In this document: piece by piece, positions 1 to 64,000 of the stretch
How the letters are laid out: the number at the start of each line of letters is the position of its first letter
Numbering within the stretch: the stretch's first letter is position 1
Assembly (NCBI GenBank): GCA_035720425.1
Contig: DASTOB010000120.1
Coordinates: 229-64,228, forward strand
Length of the DNA: 64,000 nt
Source of the DNA: Candidatus Limnocylindrales bacterium
GTDB taxonomy: Bacteria > Chloroflexota > Limnocylindria > Limnocylindrales > CSP1-4
Direction: 5' to 3'
The notes under the pieces: model-generated
Told to the model about the DNA's origin: nothing
Seen by the model: the letters and a program-made list of their open reading frames with translations, nothing else
Database searches by the model: none
Position numbers and translations under genes: made by a program

Positions 1-407
1 CCACTGATTGACGTACTTCCGGGGTAGTCGCTGCCCGCTGCGCTCGGAGGAACATCGACCCAGATCGACCACCCATTCTCCTGGTATGGCGCTCCTTGGC
101 CCGTGTCGCCAGTCGGTGGGTTGCCGGATGGCGCAAAGGTCAGTCCCATCTGCCGTCGCAGGGACTCCCAGGCAGCGGTCCGGGCATCCGCTCGGTCCTG
201 GTTCGTAATGGGACGCGTCATGTGGACGCTGCCAGCCAGGGAGGCGGCATCGGCGATGTTTTGGTACTGACGACGGGCGAGTAAGTATGTGCCGTAGTCA
301 ACGGCAAGGGCCGTGAACCCGAGCAAGACGACAAGGAACAGCGCACCGATGGCGAGAACCTGACCGCGCTCATACCGGGGTTGGGCCAAAGCGAAGGCTG
401 ATCGCAT
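1..407 (-). CDS. TadG-like Tad pilus pseudopilin/tip protein (runs off the window start)
   Basis: Manual translation from ATG at 407, not in the ORF track: MRSAFALAQPRYERGQVLAIGALFLVVLLGFTALAVDYGTYLLARRQYQNIADAASLAG. This has the G|Q prepilin-like site, a hydrophobic helix and the TadG-type 'avD.g......lQ..ADAAaLAG' pattern. No stop codon to position 1. Confidence 0.85.
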   Translation of the reverse strand, partial: MRSAFALAQPRYERGQVLAIGALFLVVLLGFTALAVDYGTYLLARRQYQNIADAASLAGSVHMTRPITNQDRADARTAAWESLRRQMGLTFAPSGNPPTGDTGQGAPYQENGWSIWVDVPPSAAGSDYPGSTSIS

Positions 408-409
408 GT

Positions 410-997
410 TCAGGGACACGTGGTGAACCCTCCGCTCGCCGAGTTCGACCGATTCGGTCCCTCGACTCGCATTTCCTCGATCGCGGCGAGTTGCCACGTA
501 TCGCTGTTGCTGAATAGTCGACCGACGAGCGGAATGAACAGGGGATGTCGGTAGACGACGGCCACGCGAACCCGGACAGAGAAGGTGCCATCTCCATTGT
601 CGGAGCGGCAATAGCCGACTCCAGTACCGGTTCCGGCGAGCGCCCAGCTACCGCAGCTCGAGAGCCCGCCGGTGCCAGACGTCAGATTCGACGCGCGATA
701 CCCAGGGAGGTACTGAAGCAGGTTGATGCCGACGAGCCGGTTGTACACGGTGGCCGCATTGGTCCCGGCCGTAGCACACGACCCGGAGACGAACGTGTCC
801 GGCGTGGGGAGCGTCGATGCGTACCGCGCTGCTTCGCGTGCCGCATTCGTCATACCGTTCTGTCCGGCAAACAGGAATCCGAGCTGGATGATTCCGAACA
901 AAATCAGGAAGAAGAGCGGAGCGATGAGCGCGAACTCGGGTAGGGCTTGGCCGCCCTCCGATGGCCGGCGCTCGCGCAAGCGAGTCATGTTTGGCAT
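410..997 (-). CDS. TadE/TadG family pseudopilin
   Basis: GGQALPEFALIAPLFFLILFGIIQLG...NAAREAARYA is the TadE motif (G-1, E+5, aaregaR). Confidence 0.88.
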   Translation of the reverse strand: MPNMTRLRERRPSEGGQALPEFALIAPLFFLILFGIIQLGFLFAGQNGMTNAAREAARYASTLPTPDTFVSGSCATAGTNAATVYNRLVGINLLQYLPGYRASNLTSGTGGLSSCGSWALAGTGTGVGYCRSDNGDGTFSVRVRVAVVYRHPLFIPLVGRLFSNSDTWQLAAIEEMRVEGPNRSNSASGGFTTCP

Positions 998-1521
998 TGC
1001 GACCCGGTCACGTTCAGCGGGGGTTCGGGTGGATTATCGACCCGGAGCTCGATCGTGCTCGTTATCGAGTAGAGCCCATCCGGTGTCCCGTCGGCCGCAT
1101 CGATGATCAACGAGATCAATGGCACCACTAACGGATGGCCGTATGTGGCCGTGACGCGGACCCGGACCTCGACCGGCAGGGTCGGGTCGCTCGCCGGTGC
1201 GTAACACACCTGCGCCGCAAGGTTTCCGGCGTTGTACGGGACGACATGGTCAGCCAATGAGGTTCCGAGGAAGGAACGCGTGGCTGTCGCGCTTGATGCA
1301 GCCGTCGCGTCAGTGTTTGCCACCAGCGTTGACCCGTAGCGGGCGGCGTCGCGTACTCCGTTGGTCAGGCCGATCTGCGCGTTATAGAGCAGGGCGAACT
1401 GCAGGATGCCGAGCAACATCAGCAGCAATGGGATCGCGGCGACCGCGAACTCTGCCAAGGCTTGCCCGTTCGCCGCGTGACGGGTGCGGCGGGCGCCGGG
1501 TCGGCGCCAGGTGATCTGCAT
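985..1521 (-). CDS. TadE/TadG family pseudopilin
   Basis: NGQALAEFAVAAIPLLLMLLGILQFALLYNAQIGLTNGVRDAARYG. Start re-assigned to ATG 1521. Confidence 0.85.
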   Translation of the reverse strand: MQITWRRPGARRTRHAANGQALAEFAVAAIPLLLMLLGILQFALLYNAQIGLTNGVRDAARYGSTLVANTDATAASSATATRSFLGTSLADHVVPYNAGNLAAQVCYAPASDPTLPVEVRVRVTATYGHPLVVPLISLIIDAADGTPDGLYSITSTIELRVDNPPEPPLNVTGSQCQT

Positions 1522-1576
1522 ATGTCGGAGCCAGCCCCCCGGGCGCGTGGATAGGACCATCCGACTATGCCGAGAG

Positions 1577-1596
1577 GACCTTGCCGACCACCTTGC
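1577..1596 (-). promoter_or_regulatory. Direct repeat GCAAGGT-N5-GCAAGGTC upstream of Tad cassette 1 (putative transcription-factor site)
   Basis: ACCTTGC at 1578-1584 and 1590-1596 (12-bp period), 56 nt upstream of the TadE start. The same arrangement occurs at 4443-4462. Confidence 0.6.
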
Positions 1597-1701
1597 GCAG
1601 GGGAGTCAAAGCGTCGACAGCGCGCACCGGTCCGGACGCCGCGCCAGCGCCAGTACGACTCTCCCATTCCCGCGGGCGCCAACGACACCGACACTCTTGC
1701 C

Positions 1702-1941
1702 ATGCAGAAGCGCGTCGCGGCCGCCGTCCTCTGGCTCCTCGCAGGGTGGACGGCCGGATCGTTCCTCACCTTCACGATCGGCGTGAGCCCGCTGCTCGGA
1801 CCCATCCTCGGCATCGCGGGCGCGGCGCTCTTCGCCGGTGACCCGCGCCGGATCATCTGGACTCAGCGTGCCGAGGCTGCCTCGGCCGAGTCGACCGCTG
1901 CAACGAGCCCGCGCCGGCGTCGGATCCCCGACCCGGCCTGA
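1702..1941 (+). CDS. Small membrane protein (2 predicted TM helices), unknown function
   Basis: MQKRVAAAVLWLLAGWTAGSFLTFTIGVSPLLGPILGIAGAALFAGDP. Fills the gap between the cassettes and is followed by a terminator hairpin. Confidence 0.6.
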   Translation: MQKRVAAAVLWLLAGWTAGSFLTFTIGVSPLLGPILGIAGAALFAGDPRRIIWTQRAEAASAESTAATSPRRRRIPDPA

Positions 1942-1996
1942 CGCCACACGGCGCCGGCCAAGCGGCGCCGGCCGCAGCCGACCAGCACACAAAGAG

Positions 1997-2035
1997 GAAA
2001 ACGGGGCGCGCCCCTTGAGGCAACGCCCCGTTTTC
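1997..2035. terminator. Bidirectional intrinsic terminator
   Basis: GAAAACGGGGCG (1997-2008) / CGCCCCGTTTTC (2024-2035): perfect 12-bp inverted repeat with A/T tracts between convergent genes. Confidence 0.8.
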
Positions 2036-2096
2036 GCGATTCACGCGGGAGCCGGCGCGGCGTCCCGCAGCGAGCAATCGCCGGACTGAACCGGGC

Positions 2097-3116
2097 CTAG
2101 CGAACCAGGCCCATGAAGAACACGCTGTCCCCGGGACCCGGCGCGGAGCCGTACCCGGCGGGCACGGTCGGCAGCGGGTAGTACTCGACGAATCGACCGG
2201 TCAGCTCGTCGATCGCGGGCTGCGACTTGGCGGTGATGACGAACGCCGCGAGACCGACGACGCAGTACTCGAAGCTGTTGCCCTGACCCTCGACCCCGTC
2301 GCTGTCCGGATCGCCCGAACACCCGGGACCCCAGATCGGGATGAGGACGGTCGCCTGGTTGTCGATCCAGAACTGGACGCAGTCGCGAACGATGTTCGCG
2401 TTCGTCGCGCCCGGGTCGCCGTCGATCCAGGCCGGGAAGGTGATCTCGGTGTTGTCCGGCGTGCAGATGCTGTTGCCGAGCGTCGGCGCGTCGTTCGAGC
2501 CGGTCCACGACAGCCAGCCGAAGTTCCCCGGCCCGTCCTTGCCGACCGAAAAGGCGTAGACCTGGTCTGGCAGGAAGTTGGCCGGCGGATTGGCCGCGAT
2601 CGGCAGGACCTGTCCCGGCGGCAGCACGTCGACCGATGCCGTCAGCGCAGTCGCCGTCGTTCGGACGTCCCACGCGGGCTGGTTGATGAGCGACAGGAAG
2701 AACGTACGCGGCAGCCGATTGACGTCGACCCGAACGCCCTGCGCGCCGTTGGCGATCGCGCCGCTGTCGACCACCGGCCCGAGGTCGAGCTCACCGGTCC
2801 CGTTCGGTCGGACGTACTCCGCCGTCCACGTGCACGGCGTCGGGCTCGACGGCGCACAGCCGTTCGCGGTGAGACTGGCGACGATCGCGTCGTACACGTC
2901 TGATCCGGTTCGGCCGCCCTTGATGTAGTGGTCGGCGATGACCTTCGTGCCGGCCATCGACGCGAGGTCGGACTGGTTCTGCGCGGTCCGCCGCTGGAGG
3001 AAGGCCATCCCGCCGTCGATGACAAGGCCGACGGCGATGAGCAGGACGACGAGACCGCCGGCGAAGATGGCGAGGATCTGGCCGCGCTCCGCCGATCGAG
3101 ATCGGGACGCATTCAT
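2097..3116 (-). CDS. TadG-like Tad pilus protein with C-terminal extracellular domain
   Basis: ERGQILAIFAGGLVVLLIAVGLVIDGG...AQNQSDLASMAG, plus a C-terminal PGNFGWLSW motif. ATG 3116 overlaps the upstream TGA (ATGA). Confidence 0.85.
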   Translation of the reverse strand: MNASRSRSAERGQILAIFAGGLVVLLIAVGLVIDGGMAFLQRRTAQNQSDLASMAGTKVIADHYIKGGRTGSDVYDAIVASLTANGCAPSSPTPCTWTAEYVRPNGTGELDLGPVVDSGAIANGAQGVRVDVNRLPRTFFLSLINQPAWDVRTTATALTASVDVLPPGQVLPIAANPPANFLPDQVYAFSVGKDGPGNFGWLSWTGSNDAPTLGNSICTPDNTEITFPAWIDGDPGATNANIVRDCVQFWIDNQATVLIPIWGPGCSGDPDSDGVEGQGNSFEYCVVGLAAFVITAKSQPAIDELTGRFVEYYPLPTVPAGYGSAPGPGDSVFFMGLVR

Positions 3117-3550
3117 TGGTTCACCGTGACCCGTGCGGTTGAGCTGACGTTGACGGTGCCGACGAGCTGGCCGATGACCGGGGTGAACATCGAGACCGGG
3201 CTCGACACGGACACGAGGAGGAAATCGGTCGACCGGCACGCGGTGACGATCAGGCCGTTGCGCTCGCAGGCGACCGATACGGTGGGCTGGGGGACCGCGG
3301 CCATGATCGACAGGGTGTGTGCGCCCACGTCCGTGCGCGCCGCGGCGGTGGCCGATCGGCCCTGGACGGCGCCGTAGCGGGCGCCCTCACGGGCCGCCTG
3401 CGAGATGGCGTTGTTGACGTAGACGAGGCGGCCGATGTCGATGAGGCCGAACAAGAGGAGCAGGAAGATCGGGATGGCCAGGGCGAACTCGGCGACGGCC
3501 TGGCCGGGCGACCGATGACGACGGGGGGCGAACCACGACCGGCCGCTCAT
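3113..3550 (-). CDS. TadE family pseudopilin
   Basis: PGQAVAEFALAIPIFLLLLFGLIDIGRLVYVNNAISQAAREGARYG. Confidence 0.9.
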   Translation of the reverse strand: MSGRSWFAPRRHRSPGQAVAEFALAIPIFLLLLFGLIDIGRLVYVNNAISQAAREGARYGAVQGRSATAAARTDVGAHTLSIMAAVPQPTVSVACERNGLIVTACRSTDFLLVSVSSPVSMFTPVIGQLVGTVNVSSTARVTVNQ

Positions 3551-4380
3551 TTCGTCGTCACCGTCTGGGTGATCGTGTTCGAGCCGAACGAGTTCGTGAC
3601 CGTCAGCGAGACCGAGTAGGCGGTCGCCTGGAGGGGGAACGCGTGACTGGGGCTCTGGGCGGTCGACGTCGTCCCGTCACCGAAGCCCCACGCCCACGCC
3701 GTGATCGTGCAACCGGCGGCGGTCGACGACGTATCGGCGAAGACGACCGGCCGATTCCGGTTCTGCTGGCTCCACGTGAAATTCGCCGCCGGCGCGATCG
3801 CGCAGCCGGGCGGAGGCGGAGGCGGCGGGGGTGGCGGGTTGCCGTTCGTCGGCATCGGGAACGGCGTCGCATTCGGGTCGAACGCCTCGTTGAGGACGAC
3901 CGATGTGGCGATCGATGACAGGGTCAGCGAGCTGCCGAGGATGGGCGAGAGGAGCGGCGTGAGGAGCGCGAACTGATGGGTCACGCCAACCCGGTACCGG
4001 TCGTCCTCGACGCACGCGGAGAGCGCCTTCGTGGCCCCGGTGACGGCATCGAGGCACTCGATCGACGGGGTCCCGATCGTCACGCCCGGCAACTCGTTGC
4101 GGACGTGCCAGTCGACCGTGTTCGGGTCTGCGCAGCCCGTCTTCGGCACGTCGCAGAGCGGGTTTCGGGCGCCGTAGAAGGCGCCTTCCTTGGCCGCGTT
4201 CTCGATCGACACGTAGGCGTTGAACAGGCGCCCAAGGTCGATCGCCGCACCGACGATGACGAGGAAGACGGGCAGGACGATGGCGAGTTCGACGAGCGCC
4301 TGGCCGCGGGCGCGCCGAAGCCGCTCGCGTACAGGCGGACGTCCTCGCCCGGCGGCCCTCGGCCGCGGAGAGGCAGACAT
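3547..4380 (-). CDS. TadE family pseudopilin with Pro-rich linker and C-terminal PKD domain
   Basis: RGQALVELAIVLPVFLVIVGAAIDLGR...AAKEGAFYG; poly-Pro linker; PKD signature FADTSS...WAWGFGDGTTSTAQSPSHAF...YSVSLTVTNSFG. Start re-assigned to ATG 4380. Confidence 0.85.
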   Translation of the reverse strand: MSASPRPRAAGRGRPPVRERLRRARGQALVELAIVLPVFLVIVGAAIDLGRLFNAYVSIENAAKEGAFYGARNPLCDVPKTGCADPNTVDWHVRNELPGVTIGTPSIECLDAVTGATKALSACVEDDRYRVGVTHQFALLTPLLSPILGSSLTLSSIATSVVLNEAFDPNATPFPMPTNGNPPPPPPPPPPGCAIAPAANFTWSQQNRNRPVVFADTSSTAAGCTITAWAWGFGDGTTSTAQSPSHAFPLQATAYSVSLTVTNSFGSNTITQTVTTK

Positions 4381-4442
4381 CGCTATGACCCCCGGCGGTA
4401 TTTGTCCGGGCCTGGTCGGCCCACCCGGACGATACCGCATCC

Positions 4443-4462
4443 GACCTTGCGATGAACCTTGC
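4443..4462 (-). promoter_or_regulatory. Direct repeat GCAAGGT-N5-GCAAGGTC upstream of Tad cassette 2
   Basis: ACCTTGC at 4444-4450 and 4456-4462 (12-bp period), followed on the minus strand after 8 nt by a -10-like TATCGT. Confidence 0.6.
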
Positions 4463-4515
4463 AGTGGCGCGTTGCCGCACCGCGGTTGCCGCCGGTGCGC
4501 GGAGGTCAGGTGTGG

Positions 4516-6057
4516 TCAGGCCTCGTCCGGCGGCTCGCCCGGCAGGTAGATGCTGAACGCCGCGCCGCGACCGGCCATCGCCGGTTCGAGGACGAGGTCG
4601 CCGCCCATCGCGCGGCACAGCTCGCGCGACACATAGAGGCCGATCCCGCTGCCCTCGCCGGTCCGCTCATCCGCCCCGCGGACGAACCGGCCGAACAACC
4701 GCGGTCGGTCCTGATCGGCCACGCCCGGTCCCCCGTCCTCGATCGTCAGGCGCAGGCGATTGCCCCCGGTCACCGCGATCTCGGCCTGGATCGGTGTGCG
4801 GCCGCCGTACTTGACGGCGTTGTCGAGGAGCGCCCATAGGACCTGGTCGAGTTGGTCGCCGTCGGCCACGGCGAGCCAGCCACCGGCCTGGTCGTCGACG
4901 GTGAACCCGGTCTCACCGGCACCGAGCGCCTCCCACGCGCGTCGCACGCGCGGCGCGAGCGCGAGCACCTCCGCCCGTGGCTTGAGCGCACCCGATTCGA
5001 GGCGAGTCACGGTGAGGAGCTGGCGGACCATTCGGGACAGCCGCTCCGACTGCTCGGCGATGATCCCGAGGCGCCGGTCCGGGCGATCGCCGGCAAGCTG
5101 CTCGGCGTAGGCCCGGATGCTCGTCAGCGGCGTCTGGAGGTTGTGACTGACGCCGCGCAGGAAGTCGTCCTTGGCGGCGTCGAGCTCGAGCAGCTGGACG
5201 TTCTGCGCTTCGACCCGCTCGAACAGCTGCGCATTGCGGATCGCGATGGCGACCTCGCTCGCGAACAGCTCGAGCAGGTCCTGGTCGGCTCGTTCCCAAG
5301 CGCGAGTTGCCGGTAGCCGGCCGACGAGCACGCCGATCGACTCGCCCCCGGCCCGCAGTTCCGCCCGGACCGGGCGGGGATCGCCGGGCACGACCTCCTC
5401 GATCGGGATCTCGCGCGGGTCGACGAGGTGGACGGCGGCGTCGATCATGCCGAACGCCGCCCTGGCGTCGAGGGCGGCGCGACCGGCCAGGAAGTCCACG
5501 CCGTCGCGCGGCGACATCGTGGCCGTCGCCTCGAGGATGCGGCCGAGCTCGCGGTTGCGCCGCTCGAGGTCCGCGGCGAGGCGGTTGTGACTGTCGGCCA
5601 GGCGAGCCAGCTCGTCCTCGCCGGACACGACGATCGGCTGGGAGAGGTCGCCCGCCGACGCCCGATCGACGGCGGCGGCGATTGCCCGAAGTGGCGCGGT
5701 GAGGCTCGCCGCGACGAGATACGCGACGACGACCGCGAGGAGCGCCGCGATTGCGATCGCGAACAGGAGCAGGAGCCCGGTGACGTCCGGCGATACGCCG
5801 CCGGTCGACGTCGCGACGACCACGGCGCCGAACGTCGCGAGCGGCAGGATCGCGACGAGGATGAGGGCGAGGGTGAGGCGAGCGCGGAACGACAGCGGCG
5901 GACCGAGGCGGATCGGTTCCGGCGGCGCGTCGGCCGATTCGACGGGGTCGACGGGGGCGGGGTGGGCGGCCGTTTCGGCATCGCGGAGCGCCGCCGCCGC
6001 GGCCTCTCGCGACAGGAGCGGAGTCGGGTGGTCCGGACGTGTCGGCCCGTCGGTCAC
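4516..6057 (-). CDS. Membrane sensor histidine kinase (2 TM, HAMP, GAF-like, HisKA, HATPase_c)
   Basis: HAMP (APLRAIAAAV...GDLSQPI...DELARLADSHN), H-box VSHNLQTPLTSI, N-box LLDNAVKY, G1 IEDGGPG, G2 GSGIGL. Confidence 0.93.
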   Translation of the reverse strand: MTDGPTRPDHPTPLLSREAAAAALRDAETAAHPAPVDPVESADAPPEPIRLGPPLSFRARLTLALILVAILPLATFGAVVVATSTGGVSPDVTGLLLLFAIAIAALLAVVVAYLVAASLTAPLRAIAAAVDRASAGDLSQPIVVSGEDELARLADSHNRLAADLERRNRELGRILEATATMSPRDGVDFLAGRAALDARAAFGMIDAAVHLVDPREIPIEEVVPGDPRPVRAELRAGGESIGVLVGRLPATRAWERADQDLLELFASEVAIAIRNAQLFERVEAQNVQLLELDAAKDDFLRGVSHNLQTPLTSIRAYAEQLAGDRPDRRLGIIAEQSERLSRMVRQLLTVTRLESGALKPRAEVLALAPRVRRAWEALGAGETGFTVDDQAGGWLAVADGDQLDQVLWALLDNAVKYGGRTPIQAEIAVTGGNRLRLTIEDGGPGVADQDRPRLFGRFVRGADERTGEGSGIGLYVSRELCRAMGGDLVLEPAMAGRGAAFSIYLPGEPPDEA

Positions 6058-6110
6058 GAGTCGGTCATGAAGTCGGTCATGAAGTCGGTCACGAGTGGAT
6101 CACGAGTCGG
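6050..6110. repeat. Short tandem repeat, 11-12-bp units (TCGGTCAYGA(A)G), at the RR/HK junction
   Basis: Units at 6050, 6061, 6073 and 6085, plus degenerate units at 6096 and 6107. Confidence 0.8.
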
Positions 6111-6828
6111 CCGCGGTCGAGATGAGTCGGTAGCCGATGCCGCGCACCGTGATGAGGTGGACCGGATGGTTCGGTTCGACCTCGACCTTTTGGCGGAGGC
6201 GACGCATCGTGACCCACACGTACGACGGATCGGCGTCCTCCGTCTCCGCCCAGCCGCGGGCGAGGAGGGTCTCCGTGGTCACCGTCTGGCCGAGGTTCGC
6301 GGCGAGGGCGTAGAGGAGGCGCGACTCCGTCGGCGTGAGCTGGACCGGCGTGCCACCGACGGTGGCCTCGCGCCGGTGGAGGTCGAGCGTGAGGTCCGGG
6401 CCGAGGACGAGGCTCTGGCGCGGGACGCGGTCGCCAAGGCGCTTGAGGACCCGGTTGATCCGTGCCCGCAACTCCGGGTAGTGGTACGGCTTCGTGACGT
6501 AGTCCTCCGCGACCTCTTCGAGGAGATCCGCCTTGGAGTCGCCGGCGTCAATCGCGGACAGGACGATGATCGGGAGGTCCGCCTGGCCCTTGATCTCGCG
6601 GGCGAGGGACAGACCGTCCATGCGGGGCATCATCATGTCGATGATGAGCAGGTCCGGCCAGCTCGTCCGAAGCCGTCGGAGCGCCTCGTCGCCGTCGCGC
6701 GCCGTCTGGGTCTCGTAGCCGTCCGCGCGGAGCTGCTCGGCAAGCAGGACGAGCAGGTTGGGGTCGTCATCGACGATGAGGATCCGCGGCGCCTGGCCGC
6801 GGTACGGGCCCGCTCCGCCGGTCAGCAT
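6100..6828 (-). CDS. OmpR/PhoB-family response regulator
   Basis: RILIVDDD, phospho-acceptor IIDMMMPRMDG, DYVTKP, wHTH LTPTE...VWVTMRRLRQKVE...LITVRGIGY. Confidence 0.95.
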   Translation of the reverse strand: MLTGGAGPYRGQAPRILIVDDDPNLLVLLAEQLRADGYETQTARDGDEALRRLRTSWPDLLIIDMMMPRMDGLSLAREIKGQADLPIIVLSAIDAGDSKADLLEEVAEDYVTKPYHYPELRARINRVLKRLGDRVPRQSLVLGPDLTLDLHRREATVGGTPVQLTPTESRLLYALAANLGQTVTTETLLARGWAETEDADPSYVWVTMRRLRQKVEVEPNHPVHLITVRGIGYRLISTAADS

Positions 6829-6834
6829 GGCCCG

Positions 6835-6840
6835 AGTATA
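6835..6840 (-). promoter_or_regulatory. -10 element TATACT, 6 nt upstream of the ATG (putative leaderless promoter)
   Basis: Minus strand CC-TATACT-CGGGCC-ATG, no Shine-Dalgarno. Confidence 0.6.
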
Positions 6841-6889
6841 GGTTCCTTCGTGATGGCGGCTTCGTACGTTGGCGGCTTGCGGCCGCTGG

Positions 6890-6975
6890 TCGCTCCGTTT
6901 CGGCCGCGCCCGCCCTTTCGCTCCGTTTTCGGCCGCGCCCCGCCCGATCGCTCCGTTTCGGCCGCGCCCACCCTT
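6890..6975. repeat. Three tandem 28-30-bp repeats (TCGCTCCGTTTCGGCCGCGCCC...)
   Basis: Units begin at 6890, 6918 and 6948. Intergenic. Confidence 0.85.
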
Positions 6976-7178
6976 CCGCTACCGCCTCGGTCGCGTCCGG
7001 GCTCGGGTATTGCTGGCGCTAATGGAATTCGACCTCAAGGTCGACGCCGCGCCCGATTCGCACACCGACGATGCCTGCCAGCAATGGCATCGACCGCTGG
7101 AGCGGGGGAATCCCGGCCGGGGGGGCGTATCGGTCCGATTCGATAACTGCAGGCAATGTCGCCCTGCGTGGCAGGCCC

Positions 7179-8012
7179 TCAGGGCGCCTTCGGGTCGACG
7201 AACCGGCAGCGGGCGGCGACCGGGCAGATCTCGTGGGCGGGGTTCCGCGCGTGGCAGATCCGTCGGCCGTGCTGGATGAGGTTGACGTGCCCCTCGTACA
7301 TCTCGTCCGGCTCGAGGAGCGCGAGGAACAGCTCGTGCGCGTCGTCGGCCGACGCCTTCGGCGGGATGAGCCCGATCCGCTTCGAGACCCGCTCGACATG
7401 TCGGTCGACCGGCATGAGCGGCAATCCGAAGCAGAACAGCAGCACGATCGAGGCCGTCTTGCGGCCGATCCCGTCGATCGCGGTCAGCCACGCCCGCGCC
7501 TCGAGCGCGGGCAGGTCGCCGAGGAACTCGAGCGAGTACTCGCCGCGTTCCTCGCGCGCGCGCCGCAGGCATGCCTGGATGCGCGGCGCCTTTTGCGGCG
7601 CGAGCCCGCCCGGTCGGATGACGTCGATGAGCTCGTCGAGCGGCGCGAACTCGACGGCCGCCCAGCCCGGCGGCGCGAGTGCGGCGATCCCGGTCCCGCC
7701 CCAGCCCGCGCCCAGCTGCGTGTCGGTGGCCTCACCGCCCGACGGATACGCGAGGCGCAGCGCGTCGAACGCCTTCTCCGCGTTCACGTCGGCGCTGTTC
7801 TGGGTGAGGATCGTGAGCACGAGCTCGCTCATCGGGTCGAGCCGGCGCTGCCAGATCGGTCGGCCGTAGGCGGAGGCCAGCCCGTCGAGGACGTCGCGCG
7901 CCAGGTTCGGCCGATAGCGGGCGAGGCGGCGCGACCACGCCCGGACGGGATCCGTTTTCGCGCGCTTCCGACGGCCGACCGGCCTCGCGCTCGCCCGTCG
8001 CGCCGGGCTCAC
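7179..8012 (-). CDS. nth: Endonuclease III-like HhH-GPD DNA glycosylase with C-terminal Fe-S motif
   Basis: LTILTQNSAD, HhH LTAIDGIGRKTA (catalytic K), PVDRHV (D), C-terminal C-X6-H-X2-C-X5-C. GTG 8012 overlaps the PIN stop codon (GTGA). Confidence 0.85.
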   Translation of the reverse strand: MSPARRASARPVGRRKRAKTDPVRAWSRRLARYRPNLARDVLDGLASAYGRPIWQRRLDPMSELVLTILTQNSADVNAEKAFDALRLAYPSGGEATDTQLGAGWGGTGIAALAPPGWAAVEFAPLDELIDVIRPGGLAPQKAPRIQACLRRAREERGEYSLEFLGDLPALEARAWLTAIDGIGRKTASIVLLFCFGLPLMPVDRHVERVSKRIGLIPPKASADDAHELFLALLEPDEMYEGHVNLIQHGRRICHARNPAHEICPVAARCRFVDPKAP

Positions 8013-8398
8013 CAGATCGTCTCGACGTCGTAGCGGCCGATGACGGGGTCGGCGGTGACGATCGGCAGCCCCTCGATCTGCGCCTGCGCGACAAGCAGCC
8101 GGTCCCAGGGGTCGCGATGGATGTCCGGCAGGAGCCCGACCCGCAGACCATGACGGAGCTCGAGGGCGAGCACGCCGAATCCGTGGCGCGCGATTCGACT
8201 CGGCACGTATCGGTCCGGCGGCGCTTCTAGTTCGAGTCGTCCACGGGCCACCTTCGTTGCGATCTCGGCCGCCGAGACTGCGCTTACGACAGGTTCCGTC
8301 GCGCCGTCCTCGATGAGCTCGCGCGCGCGAACCGAGAGTCGCGCCCCACCTCCGGATACCCACCAGAGAAACGCGTGGGTGTCGAGCAGGACCCTCAT
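8009..8398 (-). CDS. vapC: VapC/PIN-domain type II toxin
   Basis: MRVLLDTHAFLWW...SAVSAAEIATK...HRDPWDRLLVAQAQIEGLPIVTAD. Confidence 0.92.
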   Translation of the reverse strand: MRVLLDTHAFLWWVSGGGARLSVRARELIEDGATEPVVSAVSAAEIATKVARGRLELEAPPDRYVPSRIARHGFGVLALELRHGLRVGLLPDIHRDPWDRLLVAQAQIEGLPIVTADPVIGRYDVETIW

Positions 8399-8658
8399 CC
8401 TGGCTTGGTCCGAAGTGGGTCATCCGGGTGCATGAAGTCCGGATCCATCTCGGGCAGCGGGTCGTCGAAGTTCGCATGAATCACGACGCGATCGCGGCCG
8501 GGCACGCGCCGCGTCGGGCGCTGCTCAACGGGGCTCAGGACGGCCACCGGCCGGCCGGCGCGGGCGATGACGATCCGCTCGCCGTTCTCGACGCGAGCGA
8601 GCAGGCGGGAAAGATGCGTCTTCGCGTCGTGGACGTTCACCGTGGTCACGTCGGCCAT
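8395..8658 (-). CDS. Phd/YefM-family antitoxin
   Basis: TVNVHDAKTHLSRLLARVENGERIVIARAGRPVAVL. ATGA overlap with the toxin. Confidence 0.92.
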   Translation of the reverse strand: MADVTTVNVHDAKTHLSRLLARVENGERIVIARAGRPVAVLSPVEQRPTRRVPGRDRVVIHANFDDPLPEMDPDFMHPDDPLRTKPG

Positions 8659-8660
8659 CG

Positions 8661-8684
8661 TGACTTAGTCCATGGACTTAGTCA
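8661..8684. promoter_or_regulatory. Palindromic operator for the TA pair (TGACTTAGTC-CATG-GACTTAGTCA)
   Basis: Two GACT-T-AGTC palindromes form a near-perfect 24-bp inverted repeat 2 nt upstream of the antitoxin ATG. Confidence 0.7.
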
Positions 8685-9798
8685 ACAGCCCGACGAGGCG
8701 AGCGACCCGCTCGGCGCACCGCACAAGCGGCTCCGGGCCGGCGGACATCGCCTCCTCGACCGACTGCGGGCGCTCGACGACGGGAACGGCAACGCAGCCG
8801 AGGGCCGCCAGCGCCGACGCGCCCTCCGGCTCGACGCCGCCGCCGACCGCGATCGACGGCAGCCCGTGCGCGTGGGCCCGATGCGCGACGCCGAGGGCGG
8901 TCTTGCCGAACGCGGTCTGCGCGTCGATCCGGCCCTCGCCGGTGATCACGAGGTCCGCTCGGTCGAGCTTGCCGTCGAGATCGGTCTCCTCCATGAGAAC
9001 GTCGATGCCCGGCACGAGCTCGAGGGAGTGGAATCGGTCGCGCAGACAGAGCAGGCCGAAGCCGACGCCTCCCGCTGCGCCAGCTCCGGGCGTGTCGCGC
9101 TCGCGGTTGCGGGTCGAGGTTTCGAGTGCGTCGGCATAGCGGGCGAGGGCACCGTCGAGGAAGGCGACGTCGTCCGGCGTCGCTCCTTTCTGCGGCCCGT
9201 ATGTGGCCGCGGCGCCGTGAGGCCCGAGGAGCGGGTTCGTGACATCGCAGGCGATGCGCAGGTCCACCTCGCCAAGGCGCGGATCGATGCCGGCGAGGTC
9301 GATCGCGTCGCCGTCGACCGTCGCGCCGAGGGCCCGAAGGATCCCGACGCCGCCGTCGTTCGTGGCGCTGCCGCCGATGCCGAGCGTGATGCGGCGCACC
9401 CCATCGTCGATCGCCGCCCGGAGGAGTTCGCCCGTGCCGCGCGTCGTCGCCCCGCGCGGATCGCGCTCATCGGGCGCGAGGCGCGACAACCCGGACGCGG
9501 CGGCGAGCTCGACGACGGCGCGCCCCCGGTCCGCCGAGCGCAGCCAGCGGGCGACGATGGGGCGGCCGATCGGGTCCGTCGCGCGGGCCTCGCGCCATTC
9601 CCAGCCACCCGCCGCCTCGATCGCGACCAGGGTCCCTTCGCCGCCGTCGGCGAGTGGTGCGAGGAGGATCGTGTCTCCTGGACGGGCTTGGTGCCAGCCA
9701 TCGGCCAGGGCCTTGGCGACCTCGACCGAGGTGAGCGACCCCTTGAAGGAATCCGGTGCAATGACGACGGTCAGGGCTGGTGCGGCGGGCCAGTTCAT
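8665..9798 (-). CDS. glxK: Glycerate kinase (GlxK/GarK family)
   Basis: IAPDSFKGS, PLADGGEGT, ELAAASGL, GIGGSATNDGG, YGPQKGA, GAGAAGG, ITGEGRIDAQTAFGK. Confidence 0.93.
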   Translation of the reverse strand: MNWPAAPALTVVIAPDSFKGSLTSVEVAKALADGWHQARPGDTILLAPLADGGEGTLVAIEAAGGWEWREARATDPIGRPIVARWLRSADRGRAVVELAAASGLSRLAPDERDPRGATTRGTGELLRAAIDDGVRRITLGIGGSATNDGGVGILRALGATVDGDAIDLAGIDPRLGEVDLRIACDVTNPLLGPHGAAATYGPQKGATPDDVAFLDGALARYADALETSTRNRERDTPGAGAAGGVGFGLLCLRDRFHSLELVPGIDVLMEETDLDGKLDRADLVITGEGRIDAQTAFGKTALGVAHRAHAHGLPSIAVGGGVEPEGASALAALGCVAVPVVERPQSVEEAMSAGPEPLVRCAERVARLVGLLTKSMD

Positions 9799-10137
9799 CG
9801 CTGTGCTGGCTCCGGGCGATTCATCGCTGTGCTGGCTCCGGGCGATTCATCGCTGTGCTTGCTCCTGGCCAATTCATCGCTGCATCACAGCGGGGCCCCG
9901 CACGCTCGCCCGACCTCGTGCTCCGTCGGAATCGCCGTCCCGCCGAGCGTGCCGGGCGCCCGTTTCATTCACGGCTGAGTCCGTGCCCACCGCTGAATCC
10001 CGGCTCGCGCCCGCTCCTGGCCAATTCATCGCTGCATCACAACGGGGCCCCGCACGCTCGCCCGACCTCGTGCTCCGTCGGAATCGCCGTCCCGCCGAGC
10101 GTGCCAGGCGCCCTTTTCATTCACGGCTGAGTCCGTG
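9794..10137. repeat. Compound repeat: 3 x 26-bp tandem unit followed by 2 x 125-bp direct repeat
   Basis: TTCATCGCTGTGCTGGCTCCGGGCGA-type units at 9794, 9820 and 9846. 125-bp copies at 9861-9985 and 10013-10137 differ at about 3 positions. Confidence 0.9.
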
Positions 10138-10160
10138 TCACCGATGACTACCGAACGCGG

Positions 10161-12101
10161 CTACGGGCTGCCAGCGAGCAGCCCGACGTCGCCCGCCTGG
10201 CGGCGGCGCTCGAGGTACTCGGGGATGCGGATCATCGGTGGGCGCTCCTGGTCGGCGAGCTCGATCACCTCGAGCGACAGCCGGCCGCGACCGGAGCGCG
10301 GCAGCTTCATCGTCGAGCCGAGTTCCGCAAACAGCCGCACCTTGCGCCGCTCCTCGAGCCGCTTCATGACCGCCTGGAGGATGACGAACGACATCCGCGA
10401 CAGCCCCTCGAGCTCCTGGTTTCGGTGGACCCGTCGCTCGAGGTCGACCTGCCCCAGGCCCTCGATACCGTGCCGCTCGGCCGCGTCGATGAGGTGCCCG
10501 ATCTCGACCGCGTAGCCGGTGAAGAACGGGATCGACTCGAGCAGCGCTCGGCGGCCCGCGTACTCGCCGGACAGCGGCTGGATGAGCCCGGACAGCTCTG
10601 GGAAGAAGAGGTTGATGAGCGGTCGCGCGACGAGCTCCGTGACCCGGCCGCCGCCGCCCTCCTTGAGCACCCCCTCCTGGACGATCGGGCGCTGGTAGTA
10701 GCCCTTGACGTACTGGAGCCGCGGCTCGTGGAGGAGCGGCCCGAGGGTCCCGTAGACCATCCGATGGTGCCAGTTGCGGACGTCCGTGTCGGCCCACACG
10801 ACGATGTCGCCGGCCGTCTCGAAGAGGGACTTCCAGAGGGCCTCGCCCTTGCCGCGGAACGAGCCGTAGCGCGGCAGCACGTCGGGATGCTGGACGACCC
10901 GGGCGCCCTCCGCCTCGGCGATCTCGCGCGTCCGATCGTTCGACGCCGAGTCGATGACGAGGACCTCGTCGAGCAGCGGGATGCGGCCGACCATCTCGCG
11001 CATCGCGCGCCGGACGATGGGGCCGATCGTCTCCTCCTCGTTGAGCGTCGGCAGCACGAGGCTGACCGTGACGCCCTGCTTCTCCTTGAGCTGGACGAGC
11101 CGGCGCAGGTCGCCGAACTCGGCGTGGTGGAAGTTCGACTCGCCGAACCAGCGCTCGACCCGGACCGGCACGGCGCGCGCCTCCTCGGCGGCGCGGTCTG
11201 CGGCGGCAAGCGTCTCCGCCCGGGCGGCGAGCTGTTCGAACGTCTGGCGGCCGATCGTCTCGCGCGTCTTGACCACGACGACGCTCGGCTTCGCCCGCGT
11301 GGCGATGGCCTCCGGCAGGGCGCCGAACAGGAACGTGTCGCCGTCCTGGCCGGCCGGCACGGCCGACGCCCCCATGACCACGAGGTCCGCCCGTTCCGCC
11401 TCACGGAGGATCGCGTTTCGCACGTTCGCGGCCTCGCGGAGGAGCGGTTCCGCCCGGCCCCGCACGTGCTGCTTGATGAACGCGGTGAGGGCGTGCTCCG
11501 CCTGGGCCCGCACGGCGAGCGTGATCCCCGGGGGAACGAGGTGGAGCACGGCGACCTGGGCGTCGTGGCGCCGGGCGATCGCGTCGGCGAAGCGGATCGC
11601 GAGCTCGGCGTGCGGGCCTCCTCGGACCGGCACGAGGATCCGCTTGATGTCCTTCGCCCCGCGCTGCTTCACGACGGCGATGTCGCACGGCGATTCGCGC
11701 ACGACCTCGTCGATCGTCGGCGAGAACACGGGTCCGGCCGCGCTGTCGCGGCCCGAGGCGGACTTCCCTCCCCAGCCGAAGATGATGAGGTCGGACTCCT
11801 GTTCGGCCGCCGCCTCGACGATTCCCTCCGCCGCGTGGCGCCCGATCCGCACGATTGGCTGGAGGGTCGTGCCTTCCGGCGCGAAGTCCAGGACGCGCTG
11901 GAGGAGCCGGCGCGCGTGTCGTGCCCGCGTCGCGCCCTCGGACAGGGCCATTCCCTCCGGCACCTCGACGATGCCGAGCGCGGTCAGCTCGCCGGTTCGC
12001 TTGTCGAGGAGCGCCGCACCGAGGCGGACGAGCTCCTCCGCGGTGAGCGGGTTGGCGACGGGAATGAGGATCCGAGACGGGAGCGGCGAGCGGGTACTCA
12101 T
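10161..12101 (-). CDS. gpgS: Tandem universal-stress-protein domains fused to glucosyl-3-phosphoglycerate synthase
   Basis: N-terminal RILIPVANP...AEGIVEAAAEQESDLIIFG and RILVPVRGGPHA...AILREAERADLVVMG (2 USP domains). C-terminal VSLVLPTLNEEETI, GKGEALW, WADTD, GGGRVTELVARPL, QPLSGEYA, RVHRNQ (GT81 GpgS/MpgS). ATG 12101 has an ATGA overlap. Confidence 0.85.
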   Translation of the reverse strand: MSTRSPLPSRILIPVANPLTAEELVRLGAALLDKRTGELTALGIVEVPEGMALSEGATRARHARRLLQRVLDFAPEGTTLQPIVRIGRHAAEGIVEAAAEQESDLIIFGWGGKSASGRDSAAGPVFSPTIDEVVRESPCDIAVVKQRGAKDIKRILVPVRGGPHAELAIRFADAIARRHDAQVAVLHLVPPGITLAVRAQAEHALTAFIKQHVRGRAEPLLREAANVRNAILREAERADLVVMGASAVPAGQDGDTFLFGALPEAIATRAKPSVVVVKTRETIGRQTFEQLAARAETLAAADRAAEEARAVPVRVERWFGESNFHHAEFGDLRRLVQLKEKQGVTVSLVLPTLNEEETIGPIVRRAMREMVGRIPLLDEVLVIDSASNDRTREIAEAEGARVVQHPDVLPRYGSFRGKGEALWKSLFETAGDIVVWADTDVRNWHHRMVYGTLGPLLHEPRLQYVKGYYQRPIVQEGVLKEGGGGRVTELVARPLINLFFPELSGLIQPLSGEYAGRRALLESIPFFTGYAVEIGHLIDAAERHGIEGLGQVDLERRVHRNQELEGLSRMSFVILQAVMKRLEERRKVRLFAELGSTMKLPRSGRGRLSLEVIELADQERPPMIRIPEYLERRRQAGDVGLLAGSP

Positions 12102-13504
12102 CGGGCGGGCGTGGTCGACGCCGATCCGCCCGCCCGCTCCGCGGCGCTCCAGCGCTCGATGAGGTACGGCTTGAGCAGCTCGAACTCGCGGGCCTGGCGC
12201 TCGACACGTTCCTCCGCCTGGTCGGTCGAGACGTGGCGGTTCTCGATCACGAAGCTGCCGACGCGCCCGAAGTAGATCGGCACGAGCGCGGCGACGAGCG
12301 TCTCGAGTGGCGGCTCGCTGCGCCGGGCGGCGATGACGAGGTCGTACACGACCCGCGCCCACAGGTCGTCCGGGAAGTGGAACGCCGCGAGCGCATCGGC
12401 CATGTCGAGCGTGGACGCGGTCGTCGTCGACGTATCGCCCCCCACGCCGAGCTTCGTGCGCGCGGCATCGGCCAGCTTGCCGGCCTCCCGGGCCAGGACC
12501 TTGACCGTCTCCGCGTTGTCCGGGGCGAGCATCTCCGCCCAGCGGTCGGCGACGGTGAGCGACCCCTGGTGGAACTCGGAGAGGAGCCGGATCGTGTTCA
12601 CCTCGAGCGGTGGCGGCTCGATGATCCGCTCGAAGCCGTAGGCGGGCACGGTGTGACTGCCCTTGATCGGGAGCCACTTGTCGGAGTACCGGTTGGCGAG
12701 GCGCAGGATCGTCCCGACGACCTGGCGGAACATCGGTCCCAGGTCGGCGCCGGGATCCTTGGGGTCGTGGACCTTGGCGCCGAGCCGCGTCTGGCAGACG
12801 GCGAACCCGCCGGCGAGCGCGGACGTCGTCATCCAGATGTCGATCCCGAACTTGCTCACCTCGTCGTCCCAGTCGTCGAGCGTCAGATAGTGCCGGACGA
12901 GATCACCGGACACGCCGAAGTCGCCGCCGATTGGCTGCCGGATGCGGTGGCCGTACAGCGCGCGCGTGAGCGGGTAGGTGACCGTGTTCGTGATCGTGCC
13001 GTCGAACTTGTAGCGCGCGTAGAGCGGCGCCACGAAGTCGTAGCCACCCTTCAGGATCGGGCCGGCCAGCAGCTCGATCCATTCCGGGATGATCGAGCGC
13101 AGGTCGGAGTCGACGACGACGAGTGCCTGGGCCTCGAGCTCCGCGGCGATCTCGAAGATCGTCCGGAGCGCCGCGCCCTTGCCGCCGACGCCGTCGATCT
13201 CCGGGTAGGTCAGGCTGACCCGATCGAGCTTGTTGGTGGGCCGAACGAGGAGGATCTGCTCGACGTAGTCCGGCGGCTCCGTTTCGACGACGACCCGCTG
13301 GGTGCCGTCCGGCGACCCGGCGTCAGAGTTGACGAGGACCGGCTTGAGGTCCGGGAAGTACTGGACGAGGCCGGCCTGCGCGGCGCGGACGACATAGCCG
13401 ATCGTCGCGGCGTTCTTGAAGCTCGGGATGCCGACCATGATGTCGGCCCGGCCGAGTCGGGAGACCTCCTCCCGAATTGCCGGCGTGAGCACGCTCGAGG
13501 GCAC
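12098..13504 (-). CDS. GT-A glycosyltransferase, glucosylglycerate/mannosylglycerate synthase-like
   Basis: DIMVGIPSFKNAATIGYVV...VNSDAGSPDGT, GKGAALR, VVDSDLRS, YARYKFDGTITN, QPIGGDFG, FGIDIWMT, KVHD. Adjacent to gpgS and glxK. Exact specificity is not determinable from sequence. Confidence 0.7.
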   Translation of the reverse strand: MPSSVLTPAIREEVSRLGRADIMVGIPSFKNAATIGYVVRAAQAGLVQYFPDLKPVLVNSDAGSPDGTQRVVVETEPPDYVEQILLVRPTNKLDRVSLTYPEIDGVGGKGAALRTIFEIAAELEAQALVVVDSDLRSIIPEWIELLAGPILKGGYDFVAPLYARYKFDGTITNTVTYPLTRALYGHRIRQPIGGDFGVSGDLVRHYLTLDDWDDEVSKFGIDIWMTTSALAGGFAVCQTRLGAKVHDPKDPGADLGPMFRQVVGTILRLANRYSDKWLPIKGSHTVPAYGFERIIEPPPLEVNTIRLLSEFHQGSLTVADRWAEMLAPDNAETVKVLAREAGKLADAARTKLGVGGDTSTTTASTLDMADALAAFHFPDDLWARVVYDLVIAARRSEPPLETLVAALVPIYFGRVGSFVIENRHVSTDQAEERVERQAREFELLKPYLIERWSAAERAGGSASTTPAR

Positions 13505-13537
13505 CGATCCACCCTACCATCCCGGACCGGCCGATGC

Positions 13538-14242
13538 CTACCGGGTCGGCAGCACCACCGTCGCCCAGGCGCCGTTTCGTTCACCCGGGCGGTAACGGCT
13601 GTTGGCCGCCTTGTAGGCGGCCGACCGAAAGCCGAGCGATCGCCACGTGGCGACCCACGGGTCGATCGGCGGCCGAACGTGGATGCCGACGCGGACGAGG
13701 TCCGTCTCGACGACGGCCGATTCGAGCAGGCGCTTGCGCTCGAGGAGGGGAACGTCGAGGAGCGGCTCGCCATCGATGGCGACGAGGTCGACGGCCACGA
13801 AGACGAGGTGATCGCCGAGGGGCGCGGCCTCCGGTTCGCGCTCCCGCTCGCGCAGCGCCCGCGTGCGGGCATCCCGGTCCGGGTTCCCGCCGAGCAGGAG
13901 CTGGCGGGTCATCTGCGCGGCGGTCGGTGCCTGGATCCCGCTCTCGAGCATGATCCCCTCGCCGGTTCGGGCGGGGTCCGCGGTGAGGTAGCCGTCGACG
14001 ACCGCGTCGAGCGCCACGACGGCGTCGACCAGCGCCGCCGCGATGTCCGGCTCGGCCAGGTCGGCGCCTCCCTCGTCGACGAACCGCGCGGCCCCGGCGG
14101 CGACGTGGGCGAGGACCCGCGATCCGGACCACAGCGGCTCGATGAGCGGGTCGTCGACGTCGCGGAACGACGCGTCACTGAACGCCTGCGGCCGCCACCC
14201 GAGCGTCGTCGTCGCGGCCGCCGCGACCACCGAATCGGACAT
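13538..14242 (-). CDS. ATP-dependent DNA ligase adenylation-domain-like protein, catalytic Lys absent
   Basis: EPLWSGSRV (motif I position), VVDGY (III), FVAVDLVAIDGEPLLDVPLLERKRLL (IIIa), YKAANSRYRPGER. Start ATG 14242 is supported by TACGAT 6 nt upstream. Confidence 0.7.
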   Translation of the reverse strand: MSDSVVAAAATTTLGWRPQAFSDASFRDVDDPLIEPLWSGSRVLAHVAAGAARFVDEGGADLAEPDIAAALVDAVVALDAVVDGYLTADPARTGEGIMLESGIQAPTAAQMTRQLLLGGNPDRDARTRALREREREPEAAPLGDHLVFVAVDLVAIDGEPLLDVPLLERKRLLESAVVETDLVRVGIHVRPPIDPWVATWRSLGFRSAAYKAANSRYRPGERNGAWATVVLPTR

Positions 14243-14288
14243 GCGAGGATCGTACACCGGGCCGGTGGCCGCGCTCTATGATCCGCCC

Positions 14289-15665
14289 GTGGCGTCCGCC
14301 AGCACGTCCCCCACCAGCGCGATCCGCAGGCCGGGCGGCCTGCGCGGTCTGACCCCGTCGGGGCGGGCGATCGTTCCGGCCGCCTGGTCGCTGTACGACT
14401 TCGCGAACACGATCTTCTCGTTCGCGGTCGTGTCCGGCGCGATCGGCCTGTGGCTCGTCGACGACGCCCGCTTCGGCGAGCGGGACGGCAACTTCCTGCT
14501 CAGCGTCGCGATCGTCGTGTCGGTCGGGCTCAACGCGATCGTGTCGCCGATCCTCGGCGCGCTGAGCGACCGCGGCGGGCGGCGCCTCCCGTTCCTGTTC
14601 TTCTTCACCGCCTTGTGCGTCGTGCCGACCGCGCTCATCGGGCCCAGCCCGGCAGCCATCGGGCTGACCCTGTTCGTCATCGCCAACTTCGCCTACCAGG
14701 CGGCGCTCATCTACTACGACGCGACACTCAAGACGGTCAGCTACCCGGACACGCGCGGGCGCCTGTCGGGGATCGGCGTGGCGATCGGCTATTGCGGCAC
14801 GATCTTCGTGGGCCTGCTCATCTTCTTCCTCGACGTGCCGGTCGACGGGCGCTTCCTCCTCGCCGCCGTGCTCTTCGCCGCGTTCGCCGTCCCGATCTTC
14901 CTCGTGGTCCGCGAGCCGCCGTCGGACGCGCCGCCGATCCGGGCGGCGGACATCGTCGGATCGTGGTCGCAGCTCGCCGAGACCGTCCGCCACGCCCGCG
15001 AGGTGCCGGGCCTGCTGCGCTTCCTCGTCGGCCGGTTCTTCTACTCCGACGCCGTCAACACGATCATCGTCGTGATGAGCGTCGTGACCGTCGAGGCGAT
15101 GGGGCTGACGCCGACGAACGCGAACCTCATCCTGCTCGCGCTGACCGTGGTCGCGGTCGGCGCGAGCTTCGGCTGGGGGCGCCTCGTCGACCGACTGGGG
15201 CCGAAGCGGACGCTCATGATCGTCCTCGCGTCCTGGGCGGTGGGGCTCGTGATCGGGGCGATCTCGCTGAGCGTGCCGGGCGCGGCCGGCATCGCCCTCT
15301 TCCTGGTCGCCGGCGCGATCCTCGGCAGCGGCCTCGGCGGCGTGCAGGTGGCCGACCGGGTGCTCATGGTCCGCCTCTCCCCGCCGGAGCGGCTCGGCGA
15401 GTTCTTCGGCCTGTACGGCCTCGTCGGGAAGGGCTCCCAGGTCATCGGCCAGCTGCTCTACGGGGTGACGATCCTGCTCCTGCTCGACGTGCTCGACGTC
15501 GGTGCCTACCAGGTCGCGGTCCTCAGCCTGCTCGTGACGATGCTCATCGGGGCGTGGCTGCTCCGGCCGGTCAGCGACGAGTGGGAAGGCTCCGGCGAGG
15601 TTCCGCGCGCCGAGTCACCGCCCGATCGTCTGTCGCCGTCGACCGCGCCGCTCGAGCCGCGCTGA
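14289..15665 (+). CDS. MFS transporter (UMF1/ATG22-like)
   Basis: AWSLYDFANTIFS, PILGALSDRGG, YYDATL, about 12 TM helices. GTG 14289 is preceded by TATGAT-N6. Confidence 0.88.
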   Translation: MASASTSPTSAIRRPGGLRGLTPSGRAIVPAAWSLYDFANTIFSFAVVSGAIGLWLVDDARFGERDGNFLLSVAIVVSVGLNAIVSPILGALSDRGGRRLPFLFFFTALCVVPTALIGPSPAAIGLTLFVIANFAYQAALIYYDATLKTVSYPDTRGRLSGIGVAIGYCGTIFVGLLIFFLDVPVDGRFLLAAVLFAAFAVPIFLVVREPPSDAPPIRAADIVGSWSQLAETVRHAREVPGLLRFLVGRFFYSDAVNTIIVVMSVVTVEAMGLTPTNANLILLALTVVAVGASFGWGRLVDRLGPKRTLMIVLASWAVGLVIGAISLSVPGAAGIALFLVAGAILGSGLGGVQVADRVLMVRLSPPERLGEFFGLYGLVGKGSQVIGQLLYGVTILLLLDVLDVGAYQVAVLSLLVTMLIGAWLLRPVSDEWEGSGEVPRAESPPDRLSPSTAPLEPR

Positions 15666-15681
15666 GGCGATCGCGGCGCCG

Positions 15682-16692
15682 TCAGTTCGGGTAGCCGCCG
15701 GGGTGGGTGAGCCGCCACGACCAGGCGGAGGCGATCATCTCGGCGAGATCCGGCCGGCGCGGCCGCCAGCCGAGGAGCTCCCCGGCCCGATCCGCCGACG
15801 CGACGAGCACCGGCGGATCGCCGGGCCGGCGCGGACCCACCCGATGGGGAATCGGCGCACCGACCACCGCCTCCGCCGCCGCCAGGACCTCGCGAACGGA
15901 GAACCCGCCGGCGGTGCCGAGATTGCAGGCGAGCGCGCGGGCGTCGTCCGGCCCGGCGCCGGTTCGCGGGTCATCCGGCGCGGTCGCCTCGAGGGCCGCG
16001 AGGTGCGCATCGGCCAGGTCGGCGACGTGGATGTAGTCGCGGATCGCGGTGCCGTCCGGGGTCGGGTAGTCGTCGCCGAACAGGGACACCTGGCCGCGCC
16101 CTTCGGCGGCCGCGAGGACGTTCGGGATGAGGTGCGTCTCCGGATCGTGATCCTCGCCGTTCTGTTCGGACGCGCCGGCCACGTTGAAGTAGCGGAGGCT
16201 GACGCTGCGCAGGCCGTGGGCGACGGCGTAGGCCCGAAGTGCGCCCTCGAACGCCCGCTTCGTCTCGCCGTACGGGTTGATCGGGCGGAGCGGGGCGTCC
16301 TCGAGGATCGGCGTCGAGTCCGGGATGCCGTAGACGGCCGCGGTCGAGCTGAACACGAAGCGCCGGACGCCGGCTCGGACGGCCGCGTTGAGGAGCGCCA
16401 CCCCGCCGGTCACGTTGCTCGCGTAGTAGCGCTCCGGCTCGCGGACCGACTCGCCGACGAGCGAGCGGGCGCCGCAGTGGAGGATCGCCTCGATCGACTC
16501 GCGTTCGAGCAGCGCCGCCACGGCATCGCGGTCGCCGAAGTCGCCCTGCTCGAGCGTGGCGCCCGGCGGCACCGCCGCCCGATGGCCGGTCGACAGATCG
16601 TCGAGGACGACGACCTCGTGGGCGGCGTCGAGCAGCCGCTCGACCGACACGGACCCGACATAGCCGGCTCCGCCGGTCACGAGGATGCGCAC
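15682..16692 (-). CDS. galE: UDP-glucose 4-epimerase
   Basis: ILVTGGAGYVGS, FSSTAAVYG, NPYGETK (YxxxK), LRYFNVAGA, DYPTPDGTAIRDYIHV. Confidence 0.95.
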   Translation of the reverse strand: MRILVTGGAGYVGSVSVERLLDAAHEVVVLDDLSTGHRAAVPPGATLEQGDFGDRDAVAALLERESIEAILHCGARSLVGESVREPERYYASNVTGGVALLNAAVRAGVRRFVFSSTAAVYGIPDSTPILEDAPLRPINPYGETKRAFEGALRAYAVAHGLRSVSLRYFNVAGASEQNGEDHDPETHLIPNVLAAAEGRGQVSLFGDDYPTPDGTAIRDYIHVADLADAHLAALEATAPDDPRTGAGPDDARALACNLGTAGGFSVREVLAAAEAVVGAPIPHRVGPRRPGDPPVLVASADRAGELLGWRPRRPDLAEMIASAWSWRLTHPGGYPN

Positions 16693-16719
16693 GGCAAGAG
16701 CGTAGCCGGTTCGGCCGGG

Positions 16720-17097
16720 TCAGCGGCGGAGGAAGCGACGGAGGAGACCGCGGCGCTCGGACCCGGCGGGCGCGTCGGCCGGGGGCGCCTCGGGCGCATC
16801 GGCCGGTGGCACCGCGGGCGCATCGGCCCGGGGTCCCTCGTTGCGGTAGGCCATGACCTCGACGAGCCGATCGGCGAGCCGCCGCGCGGCCGGGTTGTCG
16901 GCGTCGATCTCGAGTGCCCGCCGCGCGAGCGCGAGCGCCCCGGTCTCATCCCCGTGCTCGAGGGCCACGCGGGCCAGCCCGACGACCGCGATCGAGTTGC
17001 GCGGATCGGCATCGGCCGCCTGGCGGAACAGGCGCTCGGCCTGATCGGTCCGGCCCAGCGACATCGCGCGCTCGGCCTCCAGCAGCAGCTCGATCAT
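16720..17097 (-). CDS. Small TPR-repeat protein
   Basis: AERLFRQAADADPRNSIAVVGLARVA...ALALARRALEIDADN TPR pattern. Confidence 0.75.
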   Translation of the reverse strand: MIELLLEAERAMSLGRTDQAERLFRQAADADPRNSIAVVGLARVALEHGDETGALALARRALEIDADNPAARRLADRLVEVMAYRNEGPRADAPAVPPADAPEAPPADAPAGSERRGLLRRFLRR

Positions 17098-18500
17098 CGG
17101 TCCTCCTCGAGCGCGCCCTGGGCGAGCAGGAGCAGCGTCGGCCGGTCGTTGAGCGCCGGGTCGGCGATGACCCGCTCGAGCAGGTCGTCGAGCAGGCGCC
17201 CGATCAGGGGACCGGGCGACAGCCCGAGCTCGGTGATGAGATCGCCGCCGTCAACCTGGAGGTCCGCCCGGTCGAGCGCGACCTCCGCCGCGAGCTGTTC
17301 GTCGATCCGGCGGCGCAGCTCGCCGAGCCCGCCCGCGTCGGCCGGCCTGCCGCTCCCGACGTTGTCGGCCGCGCGGAGGTCGAGTAGCTCGTCCAGGGCA
17401 GGAAGTCCGACCTTGCCGATGAACCGCCGGACCGCCGCGTCGCTCCACCCCGAGTCGTACATGAACATGTGCTGGCGGATCAGCTGCACGACCCGATCGA
17501 TCACCGCCCGCGGCAGGCGCAGCCGACCGAGGATCGCCTCGGCCATCTCCGCGCCGACGGCGTCGTGCCCGTAGAAGTGCCCGTCCGCGGCGGTCGCCGG
17601 CTTGCCGATGTCGTGGAGCAGCGCCGCCCATCGGACGATCGGCCGATCCGCGGCGGCGGCGTCGACCGACCGAAGGGTGTGGTCCCACAGGTCATCGCCG
17701 GGGACCTTGTTCTGGGCGACGCCGCGCTCCGCGGCGAGCTCCGGAAGGAGCTCCCGGAGCAACCCGCTTGTCTCCATGAGTCGGAGGCCGGTCGACGGCG
17801 CCGGTGCGGCGAGCAGGCGAGCCATCTCCGCCGCGACCCGTTCGCCGGACAGGTGACGGGCAAGCTCCGCACGGGCCGCGATCGCCTCGAGCGTGGCCGG
17901 CTCGATCGTGAAGTCGAGCACGGTGGCGAGGCGGACGGCGCGGAGCATCCGCAGCGCGTCCTCGTCGAAGCGGCGGATCGGGTCACCGACGGCGCGGAGG
18001 GTGCGCGTCGCGAGGTCGGCTCGTCCGTCGAACGGGTCGACGATGGCGGGCTTCCCGCTGCCGTCGGCCTTCGCCGCGCCGCGGTCGCCCGTTCGTCCCC
18101 AGGCGATGGCGTTGACGGTGAAGTCCCGGCGAGCGAGATCGGGCTCGATGTCGTCGCCGAACTCGACCCGGTGGGGGCGCCGGAAGTCCGCGTAGTCGTG
18201 GTCAGACCGAAACGTAGTGATCTCGAACACGTCGTCATCGCGCCGCACGGCGACGGTCCCGAAGCGGTTCTCGTAGACCGAGCCGGGGAACGCCTCGACG
18301 ATCTGCTCCGGGCGGGCGCTCGTCGCGAGGTCCCAGTCCGCTGCGGGTCGGCCGAGGAGTGCGTCGCGCACGGAGCCGCCGACGACGAACGCGTCATGAC
18401 CGGCCGCCCACAACGTCCCGAGCAGGTCCAGCACCGCCGGCGGAACGGCAATCGCGTCGGGTTCGCCGGGGAGCGGCGCGGCGTGACTCGGCCGGTCCAT
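17094..18500 (-). CDS. cca: CCA tRNA nucleotidyltransferase / poly(A) polymerase family protein with HD domain
   Basis: FVVGGSVRDALLG...DWDLAT, RFGTV, EITTFR, DLARRDFTVNAIA, RFDEDALRMLRAVR, ALLHDIGK. Start re-assigned to ATG 18500. Confidence 0.9.
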   Translation of the reverse strand: MDRPSHAAPLPGEPDAIAVPPAVLDLLGTLWAAGHDAFVVGGSVRDALLGRPAADWDLATSARPEQIVEAFPGSVYENRFGTVAVRRDDDVFEITTFRSDHDYADFRRPHRVEFGDDIEPDLARRDFTVNAIAWGRTGDRGAAKADGSGKPAIVDPFDGRADLATRTLRAVGDPIRRFDEDALRMLRAVRLATVLDFTIEPATLEAIAARAELARHLSGERVAAEMARLLAAPAPSTGLRLMETSGLLRELLPELAAERGVAQNKVPGDDLWDHTLRSVDAAAADRPIVRWAALLHDIGKPATAADGHFYGHDAVGAEMAEAILGRLRLPRAVIDRVVQLIRQHMFMYDSGWSDAAVRRFIGKVGLPALDELLDLRAADNVGSGRPADAGGLGELRRRIDEQLAAEVALDRADLQVDGGDLITELGLSPGPLIGRLLDDLLERVIADPALNDRPTLLLLAQGALEEDR

Positions 18501-18514
18501 GAGCCGGACGCCGG

Positions 18515-19030
18515 TCAGTTTCGGCCGAGGAACAGGTACGACCGCCAGGCCTCGTTCCGATCGTCCGCGAGGTAGGGAGTGAACATCGAGTACACGTCGC
18601 TGCGCGGCTCGAACGGCATGCGCACGAGCCGGAAGCGCACCTCGTCGAGCAGCTTCCCGCCCTTTCGGTGGTTGCACGCCTTGCACACCGTCACGAGGTT
18701 CTCCCACGTGTGGCCGCCGCCGCGGTGGCGCGGCACGATGTGGTCGAGGGTCAGGTCGTGCGTCTGCCGGCCGCAGTACTGGCAGGTGTGGTGGTCCCGG
18801 GCGAACACTTCGCGCCGGCTCAGCTTGACCCGCGGGCGCGGCCGCCGGATCTGGTGCTGGAGTCGGATCACCGACGGGGCGCGGAACTCCGTCCGCGGCG
18901 TCCGGATCACCTGGTGGTCGTACTCGATCACTTCCGCCTTCTCGCCGAACAGGAGGCGGAAGGCGCGGGGCAGGTTACAGACGTTGAGCGGCTCGTAGTT
19001 CTGATTCAGCACGAGAACCACGCCGTCCAT
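18515..19030 (-). CDS. HNH endonuclease family protein
   Basis: VLVLNQNYEPL, PSVIRL, CQYCG...TLDHIVPRHRGG...WENLVTVCKACNHRKG. Confidence 0.92.
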   Translation of the reverse strand: MDGVVLVLNQNYEPLNVCNLPRAFRLLFGEKAEVIEYDHQVIRTPRTEFRAPSVIRLQHQIRRPRPRVKLSRREVFARDHHTCQYCGRQTHDLTLDHIVPRHRGGGHTWENLVTVCKACNHRKGGKLLDEVRFRLVRMPFEPRSDVYSMFTPYLADDRNEAWRSYLFLGRN

Positions 19031-19131
19031 GCGCGACGCATGCTAGCGCACGCACGCGACGCGCGAGGCGAACGCGGCCGACACCCCACGACGCGCGTCC
19101 GCCCGGGGCGCTGCCCGCGACCGGCCGTGCG

Positions 19132-20058
19132 CTACGCGCGGCCGATGGGGGCACCGGTTGCCGGGTCCCAGCCCCCGGCCTGCCCCACCTTGGACGCGAG
19201 CGGTCGGCCCAGCGCATCGGCGATGAATCGGGCGGCTGCGAGGACGCCCCCGAGGTCCACGCCGTGGCGCCAGCCCGACGCGTCGAGGAAGTAGACGAGA
19301 TCCTCGGTGGCGAGGTTGCCGGCCGCGCCAGGAGCGTACGGGCAGCCGCCCGTGCCGCCGGTCGACGCATCGAAGCAGCGCACCCCGGCGGCGAGGCCCG
19401 CCGCGACGTTCGCGAGCGCCGTCCCGCGCGTGTCGTGGAAATGGAGCGCGATCCGGTCTGGGCCGATCCCGGCCGCGACGGCCTGCCGGACGAGCTCCGA
19501 CACCCGGTCGGGGACGCCGACGCCGATCGTGTCGCCGAAGCAGATCTCCTCGGCGCCGGCCTCGAGGAGCCCGACGCCGACGGCGACGGCGCGGGCCGGA
19601 TCGACGCGGCCGCTGAACGGGCAGCCGAAGGCGGTCGACACGTAGGCGCGGCGCCACCAGCCGAGACTGGCCGCGCGGGCGAGGATGGGCGCGAAGATGG
19701 CGAGGCTCTCATCGACGGTCATGCCGATGTTGCGGCTCGTGAACGCGTCCGTCGCCGCGGTGAACACGGCGATCGCGTCGACGGCCGCCGCCTCCGCCCG
19801 GGCGAGGCCCCGTTCGTTCGGGACGAGCACCGGATAGCGGACGCCCGGGCGTCGGTCGAGTCGGGCCAGCAGGTCGTCGGCGTCGGCGAGCTGCGGGATG
19901 GCACGGGGGGACACGAAGCTCGTCGTCTCGATCTCGGTCAGCCCGGCATCGGCGAGGAGGTCGATGAAGCGGGCCTTGACCGCGGTCGAGACGGGCAGCC
20001 CCTCGTTCTGGAGCCCGTCGCGGGGTCCGACCTCGTAGATCCGGACCCGGTCGTTCAC
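19132..20058 (-). CDS. hmgL: Hydroxymethylglutaryl-CoA lyase
   Basis: EVGPRDGLQNE, STAFGCPFSG, GDTIGVG, LHFHDTRG, GGTGGCPYAPGAAGNLATED. Confidence 0.95.
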   Translation of the reverse strand: MNDRVRIYEVGPRDGLQNEGLPVSTAVKARFIDLLADAGLTEIETTSFVSPRAIPQLADADDLLARLDRRPGVRYPVLVPNERGLARAEAAAVDAIAVFTAATDAFTSRNIGMTVDESLAIFAPILARAASLGWWRRAYVSTAFGCPFSGRVDPARAVAVGVGLLEAGAEEICFGDTIGVGVPDRVSELVRQAVAAGIGPDRIALHFHDTRGTALANVAAGLAAGVRCFDASTGGTGGCPYAPGAAGNLATEDLVYFLDASGWRHGVDLGGVLAAARFIADALGRPLASKVGQAGGWDPATGAPIGRA

Positions 20059-20092
20059 GTGGCGCGTGGCTGGTCGCTCGTCGGCCGCCGGC

Positions 20093-20359
20093 TCAGACGA
20101 GCGGCGGGTCCATGGCCCGTTCGAGGCGGGCGATCTCGACCTCGATCCGGCCGATCAGATCGACCGCCGCGCGATGCTCCGGGCTGTTGAGTGGCGCGGC
20201 GTTGCGCCGCCGGCGCGTCTCGGCGTGCAGCGCGAGGAGCTCGGCGCGTGAGCCCGGCAGCGGTGTGCGGTCGCTGCCGCGCTCAGCGGACGTGGCGGAC
20301 CCCTCCGCGGCGTGCTTCGACCCGTGCCCGTGGCCGCCCTTGTGCTTGTCCTTCGCCAT
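20093..20359 (-). CDS. Small hypothetical protein with Lys/His-rich N-terminus
   Basis: GGAGG RBS upstream of ATG 20359. MAKDKHKGGHGHGSKH...helical C-terminus. Fills the operon gap. Confidence 0.6.
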   Translation of the reverse strand: MAKDKHKGGHGHGSKHAAEGSATSAERGSDRTPLPGSRAELLALHAETRRRRNAAPLNSPEHRAAVDLIGRIEVEIARLERAMDPPLV

Positions 20360-20429
20360 CGGCGAATCGCCCTCCGTCAGTCGTCGCTGGCGCCAAGGGT
20401 AGCGCGGTCGGCGCCGCTCCGGGCTCTGC

Positions 20430-22442
20430 TCACGGCTCAACGACGGCGAGGACCATCTGCCGCGCGACCTGGTCGCCGGGCAACACGGCGATGCTCGTCA
20501 CCCGGCCGGCGATCGGGGCCGCGACGGCGTGCTCCATCTTCATCGCCTCGAGGGTCACGAGCGGGTCGCCGGCGTCGACCGTCGATCCGGGCGTGACATG
20601 GACGGCGATGACCGATCCGGGCATCGGCGCAAGCACGTCGATCGGACCCCCGTCGTGGGCATGGGCGGCCGCCCGCCGCGCCGCCCGGTCGACGTCCGGC
20701 GGAGGGGCCAGCGCGAAGGCGACCGATCGGCCGCCGACGTCGACGTGGACGACTCCGTCCGGTCCGACCGCGACCACCGGCGCGTCGTCGACCGCGACCG
20801 CCGGGACGGCCACCGCGCGCTCGACGCCGCCGCCGTCGGCGACGAGCCGCGCGACGGGCGGACCGTTGAGCCGCCAGCCACCGCCGACGGCGCGGGCGGC
20901 AGCCGTCCACGCCTCGTCCGGCAGGGCGACCCGCGTCGGCCAGTCGTCCGGCGGCCAGATCCGCTCGAGCGTGTCGATCCGCGCCCGCCCGCTTGCCACG
21001 GCGTCGCTTCGGACCAGCCAGCGCAGGAAGCGCAGGTTCGTGACGAGACCCAGGACGACCGTCTCGTCGAGGGCCGTCGCGAGGCGCGAGAGCGCGGTCG
21101 GCCGATCCGGGCCGTGGGCGACGATCTTCGCGAGCATCGGATCGAACCGGCCGCCGACGACGTCCCCCTCGGTGATCCCGGCGTCGACGCGGATGCCCTC
21201 GCCGCCCGGCCAGCGAAGCCGCTCGACCCGCCCGGTCGACGGCAGGAACCCGGCTTCGGCGTCCTCGGCGTACAGGCGGACCTCGACGGCGTGCCCGGTG
21301 GCGCGGACGTCGGCCTGGACGAGCCCCAGCGGCTCGCCGGCCGCGATCCGGAGCTGATCGGCGACGAGATCCCGCCCGGTCACGGCCTCGGTGATCGGAT
21401 GCTCCACCTGGAGCCGGGCGTTGACCTCGAGGAAGTGGAAGGCGCCGCGGTCGTCGAGCAGGAACTCGACGGTTCCCGCGCTCACGTACCCGACCGACCG
21501 GGTGATCGTCAACGCGGCCTCGCCGAGTCGCGCCCGGAGCTCCGGGTCGACCGCGCTCGACGGCGTCTCCTCGAGGATCTTCTGGTGTCGCCGCTGGAGC
21601 GAACAGTCGCGCTCGCCCATGTGGATGCCGTGGCCGTATTGATCGAACAGGACCTGGACCTCGACGTGTCGCGCGTTCTCGACGAGGCGCTCGAGGATGA
21701 GCCGGTCGTCCCCGAAGGCGGCCTGTGCCTCGCGCCGCGCACCGGCGAGCGAATCCCGCAGCCGGGCACGGTCCCGGACGATGCGCATGCCCTTGCCGCC
21801 ACCCCCGGCGGCGGGCTTGACCATGAGCGGGAGCCCGATCCGCCGGGCCTGCCGGTCGAGCGCCGCGTCCGACTGGGCGGCGCCGTCATAGCCGTAGACG
21901 ACGGGGACGCCGAGACGACTGGCGATGCGTCGCGCCGCGGCCTTGTCGCCGACGGCGCGGATCGCAGCCGGCGGTGGGCCCACCCAGTTCAGCCCGGCCG
22001 CCTCGACCGCCGCGGCGAAGTCGGCGCTCTCGGCAAGGAACCCGAAGCCGGGGTGGACGGCGTCTGCGCCCGACGCGACCGCGGCCCGGACCACGGCGTC
22101 CGCGTCGAGCAGGTCGAGCGCGTCGGGCCCGTTCGTGTTCGGGAGGACGGCCCGGACCCCCTGGCGATGGCAAGTGCGCTCGATCCGGGCGGCGATCTCG
22201 CCGCGGTTCGCGACGAACAGGGTGCGGATCGGCGAGGCGCTCGTCGCGGGCGCTGCAGGCCTCGCGGGCGCCTCGGCCGGTCCGGTTTCGCGTGCGAATG
22301 CGTCAATTGCGTCAGATGCGACACGCCAGCGCCCCCCGATGCGGCGCGCAGGCAGGCGACCGGTCGCGATCCAGCGCTGGACGGACCGTGTCGTCGCACC
22401 GAGACGAGCCGCCGCCTCGCGCGGGCCGAGTTCGTCGGTCAT
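20430..22442 (-). CDS. Biotin-dependent acyl-CoA (methylcrotonyl-CoA-like) carboxylase alpha subunit with N-terminal excisionase-type HTH
   Basis: HTH LGPREAAARLGATTRSVQRWIATGRLPARRIGGRWRV. Biotin carboxylase ANRGEIA, HPGFGFLAES, KPAAGGGGKG, ERDCSLQRRHQK, EVNARLQVEH. Biotin site LEAMKME. Confidence 0.92.
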   Translation of the reverse strand: MTDELGPREAAARLGATTRSVQRWIATGRLPARRIGGRWRVASDAIDAFARETGPAEAPARPAAPATSASPIRTLFVANRGEIAARIERTCHRQGVRAVLPNTNGPDALDLLDADAVVRAAVASGADAVHPGFGFLAESADFAAAVEAAGLNWVGPPPAAIRAVGDKAAARRIASRLGVPVVYGYDGAAQSDAALDRQARRIGLPLMVKPAAGGGGKGMRIVRDRARLRDSLAGARREAQAAFGDDRLILERLVENARHVEVQVLFDQYGHGIHMGERDCSLQRRHQKILEETPSSAVDPELRARLGEAALTITRSVGYVSAGTVEFLLDDRGAFHFLEVNARLQVEHPITEAVTGRDLVADQLRIAAGEPLGLVQADVRATGHAVEVRLYAEDAEAGFLPSTGRVERLRWPGGEGIRVDAGITEGDVVGGRFDPMLAKIVAHGPDRPTALSRLATALDETVVLGLVTNLRFLRWLVRSDAVASGRARIDTLERIWPPDDWPTRVALPDEAWTAAARAVGGGWRLNGPPVARLVADGGGVERAVAVPAVAVDDAPVVAVGPDGVVHVDVGGRSVAFALAPPPDVDRAARRAAAHAHDGGPIDVLAPMPGSVIAVHVTPGSTVDAGDPLVTLEAMKMEHAVAAPIAGRVTSIAVLPGDQVARQMVLAVVEP

Positions 22443-22455
22443 GGATGGCGCGATT

Positions 22456-22499
22456 GTCGCACGCCGAGGCGCCTACGTCGCACGCCGAGGGCTACGTCG
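22456..22499. repeat. Direct repeat GTCGCACGCCGAGG (21-bp period) upstream of the HTH-carboxylase gene
   Basis: Copies at 22456-22469 and 22477-22490, each followed by ...CTACGTCG. Confidence 0.8.
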
Positions 22500-23316
22500 G
22501 GTCGTCCGGGGCCCACCCTGGACGGCGCCGTTCGCTGAACGCCCGAAAGCCCTCCTGCGCCTCGTCCGACACGCGCTGGCGCGCGATGACCCGGGCCGTG
22601 TGCCACTTGGCCGACCCGTGACCGAGCCCGCGGACCTCCCGCACGATCGCCTTCGCGGCGCGCGCGGCGGTTGGGCCGGCGGCAAGGACGTCGGCGACCG
22701 CGCCCTCGATCGCCGCGTCGAGCGCGGCCGTGCCCTCGACCACCTCGTGGACGAGCCCGATCCGCTGGGCGCGGACGGCATCGAACCGGCGACCGCCGGG
22801 GAACAGCGCGCGGGCGTGGGTCTCCCCGATCTTGGCCACGACGAAGGGAGCGATGACCGCCGGCAGGATGCCGAGTCGCGTCTCCGTGAAGCCGAACCGC
22901 GCGCCACTCTCCGCGATCACCACGTCCGACACGGCGCACAGCCCCATCCCGCCGCCGAGCGCGGCACCGTGGACCCGCGCGATGACCGGCACGGGAGACG
23001 TGTCGATCGCCTCGAACATGTCGGCCATGGCCATCGCGTCCTGCTCATTGCCCTCGACGTCGAGCGACATGGCGGCGCGCATCCAGGCGATGTCGGCGCC
23101 GGCGCAAAAGGACGGCCCGTCGCCGGCGAGCACGACCACCCGCAGGGACGTGGGCGCCTCGCGCGCGAGGGCGGAGAAGGTCGCCCGCAGGTCCGCGATG
23201 AGCGACGCGTCGAACGCGTTGTGGACGTTTGGCCGGGCGAGCGTGACGCGGGCCACGGACCCGTCGGGTCCGGATCGCTCGAGGCGCACGGCGTCGGGTG
23301 GCGTCACGCCGGTCAT
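22492..23316 (-). CDS. Enoyl-CoA hydratase/crotonase, methylglutaconyl-CoA hydratase-like
   Basis: VTLARPNVHNAFD, FCAGADIAWM, VHGAALGGGMGL, FGFTETRLGILPAVI. Context between the carboxylase subunits and HMG-CoA lyase. Start is ATG 23316 or GTG 23307. Confidence 0.88.
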   Translation of the reverse strand: MTGVTPPDAVRLERSGPDGSVARVTLARPNVHNAFDASLIADLRATFSALAREAPTSLRVVVLAGDGPSFCAGADIAWMRAAMSLDVEGNEQDAMAMADMFEAIDTSPVPVIARVHGAALGGGMGLCAVSDVVIAESGARFGFTETRLGILPAVIAPFVVAKIGETHARALFPGGRRFDAVRAQRIGLVHEVVEGTAALDAAIEGAVADVLAAGPTAARAAKAIVREVRGLGHGSAKWHTARVIARQRVSDEAQEGFRAFSERRRPGWAPDDPT

Positions 23317-23342
23317 GCTACGCCCGCTCGATCGACGGAGAG

Positions 23343-23846
23343 CTACTCCCGCGCCGGTCTCTCGACCGCGACCGAATCGCCGGTCGCCACGGGTCCCTCG
23401 GCAACGACGCTCGCGTACCACCGCGAGTCCTGCGGATTCGTCTTGGGCGAGATGCGGGCAATGCGCCGCTCGACGAACCAGTGTGCGATCGTCTGACACG
23501 GCGCGGCGTGGGCGGTGAGCTCGAGGACAAGCCCATCCGCGCCGATCACGAGGCGATCGCCGGCGCGCAACCCGCCGAGCTCGATGCCCTCGAGGGTCAG
23601 GTTCTCGCCGAACGCGCCGGGGAACGCGCGGTGACCGTCGGCCGCAACGCGGGCGATCGACTCGACGGAGAAGAGACTGACCGCCTGGTCGTGCCCGCCA
23701 TGCGTCGGCTCCGGCTCGGCGTGCGCGTCCGTATCGAGGCCACCGGCGCCGACCCACGCGCGCGGAATCGGACGCTTCGGGACGCCGCCGGGCGAGACGT
23801 TGACCGAGGCGATGCGACCTACCGTTCGGGTTTTTGCGTGCTCCAC
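23343..23846 (-). CDS. MOSC-domain protein (YiiM-like)
   Basis: SVNVSPGGVPK, HGGHDQAV, PGAFGENLTLEG, APCQTI. GTG 23846 is preceded by TACGAT-N6. Confidence 0.85.
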   Translation of the reverse strand: MEHAKTRTVGRIASVNVSPGGVPKRPIPRAWVGAGGLDTDAHAEPEPTHGGHDQAVSLFSVESIARVAADGHRAFPGAFGENLTLEGIELGGLRAGDRLVIGADGLVLELTAHAAPCQTIAHWFVERRIARISPKTNPQDSRWYASVVAEGPVATGDSVAVERPARE

Positions 23847-23863
23847 GCGCGGATCGTACCGGT

Positions 23864-24406
23864 TCAGGGCTCGACGAGGACCTCGATCGAGACCTCGAGG
23901 TCGTGTGCCTCGCCGCCACAGTCGCCGAGGTAGGCATCGAAGCGGGCGCTGATCCGCCACCGGCCGGCGGGAAGGCTGAGCACGCGATCCTGGTACCAGG
24001 CGAGGTCGAACCCGACGCCGGGCTCGTCGGAAATCGCACCCGACTTGGCGAATGCGACCGCAACCGGTTGGCCCGCGACGACATCGGTCGACAGGCACGG
24101 CATGTCCATGCCGCCCTCCATGCCCCGGCGCCCGCCGATCTCCTCGATCCGGAACCCCACCGGGCTCGCGGCGTGGAAGACCCGCTCGCCCGCCTTCGGC
24201 CCCAGGTACGTGTAGGTCGTCAGCACCGCGATGGGCTGGCCCGCGCGGTAGATCGACCGCTCGAGTGTCATCGTCAGGGCGAACGTCGCGTCGCGGGCGG
24301 TGTCGGACGGCGCGATGGGAACGAACGTGTTCGGGCTGGCGTTCCCGGCGCACGCCGCGACCGCGAGCACGGCGCCGAGCACGGCAGCGAGACGGACCCG
24401 ATGCAT
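23864..24406 (-). CDS. Hypothetical lipoprotein
   Basis: [18 protein letters not shown]|C lipobox. TGATG coupling to the carboxyltransferase stop codon. Confidence 0.7.
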   Translation of the reverse strand: MHRVRLAAVLGAVLAVAACAGNASPNTFVPIAPSDTARDATFALTMTLERSIYRAGQPIAVLTTYTYLGPKAGERVFHAASPVGFRIEEIGGRRGMEGGMDMPCLSTDVVAGQPVAVAFAKSGAISDEPGVGFDLAWYQDRVLSLPAGRWRISARFDAYLGDCGGEAHDLEVSIEVLVEP

Positions 24407-26013
24407 CACATCCGGAAGACGCCGAAGCGTGTCTCCGGGATCCTTGCGTGGAGGGCTGCCTCGATGCCGAGGCTCACCACCCGCCGCGTCTCGAGCGGAT
24501 CGATGATCCCGTCGTCCCACAGCCGCGCCGTCGCGAAGTACGGGTTGCCCTCTCGCTCGTACGTGTCGAGGATCGGCGCCTCGAACGCGTCGCGTTCCGC
24601 GTCGCTTGCCCAGCCACCGCGGACCGTCGACAGGACGCGCGCCGCCTGGGCGCCGCCCATCACGCTGATCCGGGCGTTCGGCCAGGTCCACAGGAAGCGC
24701 GGTCCGTAGGCTCGTCCCGCCATCGCGTAGTTCCCGGCCCCGAAGCTGCCGCCGACGATGACGGTGAACTTCGGCACCTCCGCGCACGCCACGGCGGTGA
24801 CGAGCTTGGCCCCGTCCTTCGCGATGCCCCCGGCCTCGTACTCGCGGCCGACCATGAAGCCGGTGATGTTCTGGAGGAACACGAGCGGGATGCGCCGCTG
24901 CGCGGCGAGCTCGATGAAGTGGGCGCCCTTGAGGGCCGACTGGCTGAACAGGATGCCGTCGTTGGCGAGGATCGCGACCGGGTAGCCGTCGAGATGGGCG
25001 AAGCCGGTCACGAGGGTCTCGCCGTAGAGCGGCTTGAACTCGTGGAAGCGACTCCCGTCGACGAGGCGGGCGATGAGTTCGCGGACGTCGACCGAGCGGC
25101 GTGGGTCGGCCGACACGGCGGCGTACAGCCCGGCCGGGCCGGTCGCGTTGACGGCGGGGTCCTCCGGCGGGCGGCGCTCCCACGGCGGGGTCGGGGGCCG
25201 ACGCTCCAGGTGCCGAACGATCGAGCGCCCGAGCGCGATCGCGTGCTCGTCGTCGAGCGCCTCGTGGTCGGCCACCCCGGACGTCCGGGCGTGGACGTCC
25301 GCCCCGCCGAGGTCCTCGGCGCTCACATCCTCACCGGTGGCCGCCTTCACGAGCGGCGGGCCGCCGAGGAAGATCGTGCCGGTGCCGCGGACGATGACCG
25401 TCTCGTCACTCATCGCCGGGACGTACGCGCCGCCGGCGGTGGAGCTGCCCATGACGAGCGCGACCTGCGGGATCCCGGCGGCCGACATCCGCGCCTGGTT
25501 GTAGAAGATGCGCCCGAAGTGCTCGCGGTCCGGGAAGACGTCCGCCTGGAGCGGCAGGTAGGCGCCGCCGCTGTCGACCAGGTAGACGCACGGGAGTCGG
25601 TTCTCGAGGGCGATCTCCTGGGCGCGCAGGTGTTTCTTGACCGTGATCGGGAAGTACGTCCCACCCTTCACCGTGGCGTCGTTGGCGACGACCACGCACA
25701 TCGTCTGCTCGATCCGGCCGATGCCGGTCACGATGCCGGCACCGGGCGCCTCGTCGTCGTACAGGCCGTTCGCCGCGAGGGCGCTCAGCTCGAGGAACGG
25801 TGCGCCGGGATCGATCAGGCGGTCGATCCGCTCGCGCACGGGCAGCTTGCCGCGCTCGCGGTGGCGCTCGATCGAGCGGTCGTCGCCCCCCGCGCCGCGT
25901 GCCGTCAGCGCCTCCGTCCTCGCCCGGAGCTCCGCGACGAGGGCCGACATCGCCGCGTGGTTGGCGCGCGCCTCCGGGCTCGCAGGGTCCAGCCGGCTGC
26001 GCAGGACGGGCAT
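24406..26013 (-). CDS. Methylcrotonyl-CoA carboxylase-like beta (carboxyltransferase) subunit
   Basis: [83 protein letters not shown]-terminus. Start ATG 26013. Confidence 0.93.
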
Positions 26014-26033
26014 ATCCCAATCATTGTGCCGCC

Positions 26034-26654
26034 TCAGGCTGAGCCGGGGCGTCCCCGGCTCGCGGCGCCCGCCGCCGCGACTGCGCCGCCGAAGAGTGCG
26101 GCCGCGACGAGCACGCCGCGGGCCGTGAACTCGCCTCCGTCGCAGCCGGCAGCCACCGGTCCTCCAGGTCCCCCGAGCGGACGTGCGGCGTCCGCCTCGG
26201 ACACGACCCGGTAGTCCATGCCGGCGGCCGTCTCGAAGGCGAGCCAACACCGGGTCTCGGTATTCAGGATCAGCGCGAAGAGCGAGCCTCCTGCGAGGAC
26301 AGCCGCGGCCATCGCCGCTAGCCACGAAGTGGGGCGGCTTGCAGGCGGAGCGGCGCGTGCCGCCACGAGAAACAAGAGCGCCGGCACGACGATCGGCATC
26401 GTCGCGACGGAGAGGACGCTTACCGGGATGCACGATCCCGCCGCGGCGACGAGTGCGGCGCGGCTGCGCCGGGCGACGCCGATCGCGCCGATGACCGCGG
26501 GTCCCAGCATGATCAGGCCCAGGACAAGCCAGTGTGGGATCGCTTCGGCCGGCTCGGTGCGGCCCGCCTGTGCAGCCACCACGGCAGGGACGAGCGCGAT
26601 CACGACGCTGCCGCCGATCGCGGCGACGCCAGGGGACCGGAGCGAGTCCACCAT
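26034..26654 (-). CDS. Hypothetical multi-pass membrane protein
   Basis: Several hydrophobic helices. AGGAG RBS before ATG 26654. Confidence 0.7.
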
Positions 26655-26661
26655 CGTTTCT

Positions 26662-26683
26662 CCTGCTACTCCCAAGTAGCAGG
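26662..26683. promoter_or_regulatory. Perfect inverted repeat CCTGCTACT-N4-AGTAGCAGG overlapping the RBS of the membrane-protein gene
   Basis: 9-bp arms at 26662-26670 and 26675-26683. Confidence 0.55.
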
Positions 26684-26775
26684 TTCATACGCCTATAAAC
26701 GTGATCCTGTCAAGTCGCACGTTTTGGGATCGACGGGGGCAGAGCCTGGTCCGTTTGACGCGCGTCGAGAGGCAT

Positions 26776-26797
26776 GTGATGATGCAAACGTCATCAC
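26776..26797. promoter_or_regulatory. Inverted repeat GTGATGA-N8-TCATCAC, putative XRE operator
   Basis: 28 nt upstream of the XRE gene, in an AT-richer intergenic region. Confidence 0.5.
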
Positions 26798-26825
26798 GCG
26801 CCAGACAGCAATCGGAGTCGTTCGT

Positions 26826-27152
26826 ATGTCCATGGCCAGCCGGATGCTCCGTCACGCGAGGCGGCGAGCGCGACTCACTCAGCGCCAGCTCGCGGCGAAG
26901 ACCGGGATCCCGCAGGAGACGATCGCCCGGATCGAGGCCGGGCGGGCGGATCCTCGGGTGACCACGCTCGATCGACTCCTCGAGGGCTGTGGCTACGGCC
27001 TCGAGCACCTCCCGCGGCTCGGGATCGGGATCGATCGGACGGTGATCCGGAGCCTGCTCGACATGACGCCGAGCCAGCGCCTCGAGCTCGCGATGAAGAA
27101 CGATCAGCACTTCGTCGAGTTGCGGCGATCCATCAAGCGTGTCGCCGAATGA
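26826..27152 (+). CDS. XRE-family HTH protein (putative antitoxin/repressor)
   Basis: LRHARRRARLTQRQLAAKTGIPQETIARIEAGRADPRVTTLDRLL. Confidence 0.88.
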   Translation: MSMASRMLRHARRRARLTQRQLAAKTGIPQETIARIEAGRADPRVTTLDRLLEGCGYGLEHLPRLGIGIDRTVIRSLLDMTPSQRLELAMKNDQHFVELRRSIKRVAE

Positions 27153-27655
27153 GTGAGCACCCGTCCCTCCAGGCCGACGCGATTCTGCGGAGTCTCCTCG
27201 ATCACGATGTTGCGTTCATCCTCATCGGTGGCCTCGCTGGGCAGGTACACGGGTCGACTTCGCTGACCGGCGATGTGGACGTCTGCCACGCGACGGACCG
27301 CGAGAACCTCGACCGGCTTGCCGCAGCGATCGAGGTCATGGCGGCGATACGCCGAGGCATGCCCGAGGGCATCCACCCTCCGCTCGATGCTCGTGCCCTC
27401 CGCGCAGGTGACGTGTTCACCCTCACGACTCGATTCGGGGACCTCGACCTCCTTGCGCATCCAGACCCTGGGCTCGATTACGCGGCGCTCGCCGCCTCAG
27501 CGGTCGAGGCTGAGATCCTCGGAGTGCCCGTCCGCGCCGCGTCGCTCGACGATCTCATCACGATGAAGCGGGCCGCGGGTCGGCCAAAGGACCGGGTCGA
27601 GCTCGAGATCCTCGGTGCGCTGCGCGAGGAGATCGACCGGCGGCCGACGCGATAG
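27149..27655 (+). CDS. Pol-beta-fold nucleotidyltransferase (DUF6036-like), putative toxin
   Basis: FILIGGLAGQVHGSTSLTGDVDV (hGG..DxD), GDLDLL, LITMKRAAGRPKD. ATGA overlap with the XRE gene. Confidence 0.75.
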   Translation: MSEHPSLQADAILRSLLDHDVAFILIGGLAGQVHGSTSLTGDVDVCHATDRENLDRLAAAIEVMAAIRRGMPEGIHPPLDARALRAGDVFTLTTRFGDLDLLAHPDPGLDYAALAASAVEAEILGVPVRAASLDDLITMKRAAGRPKDRVELEILGALREEIDRRPTR

Positions 27656-27677
27656 TGCTACTCTCGCATAGCACGTT

Positions 27678-28418
27678 ATGAGCGCCGAGCCAACCGCCGC
27701 TTCACCCATCGAACGCCCCACGTCCCCGGCCGAGCAGATCCGCCTCCGCCTCGCCGACGCGTGGGGCGAGATGGGCGCTGCCTGGGGCGTCGCCCCGGCC
27801 ATCGCGCGCGTGCACGCCTACCTCATGGCCCGCCAGGAGCCGCTCACCGAGCGCGAGGTGCGCGAGGCGCTTGGGCTGTCGCATCGCGCGGCCAGCCTTG
27901 CACTCGCCGAGGCGGAGTCGTGGGGCATCGTCGAGCGGGTCGAGGAGCCCCGCCGAGTCGGTCGACGCGGGCCGGCCGGTGCGGCCTACCGCGCCGTCGG
28001 CGATCACTGGCGCTGGTTCGGCCGAGTCGTCGCCGAGCGCAAGATCCGTGAGGGTGACCCGATTCTGTCGGTCCTCGAGCAGACCGCCGCCGACGCCGAC
28101 GCGGCGGTGGCGCGCGATCCCGACGACGCCGACCTCGCGGCCCTTCGGCGGTGGCTCAGCGCGTTCCTCGTGTTCGTCCGCCTGTTCGACCGCGCGGTGG
28201 GCCTCGTGCCGCAACTCGAACCGCGGGAGCTGGAGCGCGGCCTCGAGCTGCTTGGCGACGTGCCGGATGAAACGATCCTGCGCCTGTTCCACCTGCTCGG
28301 ATCGCTCGAGGACCGCGACGTGATCGAGCTGGTCGATGCGGTCAGCCGGCTGTCGCCGACGGCGGCGCGACGGGCGACGCGGCTGATGTCCGGGGTTGTG
28401 CGAACCGTCGGCCGCTGA
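27678..28418 (+). CDS. GbsR/MarR-family wHTH transcriptional regulator with C-terminal extension
   Basis: WGEMGAAWGVAPAIARVHAYLMARQEPLTEREVREALGLSHRAASLALAEAESWGIV. Confidence 0.8.
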   Translation: MSAEPTAASPIERPTSPAEQIRLRLADAWGEMGAAWGVAPAIARVHAYLMARQEPLTEREVREALGLSHRAASLALAEAESWGIVERVEEPRRVGRRGPAGAAYRAVGDHWRWFGRVVAERKIREGDPILSVLEQTAADADAAVARDPDDADLAALRRWLSAFLVFVRLFDRAVGLVPQLEPRELERGLELLGDVPDETILRLFHLLGSLEDRDVIELVDAVSRLSPTAARRATRLMSGVVRTVGR

Positions 28419-28435
28419 GTCCGGCAGACGTGAAA

Positions 28436-28464
28436 CGGCCCCGGGCGCGGTGCGCCCGGGGCCG
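28436..28464. terminator. Intrinsic terminator hairpin between convergent genes
   Basis: CGGCCCCGGGCGC-GGT-GCGCCCGGGGCCG, 13-bp perfect stem, followed by TTTC on the minus strand. Confidence 0.8.
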
Positions 28465-28481
28465 ACTACCTGATCGCCCGG

Positions 28482-29168
28482 TCAGTTGTTCACGTGCTCC
28501 GACCAGGTCACCTGGCTCATGTATGCCCAATCGAACGTCGTCGAGATGACCTCCGCGGCGTTGACGGAGCCGGTCGCCTGACGCTCCTTGCCTCGGTAGT
28601 TGTAGTGACCGTTGAACTCCGAGGGGATCTGGTAGCTGCCGCTGCCCCGGAAGCTGGCGAGCGGACCGGAAGCCGAGACCTCGACGACGAGGGTGCCGCT
28701 GACGAAGGCGGGGTCGCCGTAGATACCGTTGCATTCGTCGACCGTCTCGGTGAACAGGTCGACCGTGCCCGTCGCGGTTCCGGATTCGAGGCGCCGCGAG
28801 AACTCGATCGTCAGGTCGTAGGCGTAACCCCACGTTCGGGTGCCGAGGAAGCCGTAGAACTCCTCGCCGGGTGTCGTGTCGGTCGGCACCGCTGCGGCCG
28901 ACGGCTTGCCTGTGCCCTTGACGACCGTCTCCTCGGTCGCCGGCTCGCACAGGACCCACTCGCCGGACTCCTGGTAGATGTCGCCGAATCCGCCGTAGGA
29001 GGAATCCTCCCCGAGGAACACGTACCCGTAGGTCGTCCCGTCGTACCACTCGCCGTAGATCGATTCGCCGGAGCCGCTCTGATTGGACACGTTCGGCCCG
29101 GCGGCGACCGGCGCCGCCACCGCGAGCGCCAGCAACGCTGCCATCGGCAGGACCATGAACCGTCGCAT
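28482..29168 (-). CDS. Secreted hypothetical protein, beta-rich
   Basis: Signal peptide MRRFMVLPMAALLALAVAAPVAA|G. Strong coding bias. AGGGAG RBS. Confidence 0.8.
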   Translation of the reverse strand: MRRFMVLPMAALLALAVAAPVAAGPNVSNQSGSGESIYGEWYDGTTYGYVFLGEDSSYGGFGDIYQESGEWVLCEPATEETVVKGTGKPSAAAVPTDTTPGEEFYGFLGTRTWGYAYDLTIEFSRRLESGTATGTVDLFTETVDECNGIYGDPAFVSGTLVVEVSASGPLASFRGSGSYQIPSEFNGHYNYRGKERQATGSVNAAEVISTTFDWAYMSQVTWSEHVNN

Positions 29169-29470
29169 CGCATCTCCCTTGTACTGTCGGCCGTGGCTTC
29201 GACCGGCTGAAGGGTCGACCTCGGTTGTCTGACAGACGCGCCAGGGAGCAAGGTGTGTCGGGTGCGGCGGTGTCGGTCAATTGACGCGGGGCGGGCGTCA
29301 CCGCGGACGCCTCCCGAACGTCGGAATGTGTCCGGACCGGCCCGCTCTAGCCCTCGGAAACGCTCGTGCGATAATCGTCGTGCGCGATCGCGGCCGACTC
29401 GAACGGGCGACGACCCCGGGGCCAGTTGGGCCGGCGAGCACGCGACCACAGCCGGAGTACCAGGCACGCC

Positions 29471-30358
29471 ATGACCGTCGAAACGTCGACCTGGGCGACG
29501 AAGAAGGGTCTCGCCCAGATGCTCAAGGGCGGCGTCATCATGGACGTCGTCACGCCCGAACAAGCGAAGATCGCGGAGGAGGCCGGGGCGGTTGCCGTCA
29601 TGGCCCTCGAGCGCGTTCCGGCCGACATTCGAGCGGCCGGCGGTGTCGCCCGGATGAGCGATCCGTCGATGATCGAGGGGATCATGCAGGCCGTGACCAT
29701 CCCGGTCATGGCCAAGGCCCGGATCGGCCACTTCGTCGAGGCCCAGGTCCTCGAGGCCCTCGGCGTCGACTACATCGACGAGTCCGAGGTGCTCACCCCG
29801 GCCGACGAAACGAACCACATCGACAAGCACGCCTTCAAGGTCCCGTTCGTGTGCGGATGCCGGAACCTCGGCGAGGCCCTCCGCCGCATCAACGAGGGGG
29901 CCGCGATGATGCGAACGAAGGGCGAGGCCGGAACGGGCAACATCGTCGAGGCCGTTCGCCAGCTGCGTGACGTGCTCGGCGAGATCCGGCGACTCGAATC
30001 GATGCGCGAGGACGAGCTGTTCGTCGCCGCCAAGGAGCTCGGGGCGCCGTACGAGCTCGTCCGGCAGGTGGCCGCGGACGGGAAGCTCCCGGTCGTCAAC
30101 TTCGTCGCCGGTGGCATCTCGACCCCGGCGGACGCGGCGCTCGTCATGCAGCTCGGCGCCGAGGGCGTTTTCGTCGGGTCGGGGATCTTCAAGAGCGAGG
30201 ATCCGGCCCGGATGGCCACCGCGATCGTCCAGGCGACGACCCACTTCGACAACCCGGCGATCATCGCCGACGTCTCAAAGGGCCTGGGAGCCCCGATGCG
30301 TGGGATCGCCCTCGAGGCGATCCCGGAGGGAGAGCGGCTCGCCGTTCGCGGCTGGTAA
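29471..30358 (+). CDS. pdxS: Pyridoxal 5'-phosphate synthase lyase subunit
   Basis: [62 protein letters not shown]. Start ATG 29471. Confidence 0.97.
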
Positions 30359-30370
30359 GGCGCCCCGCGG

Positions 30371-31006
30371 ATGAAGATCGGCGTCCTCGCACTTCAAGGG
30401 GCGTTCCGCGAACACCTGGATGTTCTCGCGGCTCTCGGTGTTGCCGGCGTTCCGGTTCGGCTGCCGGGCGACCTGGCCGACGTTGCCGGCCTCATCATCC
30501 CGGGTGGCGAGAGCACGACGATGCGCCGGCTCATCGAGCGCTGGGGGCTCGCGCAGCCGATCGTCGATCTCGCCGAGCGCGGCGCCCCCGTGTTCGGGAC
30601 GTGCGCCGGGATGATCGTGCTCGCCCGCGAGATCGCCGGGGAGCCGCCGATCCTGCCGCTGCTGGACGTGACCGTCGCGCGCAACGCGTTCGGCCGACAG
30701 CTCGACTCGTTCGAGGCGGATCTCGCCGTCCCGGTCCTCGGCGATCGGCCGGTCCACGGTGTGTTCATCCGGGCACCGGTGGTCGAGCGCACGGGCCCCG
30801 GCGTGGACGTGCTGGCGCGTCTCGACGATGGCCGCGTCGTCGCCGTCCGCGAGCGGAATCTCATTGCCACCGCATTCCATCCCGAGCTTGCCGGCGAGAC
30901 CCGCTTCCATCGCCTCGTTGCGACGATGGCCTCCGAGCACGACGACCCGGGCGAGGGATCCGGACGCCGGCCGCATCCCACACGTCGGGCGCGGCAGGCG
31001 ACATGA
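30371..31006 (+). CDS. pdxT: PLP synthase glutaminase subunit
   Basis: IGVLALQGAFREH, IIPGGEST, FGTCAGMI, RNAFGRQLDSFE, FHPEL. Confidence 0.97.
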   Translation: MKIGVLALQGAFREHLDVLAALGVAGVPVRLPGDLADVAGLIIPGGESTTMRRLIERWGLAQPIVDLAERGAPVFGTCAGMIVLAREIAGEPPILPLLDVTVARNAFGRQLDSFEADLAVPVLGDRPVHGVFIRAPVVERTGPGVDVLARLDDGRVVAVRERNLIATAFHPELAGETRFHRLVATMASEHDDPGEGSGRRPHPTRRARQAT

Positions 31007-32064
31007 CCGAGGCACGCTCGGCGCGCAGCGGCGGCAAGGTCCGCGTCGCGCGCCTGACCGATCTTGCCGCCCTCGGCGAGCTATCCCGCCTGTGCCAGGA
31101 CGACCAGGCCGACACGCGCTCACTCGGGCTGCCGGTGAGCGGTCCGCCGATCGGGGTGTTCAGCCTGTTCCGATTGCCGCTCGGCGCGTTCCGACCGCAC
31201 GACCTCCTGTTCGTGTACGAGACGGCCGGGCGGCTGGCCGGTCTGATCCGGGTCGAGCGCGAGACGCCCCGTGACGAGTGGACGATCGTCGAGCTCGACG
31301 CGATCGGGGCCGGTGACGCCGGCGACATCCGGTTTCGGCTCATCCAGCACCTGCTGCGCGAGGGTGCCAAGCGCGGGGCGGTGCGCTTCCACGTGGCGTG
31401 CGCCGACGCGGACGGCAACGTCGAGCTGTTCATGCAGGCGGGGTTTGCCCGCTACGGGGCCGAGATCGTGCTCGTCCGTCCGGCCGATGCGTCGGCCATC
31501 GACCCGATGTCGGAGACGGACGCGCTCGCCTGCGGGATCCGACCCGCCGGGCCGCTCGACGCCCTCGCCCTTGCTCGGCTCTACGCGTCGGTCACGCCGC
31601 AGCCGGTGCAACGGCTCGAGGCCGTCCGCCTCGTCGACTGGGAACGGCAGGGCCGGGATTGGCGGGTGCCGCGTTCAAGCCTCGCACCGATCCTGCGCTT
31701 CGCCGACGTCGAGGCGTTCGTCCAGGATCCGCGAGACAGCGCGGACGGCACGATCCTCGACGGGCTCGTCCAGGTCGGCGTGGCGAAGGAGGATCAGCCA
31801 CACTATCTCAAGGTGCTCGCCCGGCCCGGTTGTGACCCGACCGCGCTGATCCGCTACGGTCTGAGCGTGATCGCCGCTCGCGCACCGGGTGCCGACCATC
31901 GTCCCAACCGCGGCGTGATCGCCGCCGTTCGGACGTACGAGTCGCCCACCGACCGCCGCCTTGAGGAGATCGGCTTCCGCTCGATCGCCACCGTTACCCT
32001 GCTGCTCAAGGAGACCGTCGTCCGCGTCGCCGAACCGGCCCTCGTGCCGGCCGGCGTCCGCTAG
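31003..32064 (+). CDS. Hypothetical protein, probable tandem GNAT-like fold
   Basis: Repeated GNAT-like patterns (LAGLIRVE...WTIVELD...LIQHLLREGAKRG...ELFMQAGF; LEEIGFRSIA). ATGA-coupled to pdxT. Confidence 0.6.
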   Translation: MTEARSARSGGKVRVARLTDLAALGELSRLCQDDQADTRSLGLPVSGPPIGVFSLFRLPLGAFRPHDLLFVYETAGRLAGLIRVERETPRDEWTIVELDAIGAGDAGDIRFRLIQHLLREGAKRGAVRFHVACADADGNVELFMQAGFARYGAEIVLVRPADASAIDPMSETDALACGIRPAGPLDALALARLYASVTPQPVQRLEAVRLVDWERQGRDWRVPRSSLAPILRFADVEAFVQDPRDSADGTILDGLVQVGVAKEDQPHYLKVLARPGCDPTALIRYGLSVIAARAPGADHRPNRGVIAAVRTYESPTDRRLEEIGFRSIATVTLLLKETVVRVAEPALVPAGVR

Positions 32065-32076
32065 GAGGTCCAGCGC

Positions 32077-34110
32077 GTGAATCCTGTCGACCCGCGTCGG
32101 GAATCGATCGACGACCTCGATCTGCTGCTCGCGGCGCTGCCGCCGGAGATCGTCGACGCGGTGCATGCCCTGCCGGACCGGATCGACCTCATCGAGGTCG
32201 TGCTCGACCTTGGTCGCCGGCCGGAGGCTCGCTTTCCCAACAGCGAGGTGACGCTGCTCGAGCGGGAGGTCGGCGAGCCGGACATCGCCCACGTCGTCGA
32301 GCACATCGGGACGTTCGGCGACGACAATCGGGCCGGGATCGAGCGGACGCTCCATCGGATCAGCGCGATCCGCAACCGCAACGGCAAGATCGTCGGGCTC
32401 ACCTGCCGGATCGGCCGGGCCGTCTACGGCACGATCGAGATCATCAACGACTACGTCGAGAGCGGGAAGTCGATCCTCATCATGGGCCGCCCGGGGATCG
32501 GCAAGACGACGATGCTCCGCGAGGCGGCCCGGGTGCTCGCCGACGACATGGGCAAGCGCGTCGTCGTCGTCGACACGTCGAACGAGATCGCCGGCGACGG
32601 CGACATCCCGCACCCGGCCATCGGCAAGGCCCGCCGGATGCAGGTCCGCACGCCGTCGATGCAGCACGAGGTGATGATCGAGGCGGTCGAGAACCACATG
32701 CCGCAGGTCATCGTCATCGACGAGATCGGCACGGAGCTCGAGGCCCAGGCTGCCCGGACGATCGCCGAGCGCGGCGTCCAGCTCATCGGAACGGCCCACG
32801 GCAACAACCTCGACAACCTCATGCTCAATCCGACGCTCTCGGACCTCATCGGCGGCATCCAGAGCGTGACCCTTGGCGACGAGGAGGCGCGCCGCCGCCG
32901 GACGCAGAAGAGCGTGCTCGAACGGAAGGCCCCGCCCACGTTCGATGTAATCATCGAGATCCAGGACCGCGATCGCGTCCTCGCCCATGCCGACGTCGCC
33001 GACACGGTCGACAACCTGTTGAGGGGCGACCCGGTCGCGCCGGAGCTGCGCTGGCGCGACGACGAGGGCGTCCATCGGTCCCAGTCGCGGCCGCGGCCGT
33101 CACCGCGCGAGCAGCTCGGCACGGAACGCTTCGCCGGGCTCGTGGGGTCCGGCCAGACGTGGCGGATGGAGCCGGGCTGGCGCGGCGAGAGCTCGTATCG
33201 CGGCGGATACCGGGATGCCGGCGGTGGCGGGATCCGACCGGGCTACCGGCCTGGAGCGACCGGTGGCTGGCGCGGGCCGACGCGCTCCGGCGCGGGCGTG
33301 GAGCGGTCCGGCCCCGGCGGGCCGGACGGTGGACGCGGCGCCCCGGCCGCGCTCTCGGACGCACCATTCGTTGCCGGCGACATCGCCGATCGCGGGCCGC
33401 TCGAGCGCGGTGCCGGCCCGACACCGGAGCCGCGTGCGCGTGACGCACGCGAGTTTCAGCGCCAGGAGGCGTGGCGGGATCAGGCGTCACGCGCGCTGAC
33501 CGCGCTGCGCGTGGACGATGGCACCGCGCCGGTCAACGCGGACGACCTCGCCGCCGACGACGAGGCGCTGGCGGACCGCGCGATCGCCGCCGGCCAGGCG
33601 GACGATGGCGAGGCCATCCGCATCGCCGATGCCGGCGGGCTGCCGACGCTCCGAGTCCTGCCGATCGGGATCAGCCGCAAGCGGCTTGAGCAGAGCATCC
33701 GCGAGCTCCAGCTGCCGGTCATCGTCGCCCGCGACGTGGACGACGCGGACGTCGTCATGACGCTCAAGAACGAGTACCGCCAGAAGACGCCAATGCTCCG
33801 CGAGGCGGAGGAGCGGGCGATGCCGATCTACGTCCTCAAGAGCAACACGGTGCTCCAGATGCAGGCCAGCCTCACCTCGATCTTCTCGCTCGAGATCGAC
33901 CCGCGCGAGGCCGCCCTGCGCGAGACCGAGGAGGCGATCGGGATCGTCATGAAGCAGGCCGAGCCGGTCGAGCTGTCGCCCCAGAACGCGTACATCCGGC
34001 GGCTCCAGCACCAGATGGCGGAGCGGGCGAACCTGGTGTCGCGCTCGCGCGGCCGCGAGCCGTACCGCCGGGTGCGGCTATACCCGGACGCGGCGAAGTC
34101 CTGGCGCTGA
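32077..34110 (+). CDS. Ycf45/SpoIIIAA-like AAA ATPase with C-terminal R3H domain
   Basis: [28 protein letters not shown], Walker [23 protein letters not shown]-terminal [14 protein letters not shown] (R3H). Confidence 0.9.
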
Positions 34111-34277
34111 CTCCGGACGGCTGACGCCGAGCGCCGGAACCGCATACGCCGGACAACTGACGACCGACGCCGGACGGCGGGGCGTCGGCTGTCCCCCGGG
34201 CGCCGTCGCATCGACAACCCTCCACGCCACGGTCCACGTCCGCTACGCTGGTGTCTCGTTCCGGGGGTGAGCGAGGT

Positions 34278-37200
34278 GTGGGAGTGATCTGCGGGAGCTG
34301 CGGGGCCGCGAATCCGGCCGGCGCGAAGTTCTGCCTGGAGTGCGGGACGCCCGTCTCGACCGCGTGCCCGCGCTGCGGAACCGCTGCCGTACCGGGCGCC
34401 AAGTTCTGCGGCGAGTGCGGCGAGCGCCTGACGCCCACGAGCGCGGGTCCGGACCTCGCCGCCACGCGGATCCCCGGCGCGCGACCGCCAGGGTCGGCCG
34501 ATCGCGGCGCCGCGAACGGCGGTCCGCTGCCGGTCGGCGCGGAGCGCCGGATCGTCACCGTCCTGTTCGCCGACCTGGTCGGGTTCACGAGCCTGGCCGA
34601 AGGCCGCGACGCGGAGCGCGTCCGCGACCTGCTGTCGCGCTACTTCGAGACGGCCAGCGAGATCGTGGCGCGCTATGGCGGGACGATCGAGAAGTTCATC
34701 GGGGACGCGGTCATGGCCGTCTGGGGTGCGCCGACCGCGCACGAGGACGACGCCGAGCGGGCGGTCCGCGCCGCGCTCGACCTCGTGGGATCGATCGGGG
34801 CGCTCGGTGACGAGCTCGGTGCCGAGCTCAGCGGCCGCGTCGGCGTCCTGACGGGCGAGGCGGCCGTCACGATCGGCGCGACGAACCAGGGGCTCGTGGC
34901 CGGGGACCTCGTCAACACCGCGAGCCGACTCCAGGCCGTCGCGCCGCCCGGCTCCGTGCTCGTCGGCGAGGCGACGCGGCACGCCGCCGGCGGTTCGATC
35001 ACGTTCGAGCCGGCCGGCGACGCGGTCCTCAAGGGAAAGGCGGCGCCGGTGCCGGCCTTCCGTGCACTGCGTGTCGTCGCCAAGTCGCGTGGGGTCGGCC
35101 GAAGCGACTCGATCGAGCCGCCGTTCGTCGGTCGTGACGTCGAGTTCCGGCTCGTCCGGAGCGCGTACCACTCGGTCGCGCGCGAACGTCGGGCTCGCCT
35201 CGTGTCGATCACCGGCGAGGCCGGGATGGGCAAGAGCCGGCTGGCCTGGGAGTTCTCGAAGTACACGGACGGCCTGGCCGAGAAGATGTGGTGGCACGAG
35301 GGTCGGTCGCCGTCCTACGGCGAGGGCATCTCGTTCTGGGCGCTGTCCGAGATGATCAGGAAGCGTGCCGGCCTGCTCGAAGGCGACGACGAGCCGACCA
35401 CTCGCGAACGAATCGCCGCGGCCCTCGTCCAGCACGTCCCCGACGCCGACGAGCGAGCCTTCATCGAGCCATGTCTGCTTACCCTGCTCGGCGTCGGCGC
35501 GCCGCCGCCCGGCGGCCGGGATCGGCTGTTCACCGGCTGGCGCCAGTTCTTCGAGCGGCTGGCGTCGGAGAGCCCGGTCGTCCTCGTGTTCGAGGATCTG
35601 CAATGGGCGGACGACGGCCTGCTCGACTTCATCGAAACCCTGCTCGAATGGAGCCAGAGCTATCCGCTGTTCGTCCTGACCCTCGCAAGACCCGAGCTCC
35701 TCGAGCGCCGCCCGGCCTGGGGGGCGGGTCGCAACGCCACGTCGCTCCCGCTTGGGCCGCTGAGCGACGAGGCGATGCGCGAGCTCCTCGCCGGCGTGGT
35801 GCCGCAGCTGCCGGAGGCCTCGGCGCGGACGATCCTCGCCCGAGCCGGCGGCATCCCGCTCTACGCGGTCGAGACGCTCCGCATGCTCGTCGCGTCCGGG
35901 CGCCTCGAGAACGCCGAGGACGGCACCCTCCGGGCAATCGGTCCGCTCGACGTCATCGACGTCCCGCCGTCGCTCCAGGCACTCATTGCCGCGCGCCTCG
36001 ACGGCTTGCCGGCCGCGGACCGATCGTTGCTCCAGGACGCGGCGGTGCTCGGCCAGACGTTCGCGACGGCGGCGCTGTCCGCCCTCGTCGGTGATGGCCC
36101 CGACGTCCTCGAGCCGCGCCTGCGGGGCCTCGTCGCGCGCGATCTCCTGTCGCTCGATACGGATCCGCGCTCGCCCGAGCGGGGCCAGTACGGGTTCGTC
36201 CAGTCACTCATCCGCGAGGTCGCGTACGGGACGCTGGCCAAGCGTGACCGTCGGACGCGCCACCTCGCCGCCGCCCGCTACTTCGAGGCGCTCGGCGACG
36301 AGGAGTTGAGTGGCGCCCTGGCGACGCACTACCTCGCCGCCTACGAGGCGGCTGCCGATGGTCCGGAGGCGGACGCACTCGCCGCGCAGGCACGGATCGC
36401 CCTGCGCGCGGCCGCGGAGCGGGCGGCCAACCTGGGGTCGCCGAAGCAGGCGCTGGCGTACTTCGTCGCCGCGGCGGACCTGCCCGGTGACGACGCCGAC
36501 CAGCTCGACCTGCTCGAGCGGGCGGGCCTCGTGGCCGAGGAATCCGGGCAGCACCATCGCGCCGCCGACCTGTTCGACCAGGTCGTGCAGCAGCGTCGCC
36601 GTGCGGGTGATCGGCTCGGCGCCGCGCGGGCCACCGCTGCGCGAGCGGAGGCGCTCATGTCCAACGACGTCGCCGCCGCCCAGGACCTGGCCGAGTCCGC
36701 CCTGACCGAGTACGCGGACCTGCCGGAGGATCGCTCGGAAGTGCTCGGACTGCGCTATGCCGTCGCGCGGTGTCTCCTCCGGAGCGGCCGAAACGCCGAT
36801 GCCGCCGCCCTGCTCGAGGGCATGCTCCGCGCGGTCGAGATGACCGGCGACGAATCCTTCGTGCTGCGCGTGCTCGCCACCCGGGGCGCGACGCTTCCCG
36901 CGGTGGGTCGGTCCGTCGAGGGCGCCATCATCCTGGACGGGGTGATTCGCCGCGCCGAGCGCGCCGGGCTGTTCGAGATCCAGGACCGGGCCCGGATCAA
37001 CCTGTCCGTGACCCTCGCCGACGATGACGTCGTGGCCGGCCGCGACGTGGCGGCCTCCGGCTTCGAGGACGCCGTCCGCCGCGGCGCCGCCGGCTCGGCC
37101 GCGTACTACGCGATGAACGCGGCGGAGTACGACCTGCACATCGGGGAGTGGGACGCCGCGAGCACACGGGTCCGTGAGGTGCTCGAGCTCGGGCTCGAGG

Positions 37201-37847
37201 CGAACGACCGGCTCGCCAACCTGGCTCAGCTCTACGTCATCGGTCTGCTCCGCGGGTCGCCCGATCCGGCGCTCATCGACGAGATCCGGCGGTCCGCGCA
37301 CGACGCGCCGCAGATCGCCGATGTCGAGCTGTGGGATGCGTTCGGGCGCGGGGACGCGACCGGCGCGATCGGGCACGGGCTGCCATTCGCCGCGGCGGAT
37401 GACCTCAATGCCCCGTTCGCTTACTTTCGGGTGGGGGTCGCGGCGGCCGTGGCTCGCGACGTCACGAACGCAACCATCGCGCTGACGAGCATGTCGGGCA
37501 ACCTGCGGACCGGGCGCTGGAACGAGGGCATCCTCGAGACGCTCCAGGCGATCGCCGCCGGCCTGGCCGGCGATCGGGTGCGGGCCGTGGAGCGCGGGCG
37601 GGCTGCGCTCGACATGTTCCGCTCGATGTCGGTCCGACTCGACGAGGGGCTCGCGGCGCTCGGGATCGCGGCCGCGCTCGGCCCCGACGACCCCGAGACG
37701 CCGGCGTTTGCCGACGAGGCCCGGCGGACCTTGACCGACGTCGGCGCGGCCGGCCTCCTGGAGATGTACCGGCCGATCGTGGCCCCTCGGCCCGGACGGA
37801 CCGTCGTCGAGCGCGCCGGTTCGACCATCGGCGTGACGGAGTCGTGA
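34278..37847 (+). CDS. Class III adenylate/guanylate cyclase with double zinc ribbon, STAND AAA and TPR domains
   Basis: CxxC x4. Cyclase VLFADLVGFT, EKFIGDAVMAVWG, GDLVNTASRLQ. Walker A GEAGMGKS, Walker B LVFEDLQWAD, GGIPLY. TPR-like C-terminus. Start uncertain (34251, 34278 or 34284). Confidence 0.92.
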   Translation: MGVICGSCGAANPAGAKFCLECGTPVSTACPRCGTAAVPGAKFCGECGERLTPTSAGPDLAATRIPGARPPGSADRGAANGGPLPVGAERRIVTVLFADLVGFTSLAEGRDAERVRDLLSRYFETASEIVARYGGTIEKFIGDAVMAVWGAPTAHEDDAERAVRAALDLVGSIGALGDELGAELSGRVGVLTGEAAVTIGATNQGLVAGDLVNTASRLQAVAPPGSVLVGEATRHAAGGSITFEPAGDAVLKGKAAPVPAFRALRVVAKSRGVGRSDSIEPPFVGRDVEFRLVRSAYHSVARERRARLVSITGEAGMGKSRLAWEFSKYTDGLAEKMWWHEGRSPSYGEGISFWALSEMIRKRAGLLEGDDEPTTRERIAAALVQHVPDADERAFIEPCLLTLLGVGAPPPGGRDRLFTGWRQFFERLASESPVVLVFEDLQWADDGLLDFIETLLEWSQSYPLFVLTLARPELLERRPAWGAGRNATSLPLGPLSDEAMRELLAGVVPQLPEASARTILARAGGIPLYAVETLRMLVASGRLENAEDGTLRAIGPLDVIDVPPSLQALIAARLDGLPAADRSLLQDAAVLGQTFATAALSALVGDGPDVLEPRLRGLVARDLLSLDTDPRSPERGQYGFVQSLIREVAYGTLAKRDRRTRHLAAARYFEALGDEELSGALATHYLAAYEAAADGPEADALAAQARIALRAAAERAANLGSPKQALAYFVAAADLPGDDADQLDLLERAGLVAEESGQHHRAADLFDQVVQQRRRAGDRLGAARATAARAEALMSNDVAAAQDLAESALTEYADLPEDRSEVLGLRYAVARCLLRSGRNADAAALLEGMLRAVEMTGDESFVLRVLATRGATLPAVGRSVEGAIILDGVIRRAERAGLFEIQDRARINLSVTLADDDVVAGRDVAASGFEDAVRRGAAGSAAYYAMNAAEYDLHIGEWDAASTRVREVLELGLEANDRLANLAQLYVIGLLRGSPDPALIDEIRRSAHDAPQIADVELWDAFGRGDATGAIGHGLPFAAADDLNAPFAYFRVGVAAAVARDVTNATIALTSMSGNLRTGRWNEGILETLQAIAAGLAGDRVRAVERGRAALDMFRSMSVRLDEGLAALGIAAALGPDDPETPAFADEARRTLTDVGAAGLLEMYRPIVAPRPGRTVVERAGSTIGVTES

Positions 37848-38215
37848 GCGGGGACGGCGGCGGATCGCTGCACATGCACGCGATCGTCATCGATTGCGCC
37901 GCGTTCGAGCCGCTCATCCGGTTCTGGTCCGCCGCCCTCGGCTACGTTGAGTGGTTCCCGCCGGGCGGTCAGTTCGCCGGGATCAAGCCGCCGGTCCGCG
38001 ACGGTCGCCTGGCCATCATCTTCCAGCGCGTGCCGGAACCGAAGGTCGCCAAGAACCGTGTTCACGTGGACTACTCGGCGACGGATCGCGAGGCCGAGGT
38101 CGGCCGCCTGGTCGGGCTCGGGGCCCGGGTGGTTCGCGAGCTCGACGAGAACGAGGGGCGCTGGACGATCCTGGCCGACCCCGAAGGCAACGAGTTCTGC
38201 GTCGCCCAGCACTGA
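37844..38215 (+). CDS. VOC/glyoxalase-like family protein
   Basis: IVIDCAAFEPLIRFWSAALG...FQRVPEPKVAKNRVHVD...WTILADPEGNEFC. Confidence 0.9.
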   Translation: MSGDGGGSLHMHAIVIDCAAFEPLIRFWSAALGYVEWFPPGGQFAGIKPPVRDGRLAIIFQRVPEPKVAKNRVHVDYSATDREAEVGRLVGLGARVVRELDENEGRWTILADPEGNEFCVAQH

Positions 38216-38237
38216 CGGTCGCATCCGATCGACGCGC

Positions 38238-39686
38238 TCAGCCGCGCTTGCCAAACTCCCGACGCAGCGCCGATCGCGCGGCGAGGTGGCCGCACATGCC
38301 GTGGGCGCCACCCCCCGGCGGCGTCGAGGACGAGCACAGGTACACGCCGGGCAGCGGTGTGGCCCACGGATTCCGCTGCGGGATCGGCCGGAAGAACAGC
38401 TGGCGCAGGTCCTGGGCGCCACCGTTGATGTCGCCGCCGACATAGTTCTCGTCGTGCGCTTCGAGCTGCGCCGCGCCGTGCGTGGCGCGCGCGACCACGA
38501 GGTCGCGAAAGCCCGGCGCGAACCGCTCGACCTGGGTTTCGATGGCGCTCGTCATGTCGGCCGGCGACCCGTTCGGGACGTGGCAATACGCCCACGCGGT
38601 GTGGCTCCCGGCCGGGGCACGGGTGGGATCGAAGCGGGTCGGCTGGACGAGCAGGACGAACGGTCGCTCTGGAATCGTCCCGCCGTGGACGTCGCGCCCG
38701 ACGCGGGCGACGTCGGCGGCGGTCCCGCCCAGGTGGACGGTTCCGGCGCGGGCGAGCTCCGGCGACCGCCATGGAATCGGCCCGGACAGGGCCCAGTCGA
38801 CCTTGAACACCCCGGGGCCATAGCGAAACCGCTCGAGGGCGCTGCGGTAGCCGTCCGGCAGCAGATCGGCGCCGATCGCGAGCAGCTGGCGCGGCGTCAC
38901 GTCGAGCAGGATGGCCCGCGCGGGCGGCAGCTCGTCGAGCGAGCCGATCCGTCGGCCCGTCTCGATCTCGCCACCGAGGGTCCGCAGCTCGGCCGCGAGA
39001 CCCTCCGCCAGGCGGGCCGTCCCGCCGCGGACGAGCGGCCAGCCGGAGGCGTGGGCGGACAGCGCGAGGGCAAGGCCGAACGATGCGGTCGCCGGCCGCT
39101 CGAGCGGGACCATCGCGTGGGCGGCGAGTCCGGCCAGCAGGGCGCGCGCCGGCGCTTCGCGGAAGAGCAGCCGGCCGAGAGCCAGGTTGGGCAGCAGCGC
39201 CGGGATTCCGAAGCGCGCCTGCGCGATCGGGTGCCGCGTCACCTGGAGCGGGCGGCCGAAGATCCACGGCATGAGGCGGTCGACGTCGCGCACGAGGGGG
39301 CCGACCAGCCGACGATAGGTCGGTCCGTCGCGGCCGAGCGCGTCCGCCGTCGCCTCGACCGACCGCTCGAGCACCACCGCCCGTCCGTCGTCGAGCGCAT
39401 GGCCGACCGGTGCCTCCGGAACGACGTACTCGACGCCGTGTCGCGCGAGGTCGAGCGGGCCGCGCGGTCCGAGGAACGGGGACACCGCGGTCGTTCCGAC
39501 GATCGCGGTGCAGATGTCGTGGACGTAGCCGGGCAGGGTCAGCTCGCCCGAGCGGAGGCCGCCCCCGACCTCGTCGGCCGCCTCGAGCAACCGGACGGAC
39601 AGGCCGGCCCGGGCGAGCGTGATCGCGGCCGCGAGGCCGTTCGGGCCGGCGCCGACGACGACGGCGTCGAGCGAAGTCGAACTCAC
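38238..39686 (-). CDS. Phytoene dehydrogenase-like NAD(P)/FAD oxidoreductase
   Basis: VVGAGPNGLAAA, EVGGG, GYVHDICTA, YLCSSSTPPGGGAHGMCGHLAA. Confidence 0.88.
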   Translation of the reverse strand: MSSTSLDAVVVGAGPNGLAAAITLARAGLSVRLLEAADEVGGGLRSGELTLPGYVHDICTAIVGTTAVSPFLGPRGPLDLARHGVEYVVPEAPVGHALDDGRAVVLERSVEATADALGRDGPTYRRLVGPLVRDVDRLMPWIFGRPLQVTRHPIAQARFGIPALLPNLALGRLLFREAPARALLAGLAAHAMVPLERPATASFGLALALSAHASGWPLVRGGTARLAEGLAAELRTLGGEIETGRRIGSLDELPPARAILLDVTPRQLLAIGADLLPDGYRSALERFRYGPGVFKVDWALSGPIPWRSPELARAGTVHLGGTAADVARVGRDVHGGTIPERPFVLLVQPTRFDPTRAPAGSHTAWAYCHVPNGSPADMTSAIETQVERFAPGFRDLVVARATHGAAQLEAHDENYVGGDINGGAQDLRQLFFRPIPQRNPWATPLPGVYLCSSSTPPGGGAHGMCGHLAARSALRREFGKRG

Positions 39687-39780
39687 CGGGAGTCCATGCC
39701 GGCCGCCGGTCGGTCTGGGCGGGCGGTGGTCAGGCCCGCCCGTTCGTCGGTCGTCCGTTCGTTGGGCGCCCGTCCGTCGG

Positions 39781-40518
39781 TCACCCGCCGCGTCGGCGCA
39801 GCCAGCGCGCGGGTGCGGTGAGCGTGCCGACCGCGGTCGAGAACGCCGGGCTGTGGCGGAGATTCCGCACGTACCGCCACTGGCGACGTCGGTCGACGCA
39901 CACCTTGGTCGTCTCGACCTCCGGCGTTGTCACGCCGAGCGTGCGAGCCAGGTTGGCAAGCGTTCCCACCCAGAAGCGATCGTTCATCCGGTTCGCGCCG
40001 AGCAGGTAGCTGAGCTCGATGAGCGGATCGCTCGTTCGCTCCAGCGCCTGGGCCTGGGCGATCGTGACGTCGCCGTCGCGATACGCGGAAAAGGTGATCC
40101 ATGCCGACAGGGCGTGTCCTTCCGGGGTCATGAACGTGAACGACTCCGCGTCAGCGTAGATGACGAGCACGCCCGTCGACATCCTGACCGGCGCCCCCGG
40201 GACGGCCTGGATCTCGAGCAGCGCGACCTCGCCCGGGGCGATGCCGGCCAGCGGCGCGTAGAACCGGTTGCCCTTCGGCCAGAACGATGGGAACTGCTCC
40301 TTCCAGTGGGCGACAACGTGCTCCGGCGTCGCGTCCGACCCATCGAGCCGAACGCGGAACGTCTTCTGCCACATCTGCCCGAAGCCCTGGACGGGGCCGG
40401 CGACGCGCTTGCCGGTGACGGTGTCCATGCCGGCCCCGGTGGCCGTCGTGGCCAGCCGGTCGACCGGGCGCGCCCACGACTCCCGGTCACGCGGCGTGCG
40501 CGGTTCGGTGGCGGTCAT
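39781..40518 (-). CDS. Conserved hypothetical protein, possibly DUF1990-like
   Basis: AGGAGG RBS. GPVQGFGQMWQK, FTFMTPEGH...WITFSA. Strong coding bias. The family assignment is tentative. Confidence 0.7.
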   Translation of the reverse strand: MTATEPRTPRDRESWARPVDRLATTATGAGMDTVTGKRVAGPVQGFGQMWQKTFRVRLDGSDATPEHVVAHWKEQFPSFWPKGNRFYAPLAGIAPGEVALLEIQAVPGAPVRMSTGVLVIYADAESFTFMTPEGHALSAWITFSAYRDGDVTIAQAQALERTSDPLIELSYLLGANRMNDRFWVGTLANLARTLGVTTPEVETTKVCVDRRRQWRYVRNLRHSPAFSTAVGTLTAPARWLRRRGG

Positions 40519-40577
40519 CACGGTCCTCCTGACTCTGTCCTCGCGATTGCCCCGCGGGGATCCGAATGCCTGGTTCC

Positions 40578-40610
40578 GTTCTACGCGCCGGCCGTCCGGG
40601 AATCGTTACG
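40578..40610 (-). promoter_or_regulatory. SARP-type heptamer direct repeat, site A
   Basis: Minus strand CGTAACG-ATTC-CCGGACG-N9-TAGAAC, inside the 3' end of the membrane gene and upstream of the DUF1990-like gene. Confidence 0.65.
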
Positions 40611-41810
40611 AGCCGTTCCTCGAAGCCAGATGGTGAGCCGACTCGGGGCGACCGCGCCCTCGACGGAATCACTCAGCGAGGCGGCGATCGACGTCGTGTC
40701 GAGCACGCCGCGCAAGCGCAGGCCGAAGGTGTCGACCGTTCGCTGCGCGTCGACCCGCGCCCGGTGGAAGCGCCGGTCGACCGCCGTCTGGACCCGGTGC
40801 CGGACGGGCTGGAAGAGTGCAGCGACCGCGAGCGTGGACCCGGCGACAGCCAGCGTGTTCCCACTCGTCCAGGGCGCGAGCAGACCCTGCAGGCTCACAA
40901 CCAGGATTGCGAACGTCGCGACGAGGATGGCGGTGACGATCGCCCAGCCCAGCGTCCGGCTAATGATCCGATCGATCTCGAAGAGGCGGTAGCGAAGGAC
41001 GGCGATCCCGGTGGCCGTCGGCAGAGCAATCCACGCGACGAAAGCCGGCGCGACGGCGACCAGGAGTGGCCCGACGTTCCTGGTGTCCGTTCCGGGCGCC
41101 ACGCCCGCCACGGCAAAGGAGACAAGGATCGTCAGCACTCCGATCGGCAGCAGGGCAAGCGCCGCGAGGATCCAGCGCAGCTGCAGCCGTTCCGTTCCGC
41201 TCGAGCGACGATACCGCCGCACCAGCGTGAGGAAGCCGGCTGCCCAGAGAACGATCTGGCCGCCGCTCAGAACCGTCCGGTACGGAACGAGGCTCCACGG
41301 CAGCTCGGCCTCGGGAGCGATCGCAACCGGGTTGGGCATTCCTCCGGGGAGGCCGGTCACGTGCGGTGGGTAGATGGTCGGCGCGAAGGCCACGAGCCCG
41401 AACAGGAGGGTCGACAGCGCACACAGGGCTGCCGGGGCACCGCCGACGAACCGGGGCCGGCCACCACCCGGGAAGTCGAGCACGAGGGCGAGGAGTGCGA
41501 CTGCCGCCGCCGGCCAGCCAGACGCCGCAAGCCAGGCGAGGAGGCGGTCGGCGAGCGGCGCGCTTCCGTCCGCCAGCGCCACCGGGTCGCCGGACACTTT
41601 CAGCGTCGCGAACAACCCGGCCCAGCCGATCGCGATGAGCAGCCAACCGACGGCGTTCCACGGGCGTCGGACTGCAAGCAGACCCCCGACGGCGGCGTAG
41701 GGCAGGGAGTAGACGAGCGTCAGGACGTCGCCGGCGGCCAGTGCGAGGGCGACCGCGGCAGCCGTAGCAAGGCCGACGCCGAGGCCGCGCAGCAGGCTGA
41801 GACACGCCAT
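40581..41810 (-). CDS. Multi-TM sensor-like membrane protein ending in a partial GAF (paralog 1)
   Basis: About 9-10 TM helices. VGGLLAVRRPWNAVGW, NPVAI, ERLQLRW, IAVLRYRLFEID, LFQPVRHRVQTAVDRRF, ends AVAPSRLTIWLR...RNDSRTAGA*. Confidence 0.85.
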   Translation of the reverse strand: MACLSLLRGLGVGLATAAAVALALAAGDVLTLVYSLPYAAVGGLLAVRRPWNAVGWLLIAIGWAGLFATLKVSGDPVALADGSAPLADRLLAWLAASGWPAAAVALLALVLDFPGGGRPRFVGGAPAALCALSTLLFGLVAFAPTIYPPHVTGLPGGMPNPVAIAPEAELPWSLVPYRTVLSGGQIVLWAAGFLTLVRRYRRSSGTERLQLRWILAALALLPIGVLTILVSFAVAGVAPGTDTRNVGPLLVAVAPAFVAWIALPTATGIAVLRYRLFEIDRIISRTLGWAIVTAILVATFAILVVSLQGLLAPWTSGNTLAVAGSTLAVAALFQPVRHRVQTAVDRRFHRARVDAQRTVDTFGLRLRGVLDTTSIAASLSDSVEGAVAPSRLTIWLRGTARNDSRTAGA

Positions 41811-41820
41811 CGCACGCGAA

Positions 41821-42177
41821 TCAGGTCCCGACGGCGGCGAGAGCGTCGGCCTGCGAGTCGTGGATCGCGATCGCCTCGTCGAGGCGCGTGAGCGAGAAGA
41901 TCTGGCGGTAGTGCTCGTCGAGCCCGGCCGCCAGCAGCCGCTGGCCGTTGCGCTGCGCGCGCACGAGGAGCGTCACGAGGAGGCCGATGCCGCCGCTGTT
42001 CATGTACTCGAGTCCGCCGAAGTCGAGGATGATCGTGCGCGCGCCGCCGCCGGTCGCCGTCACATAGGCGGCCATGAGCGCCGCCTCGCTGGCGCCGGTG
42101 ACGTCGCCGTCGATCCGGATGACGCTGGCCGTCGGATCGTCGGTCGAGCGCAGGTCGATACGGGTCGGATCGGTCAT
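41821..42177 (-). CDS. STAS-domain anti-sigma factor antagonist (RsbV-like)
   Basis: VIRIDGDVT, IILDFGGLEYMNSGGIGLLV (phospho-Ser), IFSLTRLD. Confidence 0.93.
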   Translation of the reverse strand: MTDPTRIDLRSTDDPTASVIRIDGDVTGASEAALMAAYVTATGGGARTIILDFGGLEYMNSGGIGLLVTLLVRAQRNGQRLLAAGLDEHYRQIFSLTRLDEAIAIHDSQADALAAVGT

Positions 42178-42518
42178 CGGTTCCCCTCCTGCTCGTCGTC
42201 CAGGACCACGTAGTCGGACAGCCTCGTGATCCGGAAGATCTCGCGGTAGTGCTCCGTCAGGTGGACGGCGTGGACCTCGCGGCCATCGCGCCGGGCCTCC
42301 GCAAGGAGGCGGACGATGAGCGCGATGCCGGTGCTGTTGATGTAGCCGACGCCGGCGAAGTCGAGGATGAGCCGCCGGGCGCCGAGCGCGGCCACGCTCA
42401 CGTACGCGTCGGCCAGGCCGGCGTCCGCGGCGACGTCGATGTCGCCGCCGAGCCGGATCCGGACCGCGTCCGGGACCGTCTCCACGTCCGCCCGGAAGCG
42501 GCGGGTCTGCACGTCCAT
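42174..42518 (-). CDS. STAS-domain anti-sigma factor antagonist (RsbV-like)
   Basis: IRLGGDID, LILDFAGVGYINSTGIALIV, IFRITRL. Confidence 0.93.
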   Translation of the reverse strand: MDVQTRRFRADVETVPDAVRIRLGGDIDVAADAGLADAYVSVAALGARRLILDFAGVGYINSTGIALIVRLLAEARRDGREVHAVHLTEHYREIFRITRLSDYVVLDDEQEGNR

Positions 42519-44132
42519 TCAGGACTCCTTGCGGGCGAGTCGCAGGGTGACCGTCTGGCCATCCCCGTCGCTTGCCACGTCCATCTGGTCGACCATGTTT
42601 CGGATGAGGAACAGGCCCCAGCCGCGCGGCTTCTGCTCGCCGGCCAGCTTGGCGTCAATGTCCGGGGCCTCGGCGTCGTCGGGGACCGGGCCCGACAGGG
42701 CCCGATCCGTGATCCGCACGACCACCTCGGCCGGCGTCGCGGCCACGACGAGGTCGACCGGCACGTCCTCGCGTCCAAGGCTCCCGTACTCGATCGCGTT
42801 CATCGTCGCCTCGCTGACGGCGGTCTTGAGCCGCTCGAGGCGGCGGCCGTTCAGCCCGAGGGGTGCGACGACGTCGGCGACCCGGTCCATTGCGCTCCGC
42901 TCGTTGCCGATCGCACCGGGCACGGAGAACGCCGCGAGCAGCTCCTCGCCCGGGTCCGCCCCGGCCGGTTCGGCGGCGGCGACCTCGCCGGCGCGGCGCA
43001 GGGCGACCATCGTGATGTCGTCCTCCTGCTCCCAGGTCGGTCCGGTGAACGCATGCAGGTGTTCGAGGACCCGATCGATGACATCGGACCCCGGAACGTC
43101 GAGCGTTGCGAATTCGTCGCGCAGGCGCGGGAAGCCGTACATCTCGCGCTCCGGGCCGTGGGCCTCGACGACCCCGTCGGAGTAGAGGAGGACGGTCGAT
43201 CCGGGTTGAATGACGGCCTCGGTCTCCTCGTACGCAACCCCAGCGAGCAGCCCAAGCGGCATGCCGGTGGCCCGGATTTCGGTGACCCGGTCGGCCGAGC
43301 GCACGTACGGCAGGTTGTGCCCGGCATTGGCGATGACCATCCGTCCCGATGCCGGTTCGAGGAACACGAGCAGGCACGTGACGAACATGCGGTTCGGCAT
43401 CTCCGGCACGAGCAATTCATTCGCCCGCGCGAGCACGGCGCCCGGCGACGGCGACCGCGACGCCTCGGCCCGCAGGATCGAATGGGTGCGGGCCATGACG
43501 AGCGCGGCCGGCACGCCCTTGTCGGTCACGTCGCCGACGACGATCGCGATCCGTCCGTCCGGCAGCTCGATGAAGTCGTAGAAGTCGCCGCCCACGGCGC
43601 GCGCGGGTCCGTAGTACGCGGCGACCTGCCACTCGGGGAGCCGCGGCAGGTCGCGCGGGAGGAACTGCTGCTGGATGAGCGTGGCGACCCGGAGCTCTTG
43701 GTCGATCCGCTCGCGCTCTGCCGCTTCGGCGGCCTGTTCCTGGACGAGCTGGGCGACGCGGATCGCGGGGGCCGCCTGGGCGGCCAGCGTGGCGAGGAGC
43801 CGCCGGTCGTCGGTCGAGTATTCCTGCTCCGACAGGCGTGGCCCCAGGTACAGGGCCCCGATCAACTCGCCGGACGTGACGAGGGGAACGATCAGCGAGA
43901 TGCCGGCGGCGCGCAGTTCGGCCAGGGCCGGGGAGGCGAGCTCGAGGCGGTAGACGTCGACCGCGCCGCTCGCGCCCTGGAGGTAGGCGAAGAGGGGGTC
44001 CGACGGCGCGATCTCGACGGCCGGCGCCTCAGAGACGGTCGGCACGGCAACTGGCTTGGCCACGACGGGTGCCTGGAGCGCGGTGTCGCCACCGAGTCCG
44101 ATGGTCCGGCGAATGGTGCGGAGCAACGTCAT
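42519..44132 (-). CDS. Partial GAF + SpoIIE/RsbU PP2C phosphatase + RsbW-type HATPase fusion
   Basis: GAF C-half SLIVPLVTSGELIGALYLG...DRRLLATLAAQAAPAI. PP2C VGGDFYD, GDVTDKG, LYSDGVVE, EDDITMV. RsbW AVSEATMNAIEYG, RGWGLFLIRNMVD. Confidence 0.92.
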   Translation of the reverse strand: MTLLRTIRRTIGLGGDTALQAPVVAKPVAVPTVSEAPAVEIAPSDPLFAYLQGASGAVDVYRLELASPALAELRAAGISLIVPLVTSGELIGALYLGPRLSEQEYSTDDRRLLATLAAQAAPAIRVAQLVQEQAAEAAERERIDQELRVATLIQQQFLPRDLPRLPEWQVAAYYGPARAVGGDFYDFIELPDGRIAIVVGDVTDKGVPAALVMARTHSILRAEASRSPSPGAVLARANELLVPEMPNRMFVTCLLVFLEPASGRMVIANAGHNLPYVRSADRVTEIRATGMPLGLLAGVAYEETEAVIQPGSTVLLYSDGVVEAHGPEREMYGFPRLRDEFATLDVPGSDVIDRVLEHLHAFTGPTWEQEDDITMVALRRAGEVAAAEPAGADPGEELLAAFSVPGAIGNERSAMDRVADVVAPLGLNGRRLERLKTAVSEATMNAIEYGSLGREDVPVDLVVAATPAEVVVRITDRALSGPVPDDAEAPDIDAKLAGEQKPRGWGLFLIRNMVDQMDVASDGDGQTVTLRLARKES

Positions 44133-44138
44133 GACGGT

Positions 44139-44171
44139 GTTCTACGCCTCCTTCGTCCGGAAATCGTTACG
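44139..44171 (-). promoter_or_regulatory. SARP-type heptamer direct repeat, site B
   Basis: CGTAACG-ATTT-CCGGACG-N9-TAGAAC-N6-ATG(44132). Confidence 0.7.
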
Positions 44172-45410
44172 GGATCGGAGCCACACACCGGCGGCAGCCG
44201 GGCTCATGGCGGCACCAACGGTGTTCTTGAAGTCGCCCTCGAGATCAGCCAGGTCGAGCTGTGAGCGCAGCCGCTCGCCGAACGCGGCCGCGACGCGCTC
44301 GCCGTCGTAGCGCGCCCGGTCGAAGCGCCGGTCGACCACGCGCTGGACCCTCGAGCGGAGTGGTGCGAACAGCGCGGCAACGACCAGCGTCGAGCCGGCT
44401 ACCGCGAGGGTGTCCCCTCCCGTGATCGATCCGAGGAGGTTGGACAGTCCGACGACGAGGATGATGAACGAGCCGACCAGCGCTCCGCTGACGATCGTCC
44501 ACGCGATCGTCCGGCTGATGATCCGGTCGATGTCGAACAAGCGATAGCGCAGGATCGCGGCCCCGATGGCCAGCGGCAGGGCTAGCACACCGAAGTACGC
44601 GAGGACGGCCGTAATGAGGATCCCGTCATCGACGCGCAGGGCAGACTCGATGGCAGTTCCGACAAATGCCACGATCACGAAACCCATTGCCGCGAGCAAC
44701 CAGCGGATCTGCAGGCGCTCGACGACGGTCCCGCGGCGATACCGGGTCACGAGCCCGAGCGCGCCGAAGGCGATCACCGCGATCAGTTGAAGCAGCAGGC
44801 TGTCGGCGAGGGGTGCCAGCGCCGCCGGCCAGCCCACCAATCCGAACGGATTGCCGCCGCCGCCCTCGAACAGCGGACCCGGGCGAAGCGCCAGTGCCGC
44901 CAGGCTCGTGCTCGTGATCCCGATGATCGCCAGCGATGGCGCGCGCCAGCGCGGCGACGGCAGCGTTCCCGTGGGGAAGAGAAGCGGCAGCCAACCGACG
45001 ATGAGGGCCATGCCCGGGTAGGAGAGCAGGAGCCCAGCCCACTGGATCACGCCGGCGGTCCCCCGGTCGGCCCCAGGCGTCAGCTCGCCACCGGCCGTCC
45101 AGATCAGCCCCAGCAGGGCGAACAGGGGGCCGCACAGCAGCATCAACAGGCCGATCGCGTGGCCGGGACGGCGCCACGCGATCACCGCTCCGACGAGCGA
45201 GAACAGCAGCGCGGTCGCGTTGAAGACGAGGACGAGCGCGATCGGCTCGACACCACCCGACTCACGCCGCGCATTGAGGCTGAGCAGGGCAACGGACAGA
45301 CCAAGCGACGCGGCGATCGAGGCCACCATCGCGGCGACCGCGAGTGGGCCGGGGCGGTGCTTGACCGACCCTCGCGGGTCATCTTGGCGCAGCGATCGTG
45401 TCGCGCTCAT
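44142..45410 (-). CDS. Multi-TM sensor-like membrane protein ending in a partial GAF (paralog 2)
   Basis: VGAVIAWRRPGHAIG, FPTGTLPSPRWR, NPFG, ERLQIRW, ILRYRLFDID, LFAPLRSRVQRVVDRRF, ends AMSPAAAGVWLRSRNDFRTKEA*. Start re-assigned to ATG 45410. Confidence 0.87.
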   Translation of the reverse strand: MSATRSLRQDDPRGSVKHRPGPLAVAAMVASIAASLGLSVALLSLNARRESGGVEPIALVLVFNATALLFSLVGAVIAWRRPGHAIGLLMLLCGPLFALLGLIWTAGGELTPGADRGTAGVIQWAGLLLSYPGMALIVGWLPLLFPTGTLPSPRWRAPSLAIIGITSTSLAALALRPGPLFEGGGGNPFGLVGWPAALAPLADSLLLQLIAVIAFGALGLVTRYRRGTVVERLQIRWLLAAMGFVIVAFVGTAIESALRVDDGILITAVLAYFGVLALPLAIGAAILRYRLFDIDRIISRTIAWTIVSGALVGSFIILVVGLSNLLGSITGGDTLAVAGSTLVVAALFAPLRSRVQRVVDRRFDRARYDGERVAAAFGERLRSQLDLADLEGDFKNTVGAAMSPAAAGVWLRSRNDFRTKEA

Positions 45411-45456
45411 CGCCGCCACGGCCCGACTGCAGCGGCACGGTGCGCGACGTGGTCGA

Positions 45457-45660
45457 TCATCGTTCCACCCGGGCGCGTGGCCGCAGCCAAATGTCCGCGC
45501 CAAACGGTCGGACCGCGCGGTGCGCGGTCGTGACTACCAGTTCGATCGGTCCCGACGATCGCTGCTTCAGGGTCAGGCCGCCGATCGGAATTGCCACGGA
45601 CACCACACATGCGGGCAGCCAGGGAGCGGCGACGTCGGGCCGAACGCTGTCGATGCGCAC
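45457..45660 (-). CDS. Putative 67-aa microprotein carrying only the AVxP-x5-WLR half-GAF tail
   Basis: VRIDSV...TTAHRAVRPFGADIWLRPRARVER* has the same P(+6)W-L-R spacing as the three membrane paralogs. Its GTG sits exactly 6 nt after the hexamer position of SARP site C. Confidence 0.55.
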   Translation of the reverse strand: MRIDSVRPDVAAPWLPACVVSVAIPIGGLTLKQRSSGPIELVVTTAHRAVRPFGADIWLRPRARVER

Positions 45661-45666
45661 GTCAGG

Positions 45667-45699
45667 AGTTTCTCCGAGAAACGTTCCGGGAACGTTACG
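45667..45699 (-). promoter_or_regulatory. SARP-type heptamer direct repeat, site C (divergent intergenic region)
   Basis: CGTAACG-TTCC-CGGAACG-N9-GAAACT-N6-GTG(45660). The regulator's own TACCGT-N6-GTG lies 20 bp away on the + strand. Confidence 0.7.
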
Positions 45700-45730
45700 G
45701 AATCGTGGCCACAAGCGCTACCGTTACGCC

Positions 45731-48688
45731 GTGCCTGGTTCGGATCGCCTCGACATCCGGCTGCTCGGCCCGCTCGAGATCGTGGCGGACGGCCGGCCAC
45801 TCGTCGTTGACACGCGCAAGGCGCTCGCGATCGTGGCGCTCCTCGCCGCGGAGCGTCGATCGTTCGCACGGGAGGAGCTGGCGGCGCTGCTCTGGCCGGA
45901 CGCGGACGACGAGTCGGCCCGCGGGGCCCTGCGTCGCACGCTGTCGTCGCTGCGTGCGGCGCTTGGGGGCCGATGGCTGCGCGCGGATCGCTCGACCGTC
46001 GGGCTCGACCCGGACGGCGTGTCGGTCGACCTCGATCGGGCTACGGCCGTTGCGGCAGGCGGGTCTGTCGGCGACCTCGCCGCCGCGGCGGACCTGCATC
46101 GTGGCCCGTTCATGGCCGGCTTCACCCTGCGCGACGCGCCGGAGTTCGACGACTGGCAGGCGGCCCGCGCGACTGCCGTCGCCGCCCAATTCGCCGGGCT
46201 GCTCGATCGACTCACGTCGGCCTTGCACGAGGCGGGCGATGCGGCCGGGGCCGTGGCGGCGGCGCGTCGGAGGATCGACCTCGACCCGCTCGACGAGGGC
46301 GGTCAGCGACGGCTCATCGAACTCCTCGCCGCGACGGGCGATCGATCCGGGGCCATTCGCCAGTACCGCGCCTGTGTCGCCGTGCTCGAGGCGGAGCTCG
46401 GGGTCCCGCCGCTGGCCGAGACCACCGAACTCTACGAACGCGTCCGGGACGACCGGGTCAGCACGTCAGCCGCGGTCGCGCCGCTGACTTCACCACCTTC
46501 GCCGGTTGCCGGAGCTCCGCGCCTTCCGGCTGCCGATGCACCACCATTCGTGGGCCGCGCCGGCGAACTCGAGACCCTGCTCGCAGCCCACGGCGCGGTC
46601 GACCGCGACGGCGCGCTCGCGATCGTCGAGGGCGAGGTCGGGATCGGCAAGACCCGCCTCGCGGAGGTGTTCAGCGACGCCGTGCGTCGCCGCGGCGCGC
46701 GCGTGCTCGGTGCGCGCTGCTATCCGGGCGAGCAGTCGGTCGCCTACGGTCCGATCATCGCGCTGCTCCGAGCCGGCCTGGCGCTGCCGGGCGGCGCGGA
46801 CCGGCTCGCCTCGCTCTCGGAGGTGGCGCGAACCGCCCTCACATCCCTCGATCCGGCGGTGAGCGCCGGCGGCGGACGTCGTGGCCGATCGCTCGTCCCC
46901 CTCGACGAGGGTGCCGCCCGCGCGCGATTGCTCGACGCGATCGCCGACGGGTTGACCGCCCTCACGGTGGGTGACGCAGCGGGGCTGGTCTGGCTCGACG
47001 ACGTCAACTGGGCGGACGAGGCGACGCTCGAGACGATCGCCTACCTCGGCCGCCGCCTCGCCGGCCGGTCGCTGCTCGTGCTCGTGACGTGGCGGCGCGA
47101 GGACCTCGACGGCATCGCGCTCCAGACGGTCGCCGGATTCGAGCGGACCGCCCGCGCCCACGTCCGTCTGCGGCGACTCGACCGAGATGCCGTTGCATCG
47201 CTCATCGGCGCCCTCGCCCCCGACGAGTCACGGCAGCCCGGCGTGATCGACGCGCTCGCGACGCGATCCGAAGGCGTTCCGCTGTACATCGTCGAGGCGC
47301 TTGCCGCTCCACGGCCGTCGGCCGCACCTGCGATCGCAACGGCGACGGCTACCGCCATTCCGCCTGGCGTGCGGGCGCTCGTCGCCGAGCGGCTGGCGTC
47401 GCTCGATGGTGCAGCCGGGCAGTTGATCGCGGCCGCCGCGGTGATCGGCCGATCGTTCGACGCGGGGATGTTGCGGCACGTCAGCGGCCGAACGGAAGAC
47501 GAGGTGATCGACGGCCTCGACCGGCTCGTGCGCCGGGGGTTCGTGCGCGAAACGGCGACCGCGACCGTGCGCGAGCCTGCGTTCGACTTCGTCCACGGCA
47601 GCGTTCGCGAGGTCGTCCTCGAGGGTTCCAGCCTGACCCGGAAGCGCCTCCTCCACCGGCGTGTCGCCGAGGCGGTCGCCGCCAGGCCGGTCGCTTCGCT
47701 CGGCGAGCCTGCCGTCGTCGACCGGCTCGACGGTTCCGTGGCGGCGTCGGCCGCGGTTCACCTCCGTGATGCCGGCCACGATCGCGAGGCTGCCCTGGCC
47801 TTTGCCAGGGCAGCAGACCATGCGCGATCGGTCCACGCCAACGCGGAGGCGGCCGAGCTCGCCCGGTCGGCGCTGGCACTCGGGCACCCGGACCCGGCCC
47901 GACTCCACGTCGTCCTCGGCGACATCGCCACGCTGTCCGGACGCTACGGAGAGGCGATTGCCGAATTCGAGGGCGCGGCGGCCGCCGCGTCAGCCGCGTC
48001 AGCCACGTCACCCGCGTCGACCTTGTCGGCCGCGTCGGCCGACGACGAGGCCCGGGACCGCCTGGCCGACCTCGAGCATCGGCTCGCCCTCGTCCATCAG
48101 CGCCGTGGCGATCCCGACACGGCCGACACCCACTTCGTCGCCGCGCTCGAGTTGACCGCCGACCGAGCGACGCGGGCGCGCATCCTCGCCGACCGGAGCC
48201 TCGGCGCGCATCTCGCGGGTCGGGGCGAGCAGGCCGCCGCGCTGGCGGCCGACGCGCTTGCCGCGTCCGACGAGTCCGGTGACGACCTCGCGCGGGCCAG
48301 GGCGGCCAACGTTGCCGGCGTCCTGGCCACCGAGCGCGGCGATCCCGCCGCGGGGCGGGTGCTTATCGAGCGGAGCCTCGCCCTCGCCGAGGCACGCGGC
48401 GAGATCCCGGCTCGGATCGCCGCCCTCAACAACCTCGCGCGCGCGGTGGCGGCGACCGGAGACGTCGACCTCGCGATCGAGTTCACCGATCTCGCCCTCG
48501 GCCTGTGCCGCTCGATCGGCGATCGACACCGCGAGGCGGCCCTCCACAACCATCGGGCCGACCTGCTCCGCGAGGCGGGGCGGCGTGACGCGGCCATCGA
48601 CGAGCTGAAGCAGGCGGTGGCGATCTTCGCCGATGTCGGCGAGCCGGGGGAGCTCGAGCCAGGCAAGTGGCGCCTGGCCACGTGGTGA
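45731..48688 (+). CDS. AfsR/SARP-family transcriptional activator (OmpR-type wHTH, BTAD, STAND AAA, TPR)
   Basis: IRLLGPLEI...RKALAIVALL...REELAALLWPD...ARGALRRTLSSLR. BTAD HRGPFMAG...FDDW...DPLDE...AIRQY...LGVPP. Walker A GEVGIGKT, WLDDVNWAD, EGVPLY. TPRs. GTG 45731 is preceded by TACCGT-N6. Confidence 0.93.
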   Translation: MPGSDRLDIRLLGPLEIVADGRPLVVDTRKALAIVALLAAERRSFAREELAALLWPDADDESARGALRRTLSSLRAALGGRWLRADRSTVGLDPDGVSVDLDRATAVAAGGSVGDLAAAADLHRGPFMAGFTLRDAPEFDDWQAARATAVAAQFAGLLDRLTSALHEAGDAAGAVAAARRRIDLDPLDEGGQRRLIELLAATGDRSGAIRQYRACVAVLEAELGVPPLAETTELYERVRDDRVSTSAAVAPLTSPPSPVAGAPRLPAADAPPFVGRAGELETLLAAHGAVDRDGALAIVEGEVGIGKTRLAEVFSDAVRRRGARVLGARCYPGEQSVAYGPIIALLRAGLALPGGADRLASLSEVARTALTSLDPAVSAGGGRRGRSLVPLDEGAARARLLDAIADGLTALTVGDAAGLVWLDDVNWADEATLETIAYLGRRLAGRSLLVLVTWRREDLDGIALQTVAGFERTARAHVRLRRLDRDAVASLIGALAPDESRQPGVIDALATRSEGVPLYIVEALAAPRPSAAPAIATATATAIPPGVRALVAERLASLDGAAGQLIAAAAVIGRSFDAGMLRHVSGRTEDEVIDGLDRLVRRGFVRETATATVREPAFDFVHGSVREVVLEGSSLTRKRLLHRRVAEAVAARPVASLGEPAVVDRLDGSVAASAAVHLRDAGHDREAALAFARAADHARSVHANAEAAELARSALALGHPDPARLHVVLGDIATLSGRYGEAIAEFEGAAAAASAASATSPASTLSAASADDEARDRLADLEHRLALVHQRRGDPDTADTHFVAALELTADRATRARILADRSLGAHLAGRGEQAAALAADALAASDESGDDLARARAANVAGVLATERGDPAAGRVLIERSLALAEARGEIPARIAALNNLARAVAATGDVDLAIEFTDLALGLCRSIGDRHREAALHNHRADLLREAGRRDAAIDELKQAVAIFADVGEPGELEPGKWRLATW

Positions 48689-48728
48689 CGCGCTGAGCGA
48701 CGCGCCGCCCGATCGGCCGAGGAAGCGG

Positions 48729-49949
48729 TCAGCCGTCGCCCCGCCCGGCGCGCAGCCAGAGCGCGATCCGATCCGGCTCGACGGCGCTCGCGGCGACGGC
48801 CACTGATCGCTCTCGCAGCGTGGCGAGGTCGACCTCGTCACGCAGGTGGTCGGCGAACGCCGCGGCCAATCGCTCCGCGTCGAACCGCGCGCGGTGGAAG
48901 CGCCGATCGACGGCGCGCTGCGTCCGGGCCCGGACGGGCGCGAAGAGGCCCGCCACGAGCAAGGTCGACGCAGCGACGACGAGCGTGTCTGCCTGGACGA
49001 TCGGAGCCAGCACCCCCTGGAGGACGAGGTTCGCGCCGAGGAACACGATCGTCAGGACGGCCGTTACCGCCGCGTAGCCGATCGTCCGGCTGACGATGCG
49101 GTCGATCTCGTACAGCCGGTAGCGAAGGATCGCGATCCCGATCCCGATCGGGATGAGCAGTGGCGAGACGACGACGAGGATCAAGGCGACCGTCGCGATT
49201 GGATCGCTCCAGTTCGAGACGAACAGGATCGCCATGCCGGACGCGGCCGCCGCGGCCGCGGACAGCACCCAGCGGATCTGCGCGCGGACGCGAGGGGACG
49301 ACCGTCGGTACGTCACGAGCGAGGCAGCAAGCGACAGGAGCGCTGCGAGGCTGAGGAAGCGGGGTGCCCATTCGGCCGCCAGATCGAAGACCTCCACGGG
49401 GAGACTGAAGATGGCAATCGGGTTGGCCGAAATGAGGATCCACGAGATCGGCACCTCACCCGGACGCCAGAGCTGGAGTGCCTGGAGTACGGCGAAGACG
49501 ACGATCAGTGCATCGATGATCCGCCACTGCCTGCCCGGTAGGCGGCCGTCCGGAAACCGGGCCAGGATCACCACGATCCCGACGAGGCCGAACCATTGCA
49601 GGTACGCGGTCAGGTTCGCGCCGACGATCAGGACCGCCGGCAATCGTCCTGGCGCTACGTCGGCAATCGCGACGATCGCCACGATGGCGAGCTGCACGCC
49701 AAGCACAAGGCCGGTCGCGAGGCAGATCCGACCGATCACGTTGCCCGGCCGCCGGGACACGATGAGCGCTCCGACCATCGTGAAGCCGACCGCCAGCGCG
49801 GGCGACCAGACCAGCTCGGTCACGTCGGCGTAACCGCGTCGAATGAACACCACGACCCAGATGCCGATGATCGCGACGGCGATCGCGAACAGCAGGGCGA
49901 GCAGGAGCCCCCGCAATCTCCACGCTGCGCGATCGGGCGGGGCGATCAC
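48729..49949 (-). CDS. Multi-TM sensor-like membrane protein ending in a partial GAF (paralog 3)
   Basis: VGALIVSRRPGNVIG, FPDGRLPGRQWR, NPIAI, RAQIRW, IAILRYRLYEID, LFAPVRARTQRAVDRRF, ends AVEPDRIALWLRAGRGDG*. GTGA-coupled to the nucleoside hydrolase gene. Confidence 0.87.
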   Translation of the reverse strand: MIAPPDRAAWRLRGLLLALLFAIAVAIIGIWVVVFIRRGYADVTELVWSPALAVGFTMVGALIVSRRPGNVIGRICLATGLVLGVQLAIVAIVAIADVAPGRLPAVLIVGANLTAYLQWFGLVGIVVILARFPDGRLPGRQWRIIDALIVVFAVLQALQLWRPGEVPISWILISANPIAIFSLPVEVFDLAAEWAPRFLSLAALLSLAASLVTYRRSSPRVRAQIRWVLSAAAAAASGMAILFVSNWSDPIATVALILVVVSPLLIPIGIGIAILRYRLYEIDRIVSRTIGYAAVTAVLTIVFLGANLVLQGVLAPIVQADTLVVAASTLLVAGLFAPVRARTQRAVDRRFHRARFDAERLAAAFADHLRDEVDLATLRERSVAVAASAVEPDRIALWLRAGRGDG

Positions 49950-51388
49950 TCGGCCACCTCAAACGACGCCGCGAGGCCATAGGTGAGGTTGGGCAACTCT
50001 CCCGTGATGCACAACCCGCGGAACGATCCGTCCCTGACCTCGACGAGCCCGGAGCCGGTGGCGTTCCTCTCCGCTTCGGCGAAACCGGCGATGAGCACCC
50101 AGCTCGGCGGCTGCCCGCCCTCCTCGCCAGCAAGCTCGGCGAGCAGCGTCTCGAACTCGGCCCACCCGTGGGGTGGCTGAATGCCGACGACGACCAGTCC
50201 GGCGGGCCCCGACGTCTCGTTCACGAGGTGGGCACGGTACATCCCGGCTTGGGCGGGCGTCGAGCCCTCCGCTGAGCAGGTCCTACCGTCCCATCGGACG
50301 GTCATGTCGCCGCGGATGGCGAAGGGATCCGCTCGCGGTCCCCCGCGGCGGAGCGCCTGAAGCAGCGCGGCCTCGACCGCCGGCCGATCGGCCGCCGTGG
50401 CGAACCGGATCGGCCGGCCGGCGGGATCGCGATCGATCCGACCGGCGGCGGTCGCGCTGACCGTCGCATCCGCCCACGTGACGAGGTCCTGATCGGAGAC
50501 CGCGAGCGCGGCGAGTTCGTCCCACAGCTGGCCACCGGGAAGCGACAGGCGCTCCGGGAACCGGACGAGCAGCTCGTAGGCGAGGTCCGCGCCCGCGGCC
50601 GCGTGATCCTCCTCGAGGCGTTCGAGGAGGTCTGGCGGGACGGGCACGTCATCGGTCGCGTCGAGCGGGACGAGCGTGACCGGGACGTCGAGCGCGAGGA
50701 CCGCGGTGAACGCGTCGGCATCGGCCACGACGTTCCACTCCAGCCGGTCCGCCTCGGCCACGCCGTCGACGAGGACGTTGCCGGGCGCGTCGATCGCGCC
50801 GGCCATCGCGTGGATGCCCGCCACGTCGTCGACGAGCGCAGGGTCGGCCGCGAACGCATCAGCGATGTTCGTCCACGGACCCAGGGCAATGATCGTGATC
50901 GGCTCCGCGCTCGCGGCGATGACCCGCGCGATGAGGTCGGCCGCCTCCTCGGGAATCCCGGCTTCGACCACCGGTGGAATGTCGAGGCCGTACGCGCCGT
51001 CGGCCTGATCGCGCCACTCGGCTGGGAACGGTCGGCCATTCGGTCCGATGCTCTCGCGCCCGCAGGCGAACGGGACGTCCGTCCGCTCGAGCTGCTCGAG
51101 CAGGTAGCGGGTCACCCGTCGGCCGCCCGCGCAGTGCACGAGCCCGGTCCCGTCGATCGCGATGGCCCGGACGTCGAGCGCCGGGTCTCGCAGTAGGACG
51201 GCGACCGCGAACAGGTCGCTGATGTCCATGTCCGCGTCGACGATGACCGGTCGGGGCAGTCCGGACGGTGGCTCCGCTACGGGCGGCAGGCTGGGAGACG
51301 TCGTCGACGGCGAGCACGCGGCGGCGAGACCAGTTGCCCAGAGCGCGGCGGTGACGAGCAGGCCGAAACGACGGTTCCGTGGGTTCAT
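49946..51388 (-). CDS. Lipoprotein nucleoside hydrolase (IU-NH fold) with extra C-terminal domain
   Basis: Lipobox GLAAA|C. VIVDADMDISD (DxDxxxDD variant), IALGPWTNIA, MAGAI...GN, EWNVVAD, LVPLDAT, LWDELAA. Confidence 0.85.
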   Translation of the reverse strand: MNPRNRRFGLLVTAALWATGLAAACSPSTTSPSLPPVAEPPSGLPRPVIVDADMDISDLFAVAVLLRDPALDVRAIAIDGTGLVHCAGGRRVTRYLLEQLERTDVPFACGRESIGPNGRPFPAEWRDQADGAYGLDIPPVVEAGIPEEAADLIARVIAASAEPITIIALGPWTNIADAFAADPALVDDVAGIHAMAGAIDAPGNVLVDGVAEADRLEWNVVADADAFTAVLALDVPVTLVPLDATDDVPVPPDLLERLEEDHAAAGADLAYELLVRFPERLSLPGGQLWDELAALAVSDQDLVTWADATVSATAAGRIDRDPAGRPIRFATAADRPAVEAALLQALRRGGPRADPFAIRGDMTVRWDGRTCSAEGSTPAQAGMYRAHLVNETSGPAGLVVVGIQPPHGWAEFETLLAELAGEEGGQPPSWVLIAGFAEAERNATGSGLVEVRDGSFRGLCITGELPNLTYGLAASFEVAE

Positions 51389-51395
51389 GCCGCAC

Positions 51396-51428
51396 AGGAA
51401 AGCGGTCCGCCGCTACGGACTCGTTACG
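51396..51428 (-). promoter_or_regulatory. SARP-type heptamer direct repeat, site D
   Basis: CGTAACG-AGTC-CGTAGCG-N9-TTTCCT-N7-ATG(51388). The first heptamer contains the upstream gene's TAA. Confidence 0.6.
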
Positions 51429-51870
51429 GAAGCGCGCCCCGGTCGAACCAGATCCGCTCGCCGGCGAAGCGCTCGGCGACTGGGTCCCACGGAAAGAGGA
51501 TGAGCACCTCGAGGCTGACCGGCATTCCGGATGGCGGAGCTCCCGCCCACGGGCCGAGGTTCGTACCGGTCAGCCGCGCCGCCTCGAACACGCCCTGCGG
51601 GCCGACGACGACCTCGGTCAGGGCAAACGCGTTGTCGGGGAAGGCGGCGAACAGCTCCGTGTAGAAAGCGCGCGCACCCGCGTGACCGTCCCAGCGCTGC
51701 CCGGTCGGCACGATCTCGTACGTGCAGTCCGCCGACAGCGTGGCGACGAGGCCGTCCACGTCGCGCCGATCCTCGGCGATCGAGTGGCGGACCCACAGCC
51801 GCTTGATACGCCGCAGCTCCGCCGGGTCGAAGCGGCGCCCGAGCTGCTCCCGCATCGCACGTGCTGTCAT
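51424..51870 (-). CDS. SnoaL-like/ester cyclase (NTF2-fold) protein
   Basis: HSIAEDRRDVDGLVATL...GHAGARAFYTELFAAFPD...GTNLGPWAGAPPSG...GERIWFD. GGAGG RBS, ATG 51870. Confidence 0.85.
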   Translation of the reverse strand: MTARAMREQLGRRFDPAELRRIKRLWVRHSIAEDRRDVDGLVATLSADCTYEIVPTGQRWDGHAGARAFYTELFAAFPDNAFALTEVVVGPQGVFEAARLTGTNLGPWAGAPPSGMPVSLEVLILFPWDPVAERFAGERIWFDRGALP

Positions 51871-51907
51871 CCGGGCATCCTCCCACGCCGATACACTCGC
51901 GCGCACC

Positions 51908-52609
51908 GTGCCCGACGAAGTGACCGTCCTGACATCCCGCGATCTCGAGATCGGCGGCCGCCCAGCAACGTGGTTCGAGCTGGAGGGTTCGTCGACCGCG
52001 CCGGAGCGCCTCGAGGCATGCTTCGACGCCCTCGAGCGGGCGCTCGCCGGGCATGGCCTGACGCTCGCCGACGTCGTGCGCAGCCGCATGACGGCTGCGA
52101 CGCGCGAGGGCCGCGCCGCCGCCAGCGCGGTCCGGCTGCGCCGCCTGTCGGTCCCGTTCCCGTGCGCGACGTCGAGCTACATCGATCCGTCCGCGTTCGC
52201 GGGATCGGACGGGATCCGGCTCGCCACGCTGGCCGTGCGCCGAGCAGGCCTGGACAAGACCGCGATCGCGCACGACCCCTCACCGCCGCCGTGGAAGTTC
52301 GTTGCGACCGGCGACCTCGCGTTCCTGTCGGGGATCACCTCACCGGCCGACGGGTTCGACGCGCAGCTCCCGGAGATCCGCGCGCGGGTCCTCGCGACGC
52401 TGGCGATGGCGGAGCAGCGGATCGGGCGACCGATCCGGCCGACGACGGTGTCGGCCTACGTCGGTCGGTCCATTGCGCTCGAGACGGCCGGCGATCTCGC
52501 CGCGCGGGTGGGCCTCGCGGGGACGCCGATCGCCGTGCGGCGTTGCGACGGCTTCGCCTCGCCCGCGTCGCTCATCGAGATCGAGATCGACGCCGCGCCG
52601 GGGGATTGA
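51908..52609 (+). CDS. Tandem RidA/YjgF-fold-like hypothetical protein
   Basis: CFDALERALAGHGLTLADVV, LAFLSGITS, SLIEIEIDA resemble YjgF motifs, apparently duplicated. Confidence 0.55.
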   Translation: MPDEVTVLTSRDLEIGGRPATWFELEGSSTAPERLEACFDALERALAGHGLTLADVVRSRMTAATREGRAAASAVRLRRLSVPFPCATSSYIDPSAFAGSDGIRLATLAVRRAGLDKTAIAHDPSPPPWKFVATGDLAFLSGITSPADGFDAQLPEIRARVLATLAMAEQRIGRPIRPTTVSAYVGRSIALETAGDLAARVGLAGTPIAVRRCDGFASPASLIEIEIDAAPGD

Positions 52610-52625
52610 CCAGGGCGGGGCGGGC

Positions 52626-53987
52626 TCAGTGTTCCGTTGCGCCGGTGAACGTCCAGGCGTCGATCCGGACCGCCGGCACCACGGCTGCGCCGAGGAAGCC
52701 CCGCAGCGTCCGCCGATCGTGGCCCACCGCCGACACGCCTGCCAGCGCGTCGAGGTAGCTCTGCGTGTAGCGCAGGTTCCGCGCTGGGCCCACGATCCGG
52801 CCGCCCTCGACGAGGAACGTTCCGTCGCGGGTCATGCCGGTGATGATCGCGAGCTTGGGATGAACCGGGTTCGTGTAGTGGAAGCGGGTCACGAGGAGCC
52901 CGTGGTCGAGGTTGCCGATCAGCTCGTCCCGGTTCGCTGTCCCGCCGTCCATGATCATGTTGAGCGGGAATGGCCCGTACGCGTTCGGGGCCGGCAGACC
53001 GTGGCCGGTCGAGCGGGCACCGTCCCGGGCGGCGGTCTGCGTGTCGTAGACGAGGTCGCGGCAGATCCCGCGCTCGACGAGTTCGACGCGCGCCTTCGCG
53101 ACGCCCTCGTAGTCGAAGCCCATCGGGAGCCCGGCCGGCTCCGCCGGGTCGTCGCGGATGGTCACGAGGTCGCTGCCGATCCGCCGGCCGCGCTCGTAGA
53201 ACGAGCGACCCTCCTGCACGGCGAGAGCGCCGAAGCCGAGGTAGCCGATCATGTCGAGGAGGTCGACGACGGCGTACTCCTCGAGCACGACCGGGTAGTC
53301 GCCGGGCTCGACCGATACGGGGTTCCCGGTCGCCCGGGCCTTGGCCGCCGCCTCCCGGCCGAGCGCCATCGCGTCGATCGTCGTCGCGTCCGTCGCGACC
53401 GCCTCCGCGTAGCCGGATCCGCCGCCGGGCGCCATGTGAACGGTGATGAGCTGCGACGACGTCCGGTCCTCGGCCGCCCGAACACCCTTCGAATTCGCGA
53501 TCGCGATCGTCTCGGTCGTGGTGGCGAATGAGCCGTACGCGGTAACGCCGGCCTCGTCCGCCGCGGCGATGACGGCGCGGACCGCATCGGCCCGGAATTC
53601 CGGCGTCGCGGCCGCCGTCGCTGCGGCGAAGGCGGTCGGGCGGTCCGGAACGGGCCCCGCCTCCGGCAAGCCGGCCCAGTCGGCCAGCTCCTCGACGTTG
53701 CGGGCGATCGAGGCGGCGTTGCCGGCCAGCGCGAGCAGGCCGTCGGGGTCCGTGCGACCGGACGACGCGACCCCGACGCGCTTCCCGATCACGACCCGCA
53801 GGTTGATCGTCACGCCTGTTTCGGCCACGTTCTGGTGGATCTCACTGTTCGCGAAGCGCGTCAGCGCCGACGCATCGGCCATGACGAGCGCCTCCGCCTC
53901 CGTCGCGCCCTCGCGCGCGGCGTGACCGAGCAGGGTTTCCGCCACCGCCAACCAGTCGGTTCGGTCGTCCACCCGGCGCTCGCTCAC
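52626..53987 (-). CDS. pmbA: TldE/PmbA family protein
   Basis: TRFANSEIHQN, PGDYPVVL, FDYEGV, GLLVTRFHY, TGMTRDGTFLVEGG. No HExxxH. GTGA overlap with tldD. Confidence 0.88.
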   Translation of the reverse strand: MSERRVDDRTDWLAVAETLLGHAAREGATEAEALVMADASALTRFANSEIHQNVAETGVTINLRVVIGKRVGVASSGRTDPDGLLALAGNAASIARNVEELADWAGLPEAGPVPDRPTAFAAATAAATPEFRADAVRAVIAAADEAGVTAYGSFATTTETIAIANSKGVRAAEDRTSSQLITVHMAPGGGSGYAEAVATDATTIDAMALGREAAAKARATGNPVSVEPGDYPVVLEEYAVVDLLDMIGYLGFGALAVQEGRSFYERGRRIGSDLVTIRDDPAEPAGLPMGFDYEGVAKARVELVERGICRDLVYDTQTAARDGARSTGHGLPAPNAYGPFPLNMIMDGGTANRDELIGNLDHGLLVTRFHYTNPVHPKLAIITGMTRDGTFLVEGGRIVGPARNLRYTQSYLDALAGVSAVGHDRRTLRGFLGAAVVPAVRIDAWTFTGATEH

Positions 53988-55432
53988 CACTTGCCCACGC
54001 CGACCTGGACGTCGCGGAATCGGGCGCCGGGCACCGCGTGGCCGACATGCGCGCCCTGCGCGGGCTCGCCCTTGCCGCAGTTCGGCGTGCCGAGCATGAC
54101 GTAGCTGCCGGCGTCGGCGACCGCGTCGCATGATCGCCAGAACTCGTACGTGATACCGGTGTACGTGGGGTTCTTGAACAGCCGGCCCTTTCGGCCGCCC
54201 TTGATCTCGTAGGCCACCTCGGTCGCGAACTGGAAGTTCAGCCGGCGATCGTCGATCGACCAGCTCCGGTTGGTCGCGAGATAGAGACCGTCGTCCGTGC
54301 CGGCCACGATGTCGTCGAGGCTCATCCCCGGCCGGGGCAGGAGGTTGATGTTCGTCATCCGGATGAGCGGGATCCGGTTCCAGCCGTCCGCGCGCATGGC
54401 CCCGCCGCTCCGACGGCCGATGCGGGGCGCCGTCTCGCGGCTGGACAGGTAGCCGACGAAGATCCCGTCCTGGACGAGCGGCACCCGCTGGGCGGCGACC
54501 CCCTCGTCGTCCCAGCCGAACGTGCCCATGCCGCCGGGCGCGGTCGCGTCGGCGACGATCGTGATCAGGTCGCTCCCGTAGCGGAAGCCCTCGTCGAGCC
54601 GGTCCGTGGTGAGGAAGCTCGTGCCGGCGTAACTCGCCTCCGTGCCGAACACGCGATCGAGTTCGGTGGGGTGGCCGCACGACTCGTGGATCTGCATGTA
54701 CAGCTGGCTGGGATCGAGCACGATCGTCCGGCGGCCGGGTGGCGTCTGGGGAGCGCTGAGCAGGGCGACCGCCTCCTCGGCGAACGGTCCGGCGTGGCCG
54801 GCGAGGTCGAGGCCGCGGATGTACTCGTAGCCGGCCGCGTTCCAGCCGCCGCCGTTGTCGGGGTAGCTCCGGACCTGGTGCTCGTCACCGTCGACCGCGT
54901 TCGCCTCGACCGCGGTTCCGACGTGGGTAATGACCTGCTCGGTGAAGCTGCCGTCCGTCGCCGCGAACGTCTTCCACTCGCGCTGCGCGCCGTACATCGA
55001 CTCGGTGAACGCGACGCCGGGGACCGTCGCGGCGATCTCGTCGGCGGCCAGCAGGGAGCCGATCTTGTCCTCGAGCGGGATCGAGAACGGGTCCTCCGTG
55101 ACGGGCGTCTCGTAGCGGCCGTGGGCCGGGGGCCGATCGTCGAGCCGAACCGGGTTGCGCAGGGCGGTGGCCGATGCGCGGGCGATCCGGACGGCGTCGG
55201 CGGCGACCCGGTCGGCCTCGTTGGCCGTCAGGCGATGCGAGCTCGCGAAGCCCCACGCTCCGTCGACGAGGACGCGCAGCCCGAAGCCCTCGCTCTCAGC
55301 GGACGAGACGGCCTCGACCCGTCGCGTCTTGATGGTGATCGATTCATCGAGCCGGCGGACGACGCGGACGTCCGCGTATCCCGCACCCAGCGCCGTGGCG
55401 GTGTCGAGGGCGCGGTTGGTGAGGTCTCGCAT
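53984..55432 (-). CDS. tldD: TldD family metalloprotease
   Basis: GYADVRV, GFGLRVLVDGAWGFAS, HESCGHPTE (HExxxH), WDDEGV, RMTNINL, NCGKGEP. Start ATG 55432. Confidence 0.93.
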   Translation of the reverse strand: MRDLTNRALDTATALGAGYADVRVVRRLDESITIKTRRVEAVSSAESEGFGLRVLVDGAWGFASSHRLTANEADRVAADAVRIARASATALRNPVRLDDRPPAHGRYETPVTEDPFSIPLEDKIGSLLAADEIAATVPGVAFTESMYGAQREWKTFAATDGSFTEQVITHVGTAVEANAVDGDEHQVRSYPDNGGGWNAAGYEYIRGLDLAGHAGPFAEEAVALLSAPQTPPGRRTIVLDPSQLYMQIHESCGHPTELDRVFGTEASYAGTSFLTTDRLDEGFRYGSDLITIVADATAPGGMGTFGWDDEGVAAQRVPLVQDGIFVGYLSSRETAPRIGRRSGGAMRADGWNRIPLIRMTNINLLPRPGMSLDDIVAGTDDGLYLATNRSWSIDDRRLNFQFATEVAYEIKGGRKGRLFKNPTYTGITYEFWRSCDAVADAGSYVMLGTPNCGKGEPAQGAHVGHAVPGARFRDVQVGVGKW

Positions 55433-55550
55433 CGCGGGGCAGGGTAGCAGGGTCGGAGTGGTGAGGGTCAATCCGGGCTCGTGCAGCTTCCGGCCGGACA
55501 TTCCGCTTTCGTACGCTCCGGGAGTCGCTTCCCCGCGACGGCCTATGTTC

Positions 55551-55587
55551 CGAATCCGGACTACGAATCCGGACTACGAATCCGGAC
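55551..55587. repeat. 13-bp tandem repeat (CGAATCCGGACTA), about 2.8 copies, intergenic
   Basis: Units at 55551, 55564 and 55577. Confidence 0.85.
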
Positions 55588-55735
55588 CGTGGCGCGGCGC
55601 GAACATGGACTCCTGGAAACGTCCGATTTCGGAACGTCAAGCGCCATCGACGTGGTAGCCGATCGTCAGCGACCGGCAGGGACGGGCGTCAAAGACCGAC
55701 ACGGCCCGAACGCCGACGGACCTCCGAGCGCGGCT

Positions 55736-57373
55736 TCAGAGCACGCCACCGCCGAGCACGGCCTGCGACGTGAGCCACACGCCGAGTGCAAGCACGACGA
55801 CTGACGCGCCGAGCGGGGCGAGGCCGGCCAGCCGGGCGCCCGCCGGCCGGGCGGGCAGGCGGTCGACGAGGCCTCGGGTGTAGACGAGCGTGAGCCCGAC
55901 CCCGGTCATGACGGCGGCCATCCCGAGACCGAACGCCCCGACGAGGACGAACCCGAACAGGGGCCGGCCGGCGGCGATCGCGAACAGGAGGATGAGCAGG
56001 GCGTTCGTCGACGGGATGATCCCGCCGGCGAGCCCGAGGGCGAACAGGCTGCGCCACGTGACCGACGACCCCGACAGCGGAGCGTGCCGGTGGCGGGTGC
56101 CGCCGTGGCTGTGCTCGATCGCGCCGGCGTCGGCGGTCTCATGGTCATGGCCATGCGTGTGCGGGTGCGTGTGCGGGTGGCCGTGCTCCTGCGCGTGCTC
56201 GCGCTCGTCGTCGTGCTCGTGCTCGAGCGCGACGGCCCGCGCGGCCCGCCGTCGCCGGATCTCCGCAATGAGCATCCACGCGCCGATCGCAACCGTCGTG
56301 ATCGCGGCCACGAGTGGTGCCGTGCGGACGACGACGTCCGGGGCAACGACCTGTTCCGCTCCGACGATGAGCCCGGCGAGGACGAGGATGCCGAGCGTGT
56401 GCGAAGCGCTGACCGACAGACCGAGCCCGACGGCGTGGAGTGCCCGCCCGCGGGTTCCGACGAGGTAGGCCGCCACGAGCGTCTTGCCGTGGCCGGGCGT
56501 GAGCGCGTGTCCGGCGCCGAGTGCTGCCGCCACGAGCAACGAGACGATCGCCACCACCGGCGTGAGGTCCTGCGTGAATACCTCCGGCACCTCACCGCCA
56601 ACGCCGCCGGGGACCGCGGCGACGGGTCCCTCCGACCCGGGGCCGGGTTCGGCGGCCGGGTCGGCGGCCGGGCCGACAGGGTCAGCGTCCGGAATCGCGA
56701 ACGCGGGGAGCGTCGGGCCGCCCGGTCCGGCGACGAACGAGATGGACCGTTCGTCGAGCGGCGCGCCGAGGAGGTCGTCCGGGTACGTGGTGAGGCGTGT
56801 CGAGATCGACGTGGACGTCGGCGCGATTCCGGACCCGGATCCGTCGATCGTGACCCGGTCGCCGACCACGACGATCTCGCGCCAGCCGATCCGCTCCGCG
56901 TACGAGCGATCGGCGAAGTCGATGGTCGTCGGCGTCTCGATCGGGGCAGAGAGCGGCGCCTCGAATCCGCACACGAGGCGCAGCGTCGGCAACCCGCCGG
57001 AGCCGATCGGAAACGCGAGACCGGCGGCGGACGTCCGAACGGCGACCGGCGCCCCTTCGACGTGCAGCTCAAGCGATCCGGCGAGCCGGTCGCACTCGGC
57101 CGTGCGTGCGGCTGCGGCTTCGTCGTCGGACACGTCGCCGTCCTCGTCGGCGTCGAGTCGGACGCGCTCCTGGAACGTCGGGATCTCCGCCATGTCGATG
57201 ACGATGTCGAGACGGATCGCGGTCGGTTCGACCCGGATCCCCGCGTAGTGGTTGATCGTGAAGTTCCCGAGCGGGTGGGCAAGCGCCACGGCCGGCAGGA
57301 GCACGGCGGCGAGACAGCCCGCGGCGGTCGCCAGCCGGCGGGAGGGGCGGCGCGGAACTCGAAAGCGTCCCAT
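55736..57373 (-). CDS. HoxN/RcnA-like nickel/cobalt transporter with N-terminal extracytoplasmic domain and His-rich loop
   Basis: Signal peptide then AHPLGNFTINHY. GAGHALTPGHGKT. His-rich loop. LGLAGGIIPS, FGLGMAAVM. Confidence 0.85.
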   Translation of the reverse strand: MGRFRVPRRPSRRLATAAGCLAAVLLPAVALAHPLGNFTINHYAGIRVEPTAIRLDIVIDMAEIPTFQERVRLDADEDGDVSDDEAAAARTAECDRLAGSLELHVEGAPVAVRTSAAGLAFPIGSGGLPTLRLVCGFEAPLSAPIETPTTIDFADRSYAERIGWREIVVVGDRVTIDGSGSGIAPTSTSISTRLTTYPDDLLGAPLDERSISFVAGPGGPTLPAFAIPDADPVGPAADPAAEPGPGSEGPVAAVPGGVGGEVPEVFTQDLTPVVAIVSLLVAAALGAGHALTPGHGKTLVAAYLVGTRGRALHAVGLGLSVSASHTLGILVLAGLIVGAEQVVAPDVVVRTAPLVAAITTVAIGAWMLIAEIRRRRAARAVALEHEHDDEREHAQEHGHPHTHPHTHGHDHETADAGAIEHSHGGTRHRHAPLSGSSVTWRSLFALGLAGGIIPSTNALLILLFAIAAGRPLFGFVLVGAFGLGMAAVMTGVGLTLVYTRGLVDRLPARPAGARLAGLAPLGASVVVLALGVWLTSQAVLGGGVL

Positions 57374-57452
57374 CTCGCCGAGCGTACGCGACGCCGACCG
57401 TTTCGGATCATCCGCGGGCCGTGTCGAGGCGGCCCTCCGCTACACTCCGGCC

Positions 57453-58136
57453 GTGACCAGCCAGCGCGACGCCCGGCGCGGCACGTTCATCACGATCGAG
57501 GGTCCGGAGGGGGCCGGCAAGACGACCCAGGCGGAGCGGTTGCGCGACCGCCTCGCGGCCGCGGGTCGCGAGGTCGTCCTGACCCGCGAGCCCGGAGGGA
57601 CTCCCCTCGGCGAGGCGATCCGCGAGCTCCTGCTCCACTCGGCGGGCGGCCGCGACCACGACCCTCTCGCCGACGCGCTTCTGTTCAACGCCGCTCGAGC
57701 CCAGCTCGTCCGAACGGTCGTCCGGCCGGCACTCGAGCGTGGGGCGACCGTCGTTTCGACCCGGTTCGCGGACTCGACGCTCGCCTATCAGGGGTACGGC
57801 GCGGGACTGCCGATCGACGGGCTTCGCGCGGTCGAGGATCTCGCAACCGGCGGCCTGCGCCCGGATCGGACGATTCTGCTCGACCTGCCGGCGGAGGCCG
57901 GGCTCGCGCGCAAGCACGGCGACGAGCTGACGCGGTTCGAGACCGCCTTCGACCTTGCCTTCCACACTCGCGTCCGTGACGGGTTCCGCGCCCTCGCGGC
58001 GGCGGAGCCGGAGCGGTTCGTCGTCGTCGATGCCATGCAGCCGCCGGACGCGGTGGCCGCCGAGATCGCGGCTCGCATCGACGCTCCGTCGGCGCCCGGT
58101 GAACCGGACGCGCGCGTCGCACGCATACCCGGATGA
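57453..58136 (+). CDS. tmk: Thymidylate kinase
   Basis: FITIEGPEGAGKTT, TREPGGT, LFNAARAQ, TRFADSTLAYQGYG, PDRTILLD. GTG 57453 is preceded by TACACT-N6. Confidence 0.95.
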   Translation: MTSQRDARRGTFITIEGPEGAGKTTQAERLRDRLAAAGREVVLTREPGGTPLGEAIRELLLHSAGGRDHDPLADALLFNAARAQLVRTVVRPALERGATVVSTRFADSTLAYQGYGAGLPIDGLRAVEDLATGGLRPDRTILLDLPAEAGLARKHGDELTRFETAFDLAFHTRVRDGFRALAAAEPERFVVVDAMQPPDAVAAEIAARIDAPSAPGEPDARVARIPG

Positions 58137-58735
58137 GCGACCCGATCGGGACGGTCCCGGGACGGGTCGTGTCGGCTGCCGATGCGGCCGATCGGGCCGT
58201 GCTCGATCGGATCGGCGCCGGTCAGCTCGACGCGCTCGAGGACCTCTACGATCGGTACCGCACGATGGCCTATTCGATCGCCTACCGGATCACCGGCGAC
58301 GCGACGCTCGCCGAGGACGTCGTCCAGGACGCCTTCCTCGGGGCGTGGCGCAATGCCGCTCGCTACATCGAGGGGCGGGGCAGCGTGAAGACCTGGCTCC
58401 TGTCGATCGTTCATCACCGCTCGATCGACGCCGTCCGGCGGCGCCGGCCCACGACGGAGCTCCCTGACGGGGAAGCGGCGCCGCCCGCGACGCTCACCGT
58501 GCCGGACGTCTGGGCGGAAGTGGCCGGCAGTCTCGACCGGGACGCGGTGCGTCGCGCGCTTGCCACGCTGTCGGACGTCCAGCGCGAAGCGATCGAGCTC
58601 GCCTACTTCGGTGGCCTCACCCAGGTCGAGATCGCTGACCGGACCGGAACCCCGCTCGGGACCGTCAAGAGCCGGATGCGCCTGGGCCTGCTTGCCCTGC
58701 GCCGCGAACTGACCGGCGCCGAGGGAACCCGATGA
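58133..58735 (+). CDS. ECF RNA polymerase sigma factor (SigK-like)
   Basis: ALEDLYDRY, AEDVVQDAFL, WLLSIVHHRSIDAVR, QREAIELAYFGGLTQVEIA...GTVKSRMR. Confidence 0.93.
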   Translation: MSDPIGTVPGRVVSAADAADRAVLDRIGAGQLDALEDLYDRYRTMAYSIAYRITGDATLAEDVVQDAFLGAWRNAARYIEGRGSVKTWLLSIVHHRSIDAVRRRRPTTELPDGEAAPPATLTVPDVWAEVAGSLDRDAVRRALATLSDVQREAIELAYFGGLTQVEIADRTGTPLGTVKSRMRLGLLALRRELTGAEGTR

Positions 58736-59562
58736 CCTGCGACGAGGTCCGCGACCTCGCGGCCGGGTTCGTCCTCGGGGCCCTCGCGCCGGAGGACGAG
58801 CGCGCCGTGCGCGACCACCTCGAGACGTGCCCGGAACCGCACGCGGAGATCGCCGAGCTGGGCGGCGTCGTGCCGTACCTCGCCGAGTCGGTCGAGCCCG
58901 TCGAGCCGCCGGCCGGGCTGAAGGCGCGGATCCTCGCCGCCGCGGCGGCGGACCTCGAGGCGCGGCCGAGCCCCGCGTCGACGGAGGCCGATTCGGCGCC
59001 GGTCGTGCCGTTCCCGGCGGGACGCGCGCCCGCGGGACGCGCGCCGGCGGGACGCGCGCCGGCGGCCACGCGCGGGATCGCACCGTCCGGCTGGGTCCTC
59101 CGCATTGCCGCCGTGCTCGCGGTCGTCGTCCTCGGCGGCTGGAACCTCGTGCTCCAGGGCCAGCTGCGCGACGCGCAGGCGTACGACGAGGGCGTGGCGG
59201 CCGTGCTCGAGGTCGCCTCGCGACCCGGCAGCCAGGCCGCGATTCTCGCCGACCCCGACGGCGATGGACCGCGCGGGATCGCCGCCGTCGCCGCGGACGG
59301 GTCGGTCGTCATCGCCATGCGCGATCTGCCGGCGACGGCCGGTACGGAGGTCTACGAGGCGTGGGTCATCGGTGGCGACGGCGTGCCCGTGCCGATCGGC
59401 GACTTCGCCGTCGGTGGGGACGGAATCGGGGTGTTCACGGCCGATGCGACACCCGCGAGCGCCGGGGTGACCCTCGCGTTGACCCGCGAGCCGGCGCCCG
59501 GGGCGACGACCCCGACGCTGCCGATCGTCTCGGCCGGCGTGGCGACCTCGTCCCCGAGCTGA
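58732..59562 (+). CDS. RskA-like anti-sigma factor (zinc-binding ZAS, TM, extracellular RskA domain)
   Basis: LAAGFVLGAL...HLETCPE, VEPPAGLKARI, one TM helix, YEAWVI, LALTREPAPG...PT. Contains a PAGRA x3 (15-bp) repeat at 59014-59058. Confidence 0.9.
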   Translation: MTCDEVRDLAAGFVLGALAPEDERAVRDHLETCPEPHAEIAELGGVVPYLAESVEPVEPPAGLKARILAAAAADLEARPSPASTEADSAPVVPFPAGRAPAGRAPAGRAPAATRGIAPSGWVLRIAAVLAVVVLGGWNLVLQGQLRDAQAYDEGVAAVLEVASRPGSQAAILADPDGDGPRGIAAVAADGSVVIAMRDLPATAGTEVYEAWVIGGDGVPVPIGDFAVGGDGIGVFTADATPASAGVTLALTREPAPGATTPTLPIVSAGVATSSPS

Positions 59563-59605
59563 TCCCGCCGAACCCGCGGCGCGGACCGGAGCGGCCGGGG
59601 CGTCC

Positions 59606-60646
59606 CTATCCGGCCGGCTGCGGCGTCGATTCGGCGATCGTGCCTCGCCCGCTGCCGCGAGCCGTCTCGAGCGCGGCGCGCGCGGCCGCGAGGAGCTCGT
59701 TGGACGACGTCCCGTCGACCGGGAAGCGGGCCACGCCGATCGAGACCGACACCGGTTCTGCGCCGACGATCGGCATCGCACCGACGGCCGCGGCGATCCG
59801 GCGCGCCACCGTCATGCCGGCCGAGCCGGGCGCGACGACGACGAACTCGTCGCCGCCGGCGCGGGCGACGGTGTCGACGAGGCGGACCGACTCCGCGACG
59901 ATCGACGCCACCGCGCGCAGGATGTCGTCACCGGCCTCGCGACCGGCCGCCGCGTTCGTCGCTCCGAAGCCGTCGACGTCGACGATCGCGACGGACACCT
60001 CGCTGCCCTGGCGCCCGGCGCGGGCGAGCTCGAGTTCGAGGACCCGCGCGAACGTCCGCTCGTTGGCGAGCCCGGTCAAGGGATCGCTGTGCGCGACGCG
60101 CTCGAACCACTCGGCCCGCTCGGCGACGAGCGAGGCGAGGCGCGAGCGGTCGATGGCGACGGCCGCGAGGTGGGCGATGGCCCCGAGCAACTCATCCTCG
60201 TCGGCGCTGACCCCGCGGTCGTCGGACCAGCCGAGGACGAGCGCGCCACCCGGCAGGTCGATCCCGCCGCGGCTCGCGACGAGGGGGCGGAACGCGGTCG
60301 AGACGCTCCCGCTGGCCCGGCCGAACGAGCCCGAATCCGCGCCGGCGCGCCGGTCGATCGGGGCCCCGTCGCGGGCGACGACGGCGATCGGGTCCAGCGC
60401 ATCGTCGGATCCGCCGGCCAGGCGCTCAAGGCCGGCGGCATCGAGCCCCACGGCGAGGAACGCGACGAGATCCGCCCGATCGGGATCCTGGAGGTAGATC
60501 GCACCGGCGGACGCGCCGACCGCATCGGCGGCCGCGCCGAGCAGCGTGCCGAGCGCGGCATCGAGGTCGGATTCGCGGGCCACGGCCTCCGCCGCGGCCG
60601 ACAGGGTGTGGAGGGGATCCGGCGAGGAACGGCGCGCGTCGGGCAC
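59606..60646 (-). CDS. GAF-GGDEF diguanylate cyclase
   Basis: GAF (DLDAALGTLL...AGAIYL), DPLTGLAN, DVDGF..N...GD, RLVD I-site, intact GGDEF. GTG 60646 with AGGAG RBS. Confidence 0.9.
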   Translation of the reverse strand: MPDARRSSPDPLHTLSAAAEAVARESDLDAALGTLLGAAADAVGASAGAIYLQDPDRADLVAFLAVGLDAAGLERLAGGSDDALDPIAVVARDGAPIDRRAGADSGSFGRASGSVSTAFRPLVASRGGIDLPGGALVLGWSDDRGVSADEDELLGAIAHLAAVAIDRSRLASLVAERAEWFERVAHSDPLTGLANERTFARVLELELARAGRQGSEVSVAIVDVDGFGATNAAAGREAGDDILRAVASIVAESVRLVDTVARAGGDEFVVVAPGSAGMTVARRIAAAVGAMPIVGAEPVSVSIGVARFPVDGTSSNELLAAARAALETARGSGRGTIAESTPQPAG

Positions 60647-60763
60647 GGGCAGGCTCCTGGGAGTGGACGGGCGGCACGTGGCGGTGGGGCCGGCATCGTA
60701 CACCGCGCCCGATCGTTCCCGAAAGTGGCGGATCGTCGCCCGGAGGCACCCTATACTCGGCCC

Positions 60764-61093
60764 GTGAAGCTCGTCGTCGCGATCGTTCACAACGAGGACG
60801 CCGGTGCCCTCGTCGATGCGTTGCTGGAACGCGAGTTCCGGGCGACCCGGTTGCACAGCTCCGGTGGTTTCCTCAAGCAGTCGAACGCCACGATCGTGCT
60901 CGGCGTCGAGGACGACGAGGTGGACGAGGTCCTCGGGATCGTCCGCGAGAACTGCACCTCGCGGACGCAGGTCGTGAACCCCATGCCGCCGATCATGGAG
61001 CCGGGCGAGTTCTTCATGCCCTACCCGCTCGAGGTGGAGGTGGGTGGCGCGACCGTGTTCGTCCTGCCGGTCGAGCGGTTCGAGCGGATCTAG
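60764..61093 (+). CDS. darA: Cyclic-di-AMP receptor (PII-like DarA/PstA/YaaQ)
   Basis: KLVVAIVHNEDA...ATRLHSSGGFLKQSNATIVLGVE...VEVGGATVFVLPVERFERI. GTG 60764 is preceded by TATACT-N6. Confidence 0.92.
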   Translation: MKLVVAIVHNEDAGALVDALLEREFRATRLHSSGGFLKQSNATIVLGVEDDEVDEVLGIVRENCTSRTQVVNPMPPIMEPGEFFMPYPLEVEVGGATVFVLPVERFERI

Positions 61094-61098
61094 GCTCC

Positions 61099-61521
61099 AT
61101 GGCCTGGGTCCCGCCCCGTCCCGGGGCGCGGGCGACCTGGACGCGAACGTTCACGGCCGACGACGTCGAGGCGTTCGCCTCGATCTCCGGCGACCGGAAC
61201 CCGCTCCACTTCGACCCGGACTTCGCGGCGCGTACCCGTGCCGGCGGGCTCATCGTCCACGGCGGGCTGACGGCCGGTCTGTTCAACGCGCTCGTCGCGA
61301 TGAAGCTGCCCGGGCCCGGCAGCGTCTTCCTCCACCAGGAGTGGGACTACCCGGCGCCGGTCCGGGTTGGCGACACGGTGACCGCGGAGGCCGAGGTGAT
61401 CGAGGCGCGGGCCGACAAGCCGATCACACGGCTGCGCTGCGTCGCCCGGACGGCCGACGGGACGGAGGTCCTCCGCGGCACGTGCGTCGTCTACACGATG
61501 CTGCCGGCCGAGCCGGCGTGA
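61099..61521 (+). CDS. MaoC-family dehydratase
   Basis: FTADDVEAFASISGDRNPLHFD, IVHGGL, LPGPGSVF, APVRVGDTV. Confidence 0.92.
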   Translation: MAWVPPRPGARATWTRTFTADDVEAFASISGDRNPLHFDPDFAARTRAGGLIVHGGLTAGLFNALVAMKLPGPGSVFLHQEWDYPAPVRVGDTVTAEAEVIEARADKPITRLRCVARTADGTEVLRGTCVVYTMLPAEPA

Positions 61522-62750
61522 ACGCGGCCGAGCCGGAGGCTCGCTGGCGCCAGCTCGCGGTGATCGCGACCGGCATCCTCCTCGCGATGGCGCCGTCGTT
61601 CAGCGCCGCGGCCGTCGCGCCGGTGCTCCGAGAGGAGTGGGCGACGACCGGCCTCGAGCTGCCGCTCCTGACCGTCGTCGTCCAGGTCGGGTTTGCGTTC
61701 GCGGCGCTTGGCCTGGCGGCAGCCGGCGCCCCCGACGTGATCCCGGGACCGCGCCTGTTCGCGGCGGGTGCGCTCGTCGCGGCGATCGCGAACCTCGGGT
61801 TCGGCATCGTCGCGACGGATCCCGCGACGGCGCTGCCGTTCCGCGTGCTGACCGGCGCCGCGCTCGCGGCCGTCTACCCGGTCGGGATGAAGCTCGCCGC
61901 AGGCTGGTTCCGCCGCGAGCGCGGTCTCGCGATCGGCGTCGTCAACGGCGCGCTGACGGTCGGCGTTGCCTTGCCGTTCCTGTTCCGCGGGCTCGGCGCG
62001 TATGCCGGCCTCGAGTGGCGGCCGGTGGTCGTGCTCGCCAGCGTCGCCGCCGCGCTCGGCGCCCTCGTCGTGTGGCGCATCGGCCGGACCGGTCCGTTCG
62101 ACGTCGCGGCGCCGCGCTTCTCGCCGGCGATCGCCGCCGCCGCGTTCCGCGAGCCGTCGGTGCGGCTCGCGAATCTCGGCTACTTCGGGCACATGTGGGA
62201 GCTGTTCGCGATGTGGACGTGGGTACCCCTGTTCCTGCTCGCGAGCTTCGCGGCCGCGGGCGTGACGGACGCCGGCTTCGCGAGCCTCGTGGCGTTCGCC
62301 GCGGTCGCCGCCGGCGGCGTCGGGTCCGTGGCGGCGGGCGCGATCGCCGACCGGGTGGGGAGGACCGCGACGACGATCGCGGCGATGGCCGTGTCTGGGA
62401 CGTCGGCGGTCGTTGCGGGCGTGCTGTTCGGGTCGCCGATCCCGGTCATCGTCGTGATCGCGATCGTGTGGGGCCTGTCGGTCGTGGCCGATTCGGCCCA
62501 GTTCTCGTCGGCCGTCTCGGAGCTCGCGCCGCCGGGCACGGCCGGCTCCGCCCTGTCGGTCCAGGTCGCGGTGGGGTTCATGCTGACCGGCGTGACGATC
62601 CTCGGTATCGGCCTCCTCGATCCAACCGACGCCGCCGGTTGGCGCCTCGCCTGGCTCGTCCTGGCGGCCGGGCCGGCAGTCGGCATCGTCGCGATGTGGC
62701 GGCTGCGGCTTCGGCCCGACGCCGTCAAGATGGCGAACGGACACCGCTAG
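61518..62750 (+). CDS. MFS transporter
   Basis: VQVGF, AAVYPVGMK, YFGHMWEL, GAIADRVGRT, DSAQFSSAVSEL. About 12 TM helices. GTGA overlap. Confidence 0.9.
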   Translation: MNAAEPEARWRQLAVIATGILLAMAPSFSAAAVAPVLREEWATTGLELPLLTVVVQVGFAFAALGLAAAGAPDVIPGPRLFAAGALVAAIANLGFGIVATDPATALPFRVLTGAALAAVYPVGMKLAAGWFRRERGLAIGVVNGALTVGVALPFLFRGLGAYAGLEWRPVVVLASVAAALGALVVWRIGRTGPFDVAAPRFSPAIAAAAFREPSVRLANLGYFGHMWELFAMWTWVPLFLLASFAAAGVTDAGFASLVAFAAVAAGGVGSVAAGAIADRVGRTATTIAAMAVSGTSAVVAGVLFGSPIPVIVVIAIVWGLSVVADSAQFSSAVSELAPPGTAGSALSVQVAVGFMLTGVTILGIGLLDPTDAAGWRLAWLVLAAGPAVGIVAMWRLRLRPDAVKMANGHR

Positions 62751-62762
62751 GAGGCCGGCCGA

Positions 62763-63374
62763 GTGGCGTGGGTCGACGAGCTGGAACCCGGGGCGCCGGA
62801 CGTCGTCGCGGCATGGCGCGGCATCGATGCCGGCCGGTTCATCTCCGTCCGCCGCGAGGTCCGCCGCCGGACCGGCGCGGGCTCGACGGAGCGCGTCGTG
62901 CCGCAGCTGGCCGCGCTCGCCGAGGCTCTCGCCGCGATCGTGCGCGCGCTCCCCAACTCCGCCCTCGCGCTTCCCGGTGGCGAGGGGGACTGGAACGTCG
63001 CCCAGACCGTGAACCACGACACGCATGCCCGCGCCGGGTTGGTCCTCGCCGCCGGGCTCGCGGCCGCGAACCGCTGGCCGGCTGACGCCCCGACGGTCGT
63101 CCCGGGGGTGCCGGGACCGGCCGACGCCACCCGCGACGACCTCCTTCGGCGGATCGCGCAAAGTCAGCGGGTCATCGAGCGGTCCGCCCGCTCGATCGCG
63201 GGGCACGAGGCGGATCCGTGTCCGCTCGAGCATCCGCTCGTCGGCCGGCTGCGCTGCGGCGAGTGGCTCCTGTTCGCCGGCGTCCACGACCTCATGCACC
63301 TCGAGCAGCTCCACCGACTGGCCGGCTCGCTCATTGGGGCCGCGCCCGCGGCTGGTTCGCACGGCGTTTCCTGA
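62763..63374 (+). CDS. DinB-family protein
   Basis: WNVAQTVNH, CPLEHPLVGRL...WLLFAGVHDLMHLEQL (DinB His triad pattern). Confidence 0.8.
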   Translation: MAWVDELEPGAPDVVAAWRGIDAGRFISVRREVRRRTGAGSTERVVPQLAALAEALAAIVRALPNSALALPGGEGDWNVAQTVNHDTHARAGLVLAAGLAAANRWPADAPTVVPGVPGPADATRDDLLRRIAQSQRVIERSARSIAGHEADPCPLEHPLVGRLRCGEWLLFAGVHDLMHLEQLHRLAGSLIGAAPAAGSHGVS

Positions 63375-63838
63375 TGCGCCGGCCGGACCTCGTCGACGTG
63401 TGGGTCTTCCGGATCGGGCCCGGCGGGGCGGAGATCCTGCTCCTGCGACGGGCGGCGGGCCGGGTGCTGGCGGGCCTGTGGCAGGGCGTGTCGGGCCTCG
63501 TCGAGCCGGGCGAGTCGATCGTCGAAGCGGCGCGCCGAGAGCTCCACGAGGAGACCGGGATCGATGGCGGCGCGAGCGAGGCGTTCCACCATCTCGACTA
63601 CGTCGCGGAGTTCCTGTGGTCTCCGTCCGACGCGCTCATGACGAGTGCCCACTTCGCGGTGCGGGTCCGGCCGGGGACGGAGCCGGTCTTGTCCGCCGAG
63701 CACGATGCGGCCCGCTGGGTCTCGATCGACGAGGCGCTCGCGGTCGCGGTCTGGCCCGGCTACCGCGAGGCGGTCGGGAGGATCCGCGACAACCTGCTCG
63801 ACCCGGAGCGGGCACGCTGGTTCGAGCTCGGCGGGTAG
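63374..63838 (+). CDS. NUDIX hydrolase (NudB-like)
   Basis: LLLRR...WQGVSGLVEPGESIVEAARRELHEETG Nudix box, LSAEHDAARW. TGATG coupling. Confidence 0.9.
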   Translation: MRRPDLVDVWVFRIGPGGAEILLLRRAAGRVLAGLWQGVSGLVEPGESIVEAARRELHEETGIDGGASEAFHHLDYVAEFLWSPSDALMTSAHFAVRVRPGTEPVLSAEHDAARWVSIDEALAVAVWPGYREAVGRIRDNLLDPERARWFELGG

Positions 63839-63875
63839 ACTTCGTGAAACGGCGGGCAGCGACGAGGAGGCGGGA

Positions 63876-64000
63876 TTGATCGAGCGATCGGCGGCAGGAC
63901 GGACGGTCGACCCGGGGGCGGCGACCCGCCGGGCCTTTCGGTCGAAGGTGGACTCGATTCGGCCGACCTACGGGTTCGAAGACGTGTCGCTCGCGCCCGG
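63876..64000 (+). CDS. 5' end of an IMP dehydrogenase-family (GuaB3-like) gene, truncated by the window end
   Basis: GAGGAGG RBS, TTG start, ...IRPTYGFEDVSLAP matches the IMPDH-family N-terminal (YGFDDIxLVP) pattern. Confidence 0.6.
   Translation, partial: MIERSAAGRTVDPGAATRRAFRSKVDSIRPTYGFEDVSLAP

What the first reader, a model, noticed from the sequence alone, without database searches (positions are those of the whole stretch)
45457..45660. Unannotated 67-aa ORF encoding only the half-GAF tail motif
Seen: VRIDSVRPDVAAPWLPACVVSVAIPIGGLTLKQRSSGPIELVVTTAHRAVRPFGADIWLRPRARVER*. AVRPFGADIWLR aligns without gaps to AVAPSRLTIWLR, AMSPAAAGVWLR and AVEPDRIALWLR of the three membrane paralogs. Its GTG falls exactly where SARP box C predicts a leaderless start. 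Inference: a soluble decoy or constitutive complementing peptide for the phosphatase half-GAF, or a remnant of a deleted fourth sensor.
Basis: partly seen in the sequence, partly recalled or inferred. Interest (0 to 1): 0.65.

Follow-up and report, generated by a model that had tools for sequence, protein, structure and literature searches.

The report
Collapsed sensor gene leaves short ORF
The 67-codon ORF is real, but it is what remains of a roughly 410-residue membrane sensor gene that lost its whole middle, keeping only its start and its last ~20 codons; this is ordinary gene decay in a tandem gene array, not a demonstrated new regulator.

Summary

**The match is not chance.**
- A matrix built from relatives' sensor tails ranks it 10th of 6.02 million six-frame positions in the genome. 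Six true sensors and three unrelated hits rank higher.
- It lies directly upstream of a sensor gene.

**What it is.**
- A search of 1.84 billion proteins gave one hit, an intact 410-aa sensor (P0004).
- Residues 1-41 of P0004 are 68% identical to residues 1-41 of the ORF. Its tail matches the ORF's tail.
- On its contig, P0004 sits in the same place: 70 bp from a divergent SARP gene, starting at the homologous GTG six bases after the -10-like hexamer, and followed by the GAF-PP2C gene.
- Most of nine other relatives start a ~400-aa sensor at that position.
- So the ORF is an in-frame internal-deletion remnant, with about 335-345 codons and all but the first membrane helix lost.

**Is it still a working gene?**
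- Coding statistics are indeterminate.
- dN/dS against the intact gene is 0.48 for the N-terminal part and about 0.8-0.9 for the tail.
- No short homologue exists.

It probably still forms the leaderless first cistron or 5' leader of the sensor-PP2C operon. A decoy function is neither supported nor excluded.

The parts
45719..45733 (+). Leaderless-type start of the divergent SARP gene: TACCGT (45719-45724), N6, GTG (45731-45733). On the minus strand this is the upstream CGTAACGGTA element.
   Evidence: Nine relatives have the same TACCGT-N6-8-RTG followed by a SARP ORF. SARP domains are BTAD, AAA_16 and TPR.
45682..45699 (-). Box C: direct heptamers CGTAACG (45699-45693) and CGGAACG (45688-45682), 11 bp apart. 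Presumed binding site of the SARP activator.
   Evidence: The box precedes sensors and the PP2C gene in this genome and in many relatives. A strict box pattern has only 6 matches in the 3 Mb genome (box C, boxes A and B in the tails of P1 and P2, upstream of two other sensors, and one site on contig C9 whose context was not examined), and a variant precedes a third sensor.
45667..45672 (-). -10-like hexamer GAAACT: 9 nt after the second heptamer and 6 nt before the GTG.
   Evidence: Relatives show the same N9-(xAxxxT)-N6-RTG geometry, and there the RTG usually begins a ~400-aa sensor. In L222 it reads GAAGCT-N6-GTG.
45538..45660 (-). ORF codons 1-41 (GTG start, short N-terminus, first membrane helix). 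Homologous to residues 1-41 of the intact sensor P0004.
   Evidence: 28/41 residues identical, E 2e-16 pairwise and E 3.7e-10 against 1.84 billion proteins. 95/123 nt identical.
45520..45537 (-). ORF codons 42-47 (VVTTAH): the deletion junction.
   Evidence: Equally similar to L222 codons 47-55 and 381-389 (17/27 nt each over codons 42-50). In the intact gene the two sites share CTC..G ACG A.C.
45478..45519 (-). ORF codons 48-61 (RAVRPFGADIWLRP): remnant of the sensor tail.
   Evidence: 8/14 residues and 27/42 nt identical to the P0004 tail.
45457..45477 (-). Last six codons (RARVER) and stop TGA. The stop overlaps an ATG (ATGA, 45460-45457).
   Evidence: The end resembles the natural C-terminus of a sensor of the same subfamily, WLRPGRVSRR (P0011).
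45407..45460 (-). 17-codon linking ORF (MIDHVAHRAAAVGPWRR). Its TGA overlaps the ATG of sensor P2 (ATGA, 45410-45407).
   Evidence: Such a chain arises in 18% of dinucleotide shuffles, so it is not evidence of selection.
44142..45410 (-). Intact sensor paralog P2 (422 aa), the next gene on the presumed transcript. It is followed by the GAF-PP2C-kinase gene (42519-44132).
45457..45660 (-). The whole 67-codon ORF.

Best explanation
The ORF is the collapsed remnant of the promoter-proximal sensor gene of a SARP-controlled sensor array.

**Shown**
- It keeps the ancestral start codon, placed at the fixed distance after the box and the -10-like hexamer.
- It keeps the first 41 codons (N-terminus and first membrane helix).
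- It keeps about 20 codons of the cytoplasmic tail and a stop.
- About 335-345 codons in between are gone: roughly codons 50-383 plus five further codons (42-46), counted on the 410-aa relative.
- The two retained ends are in one reading frame.

**Inferred**
- The deletion may have occurred between two short similar sequences that lie in the same frame.
- The box C promoter still fires, so the remnant is now the 5' part of the mRNA for sensor P2, the GAF-PP2C-kinase and the STAS proteins.
- The transcript would begin with GUG, so the remnant is probably translated as a leaderless first cistron. Ribosomes could then pass on through two ATGA overlaps to P2, which has no evident Shine-Dalgarno sequence.
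- The 67-residue product itself most likely has no function of its own.
For: **Homology to an intact gene**
- The only hit of the 67-aa ORF in 1.84 billion representative proteins is a 410-aa sensor. It matches at residues 1-42 of both proteins and again at the tail.
- BLASTP gives 28/41 identities, E 2e-16, plus AVRPFGADIWLRP against AVRPANASVWIRP.

**Same genomic position**
- That sensor's contig reads SARP(-), 70 bp, sensor(+), GAF-PP2C(+).
- The 70-bp intergenic region is 55/70 identical to the window's, and the start codons are homologous.
- PP2C is 80% and SARP 60% identical between the two records.
- In nine further relatives the same divergent pair (TACCGT-N6-8-RTG for the SARP gene; box-N9-hexamer-N5-8-RTG, N6 in most, on the other strand) precedes the array. 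The RTG starts a sensor-sized ORF (378-605 aa as scanned) in seven of them, starts a 29-codon ORF joined by an ATGA overlap to a 399-aa sensor in L051, and was not found at that distance in L038.
- The window's own genome holds no intact copy of this sensor. Only the 41-residue piece at 45538-45660 matches.

**What is missing**
- No other sensor remnants occur in any frame of 45411-45735.

**Signs of relaxed constraint**
- dN/dS is 0.48 over the 41 N-terminal codons and 0.8-0.9 over the tail, against 0.17 for PP2C and 0.35 for SARP in the same genome pair.
- GC3 is 0.76, against 0.84-0.92 for real genes.
- The codon score is at the 7.5th percentile of real genes.

**No conserved short protein**
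- Searches found none.

**Truncated copies recur in these arrays**
- G042 has a 27-aa tail relic with 1 synonymous and at least 6 non-synonymous changes.
- L225 has a 78-aa ORF made of the N-terminus plus the tail.
- L049 has an internally deleted sensor.

**Leaderless translation**
[quoted passage not shown] Unannotated first-cistron short ORFs, some joined to the next gene by a 4-base overlap, are common there (PMC4633059).
Against: - The frame is intact, and the most conserved tail residues (P, W, L, R) survive.
- The first 31 codons show dN/dS 0.26. This is not significantly below what is expected if only the relative's lineage were constrained.
- The relic tail is as similar to relatives' tails (11/20) as the functional P2 tail is to its orthologue's (7/18, by my own count from the tail sequences printed).
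- In L225 an analogous leaderless ORF keeps a complete tail domain that scores 92.7 bits, within the range of real tails. A selected tail-only product is therefore conceivable.
- Transcription start, transcription and translation were not measured.
- The rules for leaderless translation come from Actinobacteria, whereas this genome is Chloroflexota (Limnocylindrales).
Confidence: 0.75

Rival explanations
1. The remnant is kept because its translation matters in cis. It would serve as a leaderless launch ORF that carries ribosomes, through ATGA stop-start overlaps, to sensor P2. That would protect a 250-nt leader from premature transcription termination and drive P2 translation without a Shine-Dalgarno sequence. 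Only in-frame or otherwise linked deletions would then survive.
For: - P2 has no evident Shine-Dalgarno sequence, while a leadered gene nearby has AGGAGG.
- The path GTG, 67 codons, ATGA, 17 codons, ATGA, P2 is complete.
- G042 shows GTG, 32 codons, ATGA, 27 codons, ATGA, sensor.
- L043, L044, L051 and L059/60/64 show leaderless short ORFs joined by ATGA to sensors.
- Both SARP-proximal collapses (the window and L225) are in frame.
- Overlapping 4-base junctions after leaderless short ORFs are known.
Against: - A complete chain of RTGA overlaps arises in 18% (window) and 15% (G042) of dinucleotide-preserving shuffles.
- Two in-frame cases out of two has a chance probability of 1/9.
- No expression data exist.
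- The leader shows no special fold (z = -0.13) and no Rfam match.
Confidence: 0.15
2. The ORF encodes a working micro-protein. It would be a tail-only (or one-helix plus tail) product that binds the N-terminal region of the GAF-PP2C-kinase and competes with, or substitutes for, the tails of the full-length sensors.
For: - The frame is intact.
- The P, W, L and R residues of the tail motif are conserved.
- L225 carries a 78-aa leaderless ORF with a complete, high-scoring tail in the same position.
- Two substitutions after the first helix (K32, R34) add positive charge, which could place the tail in the cytoplasm (inference).
Against: - No conserved short homologue exists.
- The 4,587 small database proteins that match the tail profile appear, in the 18 inspected, to be gene fragments.
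- The remnant lacks the RRFxRxRYD helix, which holds most invariant columns of the tail.
- Tail dN/dS is about 0.8-0.9.
- G042's relic carries proline and R-to-L replacements.
- If the first helix inserts as it does in the parent protein, the tail would face outward.
- The link between the tail and a GAF fold is itself unconfirmed.
Confidence: 0.08
3. The ORF is an artefact: a chance ORF with a chance motif, or an assembly collapse of a tandem array in this metagenome-assembled genome.
For: - A 67-codon open frame has about a 25% chance at this GC content (own estimate).
- The tail HMM gives only E 0.89 genome-wide.
- The genome is a 217-contig MAG.
Against: - Two separate pieces match one intact gene in the right order, position and frame.
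- The paralogs in the window are only 37-40% identical.
- The junction shares at most 9-12 nt of similarity, far too little to mislead an assembler.
Confidence: 0.02

Closest known systems
Gene remnants (pseudogene fragments) left by internal deletion in tandem paralog arrays
   Same: Both ends are homologous to an intact gene in a relative. The essential middle is missing, constraint is relaxed, and the remnant is lineage-specific. Sister cases occur in related arrays (G042, L225, L049).
   Different: The deletion is in frame and keeps a working-looking promoter and start codon. The remnant is therefore probably still transcribed and translated as the head of an operon.
Leaderless short ORFs as the first cistron of actinobacterial operons (Shell et al. 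2015, PMC4633059; Canestrari et al. 2020, bioRxiv 10.1101/834739)
   Same: A GTG sits at the predicted transcript 5' end. The ORF is short and unannotated, lies ahead of the operon's first annotated gene, and has 4-base stop-start overlaps.
   Different: The organism is a Chloroflexota MAG, and neither transcription start nor translation has been measured. There is no sensory codon tract such as the polycysteine runs, and the ORF's origin from a decayed gene is evident.
MicroProteins: small dominant-negative proteins derived from one domain of a larger protein (concept from plant biology; own knowledge)
   Same: A short product keeps an interaction-type segment of a larger paralog family that is still present in the genome.
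   Different: There is no evidence of interaction, conservation or selection here. The retained segment is only part of the tail domain.
SARP (AfsR/DnrI-type) activator sites: heptamer direct repeats 11 bp apart placed just upstream of the -10 element (own knowledge of Streptomyces SARPs)
   Same: Two CG(T/G)AACG heptamers lie 11 bp apart, 9 bp before a -10-like hexamer, next to a BTAD-AAA_16-TPR regulator gene.
   Different: Binding is untested. The phylum differs, and the targets are membrane sensors and a PP2C-kinase rather than antibiotic clusters.

Membership tests
Limnocylindrales multi-pass sensor family (about 400 aa, RRFxRxRYD...WLR tail) | Membrane body with about 10 helices | tested here: not met
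   The sensor HMM (397 positions) matches only positions 375-396. No remnants occur in other frames. Only the first helix is kept.
Limnocylindrales multi-pass sensor family (about 400 aa, RRFxRxRYD...WLR tail) | Invariant LFxPxR...DRRFxRxxxD segment after the last helix | tested here: not met
   These invariant columns are listed. They are absent from the ORF.
Limnocylindrales multi-pass sensor family (about 400 aa, RRFxRxRYD...WLR tail) | C-terminal A-V-x-P-x5-W-L-R motif followed closely by a stop | tested here: met
Limnocylindrales multi-pass sensor family (about 400 aa, RRFxRxRYD...WLR tail) | Start codon at box-N9-hexamer-N6, next to the divergent SARP gene | tested here: met
Gene remnant / pseudogene | Homology to parts of an intact gene at the same locus in a relative, with essential parts missing | tested here: met
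Gene remnant / pseudogene | Relaxed selective constraint | tested here: inconclusive
   dN/dS is 0.48 (41 codons) and 0.8-0.9 (14-20 codons), against 0.17 and 0.35 for neighbouring genes. The sample is too small to separate the two lineages.
Leaderless short ORF (first cistron) | ATG or GTG at the mapped transcription start | not testable with these tools
   Only the conserved promoter geometry supports it.
Leaderless short ORF (first cistron) | Ribosome occupancy or a detected peptide | not testable with these tools
   No data available.
Leaderless short ORF (first cistron) | Stop-start overlap with the downstream gene | tested here: met
   Two ATGA overlaps. This is not statistically unusual.
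GAF domain (the 'half-GAF' reading of the tail) | Tail matches the N-terminal part of a GAF profile or structure | tested here: inconclusive
   On the TAG=Q read-through product, Pfam GAF_3 starts at profile position 33, inside the PP2C protein. The tail has no Pfam hit and no PDB sequence or profile hit. The AlphaFold2 model had pLDDT 40.
Conserved small protein family | Homologues of similar length in other genomes | tested here: not met
   Small proteins that match the tail profile appear, in the 18 inspected, to be gene fragments.

The most novel reading that the evidence does not exclude
Collapsed promoter-proximal sensors are not just debris. Tail-bearing mini-ORFs, such as the 67 aa here and the 78 aa with a complete tail in L225, would be expressed from the SARP-dependent leaderless promoter. 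They would act as micro-proteins that occupy the tail-docking site of the single GAF-PP2C-kinase hub, setting its basal activity independently of any membrane signal.
Probability: 0.08. Interest if true: 0.7.

Novelty: new member of a known kind. Interest (0 to 1): 0.3.

Why it matters
**For annotation.** This settles how to treat the ORF. It should be marked as a remnant of a sensor gene, not as a new small regulator. The 250 bp between box C and sensor P2 is then explained.

**For the neighbouring findings.**
- Box C is the canonical 'first sensor' promoter, paired back-to-back with the SARP gene's own leaderless-type start.
- This geometry is conserved across Limnocylindrales.
- These sensor arrays gain and lose copies quickly.

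**If the minority reading were true.** It would be a clear bacterial example of a micro-protein born from a decaying paralog, and a direct handle on how output-less sensors talk to a PP2C hub.

Tried and rejected
**Searches for close relatives or homologues**
- DNA search of the intergenic region in 40 relatives found only box-sized matches.
- Protein search of the ORF in 100 family genomes gave noise only.
- A metagenome scan with P2 found nothing closer than 49%. Fourteen genomes with closer PP2C genes had no closer P2.
- The word-indexed search of 5.8 billion proteins found no candidate. Only the exhaustive HMMER search found P0004.

**Tests that gave no signal**
- Before P0004 was found, similarity of the ORF's N-terminus to 21 other sensor N-termini was not significant: 69% of shuffles scored as well.
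- Leader sequences of G042, G098 and G023 do not align beyond the box. G098's 51-aa leaderless ORF is unrelated (E 0.11).
- Rfam search and folding of the leader gave nothing.
- The E. coli-type promoter and terminator scan gave nothing, and that scan does not fit this phylum.

**An idea I tested and dropped**
- I first read the ATGA chain as a sign of selection. The shuffle test (18% and 15%) removed that.
- I first read the relic's ATGA as the ancestral junction between two sensors. Comparison with L222 and P0011 shows the end could equally be the sensor's own C-terminus or a decayed tail box, so this is left open.

**Tests of the 'half-GAF' idea**
- Pfam on the read-through product, PDB sequence and profile searches, and AlphaFold2 on a single sequence (pLDDT 40) all failed to inform.
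- An alignment of natural read-through sequences could not be built. In relatives the sensor stops before the box.

**Other**
- The tail-profile search for small proteins returned 4,587 hits. The 18 inspected were partial or internally started gene calls.

Full report
**Observation**

It starts at GTG 45660 and stops at TGA 45457-45459. An upstream TTG would extend it to 85 aa.

It lies in the 320-bp gap between two genes:
- a membrane protein gene (P2, 44142-45410, minus strand);
- a divergent BTAD-AAA_16-TPR (SARP-type) regulator gene, 45731-48688.

P2 has two paralogs in the window, at 40581-41810 and 48729-49949. All three end in A-[VM]-x-P-x5-W-L-R a few codons before the stop. The only other occurrence of that pattern in the six-frame translation of the window is in the ORF.

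**Context**

- The window is ~72% GC. Real genes have GC3 of 0.84-0.92.
- It comes from a 3.0-Mb, 217-contig MAG that is the only member of its genus in the collection.
- Named relatives are Chloroflexota, Candidatus Limnocylindrales.
- The sensor family forms large tandem arrays in this family of genomes.
- Synteny is conserved in G042 and G098: nucleoside hydrolase, sensor, SARP (divergent), several tandem sensors, GAF-PP2C-kinase, two STAS genes, an unknown 274-aa gene, and an FAD oxidoreductase.

**Is the 12-residue match chance?**

- An HMM of 98 relatives' tails, run against all 46,346 six-frame ORFs of the genome, ranks the ORF 9th, behind the six true sensors. E is 0.89, which is not significant on its own.
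- A 22-position matrix scanned over 6,019,898 positions ranks it 10th. Three unrelated hits rank above it: two out-of-frame stretches and an excisionase-like gene.
- Restricted to the ~1,800 positions just upstream of the six sensors on the same strand, about 0.001 hits are expected.
- A full-length sensor HMM matches only residues 42-63, to HMM positions 375-396, with E 5e-5 for the single target.
- Similarity to relatives' tails runs over 20-27 residues.

The match is therefore real homology, and it is limited to the end of the tail.

**Promoter geometry**

Upstream of the GTG, on the minus strand, the sequence reads CGTAACG-N4-CGGAACG-N9-GAAACT-N6-GTG.

- The same box precedes the PP2C gene (ATG at N6), the hydrolase gene, and the other sensors of this genome. 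A strict box pattern has only six matches in 3 Mb: box C, boxes A and B in the tails of P1 and P2, upstream of two other sensors, and one site on contig C9 whose context I did not examine.
- It is conserved in G042, G098, G023 and many metagenome contigs.
- A second element, CGTAACGGTA, lies 29 nt further upstream. On the other strand it reads TACCGT-N6-GTG, which is the start of the SARP gene.
- Nine relatives show the same back-to-back pair. In seven of them the RTG after the box begins a sensor-sized ORF (378-605 aa as scanned). In L051 it begins a 29-codon ORF joined by an ATGA overlap to a 399-aa sensor. In L038 my scan found no RTG at that distance.

More precisely, that GTG is the positional equivalent of the first sensor's start codon.

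**Decisive evidence**

An exhaustive HMMER search of 1.84 billion representative proteins with the 67-aa ORF gave one hit, P0004 (410 aa, E 3.7e-10). The match covers residues 1-42 of both proteins, plus a second stretch.

| ORF region | ORF sequence | P0004 sequence | Score |
|---|---|---|---|
| Residues 1-41 | MRIDSVRPDVAAPWLPACVVSVAIPIGGLTLKQRSSGPIEL | MRIDRVRPDVTAPWLAACALSVAIPIGGLNLGAGPSTPVDL | 28/41 identical, E 2e-16 |
| Tail | AVRPFGADIWLRP | AVRPANASVWIRP | second stretch |

- P0004 is a full-length member of the sensor family, 39% identical to P2.
- Its contig (L222) reads SARP(-), 70 bp, P0004(+), GAF-PP2C-kinase(+).
- The 70-bp intergenic region is 55/70 identical to the window's. 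The first 41 codons are 95/123 nt identical.
- PP2C is 80% and SARP 60% identical between the two records.
- The window's genome has no intact copy of this sensor. Only the 41-residue piece matches.

The ORF is therefore an internal-deletion derivative of the orthologue of P0004. Roughly codons 50-383 are lost, along with five further codons (42-46).

**The junction**

- ORF codons 42-50 are equally similar (17/27 nt) to L222 codons 47-55 and to codons 381-389.
- Those two sites share CTC..G ACG A.C in the intact gene.
- This fits a deletion between short in-frame similar sequences, but it does not prove one.
- The end, WLRPRARVER*, resembles the natural C-terminus of another sensor of the same subfamily, WLRPGRVSRR (P0011).
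- I cannot decide whether the tail piece comes from the same gene or from a neighbouring copy in a former array.

**Is it still a working gene?**

| Test | Result |
|---|---|
| GC at codon positions 1/2/3 | 0.75 / 0.57 / 0.76 |
| Codon-usage score | +4.2 bits: 7.5th percentile of 67-codon windows of real genes; about 80th percentile of open frames in unmasked regions |
| dN/dS vs L222, 41 N-terminal codons | 0.48 (0.26 for the first 31) |
| dN/dS vs L222, 14-20 tail codons | 0.8-0.9 |
| dN/dS vs L222, PP2C and SARP | 0.17 and 0.35 |

- The number of non-synonymous changes in the 41 codons (16) equals what is expected if the window's lineage were neutral and the relative's were constrained. The sample is too small for a firm statement.
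- The remnant lacks the LFxPxR...DRRFxRxxxD segment, which holds 10 of the 11 invariant columns of the tail.
- If its single helix inserts as it does in the parent protein, the tail would face outward. Two substitutions (K32, R34) could reverse that. This is inference only.
- The 'half-GAF' identity of the tail could not be confirmed.

**Other collapsed copies**

- **G042.** A 27-codon ORF, MSADVLATVDTAARPTAPGPWLLGSEP, lies directly upstream of the P2 orthologue and is joined to it by ATGA. Compared with that genome's five near-identical tails it has 1 synonymous and at least 6 non-synonymous changes, including A-to-P, L-to-P and R-to-L. This looks like neutral decay.
- **L225.** The first ORF after the SARP promoter (ATG at N6) is 78 aa: eight N-terminal residues plus a complete tail. 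It is joined by ATGA to the next sensor. Its tail scores 92.7 bits, within the range of real tails, and its GC3 is 0.79 against 0.85-0.89 for neighbouring genes.
- **L049.** It holds an internally deleted sensor.
- Identities place G042 and G098 closer to each other than to the window, so these collapses are independent events.
- A profile search for small tail-only proteins returned 4,587 hits. The 18 I inspected are contig-edge or internally started fragments of full sensors.

**How it most likely works now**

- Box C and its hexamer are intact, so the remnant should be transcribed with P2, the PP2C-kinase gene and the STAS genes.
[quoted passage not shown] Unannotated first-cistron short ORFs, some joined to the next gene by a 4-base overlap, are common there (PMC4633059; bioRxiv 10.1101/834739).
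- By extension, the 67 codons are probably translated.
- The stop overlaps an ATG (ATGA). That ATG opens a 17-codon ORF whose stop overlaps the P2 ATG.
- P2 lacks an evident Shine-Dalgarno sequence, so coupling may help its translation.
- However, such a chain arises in 18% of shuffled leaders. It is not evidence of selection.
- The leader has no Rfam match and no unusual fold.

**Limits**

- No genome of the same genus exists in any collection searched.
- No read or RNA data could be reached.
- Transcription start and translation are inferred.

**Verdict**

The 'remnant of a deleted fourth sensor' reading is right and can now be stated precisely. The decoy reading is unsupported but not excluded; the L225 case keeps it alive at low probability. 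This is an ordinary outcome of gene turnover in a tandem array, with a tidy anatomy.

Noticed in passing
window 45658-45733; L035, L037, L038, L040, L046, L051, L053, L075, L109, L222, L225: A conserved back-to-back pair of leaderless-type starts. TACCGT-N6-8-RTG is the SARP gene. 29 nt away on the other strand, CGTAACG-N4-heptamer-N9-xAxxxT-N6-RTG is the first sensor. The 'upstream box' CGTAACGGTA is simply the SARP gene's -10 region read on the other strand.
   Followed up: yes
window 44142-44171 and 40581-40610: The last codons of sensors P2 and P1 (R-N-D-F/S-R-T) are the heptamer box itself. P2's stop codon TAG is the first three bases of the PP2C promoter hexamer TAGAAC. In relatives (L029, L031, L036, L057) the sensor stops earlier and the box lies in non-coding DNA, so the in-frame arrangement of sensor, TAG and PP2C is not conserved.
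   Followed up: partly
L028 (G042) tails at 3767-3862, 8220-8324, 10273-10374, 11454-11555, 12716-12817: Five sensor paralogs of one genome are about 50% identical in their bodies but about 85% identical in the last 24 residues, and nearly identical at the DNA level. This suggests gene conversion, or co-evolution of all tails with one partner. G098 shows it more weakly (65% against 43%). The window's own three paralogs do not (25-29%).
   Followed up: partly
L225 5768-6004: A called 78-aa gene (MTRVPHRI plus a complete sensor tail domain) sits at the leaderless start after the SARP promoter and is joined by ATGA to the next sensor. It scores 92.7 bits on the tail HMM, like real tails.
   Followed up: partly
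L028 (G042) 8939-9160: Box, then GTG at N7, a 32-codon ORF, ATGA, a 27-codon tail relic, ATGA, and the P2 orthologue. The stop codon TAA of the preceding SRPBCC-like gene lies inside the CGTAACG heptamer. The same holds in the window, where the 250-aa gene ends at 51424-51426 inside box D.
   Followed up: partly
L059, L060, L064 versus L062, L063: Closely related contigs either start the sensor at the leaderless ATG, or have an 11-codon leaderless ORF (MSAVESSGGPR and variants) joined by ATGA to the sensor. This looks like rescue of N-terminal frameshifts by re-initiation.
   Followed up: no
L049 291-1160: A 289-aa ORF matches sensor HMM positions 9-141 and 341-395 only. It is another in-frame internally deleted sensor.
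   Followed up: no
whole genome (G000) and relatives: This high-GC genome has SARP-type regulators and leaderless-type promoters, but it belongs to Chloroflexota (Candidatus Limnocylindrales), not Actinomycetota. Smaller genomes of the same order (about 1.1 Mb) lack the DNA match.
   Followed up: partly
L029 (G098) 9480-10990: The sensor next to the SARP gene in this 10-contig MAG is split over three frames. This is either real decay or indel errors of a long-read assembly. Such errors probably account for some of the short 'tail-only' proteins in public databases; the 18 I read were contig-edge or internally started calls, and I did not separate the causes.
   Followed up: partly
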